This document shows, piece after piece, positions 1 through 64,000 of a stretch of 64,000 nucleotides of DNA. The notes under the pieces are model-generated. The model was not told where the DNA came from. It did not search any database and was given only the letters and a program-made list of their open reading frames with translations. Position 1 is the stretch's first letter. The number at the start of each line of letters is the position of its first letter. The translations under genes were made by a program, and so were the position numbers. Origin of the DNA: an uncultured Verrucomicrobiae bacterium (lineage in GTDB: Bacteria > Verrucomicrobiota > Verrucomicrobiia > Limisphaerales > Palsa-1400); contig CAVPOM010000010.1 in NCBI GenBank assembly GCA_963707025.1, positions 32,001-96,000 on the forward strand, given 5' to 3'.

Positions 1-1668
1 TGTCTTACCTATTGCAACGATTGACGCTTCAAGTGCCGCAACCTTACCGCGCCATTCCTTTTCGCTGGCAAGGTCTCCCTGGAATTGCTTGTAGGCCGAC
101 AATTTATCCGTTTGCGTCTGCTTGTCCGCCTTGAGCTTTTCAATTTTGCTCGTAAGTTCGTCGCGCTTCGTCACCGCCTCTAACAAGGCAGTCAGGCGCA
201 CGACCTCTTTCTTTGCTCGATCCAATTCTTTTTCCAGCGTCTCGACGTTTTCAAATCTGGCCAACAAATCGGGCTGCGGTCCAAGGCGGATTGTCATGGA
301 ATCATCCTGATAAACACCCTCTGAAACCCTTCCCGCAAGTTGTCTCAATCTGACGACAACGTCTTTTTGGTTTGTGAAAGTGATGCCATTGCGTCCAACC
401 GGCAAACCCAGGAGGTCTGGATTCAAAACGCCGAACAATCGTGATATTTCCTCGTCGGTGAAGTGCTCGCGTAGGGATGTTACGGCCAGCCGGCTAAATT
501 GCTGAATCGAAGCGCTAGTAGTTGTGACTTTGCTTTCGGCGGCGACAAGCTGGTTCCTGACCGAATCAACGGTTTCGTTAGAAGCCTCCTGCTGACGAGT
601 GAGCAGACTGTTAAGCTGGCGCTCGATGTTTTCCAGACCGGCCTGTTCCAATGAAAACGAAAATGCCGAGTAGAACTTCTTGTGCTTATCCAAATCGTCC
701 AGCTTTGCTTGGATTGGGGACTGCTCGCGCAGCAACTGTTTTTCTTCATCCCGCTTGGTTTTGAGGGAGGCCCTGGCTTTTGCTTCTGCGCCGGTCGCGC
801 TCTGGATGTTCTCATCCAGGGCTGCGATTTGCTGTGAATGGCATTCATCAAACGCCTTTTTTCGCGCTTTCAGATTTTCCCACCGGTAGTTGATTTGACC
901 CCACAGCACTTGGCGGTCATTGAAAACTTGGATCAATTGCTGCACTTCCTGTTGGTGGGACTTGAATTGTTTGAGATCGTCGCGCTCCCGCCTCAATTGC
1001 TCGTATTCTTCGCCGAGAATGCGACGCGCATCAACGGCAACATAATCGGTCGGTAAATCCGCCAGCATCAAAAGCCGTTCTCGCATCTGATCCTGCGTAA
1101 TGTTGGCGAGGTTGAGCAGATTTTTGAGCGTGTCGCGGAAGTCAGAGAATTTTTCCCCATCCTTTAGGGCGACAATTCCCAAGCCGTTGCTGCGTTGCCC
1201 CACACCGGATAACAGAACCGCGCGGTGTTCCGCCGGTTTATTGAGCAGTTGAAAATCCTTCTCGGCAAGCAACGCGCTGATTTCTTTGGGATGACGAATC
1301 CGCCCATCGTCACCGAGAAAATGCTCTCGCTGGAATGGGCCAAGGTAAAAGAATCGTTCGGGGTCTGCCCCGGATGTTTTGCTCGCTCCACGCCAGCCAA
1401 TCACGGCCAGTCCACGCAAAGTCTGACATTCAAAGAGCACATAGCTGTGCTCGCTGCTGAAGTAATAATCCAGTGTTTGGTCAAATGTGTAACCCTCAAA
1501 CGTCATGCGTGACCGCTCGTCAATGTAGAGGAATTGAAGGGTGTTGATCAGTGTCGTCTTGCCGGAATTGTTCGGCCCGACAATTTGAATCGCACCATCA
1601 AGCAAAACCTCGGCATACTCATACTTGCCTGCATTGATGAGGATGATTTTCTTGGGGCCGTTACGCAT
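1..1668 (-). CDS. mksB: MksB/JetC-like SMC-family ATPase, N-terminal part (runs off window start)
   Basis: Not in the ORF track because it has no stop in the window. Manual translation: MRNGPKKIILINAGKYEYAEVLLDGAIQIVGPNNSGKTTLINTLQF (Walker A GPNNSGKT), then a long coiled coil, open to base 1. Overlaps the mksE stop; alternative ATG at 1677. Confidence 0.85.
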   Translation of the reverse strand, partial: MRNGPKKIILINAGKYEYAEVLLDGAIQIVGPNNSGKTTLINTLQFLYIDERSRMTFEGYTFDQTLDYYFSSEHSYVLFECQTLRGLAVIGWRGASKTSGADPERFFYLGPFQREHFLGDDGRIRHPKEISALLAEKDFQLLNKPAEHRAVLLSGVGQRSNGLGIVALKDGEKFSDFRDTLKNLLNLANITQDQMRERLLMLADLPTDYVAVDARRILGEEYEQLRRERDDLKQFKSHQQEVQQLIQVFNDRQVLWGQINYRWENLKARKKAFDECHSQQIAALDENIQSATGAEAKARASLKTKRDEEKQLLREQSPIQAKLDDLDKHKKFYSAFSFSLEQAGLENIERQLNSLLTRQQEASNETVDSVRNQLVAAESKVTTTSASIQQFSRLAVTSLREHFTDEEISRLFGVLNPDLLGLPVGRNGITFTNQKDVVVRLRQLAGRVSEGVYQDDSMTIRLGPQPDLLARFENVETLEKELDRAKKEVVRLTALLEAVTKRDELTSKIEKLKADKQTQTDKLSAYKQFQGDLASEKEWRGKVAALEASIVAIGKT

Positions 1669-2257
1669 TGGCGTCATCCTCGCTTTCCTTTGCCGGATTC
1701 AGACCTAAATTTTGAACGGGGCTTATTTCGCTTGCGGCTTTTCCAGATTGTTCGGCCAGTTCGAGGCATTTGCTCAACATCCGGTGAAACGGTCGTAAAA
1801 ACCGGAACTCATCTTCGGCAACCCATTTTGCCCAGCCCACATTCTTGAGGTAATGAATGACCTCCCGTAATCCGGCGTAATCGGTGATTCCGACTTGTTC
1901 GAGCCTTGCACGGTAGCTGTCCAGAGTGAAGTGAGGAAGCCCGCGAAGCGTGAAAGTTTCCGAAAAAAGCGTTGGCTCGACCGGTAATCCGCGATTGGCA
2001 ATGTGATCAATCAAAATAAATGAAAACACCGCGATTTTTGCCAGACGCGGGGAAGCAGTATCCTCTGCTTCGGGTTCAAAATAGAAAAAGTCGTGCTCGT
2101 GTTTGTGCAGCGTAAAACCAAGTCCAGCGAAATAATCGGCGTAATCGTCATAACGCTCACCGTTAAGCGCGGCGTAAATCGCGTCGTCCTCCGGCGAAAT
2201 GTGGTAGCCATTTTTCAGTTTTTCAAAGATTTCCCGAAGCTGATCTGGATAATTCAT
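1661..2257 (-). CDS. mksE: MksE/JetB-like KITE subunit
   Basis: MNYPDQLREIFEKLKNGYHISPED..YADYFAGLGFTL..FFYF resembles the MksE N-terminus. ATGA overlap with the upstream gene; lies between the kleisin and SMC genes. Confidence 0.8.
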   Translation of the reverse strand: MNYPDQLREIFEKLKNGYHISPEDDAIYAALNGERYDDYADYFAGLGFTLHKHEHDFFYFEPEAEDTASPRLAKIAVFSFILIDHIANRGLPVEPTLFSETFTLRGLPHFTLDSYRARLEQVGITDYAGLREVIHYLKNVGWAKWVAEDEFRFLRPFHRMLSKCLELAEQSGKAASEISPVQNLGLNPAKESEDDANA

Positions 2258-3489
2258 TTTGAGATGGCTTCCAATCGCACAGGTTGAGCGCAAATCACAT
2301 GATGGGCTGTTTCGTAATCATGTATTTTTGCAGGCGTGAAACGGGCGCGGAAATGCTCGTAGAAAAACAGTGTTGAAAAGCCTGCCAATAGCTGCGGCGT
2401 GTCGAATTCGGGGTAGCGGGTTGTGAGCCAATCAAGCAGGTCGCTGACTGGAAGGTCTTTGGCAATTTCGTCCGGCAAGGTATTGAGCCAACGACGATGC
2501 TCCAATGCCGCAGAGGTTTTTCCGTCATGGCCAAAAGAGATTGCCGGTGGCGGGACGGGAGGATTATTTAACAAGCGCTCAATCGCGCCAATAATTGCTT
2601 TGTCGCTGAAAGCCCCTTGGTGCCGGAGCGTGAAAATCCCGACAACTGATTGTTGCATCCATTCCTCGAAATTGCCTAGCCGAAGACGATCCAACGCGTA
2701 AGCCGCGCCGGTGGCGAGATTGCTCGAACGGGCAAGGGATTGGTAGAGAGGGGAGATTTCTTTGCCGGATTGCTCAAAGACGTTAAGGGCGTGTCGCCTT
2801 GCAAGCCGGAGCAAGCGCAGATTTCTTTCCACCGTGCCGACCGAAATCACCAGGAGATTTACGCTGGCGTGTTCCAGCACCTCTTCGACTTCGGCAAACG
2901 TCGCTTGCATCGCTCCGTTAACGCGGATTACGTCAATCATCGGCGCGATGTATTGCTGCATCCACCAGACGATGCGCTGGTATTTTTCTCGGACTGATGC
3001 CGGCCGCTTGTCGGTTTTGAAACGCGCAACTTCGCCAAGCACGCTGACATGCGTAGCAGCCACGTCGTCGTGCAAGCGTCGCAGCGTTTGGGTGATGTCA
3101 CCCAGCGCCAAGTCGGCGATTGTCGGGTCGTCTGCGTTCAGCGCGCCGCGTAGTGTCTGTGCGAGTTTTTGAAGTTCATTGACGTAGCTCTGGACGGTTT
3201 CCGCCGACGCCGGTTTTGCTTCCTCCAACAAATAGCGAAGAATTCCCCGCACGGGTTCGGCCATCAGGAAATACTGCTCGGATTGATCTGCCGAAACGAG
3301 GATGCGGAGTTCCTTGAGACGTTTGACCAAGAAAGCAGGCTGCTCCTCCACGTCCGCTGCGTGGATTTTTGCGATTTCGTCAATTTCTGATTCAGAGAGG
3401 TCAGTTCCACTGGCCCGCTGCTCCAGTTCGCGCAACAAGCTCACATGCTTGGCGCAGAACTGAAAAAATTCTTTTGGTGGAACAATCAC
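2254..3489 (-). CDS. mksF: MksF/JetA-like kleisin subunit
   Basis: About 410 aa, helical. N-terminus VIVPPKEFFQFCAKHVSLLRELEQR resembles MksF. First gene of an F-E-B operon; GTG start at 3489 is inferred. Confidence 0.75.
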   Translation of the reverse strand: MIVPPKEFFQFCAKHVSLLRELEQRASGTDLSESEIDEIAKIHAADVEEQPAFLVKRLKELRILVSADQSEQYFLMAEPVRGILRYLLEEAKPASAETVQSYVNELQKLAQTLRGALNADDPTIADLALGDITQTLRRLHDDVAATHVSVLGEVARFKTDKRPASVREKYQRIVWWMQQYIAPMIDVIRVNGAMQATFAEVEEVLEHASVNLLVISVGTVERNLRLLRLARRHALNVFEQSGKEISPLYQSLARSSNLATGAAYALDRLRLGNFEEWMQQSVVGIFTLRHQGAFSDKAIIGAIERLLNNPPVPPPAISFGHDGKTSAALEHRRWLNTLPDEIAKDLPVSDLLDWLTTRYPEFDTPQLLAGFSTLFFYEHFRARFTPAKIHDYETAHHVICAQPVRLEAISK

Positions 3490-3583
3490 AAGTTTCCAAA
3501 ATGTTCGATCAATTCTAGCGAATGGCCTTGGACAAATACAGTCCAACCTCAAATCACAAAAACAGGCGGTTTGAAAACAAAAC

Positions 3584-3829
3584 GCTTCGGTCTGCGGTCG
3601 GCGAGCGGGGAAAGTGGAGCGGAGGGCGGAGAGGAGCGTTTAGCGCATCGCAGCCGGAGCGGAACGTCCCGCCGCCGAGCCACAGACGGAAGCACGCCGC
3701 CCTCGCGGCCCATTGCGAATGCCAGCTCGTGACGAGCGCGCGGTTTGCGGAGTGGAACGGGCGTGGTCGAGAGGGGGGAAGGGGCGGCCGGCAGCCCGTG
3801 GAGCGAAGCAGAACCGCGCGTTGGTCACG
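3584..3829 (+). repeat. ~245-bp non-coding direct repeat, copy 1
   Basis: Aligns along its length with 19406-19648, including the identical block GCTCGTGACGAGCGCGCGGTTTGCGGAGTGGAACGGGCGTGGTCGAG. Confidence 0.9.
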
Positions 3830-3862
3830 AGCGATGAAACCAGCGTGCTTAAACACCCATGC

Positions 3863-5464
3863 TTATTCCTTGGCTCTCCTTTGGGTGTTAAAACGGTGCG
3901 CGGTGTCTTTCCAGAGGTCCAGCAGATCGGTGATGGGCGTGGTGAAGACTCGCTGAACGCGGGGCAGGACATCTTCGGACGGGATGAGTTCGGCGGCTAT
4001 GCGCTTGTCCTGCGGTTCGTCAATCTCGGCAACGAGCACACCGCTGCCGCTTTTTTCGTAGAAGTCCGAGCGATTCTTTTTGGATTCCGGACTGATGAAA
4101 GTATCGTGCAAAGGATGCTGGGACACGCGCTTGCCCACTTTGGCGTCGGCTTCGGAATAGGGCAGGACGCGGGCTTGGTCGGGGCGGACCTGGAGAACTT
4201 GCTCGAAGAACTTGAGAATACTTCCCATGGTATCCGGTGGCGCGTAATAGCCGGGCGCTTCCTCCATTCGAGCGGCTTCTTTGCTCTTGGCGACCGCGAA
4301 GGTTTCCCGCTCCCAAGCGAAGCGGGCGTCTGCGGGAGTGCGATTGTTTGCCGGAAAAACCACTGCTTCGGTCTGCAAATATATCTGATAAAGCGGGTCC
4401 ACCGTTCCATCCACCTGAACGGATTGGTTGCGGGCCGTGGGGAATTCAAAATCGAAGACGTCGGCGTTGCGCCCGGACCAAGTTGTAACTGATGAAGCGC
4501 TGGCACGACGGCCCTGCTGCATCGCGGTCAGCTTGGTCTCGTCGAAGATGATGGCCCGGAAGCCCTCCATGGGCGAGGGAGCGGAATTATTGCCCGCCAG
4601 TTCGGAATTCGGGCCAGCCACACTGGAGGTTCTCCGGCACTTCAGGATGACGGGCTGGTCAGCGGCAGCAAGGCTGGCACGTGAATCCCAGACGAGGACC
4701 AGCGCCTCATTGGTGTCGTAAACTTGCCGGCCTTCGCGCTCATCAAGTGCCTGCATGTAAATCCCGGCATTTTGCAAATTCAGCCAATCGGAGGGTTGCG
4801 GCGGTGTTTTGCAGACTGCCAGGAGGACGGTGATTTCCTTCACGGGCGAGTCTGGAGCGCGTTTGCACACCTTCTGAACCCACTGCTGGAATGCTGGTTC
4901 TGAGGCCGGAGTGGCGGGATAACACGCGGGGGAATTCCAAGCGTCCAAAAGATGGCGATTCACCTCGGCGGGCAGGGAATTCCCGATGCCATCAAGGTGC
5001 TCCGGTTCAAAATCGAATTCGAGCCGTAACGACGCTTCCGCGTTACGAGGGCTGGAAGGCCCGAGCGCGCGGCCCGTCCAGTTGTGGGAGCCGATGTAAA
5101 CCACCGACTTCCGCTCGCGTTCGAGATAGAGGTAAACCAGTTTGGAGTGAAAGAGGGAGATGGCCGGTTCGTCGTCGGGCTTGATCACAGGATCCATGAA
5201 GTATTTGAGGCGAACCGGTGTGCTGGCGCCGAGTTCCAGTTGCAGGTTAAGCAACGGTTCGTAGCTGCAAGCGCAGGAGATACTGCCGACGCCAAATGAG
5301 CGCGGATCGCGCAGCACCTTATGGAACAGCGGGCGATTGATGGTGTTCAGTCCCTCTTGGGAAATGTAGGCGACCATGAAGCGGCACACCGTGGCCTTGG
5401 CCATGTCCTGCCGGAGCAAGTTGCGGTATTCGAGTGAAACCAGTTCTTTGCTGAGCAGTTTCAT
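3863..5464 (-). CDS. Phospholipase-D (HKD) family nuclease with unknown C-terminal region
   Basis: LFHSKLVYL...VYIGSHNWT...RNAEA matches the HxK..GSxN..E PLD nuclease motif. Starts 2 bp after the hsdR stop. Confidence 0.75.
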   Translation of the reverse strand: MKLLSKELVSLEYRNLLRQDMAKATVCRFMVAYISQEGLNTINRPLFHKVLRDPRSFGVGSISCACSYEPLLNLQLELGASTPVRLKYFMDPVIKPDDEPAISLFHSKLVYLYLERERKSVVYIGSHNWTGRALGPSSPRNAEASLRLEFDFEPEHLDGIGNSLPAEVNRHLLDAWNSPACYPATPASEPAFQQWVQKVCKRAPDSPVKEITVLLAVCKTPPQPSDWLNLQNAGIYMQALDEREGRQVYDTNEALVLVWDSRASLAAADQPVILKCRRTSSVAGPNSELAGNNSAPSPMEGFRAIIFDETKLTAMQQGRRASASSVTTWSGRNADVFDFEFPTARNQSVQVDGTVDPLYQIYLQTEAVVFPANNRTPADARFAWERETFAVAKSKEAARMEEAPGYYAPPDTMGSILKFFEQVLQVRPDQARVLPYSEADAKVGKRVSQHPLHDTFISPESKKNRSDFYEKSGSGVLVAEIDEPQDKRIAAELIPSEDVLPRVQRVFTTPITDLLDLWKDTAHRFNTQRRAKE

Positions 5465-5466
5465 GG

Positions 5467-8466
5467 TCAGGCCGCGACATCCTTGTAAGTGGACGTGAAG
5501 ATGGTGTCACTGAGCCACTTCTTGAACTGCGGATTTTCCATGAACTGTTTGAACAATTCCGTGTGGTCGTTCAGCAGGTCAACGATGACGCGCTCAAGAA
5601 CCTTGTCGTGTTCGATACGCGCGTTCTGTTTGTCGGAGTTCTTGCGCGCGTTCTGATACGCCTTGTCGGCGTCCACCTTTGCCGGGATTTCCTCGGTGAT
5701 GACTTGCCGAATCTTGTCGGCGTCCTTCCAATCAATGTTCCCGAACAGGTCGTTGAACTGGCGCAAGATACTGCTGAGGCGTTCCAACTCCGGTTCGGGT
5801 TTCGTGCCGCCCGCGCTGGTGGGCACTGGGCCAACCTTGCCGTCCTCGTCCGGCAGAGCGATGGCCATTTGCGCCTTCACTTCGACGCGGTAGCTGTCCA
5901 TGTCAATCGTTTCCAGGATTCCCTTGGACAGGTCGTCCTCCTTGGGCGCAGGCAACTTCGGGATGAGGAAATTCAGGAAGATGGACAGCTTTTCCCATTC
6001 GGCAATCGTGTAGGGCAACACCGTGGCGAGGAAACTGTAGGTGCGGACAAAAATCTTGGCGTTACTCTTGAACTCCACCTGCGCGTCTTCGTCGAGCTGA
6101 TCTTTGTAAACCGCCACGCAGGCGTCGAGGATGGGGTCGAGTTTGTCGCGATCCGCGCCGCCCAGATACAACTGCACGAAAGTTTCCACGTCCGGCCAGG
6201 CATAGACCTGCCGCGCGTCGAGCGCCGATTTCAGGTCGTGGATTTTGTTCGGGTCAGTCGCTTCGCTGAGAATGGTCGTGCGGTAATAAGGCTCGAACGC
6301 TTCCTGAATCGTGTCCGCGTCATTGACGAAATCGAGGACGAACGTGTCGTGCTTCAACGGATGGGCGCGATTGAGCCGCGATAGCGTTTGCACCGCCCTG
6401 CCGCCGGAAAGGATTTTATCCACATACATCGTGTGGAGGAGCGGTTCGTCATAACCGGTCTGGAACTTGTCCGCGACGATGAGGAAACGGTATGGGTCTT
6501 CCTGAATCAGTTCCTCAATCTGCGAACTGGGAAAACCGTTCATTGCCGCCTCGTCCATCAGCTTGCCGCCGACTTCGTGCTCGCCGGAATAGGCCACGAT
6601 GGCTTTGTAGGGGCTTTTGCGTTCGGCGAGGTAGGCGTCGAACGCCTGTTTGTATTGGATGGCCCGTGCAATGCCGCTCGTGACGATCATGGCCCGCGCC
6701 TGACCACCCAGCTTTTTCCGGGCGAGCACTTCCTCGTGGAAGTGGTCAATCATGATCTCGGCCTTGCTGCGGATGGCGTGGTCGTGGGATTCGACGTAGC
6801 GGCGGAGCTTCTTCTGTGCCCGCTTCACGTCAAACTCCGGGTCTTCCTCCACCTTTTTGACGAGCCGGTAATAACTCGATACCGGCGTATAGTGCGCCAA
6901 CACGTCCAGGATGAAGCCTTCCTGAATGGCCTGCTTCATCGTGTAGCAGTGGAACGGGTGAAATGAACCGTCCGGCTGCTGTTCGCCGAACAACTCCAGC
7001 GTCTTGTTTTTCGGTGTGGCGGTGAAGGCGAAGTAACTGGCGTTGGGCAGTAACTTCCGCGATTCCATGATCCGGTTGACCTTGTCTTCGTAGGTCTCTT
7101 CTTCTTCCGCTTCGCCGTCCTTGGATAACGCCGCGTGCATTTTTGCCATGGTGCGTCCGCCCTGGCTGGAGTGCGCCTCGTCAATGATGATGGCGAACTT
7201 GCGCTCGCGATGTTCCGAACCAATTTCGTCCAGGATGAACGGGAACTTCTGAATCGTGGTGATGATGATTTTCTTGCCGCCCTCGATGAACTTCCGCAAA
7301 TCGCCGGAGTGCATGGCCGCGCCCACAACCGCCGACACCTGCGCGAACTGCCGGATGTTTTCGCGAATCTGTTTGTCCAGCACGCGGCGGTCGGTCACGA
7401 CGATGATTGAATCGAACATCGCCAAGTCCGCCGTCTTCAACTCGACGAGTTGATGACCGAGCCACGAGATGGAATTGCTCTTGCCCGAACCGGCGGAATG
7501 TTCGACCAGATACCGATGGCCAACGCCGTTCGAGGTCGCGTGAGCAAGCAACCCGCGCACGAGGTCAAGCTGGTGATAGCGCGGGAAAATCTGTTTCCGC
7601 TTCTTGCGGCCCTTGCGGTCCGCTTCCTCCACGATCTGCGCGTAATTCTCAATGATGTTTGTGAGGCTGAGCGGCTGGAGCGTCTCCTTCCATAAATAAT
7701 CCGTCGCCAGCCCGGCCGGGTTGGGCGGATTGCCCGCGCCGTCGTTCCAGCCTTTGTTGAACGGAAGAAACCAGCTTTTCCCGTTTTTCAATTCCGTGCA
7801 CATCCAGACCTCGTGGTCGTCCACGGCGAAATGCACCATGCACCGGCCAAACTGGAATAGCAGTTCCTTGGAACTGCGGTCGCGCTTGTATTGATTGATG
7901 GCGTCCTCGACCGTTTGCTTGGTTAGCTTGTTTTTCAGCTCGAACGTGGCGACCGGCAGGCCGTTGATGAACAGGCAAAGGTCGAGCGCGAGTTGCGTGT
8001 TGTCTTTGCTGTAACGCAACTGGCGCGTGACGCTGAAAATGTTCGCTCCGTGCAACGCCGCCGCCTTCGCGTTGCCGGGGGTGGGCGTGCCATAGAACAA
8101 ATCCACATGCACCGGCCCGTGCTTGATGCCTTTGCGGAGCACGTCCACGACACCACGCTTGGCAATCTCGCCCTGCAAACGGTCCAGGAACTGGTGACGC
8201 GACGGACCTTCCGCCGCCAGATTCAATTCCGTGACGAGCTTGGGCTGGGTGGTTTCGAGGAAATTGAGGAGCTTGGCGGTGTCCACCGCGTGGTCGCGGT
8301 CGTAATCCTGCCAGTTGCCGGCGACGTAATGCGGCGGCGTGGTTGCGCCGGGCAACGGTTTGTCCTGTAGGGCCGACGGCCCGGGGGCAGGAGCGCCCGC
8401 CGGACCGACGAGGCTGGCGACGATCAGGCTTTCGAGGCCTTTCTCGCTGGTGTCGGTGGCTGGCAT
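5467..8466 (-). CDS. hsdR: Type I restriction enzyme R subunit
   Basis: D-x-ELK nuclease motif (DLCLFINGLPVATFELKN), HSAGSGKS, IIDEAH, FTATP, QTGYDEP, QTLSRLNR. Confidence 0.95.
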   Translation of the reverse strand: MPATDTSEKGLESLIVASLVGPAGAPAPGPSALQDKPLPGATTPPHYVAGNWQDYDRDHAVDTAKLLNFLETTQPKLVTELNLAAEGPSRHQFLDRLQGEIAKRGVVDVLRKGIKHGPVHVDLFYGTPTPGNAKAAALHGANIFSVTRQLRYSKDNTQLALDLCLFINGLPVATFELKNKLTKQTVEDAINQYKRDRSSKELLFQFGRCMVHFAVDDHEVWMCTELKNGKSWFLPFNKGWNDGAGNPPNPAGLATDYLWKETLQPLSLTNIIENYAQIVEEADRKGRKKRKQIFPRYHQLDLVRGLLAHATSNGVGHRYLVEHSAGSGKSNSISWLGHQLVELKTADLAMFDSIIVVTDRRVLDKQIRENIRQFAQVSAVVGAAMHSGDLRKFIEGGKKIIITTIQKFPFILDEIGSEHRERKFAIIIDEAHSSQGGRTMAKMHAALSKDGEAEEEETYEDKVNRIMESRKLLPNASYFAFTATPKNKTLELFGEQQPDGSFHPFHCYTMKQAIQEGFILDVLAHYTPVSSYYRLVKKVEEDPEFDVKRAQKKLRRYVESHDHAIRSKAEIMIDHFHEEVLARKKLGGQARAMIVTSGIARAIQYKQAFDAYLAERKSPYKAIVAYSGEHEVGGKLMDEAAMNGFPSSQIEELIQEDPYRFLIVADKFQTGYDEPLLHTMYVDKILSGGRAVQTLSRLNRAHPLKHDTFVLDFVNDADTIQEAFEPYYRTTILSEATDPNKIHDLKSALDARQVYAWPDVETFVQLYLGGADRDKLDPILDACVAVYKDQLDEDAQVEFKSNAKIFVRTYSFLATVLPYTIAEWEKLSIFLNFLIPKLPAPKEDDLSKGILETIDMDSYRVEVKAQMAIALPDEDGKVGPVPTSAGGTKPEPELERLSSILRQFNDLFGNIDWKDADKIRQVITEEIPAKVDADKAYQNARKNSDKQNARIEHDKVLERVIVDLLNDHTELFKQFMENPQFKKWLSDTIFTSTYKDVAA

Positions 8467-8484
8467 AGATTTAGTCCAAAAAGA

Positions 8485-9510
8485 TTATTCAGGCTGAGGG
8501 TTCACTTCACGCTCAATATCAATTCGCGTATCAGCGAAAATTGGTTCGGTGTCTGGCACGCAGTCGTTGTGATACTGCATGAGCCAACGATATTTGGCTT
8601 TCACTTGCGGCTCGGTCGCCGCGTGGTAAGCGGCGAGCACTGATCTTTTATGCAGGCCGAGAAACCACGCCCCGTTTTTCACGTCGCGTTGATATAGCAG
8701 GTGCGATTTATCTTCATCCTGGGCTTTGATATAGGCTTCGCGGTCTTCCTTGTAAATCCAGCCATGATCTTCATCGCGGGTGATGGGGAGATAATTGAGC
8801 ATGAAAAGTTCCTGAGCCGGAGCATTGGGTGACTGGAAGGGGCGGAAATAGCGCGCAAAAGTGTCGTCTTCGACCGAGTGGCGGCCTCTGCCACGAGCCG
8901 TGGTAAGAAAATCCTTGGTGGCGGGGTCAATCAGGATTACCGGATGGACAGCCAGCTTGCTTTCTAGGCGATACGCCGTGACGAGTGGGGGACTGAGCAA
9001 AATATCATCTTCAAAAAAGAACGTGCCCCGGCTGATACCGCCGCGCAGAAAAATGCCTTTCACCGCGCAACGGGCTTGAACCAGCATCATCCGCCAAATT
9101 TCCTGCATGAAGAAATCAAACTGCCCCATGTGGCGCGCCCCGCTGCAATCGTCGGTGACAGCAATCACGACCCCATCCGATAAGGCAATCACCCGTTTGC
9201 CGTAATCCTCATTGAGTGCGGCCTGGTCTTCCGTATCTTCAACGGCGGATGGTTTCTCAAACTCCTGCTGCACGAAAAGCAGTTTTTCGTAAACACGAGT
9301 GAGCGCCTCCGGCGTCGTGGCATTAGCAATATCTTCGCTGAAACCGAGGATGTCCACAAAGGCGACCAAGTGATGATTTGGCGTTGGAAGAGTTCTAGGG
9401 CGCGGCGTAGGCGCTGGCGGACGCGGCTGGTTCAAGGCCTCAGCTATGGCGGTGCGAAGTTCGTCACTTGATTCTTCGGGCGGCTCTGGATTGCCGGCGT
9501 TTTCGCTCAT
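8485..9510 (-). CDS. Class III nucleotidyl (adenylate/guanylate) cyclase-like protein
   Basis: VAFVDILGFS, ALSDGVVI, FLRGGISRG and SPPLVTAYRLESKLAVHPVI motifs. Confidence 0.65.
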   Translation of the reverse strand: MSENAGNPEPPEESSDELRTAIAEALNQPRPPAPTPRPRTLPTPNHHLVAFVDILGFSEDIANATTPEALTRVYEKLLFVQQEFEKPSAVEDTEDQAALNEDYGKRVIALSDGVVIAVTDDCSGARHMGQFDFFMQEIWRMMLVQARCAVKGIFLRGGISRGTFFFEDDILLSPPLVTAYRLESKLAVHPVILIDPATKDFLTTARGRGRHSVEDDTFARYFRPFQSPNAPAQELFMLNYLPITRDEDHGWIYKEDREAYIKAQDEDKSHLLYQRDVKNGAWFLGLHKRSVLAAYHAATEPQVKAKYRWLMQYHNDCVPDTEPIFADTRIDIEREVNPQPE

Positions 9511-9532
9511 GATCAAGTTATTTTAATGCAGT

Positions 9533-10087
9533 TCAAACATCCGGTCGCTCACTGCTTTTCTGTTTGGCCGCCCATTCCTCAAACTGCTTTCCCAAATCCT
9601 GTTCGAAGTGAGCGATCCCGTGTGAGATGGCCGCCAGATACTTTGGTTGCGCCCCGCTGAGCGGTTGCTGGCCGGTGATTAAATTGGCTTTGAGCGTGGT
9701 GATGGTCTGGCCGTAGGAACACGAATCATACCCCGTGATGGGATCAGTCCGACCCGTATAATCTGAATGGCGGACAAAAGCCCCGGTGGGAAATGATTCC
9801 GCCTCTCCGGCTCGGGCGGCAAAAATGATCGGATCGGAATCATAGACCTTCATGCCGGTCTTTTTCTCCACATCCACGCGCTGGGGAAGAATGGCCAGAT
9901 AGCTGGACGTGCCATCGCCGGACACGGCGACCACAGCGGAAGTGCATTTGGCAGCGAGCGTGGCCGGCAACGTGTCGGGGGGAAGCTGCTCGATCTGGTA
10001 AAAGGCAATCTGACCGTCGGCGACGTCCTTGCGGAGCAGCTTTACGGCTTCGATGCACTTCGTCATGTAACTCAGATCGTTGCTCAT
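9533..10087 (-). CDS. Hypothetical protein (184 aa) inside the R-M operon
   Basis: ATG at 10087 (MSNDLSYMTKCIEAVK) lies 5 bp after the hsdS stop and is co-oriented. No recognisable motif. Confidence 0.65.
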   Translation of the reverse strand: MSNDLSYMTKCIEAVKLLRKDVADGQIAFYQIEQLPPDTLPATLAAKCTSAVVAVSGDGTSSYLAILPQRVDVEKKTGMKVYDSDPIIFAARAGEAESFPTGAFVRHSDYTGRTDPITGYDSCSYGQTITTLKANLITGQQPLSGAQPKYLAAISHGIAHFEQDLGKQFEEWAAKQKSSERPDV

Positions 10088-10092
10088 AAAAT

Positions 10093-12021
10093 CTAGGATG
10101 TTTGGCCTGCTTCCGTGGCGCACTTCGCGGTTGGTTTGCCAGAACCGGTTGGCACGAAGCCTTCCTTGCGCATCCATTCGAGAGCTTTGCGCCAGCGCGA
10201 TTCCGGCACTTGTTTTTTGCGGTCGTGCCAGCGATGCAAAATCTCGTGGACGATGGCGTCGTCGGTGACGGTCTTGCGCCAGATGAGGAGGTCGTTCCAC
10301 GCGGCGTAGGCGGTGGAGAAGATTTCGCAACGTTCCGTGTCCCAGGAGCGCATCAGATCAATGATCCGCTGAATGACAGGCAGCTTGTCTTGCCAATACT
10401 TTTCGACGTAGGCGCGGTGTCCGCCCGCCTTTTCCAGCGGGCGATAGCCGTGGCCGAACTTCTCTCGCGCGTATTCAGCAAACCACTTTTGTTTCTTCAA
10501 CTCGGCCTCGACGGAATAAATGAGTTTGTTGTCCAGCGGGCCGGCGGCTTCGCGATGATATTCGCCTTGGATTTCCTCGATGCCGCCGATGTATTCGCAG
10601 AGGTGGAGGATCTTCTGGTGCTTGATTCGACCGAACGTCGGCTCAGTATGGAGTTGATGCACGATTTCGGCGGACAGCAGAGCGCGAGCAAAATGGCGAT
10701 TGGGACGCGGGAATGAAACAACTTCGACCGACGTTTGCCGCACGTCCATCTTGCCAGTGACGGTGGCGGCGATAAGCGCGGTGCGGTATTCCTTCATCAG
10801 CTCGATTTCCTGTTCGGCGGTAGCGATTGCTGTGGCGACGTTCTCGGATTGCCCGGCGATAAATCTGACGATCGCGTCCTGTTCCTCGGGGGGTGGAAAT
10901 ACGGAGGGAAGGCGTCCAAATGCATCTGCGTAGAGGCGCAAAAAACCTTCGACCATGCCGGTTGATGACGTTTTGAAAGAAGCAACGAACGCTCCCGTGT
11001 GAAAAAGATGATCGTAATAGTTCACATTGAGGCGCACGCGCGGTCGGAGCACCGTATAATCCGGGCTCACAAGTCCCCTCTGCTTCGCGACAGCAAAAAC
11101 CCCTATGTGCGCTTTCAACTTGTTCAGCACCAAGTCGCCAATGTCGCAGATTTTGCAACCCTCAAAGGTGGCGGATTGTGTCGAACGCTCTTGCATTTCT
11201 GACGTGGGAATCAACCCGTGCTTTTGGCTCATCGACAGCTTGGTTTCCAAACCGGTTTCAGACCGGTTGTTAATTTCTCGAAACAAATGCTTGTTTCTGA
11301 TGATCTGCCAATGATTCGGGATGTCCCCGACGAAGGGGATGCCAGATGGTTTACGTGGCGCGTTGGGATTGATCCCGCGCATAACGACGCGGCTAATCAG
11401 CGCAGTCCTTTGTTCCTTGAGCAGCTCAATGATGCGCTGCTTGTTGGTGATGAACGATTGAATCTCCCGTTCAGTCGCTTCAAGGAAAGCCACGATAGCG
11501 TCTTGTTGCGATAAGGGAGGCTCAGGAAACACTGCCGAACTTAGGTCATGTTGGGACAAACCGTAACGCGTGATACCGTTCGCCGCCACGTGGAATTGTT
11601 CTCTGATTCCAGAAGCCATGAATGAGTAAGTGAGAAATTTTCCATTTAGTGCTGCTGGTTTTGGACGGACTTGTGCAAGATGGTAACCGCAAATGACGCC
11701 TTCGAGATCGGCAGGAACATATGCAGGAACAGCAATGTCGTTCCACATTTCCGAGTCTTTCGTTACCAGGACATCACCCGCTCGCAGCGCAAACTTGGCA
11801 ATTTCATCGGGCGTTGCTGTAGCGGGCATGAAATCAAGGTCGTGCGTGATTTTCTTGTTGTAGTAGACATCCGTGTAGTTGCAGAGCCGGATTGGAATCT
11901 CCTCAGCTTCGGTGTTTTTGTCCACGTTGCTGAATTGGAGGGAAGCCAAATACTTTAGCTTTTTCGCCTGCCAGCCGGTTGGCATTTCCGTTTTCCAAGA
12001 ACTGTGGGAAGATACGGTCAT
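10093..12021 (-). CDS. hsdS: Type I R-M specificity subunit with an extra ~200-aa C-terminal domain
   Basis: Two TRD + PPL/PEEQ..IV helical repeats. The tail FGRIKHQKILHLCE..YHREAAGP..EIFSTAYAAW resembles SocA/Panacea or DarG-C-like wHTH domains. Confidence 0.9.
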   Translation of the reverse strand: MTVSSHSSWKTEMPTGWQAKKLKYLASLQFSNVDKNTEAEEIPIRLCNYTDVYYNKKITHDLDFMPATATPDEIAKFALRAGDVLVTKDSEMWNDIAVPAYVPADLEGVICGYHLAQVRPKPAALNGKFLTYSFMASGIREQFHVAANGITRYGLSQHDLSSAVFPEPPLSQQDAIVAFLEATEREIQSFITNKQRIIELLKEQRTALISRVVMRGINPNAPRKPSGIPFVGDIPNHWQIIRNKHLFREINNRSETGLETKLSMSQKHGLIPTSEMQERSTQSATFEGCKICDIGDLVLNKLKAHIGVFAVAKQRGLVSPDYTVLRPRVRLNVNYYDHLFHTGAFVASFKTSSTGMVEGFLRLYADAFGRLPSVFPPPEEQDAIVRFIAGQSENVATAIATAEQEIELMKEYRTALIAATVTGKMDVRQTSVEVVSFPRPNRHFARALLSAEIVHQLHTEPTFGRIKHQKILHLCEYIGGIEEIQGEYHREAAGPLDNKLIYSVEAELKKQKWFAEYAREKFGHGYRPLEKAGGHRAYVEKYWQDKLPVIQRIIDLMRSWDTERCEIFSTAYAAWNDLLIWRKTVTDDAIVHEILHRWHDRKKQVPESRWRKALEWMRKEGFVPTGSGKPTAKCATEAGQTS

Positions 12022-14159
12022 GCCTCTTCCTCCGCCGTTAGGATGATTTGTTTTAGCAGACCTTCTGTTTTCTTCTCAAGGTTCACCAAGTCGGTGGTTA
12101 TATCGGCGAGTTCACGGAGTGGCTGGTAACGGTAGAAAAACTTTGGGAAAGAAACCTCGTAGCCCTTTACGGTTTTCTTCGGGTTGATCCATGCGTCGGA
12201 GACGTGCGGCAAGACTTCACGTTTGAAATAGTCCGCGATGGTGTCCTTGAGCGGCACGTTCTCGTGGTCGCGGAGTTCAGGGTCAGGCTCGTAACGAACG
12301 TGACCGCCCTCTGCTTCAAACAATCCTTCGTGCCGCGCTTTTTCCCAATCGTAATCCGGCGGAATGTCGAGCAGCATCGGGCCTTCGGCGATGACGGGTT
12401 TGGCCGTCTCATCCCGTTGGCAGAAACCATCGCGGAACAGCCGCTCGCGTTTGGCGTTCAGTTTCACGCCCCGTTCCTTGGCTTTGGTTTTCACCTCGCC
12501 CCATGCCAAATTGAAATCGTCAAACATGGCCGGGCCAGCCTCCTTGAAAACGGCTTCGATCAGTTTGAGGAAAGCGTCGTCGTCAGCTTCGGCGCAGGCC
12601 GGGCGGAAACGTTTCATCCCGGCGACGGTGAAATCCACACGCAGGCGCAACGGTCGTTCGACAGTGATTTGCCAGTAGCCGAAATCGGCATTGTCGAAAA
12701 TCTTGGACTGCTCCGTTTCCTTGAAATCGAGGAAAGTGCGGATGATCTGGTCAATCTGCTCGTCGCTGAACTTGCAGTTTTTCTGGCCGAGATTCTTGCG
12801 CAGCTTGGTGAACCATTGCGTGGCGTCAATCAGTTGAACCTTGCCGCGCCGGTTCTTCGGCTTCCGGTTCGTCAGCACCCAGATGTAGGTGGCGATGCCG
12901 GTGTTGTAGAACAGGTTTTCCGGCAGGCCGATGATGGCTTCGAGCCAGTCGTTTTCCAGAATCCACTGGCGGATGTTGCTCTCGCCCTGGCCGGCGTCGC
13001 CGGTGAAAAGGGCCGAGCCGTTGTGGACGGTCGCGACGCGGCTGCCAATGGGCGACTTGGGGTCGTCCTTCATCTTGCTGAGCATGTTCGCCAGGAACAT
13101 GAGCTGGCCGTCGCTGGAGCGGGTGACGAGGGAAAATTCGTTGTTGCCGTCGTGACTGACGACGAAGCGCGGGTCGCGCATCTCGCCCTTGTCGCCGCCG
13201 CAAAGCCGGTCGAGGTCGGTTTTCCAGCTTTTGCCGTAGGGCGGATTGGCGGCCATGAAGTTAAATTGCAGCCGTTGGAAGGCATCGGCGCTGAGGGTCG
13301 AGCCGAACGCGATGTTGCCTTCGTCCTCGCCTTTGATGAGCAAGTCGGCTTTGCAGATGGCGTAGGTTTCCGGGTTCACCTCCTGGCCATAGAGATGAAT
13401 GCTCACGTCCTTGCCGAGTTCCTCGGCGATCTGGCGGAGCATGAAATCGAACTCGGTCAGCATGCCGCCCGTGCCGCACGTTGGATCGTAGAGCAGATAC
13501 GTGCCGCTGGTGATCTGCTTCTTGATGGGCAGCAAAATCAGGCCGCCCATGAGATGCACCACGTCGCGCGGTGTGAAGTGTTCGCCAGCTTCCTCGTTGT
13601 TTTCCTCACTAAACCGCCGGAGCAACTCCTCATACACGGCGCTCATGCCGTGATTCGTCAGGCCGGGCAACCGCTCCTTGCCCTCGCCGTCGAGGACGGG
13701 CTGCGGGCTGAGGTTGATGTCGGAATCGAGAAACTTGGTGATGAGATGGCCAAGCACGTCGGACTCATCGAGTTTCTTGAGCTGGTTGCGGAAATCGAAT
13801 TTCTCAATGATCTCGCCGACGTTGGGCGAAAAGCCGTCGAGGTAATCGGTGAAGTTGGCGCGGAGTTGCTTGGGGTTGTCGAGCAGGCGGCGTAGTGTGA
13901 ACTGCGACGTGTTGTAAAATGAATGCTTGGAGATTTTGCGGAGCGCGGCTTCTTGATGGGCAATCTTCGCCTTGTCGAGCTGTGCCTTCATTTTGAGCAC
14001 AGCCTCCTTGGTCGGTTCAAGCAGGGCGTCGAGGCGGCGAATGACGGTCATCGGCAGGATGACGTCGCGATATTTGCCGCGCACGTAAACGTCGCGGAGC
14101 ACGTCGTCGGCGATGCCCCAAAGGAAACTGACGATACCGTTGTGTTGCGTGGGGTCCAT
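12018..14159 (-). CDS. hsdM: Type I R-M N6-adenine methyltransferase
   Basis: AGEHFTPRDVV, YDPTCGTGGM and ANPPYG motifs; ATGA overlap with hsdS. Confidence 0.95.
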   Translation of the reverse strand: MDPTQHNGIVSFLWGIADDVLRDVYVRGKYRDVILPMTVIRRLDALLEPTKEAVLKMKAQLDKAKIAHQEAALRKISKHSFYNTSQFTLRRLLDNPKQLRANFTDYLDGFSPNVGEIIEKFDFRNQLKKLDESDVLGHLITKFLDSDINLSPQPVLDGEGKERLPGLTNHGMSAVYEELLRRFSEENNEEAGEHFTPRDVVHLMGGLILLPIKKQITSGTYLLYDPTCGTGGMLTEFDFMLRQIAEELGKDVSIHLYGQEVNPETYAICKADLLIKGEDEGNIAFGSTLSADAFQRLQFNFMAANPPYGKSWKTDLDRLCGGDKGEMRDPRFVVSHDGNNEFSLVTRSSDGQLMFLANMLSKMKDDPKSPIGSRVATVHNGSALFTGDAGQGESNIRQWILENDWLEAIIGLPENLFYNTGIATYIWVLTNRKPKNRRGKVQLIDATQWFTKLRKNLGQKNCKFSDEQIDQIIRTFLDFKETEQSKIFDNADFGYWQITVERPLRLRVDFTVAGMKRFRPACAEADDDAFLKLIEAVFKEAGPAMFDDFNLAWGEVKTKAKERGVKLNAKRERLFRDGFCQRDETAKPVIAEGPMLLDIPPDYDWEKARHEGLFEAEGGHVRYEPDPELRDHENVPLKDTIADYFKREVLPHVSDAWINPKKTVKGYEVSFPKFFYRYQPLRELADITTDLVNLEKKTEGLLKQIILTAEEEA

Positions 14160-14385
14160 TATGAGCAAAGGAGAAAAGTGTTGCCGCCGCGCCGCCGCAG
14201 TTGCTGCCGCCCGCCAGTCGGAAAAGATGTGGTCGCGTTACCCATGACAAAGAGTCCAGTGAGTATGCTCAACACGGCACGAGTTGTCACGATGGGAACA
14301 CAGGCCAGCCAAAGGCGGGGGACGGGCCAATGGCCAGCGTCATGGCGCGAAGCGGAGGTCGCTCCGGTGACGACAAGCGCGAAGG

Positions 14386-16011
14386 CTACATGTAGAACTT
14401 GTATTTCGTCCCGGGCTGAACGTCCTTCGGAAGTTCAGTCAGGATTTTTCCAACGTCACGCGCGAATCGGATGGTGATGGGAATGCCACTGCCAAAGGCA
14501 CAGCTATTCCAATTGAGCTTGGTCAGGGCGAGAATTTCCTGGCAGACCGTCACTGCCGGAGAATCACCGTGATGTTCGATCACCTCCAAGGGGCGAGGGA
14601 TGCGTTTCCCCGGATAGCTTCTCAGATAGGGAACGTAGCCGTTGCAATAGATGAGATAATTTCGCCGCCCGAGTTGAATCACTGTTCCCCGCAGTGGCGG
14701 CCTTTTACCCACCCGCATGAAGCGAGTCTCGCGGGATTCCAAGGCAAGAAAGTCGTAGTAGTAGATTCCCGCGAGCGCCTTTCGCATCCCTCGCAGTTCT
14801 TCCGGCCAGTAACGGGAAGTCTTGTGAACGACGACGCGCTTGGGCGGCGCATTGTGCTGAAGCGTGTAGGACTGAATGGCGCGCGCGAGAAGTTTCTCCG
14901 CGCCGTCCTCGCTGAGATGGGGTTTGCGATCACGCTCCTTGTTGAACACGGCTTTCTCGCCTTTGAGCACAATGCCTTCGCCCGCACCGAATACCTGCGC
15001 CAGGCTGGTTTGCATGTCCGCTCCGATGCGCGGGCTTTCCTTGAAGAACGAAATGCCGACGTAACAGGTGTTGTCGGGCAGCGATTGCAGTCGCCACGGA
15101 TTGTTTCCGGCTTTGTAATAGAGCGCGGTGAAAAGATTCCATGCCACGGAGGCTGGGTTTGAATCCTTCAGAGTGCTTTCCCACACCACCTGGGTTGTGA
15201 AGCCCGTTCGCATGGCGTGGGCTTTGAGCGCATGATGGATATTGAAAAAACCATTGTGGGACGAAGAATCCGTCTGGTCCGTCGTATCGAAGTCCAGCCC
15301 GAGAATCGTCTGTCCGGTTGCGGCCGCTTCGCGCTGCAATGAGCGCTGGAATCGTTGCTGCGGCGACAGGCGGACTCTCTGGCGTGCGAACACATCGCCG
15401 ATGGCAGCGCACGCCGCTTCAACCGAGGGCGGCATTACGAGAACAACGACATCAGGCGTCGGACTTAAATCTTGCAGGGCAGATAGCTGGTCAACGACAA
15501 GTTTCACAACGGCCTCAATCCGTGACTGTTCTTTGTGCTCCGCCGCCGCTCGCGCAAAAAGCTCCTCGTGGATGACTTTCAGGTGCGACGGATTATCGGC
15601 GACAAAGGATGCCCGGAATGTGTGGTCGGGGGAGCAGCCGGGGAAATCGGGGAAACAATGCGGATCGAGCGGCTTCCCGCGTGTGTTGAAACCGGCGGAA
15701 ATTCGGGACTGACATTTTTGGAGGAAATTGAGAAAGGTCTGAATCCCGTCACCTGTGCCAATCACCCCAAAGCGTATTGTTTTGATCGTCGCAGTCTGCC
15801 AGCCAAACGGCCCGTGACTTTCCAACCCGGCTTTCGGATCAACGGACAACAAGCCATCGCCAAAAACGAGCTTGGGCTCTTCCAGGTAAAACGCGCTGAA
15901 AGCAGGCGGGTTGGTGCGGATCAGTTCATCCAAGAATCTTGGTTTCCCATGTCCATCTCTTCGTTGCGAATGCGACCGGTGCGACGGCTTATTCAAACGA
16001 GGTGTCGTCAT
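14386..16011 (-). CDS. Short prokaryotic Argonaute (MID-PIWI), SPARTA component
   Basis: LEEPKLVFG start, HHALKAHAM, WNLFTALYYKAGNNPWRL, CYVGISF, VVVHKTS, EILALTKLNWN, PITIRFARDVGKIL, and YKFYM C-terminus. Confidence 0.92.
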   Translation of the reverse strand: MTTPRLNKPSHRSHSQRRDGHGKPRFLDELIRTNPPAFSAFYLEEPKLVFGDGLLSVDPKAGLESHGPFGWQTATIKTIRFGVIGTGDGIQTFLNFLQKCQSRISAGFNTRGKPLDPHCFPDFPGCSPDHTFRASFVADNPSHLKVIHEELFARAAAEHKEQSRIEAVVKLVVDQLSALQDLSPTPDVVVLVMPPSVEAACAAIGDVFARQRVRLSPQQRFQRSLQREAAATGQTILGLDFDTTDQTDSSSHNGFFNIHHALKAHAMRTGFTTQVVWESTLKDSNPASVAWNLFTALYYKAGNNPWRLQSLPDNTCYVGISFFKESPRIGADMQTSLAQVFGAGEGIVLKGEKAVFNKERDRKPHLSEDGAEKLLARAIQSYTLQHNAPPKRVVVHKTSRYWPEELRGMRKALAGIYYYDFLALESRETRFMRVGKRPPLRGTVIQLGRRNYLIYCNGYVPYLRSYPGKRIPRPLEVIEHHGDSPAVTVCQEILALTKLNWNSCAFGSGIPITIRFARDVGKILTELPKDVQPGTKYKFYM

Positions 16012-17428
16012 CTTCTTCGTCTCCTTTGTCGGCGTCTTTGCCGTCGGTTTGAATTTCAATGGCAGCTTTTTCAAGGTCGGCGTCGTCCTGTGCCAATAGC
16101 GCCTTGATTCTGATTTCGTCAAAAGCAACGCCGCGATCCAACTGGGCCGAGGCTGGAATGGGACTGAGGATAATCGGCTTGTCGCCCGTCCTGATTCGGA
16201 TGGATTTTTCGTTTTCTGCGAGGACTGCGCCCCAGAACAGAAGATTCCGCAAGACATCCGGATTTTGTTGTCGACCGCCCCAAAGCAGCGAAAGTTTGCC
16301 CGCGTTCTTTCCAGCAACTGTCAGACTGCCGTCACTGGTAAAAAGATAAAGCGGTTCGACCGACAGAAAGAGCTTTTCACCCACCCGTTTGAATTTGATG
16401 CGCGCGGCATGATGAACCCAAAAACTGGTCAGTGTGGCTGGGTTTTCCTTCTTGGCAGCAACCGTCCGGGCTCGTCCCTCCCGCATTTGCCACTTCCGCT
16501 CGGTGTTGTCCTTGCCGGGAGTGAAGAAGAAACGCCCTTTGCCGTCCTGCTTGATGTGCTGCAACCAAAGGTGCTTGGACAAGCTCGAATTCAGCAGGGC
16601 CATGAGCCAAGTGGTCCTGTCGTCACGAATGAACCAGTCGTGGCGGGATTCAGGTTTTCCGATGGTGTTAGCATCAACCGCCTCTCTCAGTCGGGTTTCA
16701 GGTGCGCTGAGGTTGGCAAAGGTGTAGAGGCGCTTGTCGCGCAAAATAAACGGCTCGGCCTTGGAAACGACTTCCCAAACCTCCTTCTTTTCCCGGAATT
16801 TTGTGGCGGCGCTCCAAATCTGGCTGGGAAGCGCAACCACGGGGAACAAGTTTGAAAGCAACAGATCCGCCACGTTGTCCGGCAACCAGGAAACTTCAGG
16901 TTGCGCTGTGACGGGTAAAATCGGAGCGCTCGCAGCCAGCGGCGGAAGCCTGCGCCCCCGCTCCTGCGGCAGATTCCGAACCCGGCGAATCAACTCGACG
17001 AAACCTCTTTTGAATTCGCCAGGCTTGCGGCAATCAATGTAACGCAAGTCACGGAATGGGGCGCACAAATCAATGCGTTCTCCGCCATCCGCGCTTCGAT
17101 CCCGAAGCAGGATTGGAATGAGGCGTCCTTGAGAATTGTTTGGGTCTTGAGCAACGATGTGTTTCCACTCGAAGCGTGGCCAGTCGGCTTTGAGGAATTC
17201 AGGCGACAGCACCGCGATGACATGCCGCGCGGACTTCATGCCTTCGTTCATCCGATCAATCAGGCTTTGTCCGGGTGCAATGTCCCATTTATCGAAGAAT
17301 GCCGTCAGGTGGCGCGATGCCTCGTTTCCGTCAATGGTTTCCGACTCGATTTGCTCGGCCAGACGCTTGACCCAATCGAGGTCCGCTCCGTTGTAGCAGA
17401 TGTAAACGTCCTTCTGTTCCATGCTCAT
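15989..17428 (-). CDS. TIR-APAZ effector (SPARTA)
   Basis: TIR domain: DVYICY..D..WV..LA, FFDKWDIAPG, VLSPEFLKADWPRFEW (catalytic Glu). APAZ-like part follows (LLSNLFPV...). Overlaps the pAgo start. Confidence 0.9.
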   Translation of the reverse strand: MSMEQKDVYICYNGADLDWVKRLAEQIESETIDGNEASRHLTAFFDKWDIAPGQSLIDRMNEGMKSARHVIAVLSPEFLKADWPRFEWKHIVAQDPNNSQGRLIPILLRDRSADGGERIDLCAPFRDLRYIDCRKPGEFKRGFVELIRRVRNLPQERGRRLPPLAASAPILPVTAQPEVSWLPDNVADLLLSNLFPVVALPSQIWSAATKFREKKEVWEVVSKAEPFILRDKRLYTFANLSAPETRLREAVDANTIGKPESRHDWFIRDDRTTWLMALLNSSLSKHLWLQHIKQDGKGRFFFTPGKDNTERKWQMREGRARTVAAKKENPATLTSFWVHHAARIKFKRVGEKLFLSVEPLYLFTSDGSLTVAGKNAGKLSLLWGGRQQNPDVLRNLLFWGAVLAENEKSIRIRTGDKPIILSPIPASAQLDRGVAFDEIRIKALLAQDDADLEKAAIEIQTDGKDADKGDEEDDDTSFE

Positions 17429-17459
17429 CAAATGCCTCGGTGTTTCTATCACAACCAAA

Positions 17460-17885
17460 TTATTCCCTGTCGGGATTCGTTGACCCGGCCAGGTGTCCTC
17501 CTGCAAGAGCACCGATGAATGCGCCGACTGGTCCGCCTACGGCGAAACCAACCGCGCCGCCGCCCATTGCGCCGAGAATCGCGTTCTCCGTTTTCGCCTG
17601 TTTCCGTCTCTCCGGCGACAATGGTGCGCGAGTTTTTCCGTTCCAGCCGCGGGCGGTCCGGGTGGTTTTGTTGCTCTTGTCGCCGTTACAGGTCACACAA
17701 GCGGCAAAGAGATTGTTGGGGTGGTCTGTGCCGCCTTTGGAGCGGGGCACGGAGTGTTCGACATGCCACGCGCCTCGCTTTCCCGGTTGCCCGTAATTCT
17801 TGAGGGATAGTTTCGCGTGACACAAATGGCAGTAGCCGCAGGTGCGCCGATAAATGCGGGTCAATACCTGTTGGTCGAATGGCAT
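17460..17885 (-). CDS. HNH endonuclease with C-terminal glycine-zipper hydrophobic tail
   Basis: CHLC..WHVEHSVPRSKGGTDHPNNLFAACVTCN; tail GAMGGGAVGFAVGGPVGAFIGALAGG. Confidence 0.85.
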   Translation of the reverse strand: MPFDQQVLTRIYRRTCGYCHLCHAKLSLKNYGQPGKRGAWHVEHSVPRSKGGTDHPNNLFAACVTCNGDKSNKTTRTARGWNGKTRAPLSPERRKQAKTENAILGAMGGGAVGFAVGGPVGAFIGALAGGHLAGSTNPDRE

Positions 17886-17890
17886 AAGTG

Positions 17891-18112
17891 TCAGCCTCTC
17901 GGCGGGAACGGATCGTTCCCATAACTGTTCTTGTCGCGTATCTTGCCGTCCTCGCCGTGGATGACGACTTCACTGCGTTGGTTTTGCGCAATTTCGCGAG
18001 CCCGTTCAATAGCTTGGTGCTGCGTCGGATGAACTGATGTGTCGCGGCTGTTGCCTTCGCCAACCACTGCCCATCCACCCGTTCTTTTGACTACATGTTG
18101 ATTGATCTTCAT
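17891..18112 (-). CDS. DUF2188-family small protein
   Basis: HVV...GGWAV..EG......TQ..AI..AREIA.....EVVIHGEDGKIR..NSYGNDP.PP.G pattern. Confidence 0.85.
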   Translation of the reverse strand: MKINQHVVKRTGGWAVVGEGNSRDTSVHPTQHQAIERAREIAQNQRSEVVIHGEDGKIRDKNSYGNDPFPPRG

Positions 18113-18195
18113 GATGATGTTTCGTTTGTTCTCGCTTCCTCGTGCGACTCGCAGAAGAAAGCACTTTTTAATCTTTCGGTGGAAGAATACGCTGG

Positions 18196-18217
18196 GGACT
18201 GAGACATCCGCTGTCCC
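18196..18217. promoter_or_regulatory. Candidate operator for the WYL regulator
   Basis: Nested inverted repeats in GGGACTGAGACATCCGCTGTCCC (GACA-N5-TGTC) in the short divergent intergenic region. Confidence 0.3.
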
Positions 18218-18218
18218 T

Positions 18219-19223
18219 GTGAAAAAAAAGTCGAAAATAATTCAGGCAATCGCCACGCGGCCTCAAGTGGAGCGGATGCACGCCATTATCCGTCGGATTC
18301 AGAAAGGCGATTACCCAAGCAGACCGGTTTTGGCCGAGGAGCTTGGATGGACCACCAGAACGATTCAGCGGGACATTACCTTCATGCAGAATCGTGAGGG
18401 AATGCCGATTGAATACGATTTCTCCCGACACGGCTATTATCTCACCGAAAAGTTGGCGGACTTTCCGCTCCTCCAGATTTCGGAGGGTGAAATTGTGGCC
18501 TTGTTCGTGGCCCAAAGAGCGATGGCGCAGTATCGAGGAACTCCATTTGAGCAACCGCTTCGGGTTGCGTGTGAAAAGCTGATGGAGGGGTTGAAAGGGC
18601 AATTCTCCGTCGCCTGGGGCGATTTGGACTCGGCTATCTCGTTTCGGAATATCGAGACGAACCCGGTGGACATCAGGATATTCAAAGACTTGAGCTTTGC
18701 GGTGCAACACAGCCGAGAAGTGGTTTTCGACTACTGCAAGCTGGGCACAAAGAGCTTTGAAACGCGCAATCTCAGGCCATACCACCTGACTTGCATCAAT
18801 TACCAGTGGTATGTTCTCGGGCACGATACACTGCGCAAGGAGGTGCGCCGTTTTGTTCTCGGAAGGATGCAGTCGCTGCGCGTGCTCGATACGACATTCT
18901 CCCGTCCAAGAAACTTTTCGGCCGACAAGTGTTTGAAGGGCAGTTTCGGCGTGTTCTCAGGCGACAAGCCAATTGAAATCCGGATTTGGTTCAGCTCGTT
19001 CGCGGCGCGTCTGGTGCGGGAACGACAGTGGCATCATTCGCAAGAAATCAAGCAACTGGCCGATGACGAAATCGAACTCCGGCTCACACTCACGAGCATA
19101 GTCGAAGTATCGCAGTGGATTTTGAGTTGGGGAGATCACGCAAAAGCCCTTGCCCCGGTGGAGCTTGTTGATTCCATCACAAAAACACTCCGCGAAAGCA
19201 TCAAGCGCTACGGTGCGGCCTGA
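18219..19223 (+). CDS. HTH-WYL-WCX transcriptional regulator, divergent from the defence operon
   Basis: HTH: LAEELGWTTRTIQRDI. WYL: RNLRPYHL..YQWYVLGHD....RRFVLGRM. C-terminal WILSWG. GTG start inferred. Confidence 0.9.
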   Translation: MKKKSKIIQAIATRPQVERMHAIIRRIQKGDYPSRPVLAEELGWTTRTIQRDITFMQNREGMPIEYDFSRHGYYLTEKLADFPLLQISEGEIVALFVAQRAMAQYRGTPFEQPLRVACEKLMEGLKGQFSVAWGDLDSAISFRNIETNPVDIRIFKDLSFAVQHSREVVFDYCKLGTKSFETRNLRPYHLTCINYQWYVLGHDTLRKEVRRFVLGRMQSLRVLDTTFSRPRNFSADKCLKGSFGVFSGDKPIEIRIWFSSFAARLVRERQWHHSQEIKQLADDEIELRLTLTSIVEVSQWILSWGDHAKALAPVELVDSITKTLRESIKRYGAA

Positions 19224-19234
19224 CTTGCGTTTCA

Positions 19235-19396
19235 TCAGATAATCCTCCGCCAGCGATTGAACCATTTTGCAATCGTCCCGTCCGACTCCAGTGGCGGCAG
19301 GGTCACGCGCCGGAAGGGAGGCACGAGCGAGGTTGTGCTTTGTGCGGCGGCGACCACCGTTGCTCCGGCCTCACGGATCACGTCCACGCAGTTGTA
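19235..19396 (-). pseudogene. Remnant of the coupling-protein (traD-like) 3' end with an internal deletion
   Basis: YNCVDVIREAGATVVAAAQSTTSLVPP|FRRVTLPPLESDGTIAKWF matches the C-terminus of 54079-54942 with 84 codons missing. Confidence 0.85.
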
Positions 19397-19405
19397 TCGG
19401 CCGTG

Positions 19406-19648
19406 GCTTCGGTCTGCGACCGGCAAGCGGGGAAAGTGGAGCGCAGGGCGGAGAGGAGCGTCCAGCGAATCGCAGACAGAGCGCAACGCCCGCCGCCGAG
19501 CCGCAGACGGAAGCCCGCCGCGCTTGCGGCGCTATGCGGATGCTCGCTCGTGACGAGCGCGCGGTTTGCGGAGTGGAACGGGCGTGGTCGAGGGGGACAG
19601 GGCCGACCGGCAGCCCGTGGAGCGCAGCACAACCGTGCGTTGGTCACG
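19406..19648 (+). repeat. ~245-bp non-coding direct repeat, copy 2
   Basis: Homologous to 3584-3829 in the same orientation. Confidence 0.9.
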
Positions 19649-19720
19649 GCGGCGCTGATTAAATCGCGCCCGTCACGATGCGGGTCTTCGTGACGGGCGA
19701 AGCTCACGACGGCGGAAGAA

Positions 19721-22636
19721 TTACTGTTGCACCCGGACGCGGTAGATGCGGCTTGGGCCGGTCGCTCCGTAGTTCGTCAGGCTAATCATTCCACCGCTGC
19801 CGCTGTTGGTCTGAACCGGAATCCAAGTGGCATCGTTCAACGTGTTCTTGTATTCCAACACGTAGTTGAATCCACTTTCGGACGGGACATTCAGCGTGAA
19901 GGTTGTTCCGGTGAGTTTGGGACTGGTGATGAGTGGCGAGGACGGGCCGCCGCTGCCAACTGTCGAAATCGGTTCGATCCAAAGGGTGTCACTGCTGCCG
20001 ATAGCCGACCAGCCGACCGCTTGGTCGTCATCCCACTGAATTTTTGTCCAAGTGAGTCCATCTGCGTTCCAGAACGTGGAGTTCAGCGTCGCATCGGAAA
20101 CGATTGTGCCGAGCTGTCCGGCAACTCTCATCGCGCCCGCCGTTCCGGCCGAAGTGGTGGGTTGCAGACGGACATTGAAGGAGGTTGCGGCTCGAACCCT
20201 TCCGCCAGCAGCGATCGGCGTGATGGACTTCACAATCCATTTCGCCGCTCCGCCGTAATGGATGTCGCTCCAAGTGTAGGCATACTGGTTGCGGTTGACC
20301 AAATCCGCGCGAACCCAAGGGTCGGCAGCAATCAGTTGAGTCGGGTTGTAGCCGCGAATCACCATGATGTGTCCGCCAGTCGAGAGTTGGGCGCTCAAAA
20401 AAACCGGACGGCCAGCATCAATCTCGGCTCGCACATCGGATTCGGACGCAGCGTTTGCGAACGTCGCGAACAACCCATGTTTCCAGAGGAATTGAACCGC
20501 ACGGTCAGCCCTCGTCTGCGGGTCGGATTGGAAATCCTGTGTCAGATAACCAAACGCTCCGTAGTTGATTGTTCCTCCAACAACATCAGGCGTTCCAACA
20601 TTGAAGGTAAAACCTCTGTAGGAATACGCGGTGCTGGACGGCGACCCGCCTTCCACCGGTGCGACATACCAACTGAAATCGTTGTTCTGGCCGGATTGCC
20701 CGATCATCGGGTGAGCCGTCAAGCGGTTGAAATAGGTCAGAATCATGGTTGCCGAGCATGGCCCACAGGCATTTGCAGAATTGAACGCAGGGTGCATGTC
20801 CGAGTTGTTGATTTGGCGGATGTATCCAATCGAACCGGGAAGCAAAACCGTTCCGCCTCCCGTGTCGTTATCGGTGATGGTGAAGGTGGATTTGGCAAGG
20901 TAGGTCGTGACCGGATCGCTGGTGTTCCGCTGCACGATGAAGCCAAACGTCTCGCTGCTTTCCACTGTCGAGTCGTCGAGAATCGTAACTGCCACCGTGC
21001 GAGTCGTCTGACCGGACGTAAAAGTGACCGACTGATTCACGATGCCAGTGTAATCGCTGTTGTTGGAATAGCCTTCGGCCTGCGTTGTGCTCGCGTAAAT
21101 CGTTTCTGCCGGAGTGCCACCTGAGCGCGTGATGGTGAACGTGAGTGTCCCCGCAGCTTCACCCACCGTCGCCGGGTTGGGCGTGATTGCGTAGGTTGTC
21201 GGCTGCACGTCATTGTCGGTGATCGTAAAGGTAGATTTAGCAAGATAGGTCGTGACCGGATCGCTGGTGTTCCGCTGGACGATGAATCCAAAGGTTTCGC
21301 TGCCTTCCTGTGTTGAGTCGTCGAGAATCGTAACCGCCACTGTGCGGGTCGTCTGACCGGACGTAAAAGTCACCGACTGATTCGCAATGCCGGTGTAGTC
21401 GCCGCTATTTGAATACCCTTCCGTTTGCGTTGTGCTGGCGTAAATTGTTTCCGCCGGTGTTCCGCCTGAGCGGGTGATTGTGAACGTCAGCGTGCCCGCG
21501 CTTTCGTCCACAGTCGCTGGATTCGGAGTGATGGAGTAAGTGGTGGGCAGCACGTCGTCGTCTGTGATGGTGAATGTGGACTTGGCAAGGTAAGTCGTAA
21601 CTGGGTCGCTGGTGTTGCGTTGCACTATGAAGCCAAATGTCTCGCTGCTTTCCACGGTCGAGTCGTTCAGAATCGTTACGGACACCGTGCGCGTCGTCTG
21701 GCCGGAAGTAAAAGTCACCGACTGATTCGCGATGCCGGTGTAGTCGCTGCTGTTTGCATAACCCTCGGTTGTCGTCGTGCTGGCGTAAATTGTTTCCGCT
21801 GGCGTCCCGCCTGAGCGGGTGATTGTGAACGTCAACGTTCCCGCGCTCTCTCCCACCGTTGCCGGGTTGGGCGTGATGGCGTAAGTCGTGGGAAGCACAT
21901 CGTCGTCAGTGATGGTGAACGTGGACTTGGCAAGGTAAGTCGTGACGGGATCGCTGGTGTTTCGCTGCACGATGAACCCGAACGTCTCGCTGTTCTCCAC
22001 GGTCGAGTCGTTGAGGATCGTCACCGACACCGTGCGGGTCGTCTGGCCGGAGGTAAAAGTCACGGACTGATTGGCAATACCAGTGTAGTCACTGCTATTG
22101 GAATACCCCTCGGTCTGCGTCGTGCTGGCGTAAATCGTTTCCGCCGGAGTGCCGCCCGAACGCGTGATGGTAAACGTGAGCGACCCCGCACTCTCGCCGA
22201 CGGTCGCTGGATTCGGCGTGATTGAATACGTCGTCGGAAGAGTGTCGTTGTCCGTGATGGTGAACGTGGACTTGGCCAAGTAGGTGGTGACGGGATCGCT
22301 GGTGTTTCGCTGCACGATGAACCCGAACGTCTCGCTGTTCTCCACGGTCGAGTCGTTGAGGATCGTCACCGACACCGTGCGGGTCGTCGCGCCAGAGGTG
22401 AAGCTCACCGACTGGTTGAGGATGCCCGTGTAGTCGCTGCTGTTGGAATACCCTTCGGTCTGCGTGGTGCTGGCATAGATGGTTTCCGCTGGCAACGAAC
22501 CGGAACGCGTAATCGTAAAGGTGAGCGTCCCCGCGCCTTCGCTAACTGTTGCCGGATTAGGCGATATGGAATACGTGGTCTGCGCCAACGCGGAATGCGC
22601 AAAGATACAGATGAGCATTGTGATGATATGTTTCAT
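19721..22636 (-). CDS. Secreted protein: 5 Calx-beta-like repeats + C39-like cysteine peptidase + SH3-like + C-terminal Ig-like domain
   Basis: Signal peptide MKHIITMLICIFAHSALA. Repeats with DSTVE.SETF. Putative triad: ACGPCSATM (Cys), GGHIMVIRGY (His), ADPW (Asp). Tail YVLEYKNTL....W...RIYRV. Alternative start at 22669. Confidence 0.8.
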   Translation of the reverse strand: MKHIITMLICIFAHSALAQTTYSISPNPATVSEGAGTLTFTITRSGSLPAETIYASTTQTEGYSNSSDYTGILNQSVSFTSGATTRTVSVTILNDSTVENSETFGFIVQRNTSDPVTTYLAKSTFTITDNDTLPTTYSITPNPATVGESAGSLTFTITRSGGTPAETIYASTTQTEGYSNSSDYTGIANQSVTFTSGQTTRTVSVTILNDSTVENSETFGFIVQRNTSDPVTTYLAKSTFTITDDDVLPTTYAITPNPATVGESAGTLTFTITRSGGTPAETIYASTTTTEGYANSSDYTGIANQSVTFTSGQTTRTVSVTILNDSTVESSETFGFIVQRNTSDPVTTYLAKSTFTITDDDVLPTTYSITPNPATVDESAGTLTFTITRSGGTPAETIYASTTQTEGYSNSGDYTGIANQSVTFTSGQTTRTVAVTILDDSTQEGSETFGFIVQRNTSDPVTTYLAKSTFTITDNDVQPTTYAITPNPATVGEAAGTLTFTITRSGGTPAETIYASTTQAEGYSNNSDYTGIVNQSVTFTSGQTTRTVAVTILDDSTVESSETFGFIVQRNTSDPVTTYLAKSTFTITDNDTGGGTVLLPGSIGYIRQINNSDMHPAFNSANACGPCSATMILTYFNRLTAHPMIGQSGQNNDFSWYVAPVEGGSPSSTAYSYRGFTFNVGTPDVVGGTINYGAFGYLTQDFQSDPQTRADRAVQFLWKHGLFATFANAASESDVRAEIDAGRPVFLSAQLSTGGHIMVIRGYNPTQLIAADPWVRADLVNRNQYAYTWSDIHYGGAAKWIVKSITPIAAGGRVRAATSFNVRLQPTTSAGTAGAMRVAGQLGTIVSDATLNSTFWNADGLTWTKIQWDDDQAVGWSAIGSSDTLWIEPISTVGSGGPSSPLITSPKLTGTTFTLNVPSESGFNYVLEYKNTLNDATWIPVQTNSGSGGMISLTNYGATGPSRIYRVRVQQ
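20864..22579 (-). repeat. Five tandem 345-bp (115-aa) intragenic repeats
   Basis: TTY.I.PNPATV...LAKSTFTITD unit recurs with a 345-nt period; differences are mostly at synonymous positions. Confidence 0.95.
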
Positions 22637-22673
22637 AACTTTGAGTTTAGGCTGTTTGTTTGTGGGCATGGTT

Positions 22674-22790
22674 TTAACTGTGCGGCGATGAAAGCGCTTC
22701 GTCTCCGAGATTCACCGTCGCGCCTGGCTCGCTCGACGTAAACATCAGTCTCTGCGGGTCAGTTGTCGGTTCATCTGGTATCGCATTCAT
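22674..22790 (-). CDS. 38-aa leader ORF, apparent paralogue of 28876-29067
   Basis: MNAIPDEPTTDPQRLMFTSSEPGATV versus MNATATDKPTAELIRVTPMLSEASSAM; same position behind a homologous promoter. Confidence 0.4.
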   Translation of the reverse strand: MNAIPDEPTTDPQRLMFTSSEPGATVNLGDEALSSPHS

Positions 22791-22807
22791 CACTGCGATA
22801 GCCCTTA

Positions 22808-22823
22808 ATCACGTGTTGTGCCA
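22808..22823 (-). promoter_or_regulatory. sigma54-like promoter with variant -12 (TGAT)
   Basis: TGGCACAACACGTGAT followed by TAAGG; near-identical to 29085-29100. Confidence 0.6.
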
Positions 22824-22941
22824 ACACGCTTTTGAATGGGGACGGAAGCGCCACAAGACCCAGATTTGATTGGCAGGACGGCACATTCTGATGATTTCTT
22901 TTTTGCGCAGTGGTTTATGTGACAGGGTCTCAACACCGTGA

Positions 22942-22978
22942 CGTAATTCGTGGGTTACGAATTCCAATTACGCCGTAA
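22942..22978. promoter_or_regulatory. Enhancer-like palindrome CGTAA-N8-TTACG plus TTACGCCGTAA
   Basis: CGTAAttcgtgggTTACG, about 120 bp upstream of the sigma54-like site. Confidence 0.65.
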
Positions 22979-23118
22979 ACGAATGGTTCCTGTTCACGGC
23001 ATGACACGAAACGCATAAGCCGACACCGCCCCGTAAAGTCCGAAGAAGAATGGCCGATTGCGCTCGCGACACAGCCGGCCATTCTCTTACGGGAATTTGG
23101 AATTGAATTAAGTAATGG

Positions 23119-24874
23119 CTAGTTGGAGACAACTGCCGCGGTGCCGGCAGTTCTGCGATTAAGCTCAGCGATGGCATCCTCAAGGGCGGTCTGGAATTGC
23201 TCCACAACATCTTTGGGCACGAACGCCGTCGGCTGATCTTTGGCAGTAGTCAGCTTGGCGACGACCGGGCCAAATCCGTCGCGCGATGCTGTCTCCTCAA
23301 CCTTGGCCTCGACACGAGCGGCCAGCCGTTGGTCCAAGCGCAAGATTTCCACGGCATGTTCGTAGCCTTTTGCGAATGTCCGTCCGGCAAAGCGGTATTC
23401 CTGGCTGCCTGATCGTGAAACAATTTCCAGCGACAAAGCACACGCCATCAAGCGAGCGGGACGCCCGTTATCTTCGGCGAGTTCGGGGTAATAATTGAGC
23501 AAGTCATCGTCATTCTCGCAGGCTGTGATGAGCAACGACTGGTGCTCACGCGGTAGCGAGCGAAAGGCATCAACACACCCCTTGGCTTCGGGAATTTCCG
23601 CAAGCACGCAGTTTACTTCCTGGGAGAGCATGAGGAATTCCTCTTCAATGTGCTCCAGCCCGATGATGCTCACGGCGTCCGACATGCGGTCCCTGAGCGC
23701 GCGGCAAATACCTGAGTTCGGCCCGTCGGCGGAGAGGACGAATAGCTTTCTGTGACGGTCGCGGCCTGGAATCGGCACGCTCGGTGGCCACTCGGCAGCT
23801 TCTTTGCACAGGCGGTCCGCAAAGAATTTCATCTCGCCATTCAGACTGCCTACGAACTGTTGAACGGTCGTCGGCCAAGGTTGATCGTGATTGAAGATGG
23901 TCTCGACGGACTCTTGGATTGCGTCTTCAGCGCTCTTGCCCTGCGCCGTGGCCGTCAAAACGGTTTCGCGGATTTGGGGCAACTGTTGCTCGACCCTGTG
24001 TATGGCTGCGGCTTCCACAACGTCGGCTGGTGGCAGCGGAATGCCAAGCCAATATGGCGGTTCGTTGCCAGCCAACTTGTCGCTTTCATCGAGCACAAGT
24101 GGAAGCGCGTCCCCGTGACTACTGCCGAGAGTGGTAACGGCTTCGGCAAAATCGTGCGTTCCTTTGAGAACTGCCTGCGACTGGACTTCTTCCGTCGCCG
24201 CTTCGTTGAGCTTCGCCAATGCCTCAAGCGCATTGCGCGCCGCGCCGCGCGATAACCCCGGAATGAAGTAGGCCAGCCAACGTTTTGTCGTGGCCGTGAA
24301 ACGCGAGCGTTGGATTTGATATTCCTCGCGGCGCTGTTTGATCGTGGCGCGTTGCTGCTCCAACAAGGTGGAAAGCGCAGCCTCGTTGGCACGCAACGTC
24401 TGTTCGATTACACCGAGGTCTTCTTGGATGCTCGATAGACTCATCCCGTCTTTGACGGCGGCTGTCGTGACGGTCTGGAGTATTGTGCGCTGTCCTGCGA
24501 CAAACGCGGCCACTTCCTGCTGACATCGAGCCGCGTATTCGCGGATCATTTTGTCGGTGTCGCGCTCCGTCTGCACAATCTGAGCTTCGAGTTGCGCGGG
24601 AGTCAAACGTAGTGCAAGGGCAACTGCGCCGACCAGACCGATTCCAGCGCCGATGGCGAGCAGGTCGCTACGTGTGAGCACGACGGCAACCGCAAACGCC
24701 AAGCCGAGCAGCCCGAGGCAGCATGGCCCAAGGCAGATGACGCCAGCGGTCGCGGCGCGGCAACAATTGGATTGCGCGATTGATGGGTTGGCGCAGGTTC
24801 GTGGCTGAGTTCGGGGGAAGCACCGCGCGGAACGTGTCCACGCTAGTCCGAATTGATGTGAGGTTTAGGTTCAT
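23119..24874 (-). CDS. Membrane-anchored coiled-coil partner of the tubulin-like protein (frameshift near 24720)
   Basis: ORF 24668-24874 joins 23119-24702 by a single frame change. Two hydrophobic helices, then coiled coil. Confidence 0.65.
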
Positions 24875-24913
24875 AATGTTGTAATTTTTGATTTTTTGAG
24901 TGTTGAGGATGGA

Positions 24914-26026
24914 TTAAAGATTACGGTTCAAATGGGCCGTGGCAGCGGCCTTGGCGATTTGAAGATTGCGTTCGCGCGGAACGAAGCACCGGACGAATCC
25001 GCGGCGTGTGAATACAGGCAGTCCATGCCGTCTATTGCTTTGTCCCGGCTTGCTGTCCGCGAAGTGTTGCTCGGTTTCTGCAAGCAGCGGCGTGGCAATG
25101 AAGGCCATTCCGAGCAGGGCGAGGCGGGCTGCGAGTTCGCTGCGGTTGCTCGCGGCCATGAACTCCGTCGTGACTCCGACAACCGAGATGCTGTCGTAGA
25201 TCGGCGCGCCGCCGAAGCGGAACGTCTGCCCGTCGAATGAATGAGCAACGACCCGGTCCGGGAATTCGACTGCCATTGCGGCCTCAATCAGGAGCTTGCC
25301 GGCATTCTCACGCGCGGCCTGCGGATTCACGGAAGATCCGGCTGATGGCAACAGCATGATTAGATGGTTGACGACGCTGATCCCGCGCTGCGCGGCTTCA
25401 TACTTCGTCATCATCGCGTCAACGACTTCCGCGCCGCTCCCGGTTGAGCCCGCCCCGTTCACGAACCGGACCATGACAACCTGGCGAGTGGGCTTCACCC
25501 TGAAACCGGCGTTTTCGCAAGCCGCGACACGGTTCGCGTCGCGAGTGCAAAGGATCGAAGACACGATTGACTCACGCGCCTTTTGGAGATTGGCCAGATA
25601 GAGCGCCTCTCCAAAGGCGGGCTTCTGACAGCAGCCGTCCGCGAGCGTTTCCATTGGCGGCAAATGTTTCAGTTTCTCCGCCAAGGCCCGTGTGCCTTTG
25701 GCGCGCTCGGCCTGTGCCCGAAGCGCAGGAACGCTCGCATCACGGTAGGTCTGGACGATGCCGGGCGGCGCGGGACGTGGCGGCGAACCTGGGATCGCCA
25801 CAGTCAAGTCCTTGGTTGCTTGGGCGGAATCAATTGCTCGCAATGCGATGGGCAGGTGTGGAGCGATCTCTCCATAAGCTTCGTCCAGGCAAGCGTTGAT
25901 GTGGAGGATGACTTGGCAAGGAAACGAGCCAATGCCGGAGAAGGCTACAGGCGTGATCTGTTTCGTTCGGCGCAGCGTGTCCAGCACACCGCCGGAGATG
26001 TTTTTGTTAGCAGAGGTATTGTTCAT
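24914..26026 (-). CDS. Tubulin/FtsZ-like GTPase domain protein (Tubulin_2-type), divergent
   Basis: FSGIGSFPCQVI (GxG loop), LRAIDS, GCCQKPAFGE, GAGSTGSG (variant of the GGGTGSG signature), ARENA. Confidence 0.7.
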   Translation of the reverse strand: MNNTSANKNISGGVLDTLRRTKQITPVAFSGIGSFPCQVILHINACLDEAYGEIAPHLPIALRAIDSAQATKDLTVAIPGSPPRPAPPGIVQTYRDASVPALRAQAERAKGTRALAEKLKHLPPMETLADGCCQKPAFGEALYLANLQKARESIVSSILCTRDANRVAACENAGFRVKPTRQVVMVRFVNGAGSTGSGAEVVDAMMTKYEAAQRGISVVNHLIMLLPSAGSSVNPQAARENAGKLLIEAAMAVEFPDRVVAHSFDGQTFRFGGAPIYDSISVVGVTTEFMAASNRSELAARLALLGMAFIATPLLAETEQHFADSKPGQSNRRHGLPVFTRRGFVRCFVPRERNLQIAKAAATAHLNRNL

Positions 26027-26047
26027 ACGGATTATTTGGTTGTGGGT

Positions 26048-28333
26048 TTATTGTTCGGTGGTTAATGCTTCGGACGCGATTGCGAGTTCGACTGGATCGC
26101 AACTAAGAAGGGTTAGTGTTTTGGTTGAGCCATCTTCGGCCACAAGAGAAATCCGGTCGCCGGGATGCAGCCGCCGCGTGCGGAGAACCGGCGTGTCGTT
26201 GACGGCGACCGATCCAGTTGTCCCCGGTCGCAGCACAAGTCCACGCCAACTGATGGCGATGCGTGGCGACGGGTCGGCGGTGCTTGCATGGTCGCGCACA
26301 AGAGACGATCCCAACAGCAGAACATCTTCCAAGGCGGTCAGTTCTTCCGTTCTCGCCTCCCCTGTCTCCGTTGCGAATGAAAGCGTGTAGGGACGCCCGC
26401 GCAACACTGCGAGCCAAGCAAAGCCAGTCAAGACCAGCACTACGACAGCGCAACCACCAACCAAGGTGAATGCCAACGGCAGGCGCGATTTACTGACAGA
26501 GCGCGGCGGGATCGTCGGACGACTTGCCACATCTGTCGAAGCAAGAGCTTTTGTGTTGGTTTCCGCCACGGCTAAGGCAGGCGCGGTGTGTGCAAGATTC
26601 GTTTTTGAGACCACTTCGGGCGTAAGTGGGCGACTCGAACTTGCAACCGGAGGAGTAGTAACCGGCTGACGCACGTTTTGAGTGGCCACAGACAACGGCA
26701 TTTCAGTTCTGCGTGTGGAATCTGGACTCGTTGCACTCACTGCATTTGTTGCGGGCGATGAGGCCACAACAACGACGGTTACGTTCGTAACTGGGGCTGG
26801 GACTGGTCGGGTAGCTGCGGTTTGTGTGCGACGCAGCTCTTCCATCCGTTGCCGCAATTCTTGCGTGTCTTGTTTCAACTGCGCGAGAGCCTGGCCGTCA
26901 GTGTTTTGTTTGGCCTTTCCATCAGGCAGGACTGTCTCTCCAGTCGGCAATTGCACGCTGCCGTCTGAATTTAGGTGGCAAAGCGCAACATTTTCGCTGG
27001 TTACAATCCCGGAGCGCACCAGGGCGAATGGAAAGGCTGAAAGCTGACGAAGCTCGATCAAGACGACGCTGCCTTCTGAAAATCCTTCACGGATGCGGCT
27101 GCGATAGTCCTGGCGCTTCACAAGATAAATGTTCAATGCCGCTGTCTGGGCATTGGTCGCGCCACAAAGCTTGTGAAGGGTCGTGATGTGCTCTTGGGCG
27201 TCGCGGACTTGCTGGAGCACTGAAGCATAATTCGCGGACAGTTTGCGCTGCTCATCACTGCGCACATAGGCGAAAGGCGATGATTTCAACGAGCTGATGC
27301 GATCGGCGTGGCCTTCGAGGGAAACATCTGCGCGGTCCAATTGGAAACTGGCGAGCGCGAGTTCCTCGGCCGCTTCACGGATGAGTCCGCCACCGAGAAG
27401 TCGCTCTGCCGAATCGGAATCACGACTTGCGTCAGTCAGCCAGTTACGCGCGAGACTCTGTTCGCCGGCAAGACGGTCGCGTGTGTAGAAAACACCTGTC
27501 GGCGCGGCGGCGGCAGTTGCGGCTGAAAGGCAGAGAATAGTCGGCCATACCAAGCAGCAGACTGGCGGGCGACAAACGAACGCCCGTTTGATGAGGCCGA
27601 TCAAACATGCGATGAGGACAAGGCTGGCCAAAAGCGCCGCAATGAAGGCGACGATCTGAGGATCAGGCCGCGATGCGAGAATCGCCTGTAATTTGCTTTG
27701 GAGGGTTTGCACGGCTGCCGTGGAAGGTGCCTGCGCGCCAATGGCGGCGACGCTCGCATTCGTCGTGGTTGCATAGAGACGTTCAACGTATGGAGTCAGC
27801 AAGGGATGGAGTAGCCAGGCGGACACCGTGCTGAAAAACAGCAGTCCCGCCAACACGAGTCCTGATTTGAATGCTCTTCCAAAGAATATGGCCAGCAGCA
27901 ATGCGGCAACCAACGCGGCAGCTACGACCAGCACAGTTCGGTTGCGCATGTATTTGCTCAGATTGTAATGAAGTGCGCTTTGGACCGGTATGAATGCTCC
28001 GGACGCGAGCGGCAACGCATTCGCTTCCACGGTGGCGGTGCGGAGATCAACGACTCCGGTGCTGCGAATCCGCGCGATGCCCTGGCGCATTTGCGGTTCG
28101 GTCGAACGATCAACACTGAATTCCGCAATCAATTGGCCATCCTTCATGTCCACATGCCGCACTTCGCCGACGCGCTGGCCGTCCACCGTCACCGGTGAAT
28201 TCTTTGCGATGCCCTCGTCTGGATTAACGACCGTGTTGTAGCGTTTGTTGCAGCCGGACAGAACGCACACAGATAGAGCGAGCGCGATTGTTCCGGCGAA
28301 CCGTGTTAGCGGGGTGAGTGTAATGAGTTTCAT
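26048..28333 (-). CDS. Lipoprotein/membrane protein: MCE(MlaD)-like domain, TM helices, coiled coil, Pro/Thr linker, TM, C-terminal FHA-like domain
   Basis: Lipobox LSGC. GIAKNSPVTVDGQRVGEV is MCE-like. GSVAVNDTPV....LHPGDRISL is FHA-like. Confidence 0.65.
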   Translation of the reverse strand: MKLITLTPLTRFAGTIALALSVCVLSGCNKRYNTVVNPDEGIAKNSPVTVDGQRVGEVRHVDMKDGQLIAEFSVDRSTEPQMRQGIARIRSTGVVDLRTATVEANALPLASGAFIPVQSALHYNLSKYMRNRTVLVVAAALVAALLLAIFFGRAFKSGLVLAGLLFFSTVSAWLLHPLLTPYVERLYATTTNASVAAIGAQAPSTAAVQTLQSKLQAILASRPDPQIVAFIAALLASLVLIACLIGLIKRAFVCRPPVCCLVWPTILCLSAATAAAAPTGVFYTRDRLAGEQSLARNWLTDASRDSDSAERLLGGGLIREAAEELALASFQLDRADVSLEGHADRISSLKSSPFAYVRSDEQRKLSANYASVLQQVRDAQEHITTLHKLCGATNAQTAALNIYLVKRQDYRSRIREGFSEGSVVLIELRQLSAFPFALVRSGIVTSENVALCHLNSDGSVQLPTGETVLPDGKAKQNTDGQALAQLKQDTQELRQRMEELRRTQTAATRPVPAPVTNVTVVVVASSPATNAVSATSPDSTRRTEMPLSVATQNVRQPVTTPPVASSSRPLTPEVVSKTNLAHTAPALAVAETNTKALASTDVASRPTIPPRSVSKSRLPLAFTLVGGCAVVVLVLTGFAWLAVLRGRPYTLSFATETGEARTEELTALEDVLLLGSSLVRDHASTADPSPRIAISWRGLVLRPGTTGSVAVNDTPVLRTRRLHPGDRISLVAEDGSTKTLTLLSCDPVELAIASEALTTEQ

Positions 28334-28372
28334 AATGTGTGTTTGCGTTTGGGTTTAAGGATGTGAGCGGTT

Positions 28373-28879
28373 TTAGTTGCGAATCGGATCGGCAAGAGGC
28401 TGTTTCGCGAAGATGTGCTCAGCGAGGAGCTCATTGCGGTGCGCTCTCATTTTTTCGAGAGCTATCTCCTTGAGCGCGTCTTTCACTTGCCCGTCGGCGG
28501 CCAGGGCCTCGTTCACCGCAAATTCCAACAGTGGCTTCGGCACAGGGCCGCGCATCAGAAAGTAGTGCGCGATGTAGTGGATATGCCCGTCTGTGGAATT
28601 GACGTGAAAGTGTCCCGTTCCGGCGAGTTTTTGGGTGAGGATCGCGGCAAGTTGCAGCGTCTGATTCCTCGAACCGATTGGGTGGCCTTCCAAGCCGTAG
28701 ATGCGGAGGTATCCCGGCAGACGATGTGCGACCAACAGAACTGCCCCAAGCGGCGTGTAGATGACGAACTCCACGTGCGGACACTCGTCATTGCCATCCA
28801 CGATCTTGGCTTCGTGGAAGTCGTGCCGGGTTTTCAACATCTGGATGATGCCGTTTGAATCTGTGTGGGCGAGGTTCAT
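28373..28879 (-). CDS. Hypothetical protein, possibly YbjN/type III chaperone-like fold
   Basis: 168 aa alpha/beta pattern with GHFHVNSTDGHIHY; ATGA overlap with the upstream ORF. Confidence 0.55.
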   Translation of the reverse strand: MNLAHTDSNGIIQMLKTRHDFHEAKIVDGNDECPHVEFVIYTPLGAVLLVAHRLPGYLRIYGLEGHPIGSRNQTLQLAAILTQKLAGTGHFHVNSTDGHIHYIAHYFLMRGPVPKPLLEFAVNEALAADGQVKDALKEIALEKMRAHRNELLAEHIFAKQPLADPIRN

Positions 28880-29067
28880 GGCTGTGGTTTCGTTCTGGTT
28901 GTTATGCTCGGGATGAAATGCTCCGCGACCCATTCGCTTACTGCGATGCGCGCCCTGGCGACTACTTCCAAGCGCTCTGCGGGTTGCATGGCTGAACTCG
29001 CTTCGCTCAACATCGGCGTGACTCTTATCAGTTCAGCGGTCGGTTTATCTGTTGCTGTCGCATTCAT
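28876..29067 (-). CDS. Small hypothetical protein (63 aa), first gene of the tubulin operon
   Basis: Directly behind a sigma54-like promoter; translationally coupled to the next gene. Confidence 0.55.
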   Translation of the reverse strand: MNATATDKPTAELIRVTPMLSEASSAMQPAERLEVVARARIAVSEWVAEHFIPSITTRTKPQP

Positions 29068-29084
29068 CGTTGCGACAGTCCTTA

Positions 29085-29100
29085 ATCATGGATTGTGCCA
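29085..29100 (-). promoter_or_regulatory. sigma54-like promoter with variant -12 (TGAT)
   Basis: TGGCACAATCCATGAT followed by TAAGG. Confidence 0.6.
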
Positions 29101-29220
29101 ACGGCATTTGAACAGAGGGTAGGAGGACTCACAAAATGCAGATGCGCTAGGCAGGCAGCGTGTTTCTGCGGTTTTCCTTATTCGCAAGGCGGTTTGTCTG
29201 ACGACGCCTCAATGCCTGGA

Positions 29221-29256
29221 CGTAATTTGGGAGTTACGACATTCAATTACGCCGTA
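29221..29256. promoter_or_regulatory. Enhancer-like palindrome CGTAA-N8-TTACG
   Basis: CGTAAtttgggagTTACG then TTACGCCGTA, about 120 bp from the promoter; same layout as 22942. Confidence 0.65.
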
Positions 29257-29459
29257 GGCGTCGGGTTTCTGTTTCGGGCGTGATGCAGAAATCTACGCGC
29301 CGAACAAAGGGAGCAGGAGCGGGGTGCAGAGTGCCGAATATCGGAACGAAAAGCGAACGGCTCAGAAGTGAACCTCTCCCAAGACGGTTAGGGTGATGAC
29401 GAATTGTCTTAGCGGGCTACCATTTTCCCGTCAGCAACCTGCGTGCTTCCAACATCCGG

Positions 29460-31034
29460 TCACGCCAAACTTGCGATCCTTGGAAGATTGCGCAGACCAG
29501 GGCACAGGTTTGAATCCTGTCTCAAAAGGAATTTGATGATCGCCAACCGCTTCTCACCGTCCATCTTTTCCCATTTAGCCTTCACACTAAAAAAATTGGA
29601 GATTTCGGTATGCGTGTTTTTCTCTCTGTGTCCGAGGAGCCTTCCCATGTTGGAAACTGTGGGGCTTTCAATTCCCGAAGCTTTGCATTGCTGATAAGCC
29701 TCTTCATATTTCACCAGTTCCTCGCGGACTTTCTCGATCTCCGATTTTTTCCATTCTTTGGAGTCAGCGTTAAGAGGGAGGTGCTCTGTAGGGGAATGTG
29801 TGGTCGGCGACATTGATTCCTGACCTGCTTGAGATGCGCCCACGACTTCTCTGTGTGGCTGCGTTTGCGTGTGAAAATCCGGCAGGCTACCAACCTGAAC
29901 TTCAGATGTAGATTCGAGGATCAAGGCTCGTTCGATCACGTTGCGCAATTCGCGCACGTTGCCAGGCCAGCGATGAGCCATGAGTTTCTGGCAGGCTGTG
30001 TGCGCGATGGCCTTAACGTTCTTGCCCATCGTTGCGCCGAAGGATTTCAGGAAATGATTAGCCAGCAATAGAATGTCGTTACCGCGCTCACGCAATGGTG
30101 GTATCCGCAGTTGCACCACGTTAAGCCGGTGAAAGAGGTCTTCGCGGAATAGTCCTTCCGCGATGTCCTTTGCCATGTCACGGTTTGTGGCGGCCAAGAG
30201 GCGCACGTTGACCCGCAATTCCTGCGTGCCTCCCACGCGCGTGAACGTGCCATCTTCGAGAAAGCGCAGCAGCTTGGCCTGCAACGGGCGGCTCATGTCG
30301 GCGATTTCGTCGAGGAAAATCGTGCCAGCGTCGGCTTCTTCCACGCGGCCGAACTTCTGCTTGATCGCGCCGGTGAACGCGCCCTTTTCATGACCGAACA
30401 ATTCGCTTTCCAGCAGCGTTTCGGGGATGGCAGCGCAGTTGATGCGAACGTAATTGCAATTGCACCGCTTGCTCGAAGTGTGAAGCGCGCCCGCGGCCAG
30501 TTCCTTGCCTGTGCCGCTTTCTCCGAGGATGAGCACACGCGTGTCAGTGGGCGCGACTTTTTGAATCAGCTCCTTCAACTCGTGCATCTGTTGGCAGTTG
30601 CCGACGATGTTGTCCAAAGTGTAAGCATCGCTTTTCTGTTTGGGCTTATGCGAATTGATTTTAGAGCGCTCCTCGGCGTGTTGAAGAAACCGCCCCACCG
30701 CCGCTTTGTAGTCGCCATTCTTGCCAATGTAGTCAAAAAAGCCCTCTTTAATGGCTTCAACAGCCTTTTCCACCGTAAATGTGTCGGAGTGCGCAGTTAG
30801 CATCATGTAGAGCGTGTCCGGCGAATGCTGCTTAATGTGCTTGCCCGCCTCCAAACCTGTTGTGGGCATTTTGTAATCGAGAAGAGCAGCATGGAAACTG
30901 CGAAGCGTTGTCTCGGTCATCTTGAGCACATCCTCGCCGTCGGATACGGCTACGACATCATGGCCTGCCTTCCGGCAGATTTCTGAAAGCGGTTCGCGCC
31001 ACTCGTATTGGTCGTCTGCAACTAGAATTTTCAT
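29460..31034 (-). CDS. NtrC-family sigma54-dependent response regulator (REC-AAA+) with atypical C-terminal domain
   Basis: MKILVADD..LLDYKMP (REC), GESGTGKE, ESELFGHEKGAFTGA, FLDEI, FREDLFHRLNV, WPGNVREL. Confidence 0.95.
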   Translation of the reverse strand: MKILVADDQYEWREPLSEICRKAGHDVVAVSDGEDVLKMTETTLRSFHAALLDYKMPTTGLEAGKHIKQHSPDTLYMMLTAHSDTFTVEKAVEAIKEGFFDYIGKNGDYKAAVGRFLQHAEERSKINSHKPKQKSDAYTLDNIVGNCQQMHELKELIQKVAPTDTRVLILGESGTGKELAAGALHTSSKRCNCNYVRINCAAIPETLLESELFGHEKGAFTGAIKQKFGRVEEADAGTIFLDEIADMSRPLQAKLLRFLEDGTFTRVGGTQELRVNVRLLAATNRDMAKDIAEGLFREDLFHRLNVVQLRIPPLRERGNDILLLANHFLKSFGATMGKNVKAIAHTACQKLMAHRWPGNVRELRNVIERALILESTSEVQVGSLPDFHTQTQPHREVVGASQAGQESMSPTTHSPTEHLPLNADSKEWKKSEIEKVREELVKYEEAYQQCKASGIESPTVSNMGRLLGHREKNTHTEISNFFSVKAKWEKMDGEKRLAIIKFLLRQDSNLCPGLRNLPRIASLA

Positions 31035-32989
31035 GATTGTCGGTTCTGAGGGATTTCAATGGTGATTTTGACCGCTGGCGCTGCGACAACGGATATGTTC
31101 CATCGCAAGTGACGCAGACTTTGCTCCACAATTTCCAGTCCCCGCTTCTCTGGTTCAGTATTTGGTGATGAAGCAACGCCATTCAGAAAATCAACCCATT
31201 GGCGCTTATGCTTTGGCCATTCAGACTTCTGGAAAAAAACAACCCGGTGCAAACCATCGTGTTGACCAACATGCACGGCAAAGTCCCCTCTCTGCGATGC
31301 GTTGTGCCAGAGATTCCAGAACACGAGAAACACGTCTTCCATCGCATCCTGAGGGGGCAAGAAGTCCGCTACTGAATCAATTTCGAGTGATGCGTGCCCC
31401 ACGCCAGAGGTTTCATGCTCTTTCAACCAAGCTAGGATTCCGGCTATGCGCTTTCCCTGAAGAGGCTGGTGCATTTTGCTCATCACAAAGTCAAGTGTCG
31501 CGAAAAGCACTTCGGATGTTTTTTCAGCATCTGCGACGAAATCGCGAGCCTTCCCAGAAATCTGGGTCTCATCTTGGATTAGAGCCGCGTGGAGCAACGG
31601 TCCCGGCTTAAGATTTACTATACTATGTCGATGCCCCAAAAACCTGGCGCGGATACGACGCTCTTCGTTTGCAAATGCAGCTTTCGCTCTTTCGCACGCT
31701 TCCTTGGTTTCAAGTCCGCCCAGCGGATCATAAGTCCATTCTGGATTAAAGTAAGGGTTGGGTTCTGTGCCGATGAAAACACGCCTTCCGTCAGGAAGAT
31801 TGAGTGGTTCCCCATTTCCACGCGTATCTTTGTCCGTCAAATAGACGTGAGGAAATGGCAGATTGGGAAGCAGGTTCATGCTTCCTTTATTGAACCGCGA
31901 CATGATTGATTGCAAATCCGACTTGGCAATCTCATCGGAGAAAAGTCTCTCAATAAAATTGAGGTATAGGGCCTTAGCTTCCGTGCGGAGCATCGCGCCA
32001 ATTCGCGGTATGACATCACTGTAAAAGTGAAATATGTCATAAAAGCCTGGAATATCTGAATCTTTGAAAAATCTGAGCAGCACAATCCAGGCTACCCCCT
32101 CAACGTGGATGGGCACGTAAACCCGATGCATCAATGCCAGTGCCTTGAAACCCGGGCATTCAGTTGCGGCTGATAAATCTTGATCCTTCAATGGATCAGC
32201 TAATGTCACGGTTCCTGTTTGAAACGCCATAGCCGCTTCCCGGCCAAAAATATGACAAAACTGTTCAATCAAATCGCTTGTTTGAGTCGCGCTGCCGCCG
32301 AGGAATGAGCGTTGAGTTTTCGAAAGCACGCATTGAGCTTGATGCGTGGCTCCCGCCGCACCAATGCCCATCTTGCCTTTTGCCACGAATAGGAATGGGA
32401 ACAGGTTGGTCGTGTGCAAGTTTCCGCGCCCTCGCAGACGAAAATGAGGCGAGTCCTCCAAGATTTTCCAAACGTTGCTGAACACGGCCTCGCAAGTCGT
32501 ATCCCAATCCGTTTGTTCAACAGCATTTTCATAAGCTGTCTTGCATGCAGTTCTGTTCTTGGAAGCACCGACCGCCTCCGTCGCCATTTTCAATGATTGT
32601 CCAAATTGTTTGCCTTCGTGGGGCGAGTTGAAATCTGGATGGGCGAAAAGCTGGACGAAAGCCAAACGGGCGTTCTCGTCGCTCAAGAATGACGCGCCAA
32701 TCGAACGATAGCAGGCAACGACTCGTTTTGAATGCGGGATAAGCACGCCGCCTTCCTCGCAAAATTTCGTCTCGACATGCGGATGGGTTGAGAAGATCGG
32801 GCGCCGTGTGTTCGCACTTTCCCAAAGGGTGATCACAGTTGGATCGGGTTTGTTAAGGAAAATCTTCAGGTAGTCGCAAAACGGCAAAAGAAACGCTTTC
32901 CTATACAGCCAGTAATCCAGACCAAGCAGCGAGCGCCTAATGAGTGTTTGTCGCTCGACCTGCTGCGAATCTGTGAGCGTTCCCGTCAT
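31031..32989 (-). CDS. Soluble sensor protein with a degenerate histidine-kinase-like C-terminus
   Basis: H-box-like FLGHRHSIVNL, N-box VFWNLWHNA, G2-like KRGLEIV. No clear TM helix. Coupled (ATGA) to the regulator. Confidence 0.6.
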   Translation of the reverse strand: MTGTLTDSQQVERQTLIRRSLLGLDYWLYRKAFLLPFCDYLKIFLNKPDPTVITLWESANTRRPIFSTHPHVETKFCEEGGVLIPHSKRVVACYRSIGASFLSDENARLAFVQLFAHPDFNSPHEGKQFGQSLKMATEAVGASKNRTACKTAYENAVEQTDWDTTCEAVFSNVWKILEDSPHFRLRGRGNLHTTNLFPFLFVAKGKMGIGAAGATHQAQCVLSKTQRSFLGGSATQTSDLIEQFCHIFGREAAMAFQTGTVTLADPLKDQDLSAATECPGFKALALMHRVYVPIHVEGVAWIVLLRFFKDSDIPGFYDIFHFYSDVIPRIGAMLRTEAKALYLNFIERLFSDEIAKSDLQSIMSRFNKGSMNLLPNLPFPHVYLTDKDTRGNGEPLNLPDGRRVFIGTEPNPYFNPEWTYDPLGGLETKEACERAKAAFANEERRIRARFLGHRHSIVNLKPGPLLHAALIQDETQISGKARDFVADAEKTSEVLFATLDFVMSKMHQPLQGKRIAGILAWLKEHETSGVGHASLEIDSVADFLPPQDAMEDVFLVFWNLWHNASQRGDFAVHVGQHDGLHRVVFFQKSEWPKHKRQWVDFLNGVASSPNTEPEKRGLEIVEQSLRHLRWNISVVAAPAVKITIEIPQNRQS

Positions 32990-33699
32990 TGTGGGGATTG
33001 GTGTGCCGCATTGTCGCTCACAATCTGCCCGTCTTGCAAGGTGACAATTCTGTCGGCAAACGACTCAACCCGGTTCAGATCGTGCGTCACATAAACGATG
33101 GTCTTCCCCAAGTTTTTCAGTTCGCCAATCAGTTTGAGACAGATGCCGGCGTTCGTCGCGTCCAAGGCGGCCAGCGGTTCATCGAGCAGAATCACTTTGG
33201 CCGGGCGCAGGCTGGCGATTAAGATTGCCAGAATTTGCCGCTGCCCGCCCAACAACGTCTTTGCCTGTTGTTGAAGTCGTTCAGCCAACCCCAGGGGCAG
33301 CAGCAGGGAACGGTGTCTGGCGGCCAAGGCCCTTTTATTCAGGCGGCGGGCGCGCGCCTCATCGTCGGCCACGACCAGGTTTTCAAAAACCGTCATCGTT
33401 GGCACACTGCCAATCAACGGGTCTTGGTGAACGTGAAAAACAGCTTTCGCAATGCCCGCCGGCCGCAACCTGCCTGCCGGTTTCCCTTCGATCAAAACCT
33501 CGCCTTGTTCCGGCACCAACAGACAACTTAAAGCCCGCAAGAGGGTTGTCTTGCCGCTGCCATTGGGTCCCGTGACAACCAGTGCCTGACCGGCCGGAAT
33601 TTTCAGGCATATTCCATCAATTGCCCGGACTGTTTGTCCCCAGCGCGAGAACGTCACCAGCAGATCGTGAACTTCAACAATGTCGTGACCATTGTTCAT
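32986..33699 (-). CDS. ABC transporter ATP-binding protein
   Basis: GPNGSGKT, signature variant LLGGQRQ, LLDEP, VTHD. Confidence 0.92.
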   Translation of the reverse strand: MNNGHDIVEVHDLLVTFSRWGQTVRAIDGICLKIPAGQALVVTGPNGSGKTTLLRALSCLLVPEQGEVLIEGKPAGRLRPAGIAKAVFHVHQDPLIGSVPTMTVFENLVVADDEARARRLNKRALAARHRSLLLPLGLAERLQQQAKTLLGGQRQILAILIASLRPAKVILLDEPLAALDATNAGICLKLIGELKNLGKTIVYVTHDLNRVESFADRIVTLQDGQIVSDNAAHQSPQ

Positions 33700-34606
33700 T
33701 TGAGATCCTCGAGAAAAAGCTGTCCGTTCTTTGTCCCCGCAGCGCGATCACCAGGAGAACGAGAACGGCGGTGGCAAGCTTCAAATCCGTTGCGGCCAAT
33801 CCCATGCTCAAAGCGTAGCTCACCAAAACTTCGTAAACCACCGCCCCCGTCACGGCGGCCAGAAGCACGTATGATTGGTAGGAAAACCACTTTTCGGGAA
33901 CCAGTTTCTCGCCAATCGTCATTGCGGCCAATGCCAGAATCAGCACCCCCTGTCCCATCCCAACGTCGGCAAATCCTTGATTCATGGTTGCCAAAATGCC
34001 ACCCAATGCCGCCAGACCGTTGGTTACAGCCAAGCCGGTAATTACGTTGGCTGGAACATAAACCCCGAGCAGCCGGGCATATTCCGGGTTTGCACCGGCA
34101 GCGCGTAATCGCAAGCCCGGTCGGGACGAGAGGCTGGCTGCTGCGGCGATGCCAACAGCGCCGACAAGGACGCCCAGCAACATGATTGTGCCAACATGGA
34201 ACCGGCTGTTCATAAGATGATTCAACGGCTGAACAAAATCGAAAAGGGATGGCTGGGTTAAAAGACCTATGTTCGATGCTCCCATGATACGAAGGCTCAT
34301 GGTGTAGGTGATTGCCACAACAATTATGCCGGCGAGCAGTTTGTTCAACTTGAACCGAACATGAAAATAAGCCGTCAAACACCCAGCCAGGGCACCGGCG
34401 GTGACTCCAAGGCAAACAGCGATTGGAACAGTCACCCCATTCTTAACAAGGATTCCATAAGTTGCGGCTCCAAGCGGAAAAGAGCCTTCAATCGTAATAT
34501 CAGGAAAGGCCAGAACACGAAATGCCACGGCGAAAGCGATAACGGGCCAGGCGTAGATCAAGCCAGTCACCAGACCAACATCGAGTGGAATGAAGGAATT
34601 CATCAC
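33674..34606 (-). CDS. ABC transporter permease (aromatic amino-acid/TrpX-type system)
   Basis: FPDITIEGSFPLG, LLAGII, GLRLRAAG.N, QGFADVGMGQG; multiple TM helices. Confidence 0.9.
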   Translation of the reverse strand: MMNSFIPLDVGLVTGLIYAWPVIAFAVAFRVLAFPDITIEGSFPLGAATYGILVKNGVTVPIAVCLGVTAGALAGCLTAYFHVRFKLNKLLAGIIVVAITYTMSLRIMGASNIGLLTQPSLFDFVQPLNHLMNSRFHVGTIMLLGVLVGAVGIAAAASLSSRPGLRLRAAGANPEYARLLGVYVPANVITGLAVTNGLAALGGILATMNQGFADVGMGQGVLILALAAMTIGEKLVPEKWFSYQSYVLLAAVTGAVVYEVLVSYALSMGLAATDLKLATAVLVLLVIALRGQRTDSFFSRISNEQWSRHC

Positions 34607-35595
34607 TTGATTTCATCGAATACTTTAGTGGCATTGGTGACAACATCGGGCGGCAAGGGGTCGTGCATGAGTTCCGCAGCTTTTTTGTTTAGATAGATTT
34701 GTCCCGATTCAGGCTGGACAACCGGCAGGTTTTTTTCTCCATGCAGAACTTTCACGACGAGTTTCCCGGTCTCGCGCCCGATTTCGTAATATCCAGCAGA
34801 AACAGCCCCGATGGCCCCTTTTTCCACGGAGCCGCTGTCACATGCAAAAACGGGAATTTTGTTCTCAATGCCGGTCTTCACCGCTCCCGCAATGCCTGCG
34901 GCCACCGTGTTATCAGTGGAAATCAGCAGAACGTCCACGCGGCCAACCAAACCAGCCGCAACGCGGTATTCTTCAGACGTGGAGTTCACTGGCCCCTCCA
35001 CCACTTCAAAGCCGAACGTCGGTGCAATCTCTTCGATTTTTTTGACCGCGAATTGAGAAGAGGCTTCACCCGGATTAAAGAGCAGGCCAAGCCGCTTAGC
35101 GTTCGGGTTGATTCGCCGAATCAGCTTCAATTGCTCACCATAGGGGATCGCGTCCGTCGTGCCAGTGACCTTTGGATTAGAGCCATCCAAAGAATCAACA
35201 ACGCCCGCACCGACTGGATCGGTTAATGCGCCAAAAACGATCTCGCCCTTAAACTTCTTCACGATGGCTTGAGCAACCGGGGTGGAAATCGCCACTACAA
35301 CATCAGGATTTCGAGCAGCCAACTCGTCCGCGATGGCAGCAACCTGTCCCATATTCCCTTCCGCGTTGAGCAGGATATATCGCGCCCCAATCCCATTGGC
35401 GTAACCGTCACTCGTGAGTTCATCAATGACCCCTTTCTGGACGGCATCAAGGATTGGGTGCGTCTGGAGAGTGGCGATGGCAATGACCTTTTGATCCGCA
35501 CTGCCTCCGCCGTTGTTGATTCTCTCGAAAATGAATACCCCAGCGACAATGACGGCCACCAGGAGCGCAATCACTAACTTGTTGGATTTTTTCAT
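34603..35595 (-). CDS. ABC transporter substrate-binding protein (Trp/Tyr-binding-like)
   Basis: N-terminal anchor; THPILDA...G, NAEG, ISTPVAQ, TDPVGAG, FNPGEASS, TDNTV. Confidence 0.9.
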   Translation of the reverse strand: MKKSNKLVIALLVAVIVAGVFIFERINNGGGSADQKVIAIATLQTHPILDAVQKGVIDELTSDGYANGIGARYILLNAEGNMGQVAAIADELAARNPDVVVAISTPVAQAIVKKFKGEIVFGALTDPVGAGVVDSLDGSNPKVTGTTDAIPYGEQLKLIRRINPNAKRLGLLFNPGEASSQFAVKKIEEIAPTFGFEVVEGPVNSTSEEYRVAAGLVGRVDVLLISTDNTVAAGIAGAVKTGIENKIPVFACDSGSVEKGAIGAVSAGYYEIGRETGKLVVKVLHGEKNLPVVQPESGQIYLNKKAAELMHDPLPPDVVTNATKVFDEIK

Positions 35596-35608
35596 AGGTG
35601 TTCGTTGG

Positions 35609-37237
35609 TCAGTTTCTTTCGGCAGATGTGATCGTTAAAAAGTCGGTGGTTCGCTGTTTCTGGCGAAAATGTTTTGCGCTGATCCTGCCGTCCGCCTGGG
35701 TTTGCCCGGTCTCGCTGACCAGATATTTTCCGTATTTGAAAACTTTAATGCCAGCAAATTCCTCTTCGTCGTCGAGATCTGTCAAAACGCCGCTAATTCT
35801 CATCACGGCCTTCAAATCAACGATTTTATCGGCGTCGCTGTCATCGGTTTCAAACTGGCTCGCTTCAAGCACTTTGGGTTTGAGTATGCCAATGGGAATA
35901 CCGCCTGTCCCGTGAGCGAAGTGCTTCCCCAACCATTTGAGCACCGGGGCTTGCTTGGCCTCCCATTTGGTGAAGGACTCGAAAATGTCTCGCGGGAATG
36001 TTTTGTTTTTGCGCCAACCAGACTCGAAATGGCTGGTTCCAGGATAAACAACGTGCAACTGTGGAAAGATGGTAATTGTCTTTCCACGACGAGCGGCGGC
36101 TTGTCCCATTTCCTTCAAAATATTCTTGGTCTGTGTGTGGTCTTCGTCTGTTTCATCAGGCAGACCGAATTGGAGGTTTATGTAGCAGCTAACATTGGAT
36201 TCCAAAAGTGCTGGAACCACTTTCCGTTTCAGGCGTTCGAGATAACGCTCTGGATTTGGCGCTTTGTTTAGATACTCCAAATGTCTGGGAACCAGCGATT
36301 CGACGCCGAGATACACCGCCTCTGCGCCCGCGCGCTCCAGCAGCGACACAAGTCCCTCACGATCCATTGACTCAACGCGGGTCTGGCAATCCCACCAGAA
36401 TTCAAGCCCGTCGCGGCGCAATTCAGCCAGAGCACCGCATAGTTCATCAGTTCGGCGAGGCGTGTGAGCAAAAAAATTATCCTCGATGGCAATCCGGGAA
36501 AAACCGAGTTCCACCAACTGGCGTATGTCTTGGCACACCCGGGCCACACTCCGCGCTCTGATCTTCTGATTTGATACCGAACAGAAGGCGCATTTGAGCG
36601 GGCAGCCACGCGCGCTCACATAGGTTACATGGCCGAACTTACCCGGAGTGCCGCTAATACTGTTTCCCTCGAAGGTCAGCGGGATCGAATCCAACTGGCT
36701 TTCATTGAGGAGGGCAGGCGGTTGATTAAAGTTAACTGAACCTTTGTGCCAGAATGCCAATCCGGGGGTAGAACAGACGCGCGGAAATCGGTGAAGAAAT
36801 TCAGTCATCGCGATTTCACCTTCACCGACCACCACGTAGTCAACTGTGTTCTGGTGGTGCGTAAGCACAATTTCAGCGTCAGCACTGGCATGAGGCCCCC
36901 CGAAAACGGTCTTGAATTCCACACCAGGAATCGAAAGCGATTTGAAAGCTGAAGCTGTAGCCAACGCCGACTGATAAGAAGCCGTTGTCGTGGTGATGCC
37001 AACCACCGTCTGGCTTGAAAATGAAATGCGACCTGAAATGTGACTTTGCCGGATCACTTCTTGCAGGCTGGATAACGGAGTTGAACTCAAGTCAAGGAGT
37101 TGCACCTCGATTTTCGGCACATTCGCCTGATTCGCCTGAATGTAATTGGCGAGGCTGATCAACCCTGTGGCAAACCCGCCCAACAATCCGAATTGCGGGG
37201 GCATCACAAGAATCAAAGTTAAATCTGCATTTTCCAT
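35609..37237 (-). CDS. B12-binding radical SAM enzyme
   Basis: Cobalamin-binding motifs VGITTTT, FGGPHAS, VVGEGE; ARGCPLKCAFC (CxxxCxxC); IEDNF; LGVES; FGLPDET. Confidence 0.92.
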   Translation of the reverse strand: MENADLTLILVMPPQFGLLGGFATGLISLANYIQANQANVPKIEVQLLDLSSTPLSSLQEVIRQSHISGRISFSSQTVVGITTTTASYQSALATASAFKSLSIPGVEFKTVFGGPHASADAEIVLTHHQNTVDYVVVGEGEIAMTEFLHRFPRVCSTPGLAFWHKGSVNFNQPPALLNESQLDSIPLTFEGNSISGTPGKFGHVTYVSARGCPLKCAFCSVSNQKIRARSVARVCQDIRQLVELGFSRIAIEDNFFAHTPRRTDELCGALAELRRDGLEFWWDCQTRVESMDREGLVSLLERAGAEAVYLGVESLVPRHLEYLNKAPNPERYLERLKRKVVPALLESNVSCYINLQFGLPDETDEDHTQTKNILKEMGQAAARRGKTITIFPQLHVVYPGTSHFESGWRKNKTFPRDIFESFTKWEAKQAPVLKWLGKHFAHGTGGIPIGILKPKVLEASQFETDDSDADKIVDLKAVMRISGVLTDLDDEEEFAGIKVFKYGKYLVSETGQTQADGRISAKHFRQKQRTTDFLTITSAERN

Positions 37238-37271
37238 GGGCACAATGAGCGTGCTGCTCTGATAACCCAAT

Positions 37272-37287
37272 CGCAGGTGAAGTGCCA
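37272..37287 (-). promoter_or_regulatory. sigma54 promoter for the radical SAM-ABC-kinase-regulator operon
   Basis: TGGCACTTCACCTGCG (GG-N10-GC), about 35 bp upstream of ATG 37237. Confidence 0.7.
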
Positions 37288-37362
37288 TGCTGCCGATGCA
37301 CCACAAAAACGATGAAAACGAACAGTTTCCGATGATTTATGCCTGCCCCGATGCCTTCGTGC

Positions 37363-37399
37363 CGTAACGGTGCGGTTACGCCGTAATCCCTGCGTTACG
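37363..37399. promoter_or_regulatory. Tandem enhancer-like palindromes (2x CGTAA-N8-TTACG)
   Basis: CGTAAcggtgcggTTACG-c-CGTAAtccctgcgTTACG between divergent sigma54 promoters. Confidence 0.7.
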
Positions 37400-37635
37400 A
37401 ATTTGACAGCCAAAGAGACGCCCATTCCTTGTAGATTTCTGTCTTTGTCCGACACAAAACATGCGTGACAGAGTTCTCGGATACGACACTGATTTTAGCA
37501 ACGCAAATGCTCCTAAGAACGGCGAAATGCAAGGCTTGCAGGCACCGAGCCGGCAACAACACCCTTCCAAGAAAATCAACTAGAGGTCGTTGTCCGGTCT
37601 GTGTAGACGGGCAACGTCAATTTTCCACCACTCAT

Positions 37636-37650
37636 TGGCATCACAATTGC
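37636..37650 (+). promoter_or_regulatory. sigma54 promoter for the plus-strand gene run
   Basis: TGGCATCACAATTGC (GG-N10-GC, with TTGC). Confidence 0.7.
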
Positions 37651-37702
37651 CATACATGATTTCGCGGTCATCAAACAGTCGAATGCAACGCAATTAGCAA
37701 TT

Positions 37703-38014
37703 ATGGACATTATCATTATCAAAGACGTATTACCACGTTGTGTGACTTGGCGAGACGCTGCGGAAACAGTTCGGCAGAATTTGAATCCCCGCAGGATTGA
37801 GAACAGGGATGGGGTTAACGTTGTAAATGCTGTTTTGTGGTCTGAGATCCGTTCTTTCTTTGAAACATCTGGTCTGAAAAATCAAGACGCAGAGCAGGCA
37901 GTGTTTCAGTTGCGAGATTTAGGATTCATTAAGCATCAGGGAAAAGTGAAGGTTGGGGAGACTCGTTGGTCGGGGTCTGACATTGTTGATTGGGTCATGC
38001 AATTTCAGTTCTGA
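37703..38014 (+). CDS. Small hypothetical protein (possible winged helix)
   Basis: 103-aa ORF directly after the sigma54 site; AEQAVFQLRDLGFIK helix-strand pattern. Confidence 0.55.
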   Translation: MDIIIIKDVLPRCVTWRDAAETVRQNLNPRRIENRDGVNVVNAVLWSEIRSFFETSGLKNQDAEQAVFQLRDLGFIKHQGKVKVGETRWSGSDIVDWVMQFQF

Positions 38015-38158
38015 TTTTGTGCCGTTACCACAAAGACCTCGCACCGATGGAATCAACAACTGGTCGGCATTGCTTGTTTGACCGCTCGGAGTTGTTTGCC
38101 GAGTATGAGCGGCGGCAGCCACCCGCAAGATAATTCATCCTGAAAGTATTTTTGAACA

Positions 38159-38713
38159 ATGAACACGCTACCCACTTTGGAGACGGAGCGATTGGTGCTT
38201 CGCCCTTTCATGCTGCCTGATGCGCCAGAAGTGCAACGGCTGGCTGGCGACAAAGATGTGGCATCTACGACTTCACGCATTCCCCATCCCTACAAAGACG
38301 GAATGGCTGAAAAATGGATTGATTCCCATGCTGGGAATTTTGCTAGGCGCGAGGGGATCTCGCTCGCAATCACCTTGCGCACGGATGGCTCGCTGGTGGG
38401 GGCGGTTGGTTTGATAATTTCCGAGGAAAACTCACGAGCGGAGCTCGGCTATTGGATCGGCAGGCCGTTTTGGAACCACGGCTATGCCACTGAGGCCGGG
38501 CGTGCGATGGTGAAATACGGTTTTCAAGAATTGGGCTTGGAGCGAATCCATGCACAACATTTGAAGCGAAATCCAGCCTCGGGCGCAGTCCTGGCCAAAA
38601 TCGGCCTGAGCCACGAAGGATGCCTACGCCAGCACGTGAAAAAATGGGGGATGTTCGAGGACGTCGAAGTGTGGAGCGCGCTCCGTGCCGAAAATATCGG
38701 TCCGGTCGGTTGA
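38159..38713 (+). CDS. GNAT N-acetyltransferase, RimJ/RimL family
   Basis: LETERLVLRPF, AELGYWIGRPFWNHGYATEA, NPASGAVLAKIG. Confidence 0.95.
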   Translation: MNTLPTLETERLVLRPFMLPDAPEVQRLAGDKDVASTTSRIPHPYKDGMAEKWIDSHAGNFARREGISLAITLRTDGSLVGAVGLIISEENSRAELGYWIGRPFWNHGYATEAGRAMVKYGFQELGLERIHAQHLKRNPASGAVLAKIGLSHEGCLRQHVKKWGMFEDVEVWSALRAENIGPVG

Positions 38714-38830
38714 TCTGCTCGATGAAATAAAAACCAAGCTGTTCCGCGCGCAACTTGCACGGAACTGGCGGTCGGAAATGCGTGACTTGGAGAGCATGTT
38801 TTTGTAAAATTGTCAAACCTGAAATCGCTT

Positions 38831-40123
38831 ATGCCTCGATCACGAAAAGAATGGCAAGATGATGTTGACAGCGCGCGCGCGGAAGCAGGAGACGCGTGCG
38901 CTGAATATGCTCAGGCAAAGGGTGAGTTGGAGGCAGCTCGCGACGGGCAGGTTGCTGCTCAGAAGCAAGTAGAGGCGGCGCGGCAGGATGTCGAGTCTGC
39001 GAGAGCCTCTGTTGCGTCTGCCAGAGCATCGTTGGCATCCGCACAAGAGGAACTGCGGCGCGTTCAAGCAGATCGCGAGGCGTCATCCGAGGAAAAAGCG
39101 GCGGCACGGGAAGCCGTCGAGGCGGCGCGTGAAGAACTCAGCAACGCCGAGCGAGAACTCTCCGAAGCGCAGGAACACCTTAATCAGGCCCAGCAAAAAG
39201 TGAGCGAGGCCGAACGCAGGGTCAGCGAAGCCGAGCGCGCTTTTTCAGCAGCCAAACAACGTGTATCCGAGGCGCGTTCTCGGTTGGAGAGCGTCACATC
39301 CTCTGCCGAGGATGGTCTTTCACGAGCCGGGGCAGCTCGTGTTCCCGATGGTTCAGTAAGGTTTTCGAGCCACTTCACAGCGGCGCGCACGCATCGCGAC
39401 GAAGAAACTGATTTCTTCAGGAATTTGGTTGATGAACTCAACGGTGCGCTGGCCGAATTGAACAATGCCACCTCGGCATCCCCACGCCAAGGGCGCTCCA
39501 GCAGTTCTTGGTCTGGCTCGTCCGGCGCACTTTGGGGTGGTGGCTCTGGCGGGGGACTGCCGGACTTGCCTCCTCGGTTTGGCGGGGGCGGGTTTGGATT
39601 GCCGGGGATTTCGGGAGTTGACTTGTTGGGTTGGCCTGATCCCCCGTCTCGGTTCGCTCCTCGCGGCCCTTCCATGCTCGCGACATCACCGCAGAGTTTT
39701 TCTCCGGCTTGGGCACGCCGGGAAGGCAATGAGTTGTCGCTTGGATTCTCCACGGTTGCTCCACCCGGCGCACTTCCATTCTTGGGAACGGGGCCAGTGC
39801 CCACGAGTTCATACTTGCGTCTTGGCCTCGGAACAGCCGGCTGGACCACACCTCTGGGTTTTGGAACGACCCCGTCCTCCTACGCTCTTTCTTTGGGCAG
39901 TCCGACGTTAGGTTTCGGCAAGCGTGGCTACGATATTCTTCCGCAAATTTCGCTCACGCCCTCCAGAGGAGGGCTGGGATTGGCCACAGGCGGTTCGCCG
40001 AGTTCGATGACCGGCGGTATTCAAAGCTTCGATTTGGGCCGTGGCCTCGGCTGGGGAAACGCTTGTGACAATATTGGAGGAGGCTTTGGCGGATTTGGGG
40101 GCGGAATGGGACTGGGTTCGTAG
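38831..40123 (+). CDS. Long coiled-coil protein with Gly/Ser/Pro-rich disordered C-terminal half
   Basis: Heptad A/E/R-rich N-terminal ~210 aa, then low-complexity G/S/P/F sequence. Confidence 0.7.
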   Translation: MPRSRKEWQDDVDSARAEAGDACAEYAQAKGELEAARDGQVAAQKQVEAARQDVESARASVASARASLASAQEELRRVQADREASSEEKAAAREAVEAAREELSNAERELSEAQEHLNQAQQKVSEAERRVSEAERAFSAAKQRVSEARSRLESVTSSAEDGLSRAGAARVPDGSVRFSSHFTAARTHRDEETDFFRNLVDELNGALAELNNATSASPRQGRSSSSWSGSSGALWGGGSGGGLPDLPPRFGGGGFGLPGISGVDLLGWPDPPSRFAPRGPSMLATSPQSFSPAWARREGNELSLGFSTVAPPGALPFLGTGPVPTSSYLRLGLGTAGWTTPLGFGTTPSSYALSLGSPTLGFGKRGYDILPQISLTPSRGGLGLATGGSPSSMTGGIQSFDLGRGLGWGNACDNIGGGFGGFGGGMGLGS

Positions 40124-40146
40124 GTGAAAATAATCAGGATTTCAAT

Positions 40147-40934
40147 ATGAGCAACAAAGCAAAACCGGAACTGCCGCAGGCCGTGCAGCAGTTCATTGAG
40201 GATTTGGACGGGGCATTGGGCGACTCCTGGTGGGAATCGTTCTCTTTGGATCGCTCGCAAGGGGCGCAGGAAAGGCAGACAGCGACATTGATCTGGCTGT
40301 GATCGTGACCGATATGGATGCCGAACGCAGCCGACAGGAGGTGTTCCGTGTCTTCGGTGCGAGTGGCGCTTCGCCGGATGCGGTGGCTCTGAGTGTGGAA
40401 AGCTACATGCGGCTGAAGGAATTCTTGCGCGTCGGAGATCCATTCGCTTGGGTGGTCTGCTCCGAAGGGTTTATTCTCAAGGACAGGTCCGAATTGCTTG
40501 GACGACTTCAGCAGCAGTGCCGTGCAGCAACGGGAGACCGGAAGGTCGCGCCCACCGTGGGCTATTTGGAGGGCAAGAGCCGCATGCACTACGCGCAAGC
40601 GATGCAGTCATTGTGGCAATGCCTTTCCAACCTTCAGCTTTGCACAATGGCGGCTGCGCAGGCCGTGGCCGTTCAACATTCCAAGCGGGACGTGCCTGAG
40701 AAAGACCTGGCCGGCCTGGGTGATTGGGGCCGCCTCAAAGAGACATTGCAACAAACCTCGGCTACCCGCCGGGAGATTGAAGCCGTCGAGCGTCTGATTC
40801 TCGCTCATAAGCAGGCGCGAACAAATGCGGCGGAATATGCGGGAAGAGACCTTGTGGAAGCTTTGCGAACTGTTGGTGAACTCTGGGCGAGGCTTTTGCC
40901 TGGCTTCTCCAAATCAACGGGAGACAAAAAATGA
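40147..40934 (+). CDS. Minimal (pol-beta superfamily) nucleotidyltransferase with helical, HEPN-like C-terminus (frameshift near 40228)
   Basis: MSNKAKPELPQAVQQFIEDLDGALGDS joins VGIVLFGSLARG....DSDIDL (GS..DxD motif) after a 1-nt frame change. Confidence 0.8.
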
Positions 40935-41275
40935 GCGCAACGAACAAATACGGCGAACTGGAGGGCAGTGCATGCCCCAAATGCGGCGATCCAATCAAAC
41001 CGCAATGGGTGGCGTGTCCCGCTTGTGGCGCGACACTCAACAATGGCTCGGGCACTGAAACAAAAAAGACTTCATCACAACCGGATCGGTTTACATGCCC
41101 GGGTTGCGGTGAGAGAGCGACGGCCAATGAGGACGCAAAGTTTTGCGAGACGTGCGCGGCATTCGTCCACGAAGACTGCATGGTTCGGGCACCTGAGCGG
41201 CTAAAAGATGGCAAGACGTATTGCGAATACTATTGTCCGGTGTGCAATAAAATTCTGAATTGTGATGTGAAATGA
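40931..41275 (+). CDS. Tagged zinc-ribbon protein 1 (plus PHD/RING-like Cys/His cluster)
   Basis: MSATNKYGELEGSACPKC..WVACPAC; CPGC..CETC..VHEDC..CPVC. Confidence 0.85.
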   Translation: MSATNKYGELEGSACPKCGDPIKPQWVACPACGATLNNGSGTETKKTSSQPDRFTCPGCGERATANEDAKFCETCAAFVHEDCMVRAPERLKDGKTYCEYYCPVCNKILNCDVK

Positions 41276-41304
41276 CACGAGCGGGTCAACTGGAACGGTA
41301 AATC

Positions 41305-41664
41305 ATGAGTGCGACGAACAAATACGGTGAACTGGAAGGCGGGAAATGCCCGGAATGTGGCGATCCAATTAAACCGCAGTGGGTGGCGTGCCCAGAATGT
41401 GGAGCCTCTTTGGTAAAAGGCAGACGCGTCGCAGAAGTTTCGACACCAGCCGAGACACCGAAATCTCTTTTCTCTCAAACTTGTCCTGGTTGTGGAGAGA
41501 AAGCGACGGCAGCAGGTCAAACAGGTCCGTTTGGCTCATATTCACTTAACAAAGGATACCTCTGTAAGAACTGCCAAGCGTTTGTGCATTTTGGGTGTTT
41601 GGTGGACAACGCGCTTTGTCCGGTCTGTGGTTTGGTTGTTGGAAATCTGCTGGTTCCGTATTGA
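41305..41664 (+). CDS. Tagged zinc-ribbon protein 2 (plus PHD/RING-like cluster)
   Basis: MSATNKYGELEGGKCPEC..CPEC; CPGC..CKNC..VHFGC..CPVC. Confidence 0.85.
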   Translation: MSATNKYGELEGGKCPECGDPIKPQWVACPECGASLVKGRRVAEVSTPAETPKSLFSQTCPGCGEKATAAGQTGPFGSYSLNKGYLCKNCQAFVHFGCLVDNALCPVCGLVVGNLLVPY

Positions 41665-41666
41665 AG

Positions 41667-42239
41667 ATGAAAGCGAATTACTCAACCACGGGCGATTCCG
41701 CGCTGCTTATGCGACTCGACGACGCTCTCTCGCTGTTTGATGAACCAGTGTGGCGCGAGTTAAAACAGGCTGTGGAGACACCCGAGCAGCCCAAGCCGGA
41801 GACCAGACCGGTGTCCAAGGAATGGTTCCGAGCGAATCCACAGCTTCTCGCCAAAGAGAAGGCGGTGCTCGAAAAACTCCTTTCTGCCTTACCGGAATTC
41901 CCGGGCCTGTTTTATCAGAAGCAGAATCCCACGCTGCTCGGTGCCGCAGGCCTGCTACAGGTCACTGGCGCTACCAAGGTAAAGGTGGAGTTGGTCTTTC
42001 CGGCGGATTATCCGCAGTCTGCGCCGCGAGTGTTTTTCTTCGGCCCGGCCATCAAGAAAGCGCCGCGTCTGTTGCGCGCGGATGGCTCCATCCCCGTTCC
42101 GTTCGGTGCCGATCAGCAGTGGAATCCGGGTTGCAACAGCGGGACGCTTTTGAACTGGGCGTTGGAATGGTTTGAGAGCAACATGGAAGTGAAGCCACCG
42201 CATTCTCAGGAGCGTGGCAATGGGAGAACAAGACGATGA
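41667..42239 (+). CDS. E2/UBC-fold protein, probably catalytically inactive
   Basis: WF..NPQLLAKE, LVFPADYPQSAPRVF. DGSIPV has Pro where the paralogue at 43523 has Cys (DGHLCL). Confidence 0.7.
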   Translation: MKANYSTTGDSALLMRLDDALSLFDEPVWRELKQAVETPEQPKPETRPVSKEWFRANPQLLAKEKAVLEKLLSALPEFPGLFYQKQNPTLLGAAGLLQVTGATKVKVELVFPADYPQSAPRVFFFGPAIKKAPRLLRADGSIPVPFGADQQWNPGCNSGTLLNWALEWFESNMEVKPPHSQERGNGRTRR

Positions 42240-43315
42240 ATGATTCGTGGACCTTGCCCACTGTCTTCATACTTCGCCAGGCGATGGATGTAATCCGCCG
42301 CGAAGCTCTCGGTTCTGATGTGGAGACGGGCGGAATCCTGATTGGTGCAAGGTCGGGCGATGGAGCAGTGCTTGTCACCCACGCGACCCCTCCCGGCCCG
42401 CAGGCGGTTCACCATGCCTACTATTTCCAGCGCGACGTGGCATATCAGCAGACTCTGCTGAAAAAGCTGCACGAGCAATACGGCGTGCAATATCTGGGTG
42501 AGTGGCACAAGCACCCTCGAAATCTGCCTGTGCCTAGTGGCGGTGATGCCAAAGGCGTGCATGATCTGCTTCATGATCGCGATTACGGTGTGGACGGCAT
42601 CCTCTTTCCCATCATCATTTGTGAGTCGGACTTGGGGTTTCAACTGCACCCTTTCTACGTAACCCGGCTTGATCCCGAGATGCATTTTCATCCCATGAAA
42701 TGGCACGAGATTAACTTGGCGATGGAGCCGGATCGCGCATTCACCCAATCCTTTTTTCAAAGGACCAAGCCTGTCAGTCAGAGGAAGGAAACAACGGAGG
42801 AGGAGCTTTCCGCATCTGCTGGATCACAGCCTGCGCAAGAAGGAGTTTGGAGGAAGCTCGCGAGTTGGATACCACTGCCGTTCTTTTCGGAAGACGGACA
42901 GAAGACACCTGCAAGCGGAGTTTTGAAGGACAAGTCTTCGCAAGACGCGCCGTCTGAAAAGTCACTCCGCTGGTATGAGGCTCAAAACGGACGCTCATTG
43001 CTTGCCAAGGAACAGAGTCTTCTCCGCTCCTTTGGTTTGAAGGCAGAGCCGTTCCTGATAGGCGAAGGCAACTTGTGTTTTTCTTTCCCCCGAACCAGCG
43101 GACGGGAAATTGTGGTCGTGTGTTCCAAGCAACATCCGGCTCGTGCTCCCCAAGTCCTAATTCGAAGCTCGCCGTCTGCGAAGCATCAAACCATACAAGA
43201 TGTGGAATGGACACCGCAAAGCATGCTTGCGGACGTCATCGTGCCCCTGTTAGGGCCGGAAATTCAGTCGCCGGCAATTGTGTTTGCCGATGACTCGGTA
43301 AAAGCGCAAACGTAG
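42236..43315 (+). CDS. JAB/MPN metallopeptidase fused to a degenerate E2-like domain
   Basis: ETGGILIG, YLGEWHKHP....PSGGD (JAMM motif). C-terminal WYE..GRSLLAKE..HPARAPQV. Confidence 0.88.
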   Translation: MNDSWTLPTVFILRQAMDVIRREALGSDVETGGILIGARSGDGAVLVTHATPPGPQAVHHAYYFQRDVAYQQTLLKKLHEQYGVQYLGEWHKHPRNLPVPSGGDAKGVHDLLHDRDYGVDGILFPIIICESDLGFQLHPFYVTRLDPEMHFHPMKWHEINLAMEPDRAFTQSFFQRTKPVSQRKETTEEELSASAGSQPAQEGVWRKLASWIPLPFFSEDGQKTPASGVLKDKSSQDAPSEKSLRWYEAQNGRSLLAKEQSLLRSFGLKAEPFLIGEGNLCFSFPRTSGREIVVVCSKQHPARAPQVLIRSSPSAKHQTIQDVEWTPQSMLADVIVPLLGPEIQSPAIVFADDSVKAQT

Positions 43316-43328
43316 AAAGATAAGACTT

Positions 43329-43526
43329 ATGCCAAGAGACAACACCATTGATAACCTGGAGGAAATCGCCCGCCAACTCGATGAACGCAAGCCGGTATTC
43401 GTCAGCGTGGACGGACAGATTCATGACGCAGAAAAACTGAGTCAGGAGGACGCGCATGAGCGTGGGCCTGTGACCCAGTTGAAACCAACAACGTGGTATC
43501 GCACATGGAAAGGAGAAGGATTGTGA
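43329..43526 (+). CDS. Small protein (65 aa) between JAB and E2; candidate modifier or substrate
   Basis: Coupled (GTGA) to the E2 gene. Its LKPTTWY motif recurs as LKPVTWY at the E2 N-terminus. Confidence 0.7.
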   Translation: MPRDNTIDNLEEIARQLDERKPVFVSVDGQIHDAEKLSQEDAHERGPVTQLKPTTWYRTWKGEGL

Positions 43527-43984
43527 ATCTCGCGCGCTTGAAGCCAGTCACTTGGTATGCCTGGCACGATAAGATGCCGACGCGGTTGCGGCAGGAAACG
43601 GAGGCAATGCACAGTCGTTTTCCGGATTTCAAGCTGACCCGTGGCAACGATGGCAAGCTCGGTTGGGTGGGAAAGTTGAAATCAAATCGCGGCAATAGCT
43701 ACCGCGTCCTGATTGATTATCCGGAGAACTTTCCACATGAAGAACCAAGGGCGTTCATCATTGAGCCGCGTTTTGTCTGTCAGCACATGTGGAAGGATGG
43801 GCATCTCTGCCTCATGTATCCCGACGGCGGCACTTGGCAGACAAACACGACGTGCGCAACTATGGTTGCCATCGTGGCGGCGTGGATTTTCTCGTTTGAG
43901 AGTCATCAGGCGAATTGTCGAGGCAGCAGCGGCAAACCATGCATGGACCCGCATTGCAAACATTGGCCTGGGAAGAAACTCTAA
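43523..43984 (+). CDS. Prokaryotic E2 (ubiquitin-conjugating-like) enzyme with catalytic Cys
   Basis: RLRQE..AM..RFPDF, WVGKL, YPENFPHEEP, HMWKDGHLCL. AGGAG RBS before the GTG start. Confidence 0.85.
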   Translation: MNLARLKPVTWYAWHDKMPTRLRQETEAMHSRFPDFKLTRGNDGKLGWVGKLKSNRGNSYRVLIDYPENFPHEEPRAFIIEPRFVCQHMWKDGHLCLMYPDGGTWQTNTTCATMVAIVAAWIFSFESHQANCRGSSGKPCMDPHCKHWPGKKL

Positions 43985-43997
43985 AGACATCCCTACC

Positions 43998-45005
43998 ATG
44001 ACAGCCAACCCGCCCAATAGCACATCGTCGCGAGCGCAATCTCAGTATCCCAAGCCTAGCTTGCAATCGCGCCCGATTCTTGAGCGGTTGTCTAATTCCG
44101 CCGCCCGGACGCTCCGCCCGGATTCGCTTTTGCTTGAGGAACTTTTGACATCACTCAAGAAAGATCAGTTTGTTCTGCAAATGTTGCGGGAGGAGTTGCG
44201 CCGGTATCGGGATGGAAAAGTCTCTCCGGAATTGGTGTCCCGTGCGGCCGTCCGGGTCGAGCAACTGGAGAACGAGTGTGATCTGCTGGGCGCCAATGCC
44301 GCGCTGATGTGTGGGGCAACCGCCAAGGCCACGTTGTTGCTCCGGGGATTGATTCAGAAAGATTCCAGCAATTTGGCAGAATCCAGCCGGCCTTTACTGT
44401 TCAAATTATTGATTTCCATCGCTTGGGTCGTCGAGGATGCTTCCGTAGCCGAGACTTTCCTTCAGCGGGCTGCGACCGAGGATCAGCAGGGAGACTATGC
44501 TCAGTATCTGGCAGGGGTGAATCGGTTGTTACAAGCGCGCGCTGAATTGCGTCAGAAGAAACCCGATGCTGCGGTTAGACTTTGCCAAGCGATGGGCCGG
44601 GAGACTCGACCTGACGATCCACTCCGAATTCTGGCCTTGGAACTGCAGGCGGATGCCTTTCGTCAGTTGGGAGATGAGAAGCGCGAGCAGGACGTTCTGG
44701 AAGATTGGGAAGGTCTTTTGAAGCGACTGCCGAACGGCCCTTGCGACCTGGCTGTTGAAGCGGAGACGACCACCACCGCGCCTGGCATTTCAGGTGGACC
44801 AAGGTCACACGAGATTCTGGAACACTTCAGCCGGCTGGCCTTCCACTTCGAGCGCAATTCAGACACGCGGAATTACGCGAAGGGAATTCTCACAAAGTTT
44901 CTCAACACCGCCCAACATGAGTGGATAGATCCAAATCAACCCGTGGCGGGCACAATTCGTGAACGAATGGCCCGTCTTGAATCCCCACCAAGAAACCTCC
45001 ACTGA
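43998..45005 (+). CDS. Helical/TPR-like hypothetical protein
   Basis: All-alpha A/L-rich repeats; co-oriented within the operon. Confidence 0.65.
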   Translation: MTANPPNSTSSRAQSQYPKPSLQSRPILERLSNSAARTLRPDSLLLEELLTSLKKDQFVLQMLREELRRYRDGKVSPELVSRAAVRVEQLENECDLLGANAALMCGATAKATLLLRGLIQKDSSNLAESSRPLLFKLLISIAWVVEDASVAETFLQRAATEDQQGDYAQYLAGVNRLLQARAELRQKKPDAAVRLCQAMGRETRPDDPLRILALELQADAFRQLGDEKREQDVLEDWEGLLKRLPNGPCDLAVEAETTTTAPGISGGPRSHEILEHFSRLAFHFERNSDTRNYAKGILTKFLNTAQHEWIDPNQPVAGTIRERMARLESPPRNLH

Positions 45006-45035
45006 CGACCGCAAATCCAATTCCGCCCTACCGGC

Positions 45036-45626
45036 ATGGAGATCATTGAACCCAACCGTGCTTTCGGAAGGGTTTCAGACAAAGCTATTGAAGAATTGCT
45101 CAATAAGCTGACGACCATGCCGGGCGCAGCTTACTGCGCGGTCGTGGTCGGCAAGGTAGAAGTCAAGGAACGTCAGTTTCGCGTGGACCGGAAACAAGGA
45201 GACCCGGTAGATCAGTTGCTGGCGGCACTCGGTGAACTCCATGCGGAATCTTCCAGCGGCACGCCTGCCATTCAGCCTGAAAAAACTGGCGTTATCTCGA
45301 AGGGACAACCCATGCAGTGGATCGCGCTGAACCATGAGGAACGCGCACCCGACATTCGCGCTCTTTCCTTCGGCCTCCGGGTGGATCAGGTGGGTGACGA
45401 AATGGATTTGTCGCTGCATCTCCTATTCACCTATACGCCACCGTTGGGGGCCGATGATCGTGACGAACTGGCCGGGCTGCTGCGCAAGAAGCCGGAGGAA
45501 CTTGGCGGCTACCGCGCCTTGGAGGCGGGAGTTGTGGACCTGATCAAGCGGGCTGCTCGACGGGTCGGACAAAGAGCCGGTGGTTCAGTCGGTCGCCAAC
45601 AAAGGAAAGGTCCGGTGCGCTTGTGA
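45036..45626 (+). CDS. Hypothetical protein
   Basis: 196-aa ORF with GTGA overlap with the ATPase gene. Confidence 0.65.
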   Translation: MEIIEPNRAFGRVSDKAIEELLNKLTTMPGAAYCAVVVGKVEVKERQFRVDRKQGDPVDQLLAALGELHAESSSGTPAIQPEKTGVISKGQPMQWIALNHEERAPDIRALSFGLRVDQVGDEMDLSLHLLFTYTPPLGADDRDELAGLLRKKPEELGGYRALEAGVVDLIKRAARRVGQRAGGSVGRQQRKGPVRL

Positions 45627-48312
45627 AGTCAGATTTCCTCAAGATTTCCTTTCTCCCGGATCTCGCCATGCCGAAATACGGCGCGCGGTATGGTGCATCA
45701 GCGGCAAAGTGTGCCGGCGGCGTCCTTGCGAACATTCTGGGGCTGCTCGAACCCGAAACCGGAGATTGGCTGCTACTCCGCTACTTTTACCAACCAGATT
45801 CAAAGTTGCCCCAAGACCGGCTTCGGTTATTCGTCCGTGTTCATGCCGGGGACAAAGTTGCGGGTAAGTTCCAATTCCCCGGCGAGCATCTTCTGAAGGA
45901 ATTCTATTCCTGGACGCCTGTTGCGCCAGACCAAATCGGTTTGGGTTTCCAGGATGAGTCGGCACCGTTGTTCGTCGTGGATCGGAATGAGGAGTTGCTT
46001 CACGACCCCGAAAAAGACCTTCTGCATTACGCTCCCGTCGCCTTCCTGGAAGATCAGCCTACTCTGGCTGACGGGTTGAATATCGAACGCTTTGTTCCAT
46101 TCGCTTACTGTTCCGTGCCTCGTTGATATCAGCGCCCGGCCCCTGGAGTTAACTGATGGGGTTGGTCAGGCGCTGCTTTCGTTGCTGCGCGATCTGGACC
46201 GCCATGCTTCCGCGTTTGATCCCGAGCGGCGGGACGCAGGCTCCATCGAGGACCTTTCGCGCCAACACGATTTGCTCGCGGCCAGGCATAAGGATTTCTA
46301 TCAGCAGTATTTTGACACGCTGTATTCTGGTCGGATTTGTGAATTCGGCATCCGCGTGATGTCCGCAGACAAACGGGAAGGAGCATTGGTCGCGCGTTCT
46401 TTGGCCGAAGCCCTTGGTGCTGGCGGCAAGGCGCGAGTCCGGGAAAGACCTTCCGGCAAGACCCCGCTTCGCATGGCTGTTCGTGCTGGGGAACACTTTG
46501 TAGAGCAATCCAAGTTGGCCAACGGCGCGGTTTGTTTCTCTGACCGGCTGGCCGGTGTCCCCAAAAAGCTGCAAACAGCAGTTGAGGAGCAGTTCCTTCG
46601 CGCCACGGAGTTGTCGCACCTGTGTTTTTTGGCGGACATGCAAACGGCGGGTCGCATGCTCACATTGCCGACTTCGGATGGGCTTTACCTGCGAACGATA
46701 CGCATCGAAAGCGAGATGCGCGGTGTGCGACCGGGCGGCAAAGAAAAGCAGGGGCTAATCGAGATCGGCACGGAAGCAGAGCGACCGTCCAATCTCGCCG
46801 TTGGACTGGACCAAGCCCAGAAGCATCTTTTCGTCGCCGGCGTGACCGGCAGCGGCAAGACCACGACCATTCTGAATATCCTCCAGCAACTTTGGGAGAA
46901 ACACCAAGTTCCCTTTCTGGTGTTGGAGCCTGCCAAGAGCGAATACCGAATCCTTGCGGACGGCAAAGGAAAGCTGGCAAACGATTTGAGGATCTATTCA
47001 CCTGGCAACGAACGGCTCTCGCCATTCCGCTTCAACCCGCTGGAAGTTCCCTCCGGTGTGACAGTCGAGGAACACATTTCCGCGCTGGAGACCTGTTTCG
47101 CCGGGGCCATCCCAATGTCAGGCGGTCCGCTGCCAAGCCTGATCAGCGAGGCAATCGTGAGATGTTACGAAGAGGCGGGTTTCAGTCTGGGCGACGAGGA
47201 GAGCATAGGCCGACCGTGGCCCACCATGAAGACGCTGGTTTCCTCCTGCGAGGAAGATCATGGAAAATCGCGGTTACGTCGGCGAGGTGAAGGCCAACCT
47301 TCAGACCGCCATTGATGTTCGGCTCAACTCGCTCTGCCAACGCAGTGTCGGGCGCATGTTCTCCTTCAATCATTCGTTCCCGTCGCTCGACGAACTGATG
47401 CGCTGGCCGACCATTTTGGAGATGGACGCTTTGAATCTCGATCAGCAAAACCTCCTGGTGCTGTTCCTACTGAACTCCATCCGGGAACGGCTTACCCGGC
47501 AGGGTCCGGCCAAGGGCTTGAAACATGTGATCGTGCTGGAGGAGGCGCATAATCTCATCGGGGTGCAGAGCGCCAAGGGACAGGTGTTTGAGGATTTCGC
47601 CGACCCGCGTGGCCATGCCGCGCGTTTTCTCGTGCGCATGCTGGCGGAGATTCGCGCTTTTGGTGAGGGAATCATGGTGGTGGACCAATCTCCTGCCGCC
47701 ATTGCGCCCGAAGTGCTCAAGAACACAGCGGTCAAAATCGTGCATCGGACTGTTTCCGAAGACGACCGGGATGCGCTCGCGGCAGCCATGCTGATGGACA
47801 AGTATGCACATGAGGAATTAGCCCGGTTGGAAGTGGGCGAAGCGTTTGCCTACAACGAACGACTCTACCGTCCCGTGCGCGTGCGCTCGCCATACGTTAT
47901 CGAAGGGATGACCAGACCAGATGACCTGTCTCTACAGAAGCATGTGGCCTCGGCTGATTGGTATCAAGCGTCGCAGGAGCGCAGGCTCGATAATTTGCAG
48001 CGCAAGCTGGAACAGCTTCGCAATGCACTGCGGAAGGGCTTGGTTGCATCTCTCCGTGAAGCTAAGCATCCCGAGTTTGGCAAGGATGTCCGGACTTGGC
48101 ACGACTCGTTGCTCGTGCTGGTTGAACAATTTCGTCTCAAGTCAAAACAGATTATCGCTGACGCCATGTTGGATCGGGCGTTGAGTGACAGCGCGACGAA
48201 GATTGGGAATTCCCATCTGGAGCGGATTCGAGAACTGGAGTTGGAGGCAGCAAAACAAATACCCCGGAGGAAATATGCCGCGAAAAAGCAAAAGCGAATT
48301 GCAGGAAAATAA
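45623..48312 (+). CDS. HerA/FtsK-superfamily ATPase (two frameshifts, near 46095 and 47255)
   Basis: Three overlapping ORFs. HLFVAGVTGSGKTT, LEPAKSEY, FNPL, VIVLEEAHNL, EIRAFG....VDQSP, NT..KIVHR. Confidence 0.85.
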
Positions 48313-48787
48313 GCAGGAACGCGAAGAGCGAACCGACGCTGAAGAAGAAGTCTCTGCCGAAATCAAAGACGATGCCGATTCTGCCCAATCAGATTGGTCG
48401 GGTCAGGACGATCCGGTGTTGAGCGATACGGCTGATGCGCTGAACGCTGCGGCCGAGGCGCTAAAGTCGGACATCCAAGGGCAGCACGGAGAACAGGCAG
48501 AGAAAGTGGACGAGTCCATCGAGACCCAGCGGAAAGAGGTCAGCGAACCTGCTCGTGAAGACGAATCCATTGAACGCTCGGCGGGTGATGAACTGGATGC
48601 CGCCTCTGGTCGAAACAAACGTTTTGGGAAGAATCTCTCGGATGCTGGCGAACAGCGCCGTGATGCCGAGCAGTTTTTGGCGGAGCTTGCCGAAACTGAT
48701 GAGGCCGATCAGGAACAAAGCAAGGAAACACTCGACGCACATCGCCGGGCCGTCGAGCAGGCGATTCAGAACATCCGGGAGTTTTAG
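48275..48787 (+). CDS. Acidic helical protein (170 aa) with WxG at residues 41-43
   Basis: GGAGG RBS; MPRKSKSELQ...SDWSG...; E/D/A-rich. Confidence 0.75.
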   Translation: MPRKSKSELQENKQEREERTDAEEEVSAEIKDDADSAQSDWSGQDDPVLSDTADALNAAAEALKSDIQGQHGEQAEKVDESIETQRKEVSEPAREDESIERSAGDELDAASGRNKRFGKNLSDAGEQRRDAEQFLAELAETDEADQEQSKETLDAHRRAVEQAIQNIREF

Positions 48788-48805
48788 AAGGTTCGGAGAA
48801 TTCCC

Positions 48806-49762
48806 ATGAGCAACCTGAACAAATACGGCGAGATCGAGGATGGTGGATGCCCTCACTGCGGTAATCCGATCAAGCCTGATTGGGTGGCTTGTCCAGAATG
48901 TGGCGAGCTTCTGGAGTCACCCAAGCCAGAACCATCTGAGGTGCGAGAACCCGAAAAAAGGGGCGTTCAAACGGTTTCTCCCCAGATTAACCCCCGCCCA
49001 ACACTGTCCGAGGATTTGCGTTGCCGCGTCCTTGCTGATTACCACGAGCTTTCCGACCTGAAGCGCTTTCGTCAGCGCTTCTCATCCATTTCGGGGGAGA
49101 GTCGAGTTGGTGAATGGCAGCGGGCTGCGAAGGTTGGGATGCCAGAAGCTCAATATCTCCTCGCCTGCTGTTATTTCTTGGGAAAGGGTGTTGCCCAAAA
49201 TGACGAGGAGACTGTTCGATGGGTCCGAAAGGCGGCGGAAAGAGGCATTCATAACGCGCAGTTTTTCTTGGCAGTATGTTATAGCAATGGTTTCGGCGGC
49301 TTGCCCAAGGATCAAGCGCAGGCAGACCGGTGGTCAGAGCGCTACCCTATATCCGATTTAAGTGAAGCAGAGTTGGACCGGTGGATAGAGAATGCGAAGC
49401 TGGTGGAAGACTTGGTCTTCAAGAAACAAAAGGGATATTGTTTCATTACAACGGCTGCGGTTCAGTCGCTTGGCCTTAACAACGACTGTCGTGAATTGAA
49501 TCTTCTGCGGGCCTTCCGCGACTCCTACATGCGGGCGACGCCTGCACGGTGCCAGCAGGTCACACTGTATTATTCCCTTGCTCCGCGCATTGTGTGCCAA
49601 ATCGAGTCGAGAGCTGATGCTGCATCAATATGGCGACACCTGTGGTTTGGCCACATCCAGCCTGCTGTCGCAGCCATTGAGAGGGGTGCCCTCCAAAAAG
49701 CTCACAAGGGCTATGCGGCAATGATACGCGAAGCGTCGCGACGATTTCTTCCACCAGCATGA
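48806..49762 (+). CDS. Tagged zinc ribbon + Sel1 repeats + CFI-box-CTERM-like domain
   Basis: MSNLNKYGEIEDGGCPHC. AQYLLACCYFLGKGVAQN..WVRKAAERG (Sel1). GYCFITTA...LRAFRD..YY..AP. Confidence 0.85.
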   Translation: MSNLNKYGEIEDGGCPHCGNPIKPDWVACPECGELLESPKPEPSEVREPEKRGVQTVSPQINPRPTLSEDLRCRVLADYHELSDLKRFRQRFSSISGESRVGEWQRAAKVGMPEAQYLLACCYFLGKGVAQNDEETVRWVRKAAERGIHNAQFFLAVCYSNGFGGLPKDQAQADRWSERYPISDLSEAELDRWIENAKLVEDLVFKKQKGYCFITTAAVQSLGLNNDCRELNLLRAFRDSYMRATPARCQQVTLYYSLAPRIVCQIESRADAASIWRHLWFGHIQPAVAAIERGALQKAHKGYAAMIREASRRFLPPA

Positions 49763-50253
49763 GCGCACTCAACAAATATGGTGAATTGGAGGAAGGCAAC
49801 TGCCCTAAATGCGGCAAGCCGATCAAACCAGACTGGAAGGCTTGTCCAAGTTGCGGCCACAGCTTCGACCGCAAAACAGTAACCGAATCGCACAATCAAA
49901 ACGCGGCTCAAGCGCGGACGCTGCTGAAACAACTCCAAACTGCCGTCAATGAATATTCTGCCCTTGAGGCTCGACGTGGGTTGGCCGAAGAAGCTGTCAA
50001 TCAAATTTACGGTTTGAAAGGTGAAGAATGGCTGGATGAACTGGGGAGGATCGAGCAAAAATTCGATGCATCTTCGAAGCGGATACTGGAGCTGATCGAA
50101 AGGTGCAAATGCCTTTGTCGCGATTTGGAAATTAATCTTGGAATGAGCGTTCGAGAGAGTGCGGAGTTGGAGGGAAAATGTGAATTGCTAAAGTGGAGCA
50201 AACAAGGGGTTCAATCACGGCTTGACTATTACAGAGCAAAGATTCTCAACTAA
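49759..50253 (+). CDS. Tagged zinc ribbon + helical bundle
   Basis: MSALNKYGELEEGNCPKC..WKACPSC. Confidence 0.8.
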   Translation: MSALNKYGELEEGNCPKCGKPIKPDWKACPSCGHSFDRKTVTESHNQNAAQARTLLKQLQTAVNEYSALEARRGLAEEAVNQIYGLKGEEWLDELGRIEQKFDASSKRILELIERCKCLCRDLEINLGMSVRESAELEGKCELLKWSKQGVQSRLDYYRAKILN

Positions 50254-50255
50254 AA

Positions 50256-50675
50256 ATGTCAGACCTGAACAAATATGGCGAGCTTGATGAGAGCGCATGC
50301 CCCAAGTGCGGTCATGTTGTTCAACCAGATTGGAAGACCTGTCCTTTCTGCTCAACCAAGCTCGAATCAACCAAGTGCTCCAAGTGCGGACGCCCGCTGA
50401 AGGTAGAATGGAAAACCTGCCCATGGTGTGGTGACAAAGACCCCGGCTTAGGTTCCATTAAAGAAACATGCGTCCGTTGTAGCCAGAGGGCCGATTTGGG
50501 GCCGGTTTATCAGTGTCCAGACTGCGCGAGCGTTGTGCATACCTACTGCGCGACCGTCGGCAAGCGAGTGAGCCAGAGTGGAAGCTACAGTATCCTATCC
50601 CAGTGCGAGGTTCATTGCCCAAGGTGCGGTAAGCTGCTCGGAACACGTGAGGACTGTGTCGAACCGCGCAAATAA
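50256..50675 (+). CDS. Tagged double zinc ribbon + PHD/RING-like cluster
   Basis: MSDLNKYGELDESACPKC; seven CxxC pairs plus VHTYC. Confidence 0.85.
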   Translation: MSDLNKYGELDESACPKCGHVVQPDWKTCPFCSTKLESTKCSKCGRPLKVEWKTCPWCGDKDPGLGSIKETCVRCSQRADLGPVYQCPDCASVVHTYCATVGKRVSQSGSYSILSQCEVHCPRCGKLLGTREDCVEPRK

Positions 50676-50685
50676 TGGAACAATT

Positions 50686-51663
50686 ATGAAACAGCGCAAA
50701 ACCAACGATCAAACCCGTTCACGGACAAAGCGCGCCAAACCCGCGTCCGTGAATGATGTCTTTTCCCGTATTCGAGGGATTTTTGAAACAAAGATGCTTT
50801 CTGGAAAAAGGGTGGCCATTATCGGCCTTGGCACTGGCGGGTCGGTATGCGCCGACCAGTTGGCGCGATGCGCTGTGGATCACTTTCGATTGGTGGATTT
50901 TGACCGGTTGGAAATCCACAATATCGCCCGTCATACCTGCGGCTGTAGTGACATTGGCCGGTTCAAGACCGAGGCGGTAGCTGACCGCATCCGGAATGTG
51001 AACCAGCAGGCCGAAGTCGAGACTTTCGAGGAGGATGTGGTCAAGAAACCGGACTTACTCGAAAAAGTCATCAGCGGCAGCAGCCTGGTGCTGGCTTGCA
51101 CGGACAATAATCGTTCCCGTTACGCAATCAACGAAACCTGCCTCCGTCTCGATGTGCCGGCGGTCTATGCCGGAGCGTATGAACGGGCGTTCGGAGGATT
51201 CGTGATGCGGGTCGTTCCAGGGAAAACTCCCTGTTACGACTGCGTGTATGGCGCTCTCCAGCAATCCTTGGGTGCGGCTCCCCACAAGCCTGGGCCTATT
51301 GCCTATTCAGAGTTGGAGGATGCCTCAGAGTTCAAGGCGGAGCCGGGTCTGTGCGTTGATGTCCACATGATCGCGCTCATCCAATCCAAGATGGCCTTGC
51401 TGACGCTGCTTCGCGGGATGGACAGCAAGCTGGAGGATTTCCCAGCCGATTTCCTGCTTTGGGGCAATCGAAAGGAATGGATTTTCCCGGAGCCGCTTTA
51501 CTGCAAATTCGCCAAGACCTCATTCCGGGCAGATTGCCCGACTTGCCAGGCTGCAAAGTTGCGCAACGAAGATCTTGCTAAAGCCAAAGAGGAAGCCCGG
51601 CGGATCATTGAGGGAGCCGCATACGACCCTGCCCTAATGCAGAGTGTCCGGCAGACAAAATGA
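50686..51663 (+). CDS. ThiF/MoeB/E1-like adenylating enzyme
   Basis: IIGLGTGGS, VDFDRLEIHNIARH, IGRFKTEA, CTDN, PCYDC and CPTC zinc pairs. Confidence 0.92.
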   Translation: MKQRKTNDQTRSRTKRAKPASVNDVFSRIRGIFETKMLSGKRVAIIGLGTGGSVCADQLARCAVDHFRLVDFDRLEIHNIARHTCGCSDIGRFKTEAVADRIRNVNQQAEVETFEEDVVKKPDLLEKVISGSSLVLACTDNNRSRYAINETCLRLDVPAVYAGAYERAFGGFVMRVVPGKTPCYDCVYGALQQSLGAAPHKPGPIAYSELEDASEFKAEPGLCVDVHMIALIQSKMALLTLLRGMDSKLEDFPADFLLWGNRKEWIFPEPLYCKFAKTSFRADCPTCQAAKLRNEDLAKAKEEARRIIEGAAYDPALMQSVRQTK

Positions 51664-51682
51664 GTCGAACCCTTTTCACCGT

Positions 51683-54059
51683 ATGGCCACAGAGACAACA
51701 ACCAATAGTGCGACAGAGGGGCTAGGACAGAGGGATTTTGGCATCGCCGACGGAACAGCCAGTCAAGCAACCAATCCCGTTGCTGCCCAAACTTCGCTTC
51801 AACAGGATTACAGGGAATCGAATACATCCCACCGAGCCTTTTCTGAGCAGTCATCGGCTGCATCATCTTGGGGCGGCCGTGAAACGCTTCAGTGGGCGGG
51901 CCTGCTGCTACTCGCCAGCTTTGTAACGGCGGCAATTGCATTCTGGGGCCGCAAACGCTGGAAAGGCCATCAAGTTGCAACACATCAGGCTCGCCTAGTT
52001 TCTGGCCAACAACAGCCCGAGGCTCTTAGCACCGTCAAGCCGTGGTTGCGGAAAGCCCTCGCGCAAGGATTGCTGATCCAGTTTGGCAATGAAACTGACG
52101 AACAGAGCCGCGCCAGAATCATTGCGGGACTACACGTGCTTGCGGCAAATACTTCGGAGAAGACGGGCATCAAGGTCGCCGATGTAGTTAAGCTTTCGTT
52201 TCAAGATGCTTCTCCCTTGGTTCGGCAAATAATCGTGGATCGGTTATTCAGAGATCCTTCCCCATCTATTGGGAAACTATTCGCAGAACGCCGTGCGATG
52301 GAACCTGATTCCAGCGTGAGGGTTTCAATTACGGATGGCCTGATCAGAGGGAAATTGCCTGAGCTTCAGGCAGCCAAGACCGCCGGAGATTTCGACCGCG
52401 CAAATGAAGTGGTGAGGGAACTTGAAGCTCTAGGATGGGATAGTGAGCAAGCCGCTTCGGAAATTGCTGTGCTTGCTCGTATGCAGCAGGAGGTTTGGGA
52501 ACAAGAACGCCTCGCACAGGATGAGGCAAAACGCAAATCGGCAGCCGCGTCCGCCCATCGCGCAGCCGAAGCGCTCTCAAAACGCAACTGCGACATGGCC
52601 GAAGAATTGGCGATGAACTCCCTCGGCGAAGATCCGCAGAATGAGCAGGCTCGAAACTTGTTGCGAGACTTGCCGCAGTTTCGGCGTGATTTGGACGAAG
52701 CGGAGCGTGCGCGTCAGTTGTCTTGCCGCAAGAGGGATGCCGCCGAACATCGGCAGCAAGCAGAGAAGTTTCTTACAGACCAGGAATACGAAGCAGCCAG
52801 TAGAGAATTGCTCGCATTGCGAGCGCTCGACCCAGACGACGTGTGGGCAGCCCAGAATCTTGAGAATTTGGCTGCCCTTCAGGAGACAGAAGCGAAGTTC
52901 GGAAGCCCAGGAAGCCTTAAACAAGCGGGATCAGCGTATCCGCGAGCTGCATCACGAATTGGAAGGTAAGTGGAAGCGCGAAGAATTTGAGGATGTCGAA
53001 AAAGCGGTTCGGGAACTGATCTCGCTTGAACCTCAAGAGCCGAGACACAGCGCGTCTCTCACTGCTGTTCTCGAAGCTCAACGGATTGCTGTTGCCAATC
53101 AACTTCACAGTCAAGCGAAAGAAGCCATTGGCTCCGGGAAATTTGACCTGGCTGACGAAAAATTGCGCGATTTGCTCATGACAGAGCCGGAGGCCACGAG
53201 GGCTAAAGGGCTTTACAATCAGCTCTCTGTGCTTCGGGAGATGCATAAAGAAGCGAAGGGCCGTCGCAGCGCAACGAGAAGGCAACACCTTGCTGAGGGT
53301 TGGAGGAGGAAAGCGCATATACTCATTGCAGAGGGCAAACATGAAGAAGCAAGAAAGGCCGTTAACAAATTTGCGGCGAGTTCGAGCGATGCTCCGGCTG
53401 CATCTTCCATGATGGTGCAAATTGAAGAAGCAGAGCGCCGCAAGAATGCCAACAAGATCAATCAGAAGGCGGCCCTGTTGCTTGAGGCAGGAAAGTTGGA
53501 CGAAGCCGAAAGCACCTTGCGCTCCTTGCTACCGTATGAGGACAACCCGACGCGCATTGAGGAAGCTTTGAAAGGACTATCCGTGCTCCGTTCTCAAGAA
53601 GCTGAGACGAGACTGCGGGAAACTGAAACGCAGAAAATGGACGAAGCGGCCAAAATGCGGAAAAACGTCATGGCTTTCATGCGCGAAGCTGCCTTCGACA
53701 AAGCTGAGGGTGAGCTGCGAGCACTCTTGGCATTGACTCCAGACGACAATCTGGAGCGACTGCTAACGGACATGCCCGAAGTGCGGCACAAACACCAAAT
53801 GTCCGCCGATGCCGCAAGCGAAGTGGAAAATCTCGCAAAAGCAGGAAAAACCTTCGAGAAGGCGCAGGAATTATTCGCAACAGGCCGGTTTGATGAGAGT
53901 GCAAAACACTTGCGTAAAGCAATTGCACTAGACCCATCCAATGAAAAAGCGGTAAGATTACTACGTCGGGTTTTTGAAATTGATCATTCAGCAGTGTCCC
54001 AGTCATCGCCATCCCGCACCAAACTGGATGCTTACGGCCAGATTGTGGATGGCGGTTAA
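51683..54059 (+). CDS. Single-pass membrane HEAT/TPR protein ending in ...KLDAYGQIVDGG (frameshift near 52895)
   Basis: TM WAGLLLLASFVTAAIAFWG; HEAT then many TPR-like repeats. ORFs 51644-52969 and 52641-54059 join by one frame change. Confidence 0.75.
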
Positions 54060-54078
54060 TCCTACAAATGGAGGCGAC

Positions 54079-55531
54079 TTAGAACCATCGGCGCATCCTT
54101 GAAAACCATTTGGCTGTAGTTCCATCCGATTCCAACGGCGGCAACGTCACCCGCCGAAACCCTCGTTCACAGTGGACGAGCACGCACTCGTGGTCGCGGA
54201 GATTGCGGAGCTTGTGCGGTTTGATTTTGTGTTCCTCGGTTTCGGTGTAATTCACGTTGCGCTTTCCGGCACTGTAACCCCATGAGCGTTTTACCACCCG
54301 CTTTTTGCCGATGAAATCGGCGGCTTGAACGGCATCGGCTTCGTCGGCGGAGCGGAAAATCATCCGGTTGCGAAGATTCAAGGTCAGGACTTTTGATTTG
54401 TCGTTGCCGAGCGGCGGAATAAGCGAAGTCGTGCTTTGCGCGGCGGCGACGATGGTGGCGCCCGCCTCGCGGATCACGTCCACGCAATTGTAATCGCTCG
54501 TGCCGTCTTCGCTGGCCGTCATAAACCGCTGCGCCTCGTCGGCCCAGAGGATGAGCAAGTTGTCTTTCGCGCGGTCGGCCTTGGATTTGTCGAAACGGCG
54601 CAAGGCATGATTGTAATAAAGCAGCTTCAGGAATGTGTTCACATAACGCCGTTCGGTCTGAAACTTTTGCGGCATGGTCGTGAGGATGATTTTGCCCTGG
54701 TCAATCGCCGAAAAATCAAACGTGCTTTCGCCGGTGCAAAACACTTCGGCAACTTCCGGCGTCAGGAAGTATTGCAGATAATTGCCGATGGTTTCGCGGA
54801 CGCCGCCAAATTGCTCGGCAGGTTGGGTGAGAAAACGGTCGAGAAAGTGTGCGTAAACGGCGGCCCGGCGCGGCGTTTCGAGGAGATTTTCAAGATTTTC
54901 CATTTCTTCTTCGAGCAGGTCGCCGATTGGACAACAATTCATACGCGTCGAGCAAAGTCACGGGGCGGTTCAATTCAAAGAGCATTTCGAGCGCGTGCGC
55001 GATGTGGGTCTGCGCCTGGCTTTTGAAAAAGCCTTTGTCCCCGCCCTGGCCAAGACTCGTGGCGGTGTCCACGATAAATTTGGCGTAGGTGGAGAATGGA
55101 ATACTGCGGTCGCCGGTCAGGTTGTAGCGATTCGGCGGCGTCCACTGCGCATCGGTGTCGTTTGCGCGGATTTGCAGATGAATCAAATCGTGTTCGCGGC
55201 CGTAGTGACGCGCCATCGCCGCGAGCGTTTCCCAATAAACGCCTTTTTCGTCAACGCACAACCCGCCCCATGTCGGTTCGTTTTGAAAAACTTGATGCGC
55301 CAGTTGGTTGATGCCGGAACTGGTTTTGCCAGAGCCGGTGTCGCCGGTGATGAGCCAGCCGCGACAAAATTGATTGCGTTTCCACTTCAGACCGCCGAGC
55401 CGCGCGACGCAGCCTTTGCGATTGCGAGGAACGAACAAAAGCCAAACTGCGATGAGCGCCAGAAGAATTCCGCCAGCCGCCAAGAAGTATTGCGGATGCC
55501 GCAACGCGAGCATGAGGTCTGGCGGCAGCAT
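54079..55531 (-). CDS. traD: Type IV coupling protein (TraD/VirD4-like; frameshift near 54920)
   Basis: N-terminal TM, ITGDTGSGKT, VDEKG, LWADEAQRF, REAG....AAQS. Confidence 0.85.
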
Positions 55532-55559
55532 TATCGGGTCGAACGGAATGAGGTGAGTT

Positions 55560-55936
55560 TCATCGCCACGCCCTCCCGATGAGATAGCCGGCCAGCAACG
55601 CGGCGAGCGCGGCAAAGATCGCGGCGGCGCGGGTGATTCTCGACGGCACGGTAGCCGGTCGGCTGGCTTCGCAGCAGCTTCCAGCAAGGCCGATGACTGT
55701 TGTTGAAATGTCTGCGCCGCGCCGAGCGAGCTTGCGCGATGTCCGCGCGAAATTGCTCAAAGGACGGGAATTTCCCGGCGGCGAAGTTCATCCCAATGCT
55801 GCTGGTGGATTCGGAACAATTCGACAAGCAATATCACCGCGTCGTCTTCTCGCAGCCGATGTTTATCGCGCCACTCGGCAACGGCCTTGGTGAATTCCTC
55901 GTCGAAGTCCGGCGGCTGTGTGCTGGGCTTGGACAT
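55560..55936 (-). CDS. Small membrane protein of the mobilisation module (frameshifted)
   Basis: MSKPSTQPPDFDEEF... in one frame and C-terminal TM AAIFAALAALLAGYLIGR in another. Confidence 0.55.
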
Positions 55937-56631
55937 CACTTTGAGGGCAGAAGCAGGTTGGCGGCAGATTCAATTTCAGCGTAAAAGTTTCCGCTGCCAG
56001 GTTTGGAGTCGTTGCCGGTCGAGCAGGCTGAACGCGGGATGTTTCGCCGCTGCTGTGATGGTCAGATTCTCGGCGTTAAGCGCCTCGACCAGCCAGTCCT
56101 GCATCCGGGTCATGGTGATTTCCCGTCCGCCGAGCTTGTCTTTGAGCAGCGCGCGGACTTCGCACGATTCAAAGATCGTGAAACTGTCGCTGTGCGCGGC
56201 GTTGCGGACGACGACGTAACTGCACTGGTTTCCGAACTCGTCGGTCAGCCGTTGGATTTGTTCCACGCTGTCCGACTCGTGATTCACCGGCATGACGAGC
56301 GTGAGCTTTGCGCCGAGCGCGGACAGCACGGCGAACAGGTCAATTTCGGCGAAGAAATCAATAAACAGGTCGGTGGACGCGGCGCGGCAATCCATGACGA
56401 CCAGATTTGCCTTTTCCAACGCGGCGAAAATGGCGTCAAGCGTCGCGCCGTTTGGACAAGTCGAGGAAGCGCGTGTCGGGATGAAACCGTTTCAACGTCG
56501 AGTTCTCGTTGTCGCTGTCAATCGCGACATGGGCGATGCCCTTGTCTTTGAGGATACTGGACGAAGTTGACGGCGAAGAAACTTTTGCCAACGCCGCCTT
56601 TGCCATTAAGGATGAGAATCAGTCTTTTCAT
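55936..56631 (-). CDS. ParA/StbB/TraL-like P-loop ATPase (frameshifted)
   Basis: Manual translation MKRLILILNGKGGVGKS (deviant Walker A), ..IDSDNEN.., VVMDCRA. Continues in ORF 55976-56419. Confidence 0.75.
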
Positions 56632-57038
56632 TGTATTGTGGGTTGAGTTTGCGGATTTGGGCGATGCGCGGTCCGCGTGGACGATCTGCGGCAGCCTCGG
56701 AGTTCGGGCGGCTCGCCGGGCACAGTGGTGGCTGGCGCAGGGAGAACGAACTTGGTTTCACCTTGCGGTTCGACGGCGGGAGGCCGTTTCCTGGGAGTGC
56801 GGCGGTGTGGCCGGATGTTTTCGCCCAGCACTTCGTGACAGAAATCAGCAATGGCCGTCTTGCCGGCTGGCAGACAATGTTGCGTGAGCAATTCAGCGAT
56901 GGCACGGTACGAAGCCCGTCTCTGCCGCAACTCGACGATGACATCCTTGGCCGGCAGCAAGTTCTCGAACTTCTGTTGGTGACGCGGCGTAAATTCCGAC
57001 ACCGCTTTGCGGACATTGTTTGGATCAAATGCGGACAT
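56628..57038 (-). CDS. StbA/TraK-like DNA-binding protein
   Basis: IVELRQRRASYRAIAELL HTH-like segment; first gene ahead of the ParA-like ATPase (ATGA overlap). Confidence 0.55.
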   Translation of the reverse strand: MSAFDPNNVRKAVSEFTPRHQQKFENLLPAKDVIVELRQRRASYRAIAELLTQHCLPAGKTAIADFCHEVLGENIRPHRRTPRKRPPAVEPQGETKFVLPAPATTVPGEPPELRGCRRSSTRTAHRPNPQTQPTIQ

Positions 57039-57069
57039 ACGCGGATAATGTCTGGAGATGAATCGTCCG

Positions 57070-57442
57070 CAGTGCGGACGCGATGCAACCGTGACCCGGA
57101 CATTTGACGGATTCAACACGGTCGCGGACTGTCCACGAACACGGACTGGATACGGTCATGGACTGTGCGCGGCTGCGGACTGGACGCGGACACGGATAGT
57201 TTGCGGACGTGGACTGGTCACGGACGGCTTCGGCCCGGACAGGGACGCGGACAGGGACTGACTGCGGACGCGGCTGCGGGCATGGCCAGGACACGGTTAC
57301 GGACTGGACACGGCCACGGGCGTGGCACGGATGCGGACTGGTTTCGGACTGGACGCGGTCGCGGACTGGACACGGCCACGGCCGGCTGGCCGGGCTATTG
57401 CGCGGACATTCCGCGTCCAAACCGCGACCACTTCGCGGACTC
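57070..57442. repeat. Dense array of short degenerate direct repeats (C/T)GGAC
   Basis: More than 20 copies of CGGAC/TGGAC, often as CGGACTGGACACGG, upstream of the stbA-like gene. Confidence 0.85.
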
Positions 57443-57481
57443 AAAAACCTGCCTCCCGGCAGGAGTAAGGCGTGCCCTGTC

Positions 57482-57736
57482 TTAAACATGATGAGAAACA
57501 CATTGCCTCCCTTGTTGCAGCAATTCATTACGCCAGGATTCCAATTGCGCGGCGACAGTTTCGATGCGTGTAGTTTGTTCAATCGTCCGGGCTTCAATGT
57601 GGCCAGGTTGTTGGTCGTGAAGCTGTGAGTCGGACAATTCGATCATCGTGTTGACGGCGTTGTGATTGATGTGTTCGCCAAATTTTTTGAGCACCTCGAT
57701 GGCAGTGCGAATTTGGGCTGTGGATGGTGTTTGCAT
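57482..57736 (-). CDS. Hypothetical protein (84 aa)
   Basis: ATG-started helical ORF next to the presumed oriT. Confidence 0.55.
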   Translation of the reverse strand: MQTPSTAQIRTAIEVLKKFGEHINHNAVNTMIELSDSQLHDQQPGHIEARTIEQTTRIETVAAQLESWRNELLQQGRQCVSHHV

Positions 57737-57746
57737 AATCAGATGT

Positions 57747-58025
57747 TCAGATGCGGATGCCGTGAGATGGTTTGTGCGCGAGTTCTTGCCGGTGTCCTGG
57801 TCGGCGTTTGGAAAGCCACTGTGCCCGTCTCAATTCAGTTGCCGCGACCGGATGTGCCCACGGTTCACTGAATCCGAGTCGGGCGGCTCCTTCCTCGGCT
57901 GCGAGCTTTGTGGGAGCTTCAACCACGGTGCGAAGTGGATCACCCATCACGCGGGCATATTCCCGGTCGGTGTGGTAAATGCCCCACAGTTGGTTGCCCG
58001 GCTTCAGAGTCGCGGTCGTGCTCAT
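57747..58025 (-). CDS. Hypothetical protein (92 aa)
   Basis: ATG-started ORF divergent from the relaxase. Confidence 0.55.
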   Translation of the reverse strand: MSTTATLKPGNQLWGIYHTDREYARVMGDPLRTVVEAPTKLAAEEGAARLGFSEPWAHPVAATELRRAQWLSKRRPGHRQELAHKPSHGIRI

Positions 58026-58029
58026 GGAG

Positions 58030-58106
58030 GCAGTTCATCATAATCCGAGGGAGCAATGGTGTGTCAGGCACACAATGACCGCGCACAGTCCGTGTAATGT
58101 CCGGGT
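58030..58106. other. Candidate oriT region
   Basis: Short intergenic region upstream of the relaxase with inverted repeat GTGTG-tcagg-CACAC. The call is mainly positional. Confidence 0.35.
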
Positions 58107-60959
58107 GTGGTTACGGCAAAGACACAATACAACCTGAAAAACGCGCGGGAATACTTCGAGGAACACCTCTGCGTCGGCGATTACTACGATGAAGGGCAGC
58201 GCGTGGCCGGCGAATGGGTTGGCGTGGGGGCGGAGCGGCTCGGATTGGCCGGAAAAGTCCGCGCCGATGATTTTCTGCGGTTGTGCGAGAATCAGCATCC
58301 AGCCACTGGTGAGAAATTGACCCACGGAATTGAACACCACGCGGATTAAGGATGGTCAGACCGTGGCCAACCGGCGGATATTTTATGACTTCACATTTTC
58401 CCCGCCGAAATCGGTTTCGCTGGCGGGCTTCCTCGGCGACGACGAGCGGATTTTCAAAGCTCACGACCGGGCGGCGCGAGTGGCGTTAAAAAACTTCGAG
58501 GACTTCGCGGCAACCCGTATTCGCATTGGTGGCGCGCGTAGTGAACGGCTGACGGGCAATTTTGCCGCCGCGTTGTTCACCCACGACACCTCACGCGCGC
58601 TCGACCCGCATCTGCACACGCACTGCATTGTTTTCAACGCCACGTTTGACCCGGTGGAAAACCGCTGGAAGGCGTTGGAAAATTACGAACTTCTTGCGCG
58701 CCCGAAAATTTGCCGAGAATGTCTATTATCACGAACTCGCCCGCGACCTTCGGTCTTTCGGCTACCAGATACGAAACCGGGCGCGCGGTGATTTTCAAAT
58801 CGAAGGCATCTCTGAAGAATTGTGCGAGCGATTTTCCAAACGGCGTGGACAAATTGATGCGGCGCTGGCCAAATTGCTGGCCGAAAAACCAGAACTCAAA
58901 GCTGGCAACATTGCCGAATTGAGGTCACGGCTTGCAGAATCAGAGCGAACTCGAAAGCAAAAGACATTGAGCCGCGATGAACTTCGGGCGTTGTGGGATG
59001 CGCAATTGAGCGAGTCTGAACGTGCGTTCATGCACCAGCTTCCAAACCAACCAGCAGTCAAAGTGGAGGAACAAAAACCTGTCAACGTCAGTGAAGCCGT
59101 GCAGTGGGCGGAGGAACATTTGTTCGACCGCAACTCGGTCGTGCTGGAATGTCAGTTGTGGCAGGAGGCATTGGGCCGGGCGCGTGGTGAGGGTTTTTCC
59201 GTTTCCGATCTCAAGGAATTCACCCAGCGGCGTGGCTATATCCGGGACGAAGCGCGTCCAGGCGAAGTGACTCTGCGTGAAGTTCTGCTGCGCGAATGGG
59301 AAATCGTTCAGACCGCGAAAGAGGGCGTCGGGGATTGTCTCCCGCTGGTGTGCGAATCCCCGCCCGGCGAATCCGCAACTCGACAATGAACAACGCCAAG
59401 CCCTCGAATCCTTGCTGCGTTCGACAAATGGCGTTTCTGTTTTTCGCGGCGGTGCGGGCACGGGCAAAAGTTTTGTCCTGCGCGAACTGGTGGAGCAACT
59501 GCGGCAGTCTGGCCGGGGCGTGGTCGTCCTCGCGCCGCAACGTCAGCAAGTCGTGGAAATGGAGAAGGCCGGATTTCCGTCGCCAACGACGGTCGCCAAT
59601 TTTCTCATCAAGCGTGAACTGGCTGACAGCGCCGTCATCGTGGTGGACGAAGCGGGGCAGATTGGCGGGCGGCAGATGTTGGAGCTTGTCCGGTTGATCC
59701 ATGAGCGACACGGACGGCTGGTTCTCTCCGGCGACACGCGGCAACACGGAGCGGTTGAGGCTTCGGATGCGCTGCTTGCCATCGAACGCCATGCCGGCGT
59801 GAAGCCGGTCGAACTGCACAAGATTCGTCGGCAAGACCCGGCGCTCGGTCGTGATGACGAGGAACGCAAGCGCATCAGGCTGTATCGGAAAGCGGTCGAA
59901 GCGGCGGCGGCTGGCAAGTTGGGCGATTCGTTTGAACGCCTCGACAAAATGGGCGCGATTGTCGCGTGTGGCATTGGCGAACAAGCCGACAAGCTCGCCG
60001 ACGAATATCTCCGGCTCGCGGAGCAAAACGCTTCGGCGGTCGTCGTCTCGCAAACTTGGGGCGAAGTGCATCGCGTCAACTCGCGCGTGCGTGATGCGTT
60101 GAAAGGAAAAGGATTGCTCGGCGCGGCAGACTCGGCGGTTCAAGCACTGGAAAGAATTGACCTCACCAACGCGCAGAAGCGCGATGAGCGTTTCTATCCG
60201 CCAGATGCCGTCATTGTTTTCAATCAGAAAGTCCGCAATGCCGAACCGGGCGCGAAAGGCAAGCTGGCGGGCATTTTGAAATCGAGCGTGCTTGTTGAAG
60301 TCGGCGGGAAATTCGTGACGGTCTCGAACCGATTGCTCGACCGCATCACGGTCTGCCAGGCGCGCGAGCTTTCTGTCGCTGATGGCGACCGTCTGCATCT
60401 CAAGGCCAATCGCAAGCTGGCGTCAGGCGGGCGCGTCACCAACGGTGAACTCGTCACCGTGAAATCTGTCCGCGCCGATGGCGGAGTTGAACTGACTGAT
60501 GGCCGCGTCTTGGACAAAACATTCCGTGAATTTCTTCCCGGCTACGCGGTCACGTCCTACGGTTCACAGGGCAAAACCGTGGATTACGTCCTGTTTTCCG
60601 ATTCGACGGTCAAGCCGGCAACGAACGCGCAACAATGGTATGTGACCATTTCGCGCGGGCGGCGCGGCATCCGCATTTTCACGCCGGACAAGCAGCAACT
60701 TCGTGAGAATATCACCCGCTCCGGTCATCGGCCACTGGCGATGGAATTTGCGGCCGGTTCTGTCCCGCGCGGACAGCATCGGCTTTGGAATCGGCTGCAC
60801 GGTTATCTTATTCGCTTCGGTCGTCGAGCCGCCGAACGAATTTTCCGTCTCCATCTGGCTCAACAACATCAACCAAAACATCAAACCATACAAAAACATG
60901 AGCACAAAAACACCCGAATGTTGGGCCAGCGACCCACAGGCACGCGGATTACGCATTGA
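58107..60959 (+). CDS. mobF: MobF/TrwC relaxase-helicase (about 3 frameshifts)
   Basis: GDYY, YDFTFSPPKSVS, HDTSRALDPHLHTH (HUH), FSKR, GGAGTGKS, VVDEAG, GDTRQH, YAVTSYGSQGKTVD, YVTISRGR, spread across four overlapping ORFs. Confidence 0.92.
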
Positions 60960-61242
60960 AGTAACGCCAGAGCGTTCACTGTTGTTGCCGCACAATCATT
61001 TCATCTTTGCGGAACTCGACAGTGGCGGCGACGAGCAAAACCTCAAGCTCGTCTTCACCACGCACGAGATTTCCGTTCGCGGCCATCATTTGCGGCGGAT
61101 TGAAACGGTCATGCAGCGGATGGAATTGTCGCTGCTCGCCAAGTTGCCAAGCAATCAGCGGAAGCTCATCACGGAAGGTCAGCCAATGGTGTTGGAGATT
61201 GAGGTGACCGAAACAACTGATGCCGAGAAGAAGGCAAAATGA
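60898..61242 (+). CDS. Hypothetical protein downstream of the relaxase
   Basis: MSTKTPECWASDP..., 114 aa; overlaps the relaxase end. Confidence 0.65.
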   Translation: MSTKTPECWASDPQARGLRIEVTPERSLLLPHNHFIFAELDSGGDEQNLKLVFTTHEISVRGHHLRRIETVMQRMELSLLAKLPSNQRKLITEGQPMVLEIEVTETTDAEKKAK

Positions 61243-61371
61243 ATCGTTGAGGTAAATTGAAAATCTAAGGAGGAAGCCCCGTTTCCTCAGCAACCAAATG
61301 AGGCGATTTGTCTGGCCGGTTTCCGAGTGCCGGGCATCTCACAAATGACTATGAGCATGTAGCGGGTAAAT

Positions 61372-61863
61372 TCAGATGGAAGCAATACGGTCGTAAATCG
61401 CCAGTAAAATTGGGAACGCTGACGCCGAAAGGATATTGCCAATCAATGAAGCGAGCAGACATTTGAAAATTGACGGTGATGCCAGGTTAGATTTGGCCGA
61501 TGGGACAAACCGGCAAATCAGATAAATCAGGGTTCCCTCGACCACCACCACCAACCCTTCGCCAATTCCTACGGCGAAAGCCGGGCGCATATTTTGTTCC
61601 AGCCAAAGGAATCCCAGAAACGCCGGATATGTGAACAGATGAATGCCGACGAGCCATAAAATGAAGAAGCGTGGTTTTTTTGAACGCCAAAGCATCAATA
61701 AAATACAAACCACCTCCAACAAGATGGCGCAGACGATCAGGAAAGTGATTTCCGGCGTGAGAGGTTTTTCGGGCATCTCAATGGGGTTGGCACTCGCAGA
61801 AGCAACCGGAAGAAATGCCGCAGCGAGAAACGCCAGACGCCGAAAGTAATTTTGCGTTTTCAT
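61372..61863 (-). CDS. Integral membrane protein
   Basis: Signal peptide (ASASA-NP) plus about 4 TM helices. Confidence 0.7.
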   Translation of the reverse strand: MKTQNYFRRLAFLAAAFLPVASASANPIEMPEKPLTPEITFLIVCAILLEVVCILLMLWRSKKPRFFILWLVGIHLFTYPAFLGFLWLEQNMRPAFAVGIGEGLVVVVEGTLIYLICRFVPSAKSNLASPSIFKCLLASLIGNILSASAFPILLAIYDRIASI

Positions 61864-63477
61864 TTTATTCCAGCTTTGGCGGCGGCTGCGGGATCAATTT
61901 CTTTGAGCTGATTTGTCGCACTCAGCCGGACATCTTCGTTGGGGTCGTTCAACAATTTTACAAAAATTGGAATCGCCTGTTGGCGCCATTGGGGAAAATC
62001 TTTGCCAATTCCATCCGTCAAATTATTGGCGGCTTCACCGCGAACTTCCGGAAACTGGTTGGTCAATCCCTTGAACAGAATTGGCATGGCGTTTGATCCC
62101 GTTCCAACCGTTGCAAGCATGGCAAACAAGGCGGTGTCCTGATTGGTGCCGTCCATGAGCGACTGCAATGGCGGAAGCGCCGGGTCGGCGTTTTCGCCCA
62201 AAGTGATGAATGCCCTGACGGCATCAATGTTGACTTCGGGAGGCGCGCAGACCAAAGGGTGGTTGCAAATAGACGATTCGTTTAAGCAATGCAGGTATGG
62301 CATTCGTTCCCATCTGCTGGAGTGCCTGTTTCGCCTCTTCTGGAAAATGCACCGTCGTTATCGTGCGACTTCAGCCATTCTCCCAGGCTCTTTGCCTTCA
62401 AAACGGGGATCATCCGAAAACTGGGACTCCATCGGATGCTCGGCCTGGTATTGTTTGGTAATCAATTCTCTGGCCCTGCGAGCCAAGGCCGGATCAGGGT
62501 CTGAAGCCGACTGTTGCATCGCCGCTTGAATCTCCAAATTGGTCGCCGGGTATTGGTTGAGCAATTCTACGGATATTTTTCGCCGGTGGGAATCGGCAGA
62601 CCGAAAATTTTCAAAAACGATGGGCAGGGCTTTGTCCGGCGCGATGGCCACCAAGGTTTTCAGTGCCTGATTAACTGTATTCGGACTTCCATGTTCCACG
62701 GCGTTGCTCAAATCTGGAAATGCCCGCATGGCGTTGGTTCCGAAATTTGCCAAAAACTTGGCGGCCCATGAGGCAACGGTATCCTGTTTGTCTCGCAACG
62801 CTTCAAGCAAAAGCGGTATGGCTAAATCTGGTGCCTGGGTTTGCAGGCCGATGCCCTGCACGGCGGCGAATCGGACCGAACCATCAGGGTCTTCGAGGCA
62901 TTCCCGCATCTTTGCGAGATATACTTCGTCATTATCCGTCACCCACGCGAATTGCTGGGTGGCAAAATAGCGAACCTGAACGCTCTGGTTGGTCAACGCT
63001 TGGGACACGGACTGGCTCGGCGGGTGGACCGACCGCGATCAGACAGCGCACGGCAACGAAGGCGTGCTCCTTGTCATTCAGAAGTTTTGTCAATTCGGCG
63101 ACGGCGGGAGCGGCATTTGTTTCCAAGGCTTCGAAGCCGGCGATGCCAAGTTGCTGCCAATCCTCCGCCGAACGCCAATGCAGGAAATCAATTCTCAGCT
63201 TTTCGCGCTGTCCGATGAGCCAGGTGCTGACGGGGTCTTCCTTTGTTTCAACCAATTTCAATAACACCGGCACGGATTTCTTTGCGCCAATCGCACGAAC
63301 GGCCGCTTGCGCTTCCGATAGACGTTGAGTTTCGTTCAGCGGCGTGTCGTAGCATTGCTGCAACCAACTGCTTAATGACCGTCCCTGATAACGCGGTTCG
63401 CGTGGAAACAGCAGCAGGCTGACGCCGCCCAAAGCCAGAACCAGAGCGATGAAGAAAAATATGCGTTTGGTCTTCAT
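61860..63477 (-). CDS. HEAT-repeat membrane-anchored protein (frameshifted into three ORFs)
   Basis: N-terminal TM, REPRYQGRSLSSWL, repeated AVP.L..LL.D....VR..A motifs. Confidence 0.75.
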
Positions 63478-63615
63478 CTGATTTTAATTTCAAACATGGT
63501 TGTGACGCTTCCGCATCATGTTTGCAAGTTGAATGTGACAAATAATGCCGAGTTGAAAAATAAAAAAAGGCGATTCTTCAATGTTTTGAAGAATCGCCCT
63601 GTGTGCTCGGCATTA

Positions 63616-64000
63616 TCAAGTGCTATAGAAATATCCAAGACTGCGAAGACTGGAATGATTTGGGTTTCCAATTACGATGTGGTCGAGAACTTCGATTTTG
63701 AGAAGTTGACCGGCTCGAATGAGGTCACGGGTGATTTTTATGTCCGCTTCCGATGGAGTTGGATCACCGCTCGGGTGAGAATGCGCGATAATGATTGCGG
63801 CAGCACTTGCCATGATTGCCAATCTGAAAATTTCCCTCGGATGACAAAGGATTGTATCCATCGTGCCAATGGACACCAAGATAGTGACCTTTGATGCGTC
63901 GGCGGGTGTTGAGGATGAATACCACCAAACATTCACATTCAGGATTGAAGTATGGATGAGTGGCGATATGCGTTTTCCAATAGGCGGCTGCCTGATCAGG
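63616..64000 (-). CDS. radC: RadC-like JAB domain protein (5' end outside window; frameshift near 63900)
   Basis: HPREIFRLAI..SAAAIIIAHSHPSGDPTPSEADI..T..L..AG.LL.I.VLDHIVIG. Confidence 0.9.
   Translation of the reverse strand, partial: LIRQPPIGKRISPLIHTSILNVNVWWYSSSTPADASKVTILVSIGTMDTILCHPREIFRLAIMASAAAIIIAHSHPSGDPTPSEADIKITRDLIRAGQLLKIEVLDHIVIGNPNHSSLRSLGYFYST

Follow-up and report, generated by a model that had tools for sequence, protein, structure and literature searches.

The window, ie the whole stretch of 64,000 nucleotides that was analysed, comes from an uncultured member of the Verrucomicrobiae. It carries a six-gene module consisting of a radical SAM enzyme, three ABC importer genes, a GAF kinase and a sigma54 activator, and modules of this composition recur in other lineages. 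Two putative output units lie beyond the activator on the same strand. On the other side there is a divergent ubiquitin-like cluster, which encodes zinc ribbons, E2-like, JAB, HerA, ThiF/E1 and TPR proteins. The features are given in Table 1.

Table 1. Genes, sigma54-like boxes and palindromic sites in the window, in order of position
Feature	Position	Strand	Remarks
Output gene, predicted secreted	19721..22669	-	Calx-beta repeats and C39-like peptidase (Pfam)
Output sigma54 box 2	22808..22823	-	duplicate, TGAT at -12
Output enhancer 2	22942..22978	.	duplicate of enhancer 1; N8 site 22942-22959, junction 22968-22978
Output operon	23119..28933	-	186-aa ORF, MlaD-domain membrane protein, tubulin-like protein, 527-aa helical protein
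Output sigma54 box 1	29085..29100	-	TGGCA-N7-TGAT then TAAGG; same box in G033 and L036
Output enhancer 1	29221..29257	.	N8 site 29221-29238, extra half-site, junction 29247-29257
Sigma54 activator	29460..31034	-	receiver (Asp53), AAA+ with GAFTGA, unnamed HTH tail ~430-524
Predicted soluble GAF-type histidine kinase	31031..32989	-	Atlas features GAF and HATPase_c, score 0.94
ABC ATPase	32986..33699	-	Pfam ABC_tran
ABC permease	33696..34606	-	Pfam BPD_transp_2; ORF 33674-34606
ABC substrate-binding protein, aromatic-amino-acid type	34603..35595	-	Asp253/Tyr269 at two selectivity positions
B12-binding radical SAM enzyme	35609..37237	-	Pfam B12-binding and Radical_SAM; ATG 37237
Sigma54 -24/-12 box, module's own operon	37272..37287	-	TGGCA-N7-TGC; 17/18, 99 bp from junction
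Tandem enhancer	37363..37399	.	N8 sites 37363-37380 and 37382-37399, 19-bp period
Junction within tandem enhancer	37376-37386		TTACG-C-CGTAA
Divergent sigma54-like box	37636..37651	+	16.5/18; 237 bp from tandem enhancer; link uncertain
103-aa ORF, GNAT, ubiquitin-like cluster	37703..54059	+	possible output

Exact copies of CGTAA-N8-TTACG were found by scanning the window at 22942, 29221, 37363 and 37382, all of them intergenic, just as the sequence-only reading of this DNA had stated. In 100 dinucleotide shuffles the mean count per window was 0.01 and the maximum 1. A genome-wide enrichment scan, which that reading had suggested, gave 5 copies in the window's own genome (G000, 6.96 Mb, 88% complete) against about 1.5 expected from pentamer counts. 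No sigma54-like box scoring above 14.5/18 was present near the fifth copy, C11:48675. A second palindrome, (T/C)TACG-N-CGTAA, occurs at all three loci; this junction is a feature that had been overlooked. All four half-sites of the tandem enhancer are perfect, and its geometry recurs at homologous loci. The segments 22759-22994 and 29033-29273 are two copies of one cassette (70% over 243 nt, E 7e-20), and the sites at 37363 and 37382 are a tandem pair. The four promoter-motif pairings described earlier are therefore present as sites and boxes but represent only two independent arrangements.

The four TGGCA boxes lie, in order of position, 119, 121, 76 and 237 bp from the nearest palindrome, in good agreement with the 75-240 bp or so originally proposed. 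GG at -24 together with GC at -12 is present in the boxes at 37287(-) and 37636(+), and GA is found at -12 in those at 22823(-) and 29100(-). Both duplicated output boxes have TGAT and not TGC at -12 and score 15.5/18, a type of score which arises in 9-13% of random 300-bp windows. The sequence-only reading had passed over the weak -12 element of these 22.8- and 29.1-kb boxes. TTGAAT is a functional though weaker -12 variant in vitro (PMC11997794). The module's own box is intergenic because the radical SAM gene was started at its ATG rather than at the TTG of the mechanical ORF; the predicted start of transcription is at about 37261(-), and for the other three boxes starts would be expected near 29074(-), 22797(-) and 37663(+). 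RpoN is encoded in the host (one PF04552 match, contig C5). A scan with a loose sigma54 pattern was uninformative, returning 46 matches against 25 expected and missing all four boxes. RNA contigs of a relative, from one peat RNA run, cover 29.3-37.2 kb only; the pieces listed are mostly 88-96% alike, such contigs cannot reveal starts, and DNA carry-over is possible.

For comparison between loci a composite element was defined, after inspection of the data, as tandem sites with a sigma54 box 108-122 nt downstream. It was found at 16 of 42 homologous radical SAM loci, several of which are near-copies of one another, including all nine whose contig also carries a canonical activator. None of the 10 informative loci whose gene at the regulator position lacks an AAA domain had it, and the whole G000 genome gave a single match, the window's own. 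The distance from junction to box was 99 bp in 10 of 14 motif-bearing promoters and 98-101 bp in 13. This spacing spans 49-91% radical SAM identity, with the half-sites and the box alone conserved in between, and is retained despite extra DNA between box and gene in L036, L037 and L041. The earlier pairing of motif and sigma54 box at the regulator's own operon is supported as a conserved unit. The motif-positive loci are clustered on the radical SAM tree, with 4 changes and with 11 rows falling in a single clade, so the correlation between motif and activator rests on few events.

Several departures from this pattern were seen. The fourth half-site is lost in G607, so that the N1 junction, and not the N8 palindrome, may be the true dimer site, and L049, with one perfect site, failed the composite test. 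G000 and G033 contain further matches to the junction, mostly within ORFs, and at the conserved distances none of these is paired with a box. L052 and L061 have sites and box with a regulator ATPase that is not of the GAFTGA type, and the regulator of L060 has no ATPase; a sigma54 box can therefore persist without a canonical local activator. L060, L047 and L072 form a sister lineage whose tail differs, and at the same position they have another palindrome. At the level of sequence, comparative genomics supports most of the earlier reading.

The activator has a receiver (PF00072) whose phospho-acceptor Asp53 is invariant and whose partner is predicted to be the adjacent kinase, and an AAA+ domain (PF00158, E 2e-67) with GAFTGA intact. 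Its description as an NtrC-family protein holds for these two domains but not for the C-terminus, in which no match to the Fis-type HTH_8 (PF02954) was obtained; by inspection, the other 14 sigma54 activators of G000 have Fis-type tails. The local activator was the sole match to the tail-family profile in a six-frame search of G000. Searched against the PDB, the profile matched mostly HTH regulators, the TyrR DNA-binding domain 1G2H being second (E 0.0025) and level with TetR/MarR HTHs. HTH_50, an Atlas lead (0.79), was matched by 0 of 20 tail-family members among the 25 families listed. The protein falls under every NCBIfam cut-off, and the TyrR model covers the AAA part only, far below its cut-off. 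Structure prediction gave a confident helical fold of the tail around an HTH-like core (pLDDT 90.8). The full-length model reached a pLDDT of 44.6 only. Foldseek gave no significant match to the tail, and a wide search (Z ≤4.9) no family assignment. These models and profiles indicate a putative, unnamed HTH family that is weakly TyrR-like. Recognition helices vary among tail-family members which have the common motif. The tails of L038/L040 and L043 are off the family profile (hhalign probability 2% and 0.2%), and their sites are still perfect. That the local regulator binds the palindrome is accordingly a prediction only, two lineages having retained perfect sites with unrelated tails.

The radical SAM enzyme, which is under every NCBIfam cut-off, is predicted to make or modify a signal. 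The closest solved structures to the binding protein are CD0873, VC_1101 and SP1069 (6HNI, 3LKV and 3LFT, E 1e-41 to 1e-49), the ligands of these relatives being Tyr, Phe and Trp. At its selectivity positions Asp is found in 34 of 35 sequences and Tyr in 35 of 35, in agreement with a Tyr binder. To judge from the residues, Asp instead of Glu could provide room for a bulkier or modified tyrosine. The kinase gave no Pfam match; in an alignment of 10 homologues the His, N box and G2 box are conserved, and the G1 box is atypical, without the usual Asp. Divergence among close relatives is much faster in kinase and regulator (51-72%) than in the ABC genes (88-96%). The gene content of the module shows neither an evident exporter nor a precursor peptide. 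A precursor-peptide gene was considered for the window's module and rejected, because none fits in the predicted leader of about 24 nt or the 13-nt gap between the radical SAM and binding-protein genes.

The output promoters have their sites 145-157 bp from the box, and that of the peptidase is a copy of that of the tubulin-like operon. In G033, an independent genome of another family, the MlaD-domain, tubulin-like and 527-aa genes are syntenic, and motif and sigma54 box are again upstream of the tubulin-like operon. An output-type promoter lies 3' of the activator in G033, L036 and L043 with differing genes downstream; this second promoter type fronts the tubulin-like operon, secreted proteins or a primase. 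The label "tubulin operon" has partial backing, since Tubulin_2 (PF13809) weakly matched 3 of 6 homologues (best E 4e-4) but not the window protein itself. This protein had no PDB match, and as a query against the genome contig collection it found nothing. The tubulin-like operons of G361, G277 and G327 have neither exact motif nor module in the stretches examined. Of the targets said to be co-activated, the own operon, the tubulin-like operon and the peptidase, by virtue of its promoter copy, are kept as probable targets, and the ubiquitin-like operon as a possible one.

On the sequence evidence, the palindromes are probably upstream activator sites by which the locally encoded sigma54 activator would turn on the module's own six-gene operon and two copies of a plug-in output promoter on a mobile element. 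The ABC importer would take up a tyrosine-like molecule, and the cytoplasmic GAF kinase would sense it and phosphorylate the activator. Activator dimers would then bind the tandem GTAA/TTAC half-sites through their TyrR-like helix-turn-helix and open the sigma54 promoter at a distance of 99 bp, so that the operon would feed back positively on itself; conserved sites and a box do stand upstream of the operon, and binding of the activator to them is predicted only. With their sites further away and a weaker TGAT at -12, the output promoters would fire later or at high activator levels only. Most speculatively, the B12 radical SAM enzyme of the same operon may make the molecule that is sensed, in which case the cassette would be a quorum-sensing-like switch, a circuit made plausible by the tyrosine-type pocket of the binding protein. 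The full extension of this idea is a mobile quorum-sensing system across several phyla, in which a tyrosine modified by the radical SAM enzyme is read out by importer and GAF kinase, with a self-amplifying loop driven by a sigma54 activator of a new HTH family, duplicable plug-in promoters that would bring cargo of any kind (tubulin-like, secreted peptidase, primase and ubiquitin-like genes) under population control, and lineage-specific pairs of tail and palindrome. As a whole it is rather unlikely.

The same regulation would serve a module that senses an environmental tyrosine-like nutrient or toxin, converted by the radical SAM enzyme, with no self-made signal, and this possibility has somewhat less than an even chance. 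An importer and an enzyme with a two-component pair under positive control are a common catabolic layout, which the module resembles. TyrR/GcsR-type boxes usually serve amino-acid metabolism, the residues of the ligand pocket are constant across lineages, and an exporter was not found. The module, however, has a single enzyme and no downstream catabolic genes, its outputs are non-metabolic (secreted proteins, tubulin-like operon, primase, JAB/E1 genes), and it is a rare element of mobile DNA with a patchy distribution. It is improbable that the sites are true enhancers bound by a different trans-acting activator, with the local regulator a fast-changing passenger, modulator or antagonist. Such a factor would account for perfect sites beside unrelated tails or non-GAFTGA regulators and for the rapid divergence of kinase and regulator, and it could lie outside the assembly, given that the genome is 88% complete. 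But the composite occurs once per genome, leaving a host factor of this kind no other target, no other G000 protein has the tail, and a different tail accompanies a different palindrome. A role as recombination sites (lox/Xer-like) or parts of repeats, with no function in transcription, is very improbable: the 8-bp spacer and the module boundary adjoining the distal site are suggestive, and an unrelated G019 repeat has seven identical occurrences of the same 18-mer pattern, which is found overall in 12 genomes out of 61, but the 99-bp spacing to the -24/-12 box is fixed in distant lineages, spacers vary between copies, and the duplicated cassette continues on both sides of the sites.

The widest claim is that the enhancer at 37363-37399 also drives the 37636 box, making the whole 19.7-54 kb block one programme, and it is doubtful. 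A score of 16.5/18 is reached by only 0.5-1.8% of random 300-bp windows, and the half-sites are perfect. The 260 bp from junction to box equal the 155 bp of the output geometry plus 105 bp, or ten turns, but a phase match of this kind is about 30% likely by chance. The L060 sister module contains three sigma54 boxes, and a copy of its palindrome accompanies every one of them; one of these boxes points towards a set of JAB/ThiF genes on the divergent side, another towards a JAB-ThiF gene downstream. The block is flanked by a coupling-protein fragment (19244-19396) and by the gene at 54079. Against the claim, 37400-54100 contains no motif copy, and 37.7-54.1 kb none even with one mismatch; homology to relatives stops about 20 bp past the distal site, and none of the 15 other loci has a divergent box of at least 16 within up to 600 bp. 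The cluster proper is preceded by a pair of short genes, by a hairpin (38741-38765) and by a sigma70-like site (38782-38810, at chance level). In L043 another gene lies between coupling protein and module, and in G033, which has the module, the JAB protein found no match. That the ubiquitin-like operon is co-regulated is therefore no more than possible, the 37636 box having neither its own site nor a counterpart in 15 other loci; that the cluster shares the tandem enhancer is a tentative suggestion, and it looks like separately acquired cargo. Among 400 genomes of the order there was no close orthologue of the JAB-E2 protein, the 12 matches being weak and to JAB only, and viral contigs gave none of the E1 protein.

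Two samples of 401 genomes were searched, and in each the module was present in 2 genomes. Plasmids gave none at E 1e-60, and viral contigs two distant radical SAM proteins only. No description of the six-gene cassette was found in the literature searched, most subscription journals being outside its scope. A sigma54 activator with enhancer and autoregulation is a known kind of regulatory logic. The sites offer an exact, testable operator for the unnamed HTH family and reveal a conserved six-gene cassette, and the duplicated output promoter is an example of a mobile element wiring new cargo into one switch. Should the radical SAM product be the sensed ligand, bacterial signals would gain a new chemical class, and the circuit would indicate when the poorly understood tubulin-like and ubiquitin-like systems of uncultured Verrucomicrobiota are expressed.

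Autoinducing cassettes such as agr, lux and lsr combine enzyme, uptake, sensor, activator and positive feedback. The predicted layout of the module, its separate output promoters and its fast-diverging sensor and regulator are similar; it differs in its cytoplasmic GAF kinase and sigma54 output, and no precursor peptide or exporter was found. With the NtrC-type group I bEBPs it shares the receiver-AAA+-HTH order, an adjacent kinase gene and sites 75-160 bp upstream of the boxes, but the tail is non-Fis and the gene shares its operon with those of a B12 radical SAM enzyme and an importer. The binding protein resembles CD0873, VC_1101 and SP1069 in having Tyr at the Trp-excluding position and an acidic residue at the Tyr-hydroxyl position (PMC6816091), but this residue is Asp and not Glu, and the protein belongs to a regulatory cassette. 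GcsR of Pseudomonas aeruginosa is a glycine-responsive, TyrR-like sigma54 activator which controls a metabolic operon and has tandem 18-bp TGTAACG-N4-CGTTCCG sites upstream of an RpoN box (PMC4894688). The length of the module's sites and their GTAA arm agree with this. The module differs from GcsR in its receiver and partner kinase, in the extended HTH tail of an unnamed family, in predicted autoregulation and in having outputs outside metabolism. The TyrR box is TGTAAA-N6-TTTACA, an 18-bp palindrome with G-N14-C, a rule followed by all four window sites (PMC4374768). Adjacent strong and weak boxes, the tail's weak profile match to 1G2H and an aromatic amino-acid link, which in the module comes via the binding protein, are likenesses to TyrR. 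The sensory N-terminus of TyrR is ACT/PAS. The module activator differs in lacking Pfam HTH_50 and in having a receiver, an intact GAFTGA and sigma54 boxes.

The four exact CGTAA-N8-TTACG palindromes and four sigma54 -24/-12 boxes of the sequence-only reading were all found where it had placed them (Table), with 0.01 palindromes expected from shuffles. That observation is confirmed; its interpretation, a local activator running the whole ~34-kb block (19.7-54 kb) as one programme, is supported in part. The motif is not common in the window's own genome, G000 (6.96 Mb, 88% complete), where the 8-bp spacer form is present in five copies, against about 1.5 expected, and forms with other spacers in 0-4. 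Four of the five sit within 14.5 kb. The raw count is nevertheless weakened, because two sites lie in a duplication (70% over 243 nt), the other two form a tandem pair, and the duplicated boxes have TGAT instead of TGC at -12. Boxes were scored on our own 18-point consensus scale and compared with random 300-bp windows. The duplicated boxes score 15.5, a level reached by 9-13% of these windows, and the rarer levels of the own-operon box (17) and the divergent box (16.5) are met by 0.3% and 0.5-1.8%, respectively. As the pattern had been picked by eye, it was put to the test in other genomes. Both output promoters are followed, just past their predicted starts, by a short inverted repeat (TCGCA...TGCGA), which is retained in the duplication and may form a leader hairpin.

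Table. Positions of features in the window and at compared loci (L numbers)
Feature	Position	Strand	Remarks
Defence-type cluster	1661-19223		MksE/condensin-like genes, type I restriction-modification, TIR protein adjoining an Argonaute-like ORF (by eye), HNH nuclease, WYL regulator
Coupling-protein gene fragment	19244-19396		pieces 88-93% identical
Duplication	22759-22994, 29033-29273		
Inverted repeat	22781-22798, 29058-29075		
Output boxes	22808-22823, 29085-29100	-	
N8 palindromes	22942, 29221, 37363, 37382		last two tandem
Module operon	29460-37237	-	
Own-operon box	37272-37287	-	
Divergent box	37636-37651	+	
103-aa ORF directly after divergent box	37703-38014		no family match; C-terminal half winged-helix-like (by eye)
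HerA-like ATPase	46092-48312		two overlapping ORFs; frameshift or natural split
Coupling-protein gene proper	54079-55687		two ORFs; L043 homologue is one 494-aa ORF
P4-type primase	L036:12721-14343		directly beneath output promoter
Primase remnants	L038:10703-11763		beyond module
Regulators	L052:9075-10928, L061:9116-10816		
Sister module	L060:5875-21085		
Sister sigma54 boxes	L060:9470, 9845, 18442	-, +, +	each with its own ATCACGTGAT-like palindrome; JAB-ThiF genes either side
Half-site row	L100:1410-1460		genome G607

By itself the motif is not diagnostic, since 12 of 61 genomes (G000 included) carry a stricter form, at rates like those of controls, and an unrelated repeat of one genome, G019, has it seven times. 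A GTAAC-rich repeat element with the same 18-mer pattern, unrelated to the module, is present at L005, L004 and L008 (G019, G014 and G004); the seven G019 copies are identical. Scans with the radical SAM alignment gave 56 loci, and 42 were tested after exclusion of eight distant enzymes and six loci without upstream DNA. The composite, defined after the data had been seen, was two GTAA-N8-TTAC sites with a 19-bp period and at most three mismatches, plus a box 108-122 nt downstream. It is present in 16 of the 42 loci: all nine whose contig includes a canonical activator, two with a non-GAFTGA ATPase regulator and five whose regulator lies beyond the contig. It is missing from all 11 loci (one short of upstream DNA) whose regulator-position gene, assigned by position, has no AAA domain in Pfam; a Pfam receiver search there found none. 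The whole of G000 contains a single composite, at the window's site. Independence of the loci is limited by near-copies (L028/L042; L027/L038/L039/L040) and by clustering on the enzyme tree (39 rows), where the composite label takes four changes and 11 positive rows fall in one clade. The module is rare, with 2/401 genomes in the order sample and 2/401 in the phylum sample (G000 included).

In G033, from another family, the complete module precedes MlaD/tubulin-like genes; motif and box stand at both promoter positions, despite an activator identity of only 43% over the matched part. The complete genome G607, from another order, retains the box and central junction. Around that junction four half-sites stand in a row with 1-bp spacers, unlike the N8 layout, a packing of use for settling the true binding geometry. 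The distance from the start of the junction TTACG-N-CGTAA to the box downstream is 99 bp in 10 of 14 motif-bearing promoters (98-101 bp in 13), and the mean matches of the four half-sites, out of 5, are 4.4, 4.8, 4.7 and 3.6, the two central half-sites being the best-kept part. Either the N8 palindrome or the N1 junction is a candidate for the site read by a dimer. Little beyond half-sites and box is invariant among six distant promoters compared. The fixed spacing, with the retained half-sites and box, means that the element is under selection.

The output promoters are of a second type, in which 145-157 bp separate the junction from the box downstream and the box is followed by TAAGG/AAAGG. 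This type is found twice in the window and also 3' of the activator gene in G033, L036 and L043. The -12 is TGAT in four of the five. In a study of Pseudomonas putida sigma54, TTGAAT is one of two -12 consensuses in vitro, but is absent from the most active promoter group (PMC11997794), so these are plausibly weaker yet real promoters. They precede a Calx-beta/C39 peptidase gene and a tubulin-like operon in the window, a tubulin-like operon in G033, a P4-type primase in L036 and an Fn3-repeat protein in L043; three genomes have tubulin-like operons without the exact motif or module nearby. The output promoter thus behaves like a portable plug. In the L036 and L038 lineages, the switch may govern mobile-element replication.

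The window belongs to an integrative element, with integrases and secretion-type genes to its left on the contig (by eye, from ORF starts) and a coupling protein and relaxase at 54-61 kb (Pfam). Coupling-protein sequences flank the 34-kb block on both sides. The regulator operon runs B12 radical SAM, ABC binding protein, permease, ATPase, a 652-aa protein and the activator. Pfam gives no match for the 652-aa protein, but GAF and HATPase features are seen in it (score 0.94); its His, N box and G2 box are kept in 10 of 10 aligned homologues, and its G1 box is atypical. The nearest solved relatives of the binding protein hold Tyr, Phe and Trp. Of two selectivity positions described in PMC6816091, where a Tyr binder carries Glu and Tyr, ours has Asp and Tyr and so resembles that binder; aligned homologues keep Asp in 34/35 and Tyr in 35/35. 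No curated family accommodates the radical SAM enzyme, and at L060, a sister module, a methyltransferase is inserted between enzyme and binding protein. With one predicted autoactivated promoter for enzyme, importer, soluble sensor and activator, and with outputs outside metabolism, the module is arranged as an autoinducing circuit would be; a nutrient sensor is the rival reading. RNA contigs of a relative span the module (one peat run), weak evidence that it is expressed.

The inclusion of the ubiquitin-like cluster in one programme is possible, though less likely than not. Its divergent box is a good match, in the same helical phase as the output promoters (weak support for the link), and the L060 module has JAB/ThiF genes alongside under its own palindrome. 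However, the box lies 237 bp from the enhancer with no site of its own, neither palindrome (at most one mismatch) recurs up to 54.1 kb, and no divergent box scoring at least 16 occurs in the 15 other loci. The cluster proper comes after two short genes, and a hairpin and a sigma70-like site (at chance level) also precede it; similarity to relatives stops about 20 bp past the distal site. The order at L043 (coupling protein, another gene, then module) suggests that the cluster is an insertion at the cargo position. Orthologous ubiquitin-like clusters for a direct comparison were looked for, through the JAB-E2 protein in 400 genomes of the order and through E1 in viral contigs, and none was found.

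G000 has one RpoN and 15 sigma54 activators, 14 of which have Fis-type tails (by inspection). The tail of the local activator has no Pfam match and belongs to a family of 22 representatives. The fold from a 20-member alignment has a pLDDT of 90.8, and HTH bundles give weak superpositions with its first 55 residues (Z ~4.2, rmsd 2.2-2.4). The tail profile retrieves mostly HTH regulators, the TyrR DNA-binding domain being second (E 0.0025), and in G000 it matches the local protein only. These results favour the proposal that the local activator binds the motif; perfect sites retained at L038/L040 and L043, where the tails fail the profile match (the L038 tail end is faintly alike), do not. Binding by a trans-acting factor is therefore possible, the more so as the regulators of L052/L061 have a non-GAFTGA ATPase and that of L060 none, but no second target for such a factor was found in G000, G033 or G607. 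The sister lineage of L060 serves as a natural control, a different tail there going with a different, ATCACGTGAT-like palindrome (common to L060, L047 and L072) 78-100 bp before three sigma54 boxes. The L060 regulator is receiver plus HTH only, and a local ATPase activator was not seen in the sister module. The L052, L061, P0022 and P0024 regulators combine a receiver with a classical-looking non-GAFTGA AAA domain and are preceded by tandem sites and a sigma54-like box; the L052 HTH tail is of the local tail family. The ATPase in the middle appears to be exchangeable.

The literature searched, which does not take in most subscription journals, contained no account of the cassette. TyrR double boxes lie 1 bp apart. 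The local activator is not Fis-tailed, nor is it a member of the TyrR family, having a receiver domain and no HTH_50 match among the 25 families listed. TyrR boxes have a G-N14-C pair which the window motif shares (PMC4374768), and GcsR, a sigma54 activator, has tandem 18-bp sites that resemble that motif (PMC4894688). In its way of working the module would resemble an NtrC-type enhancer system whose sites are TyrR/GcsR-like.
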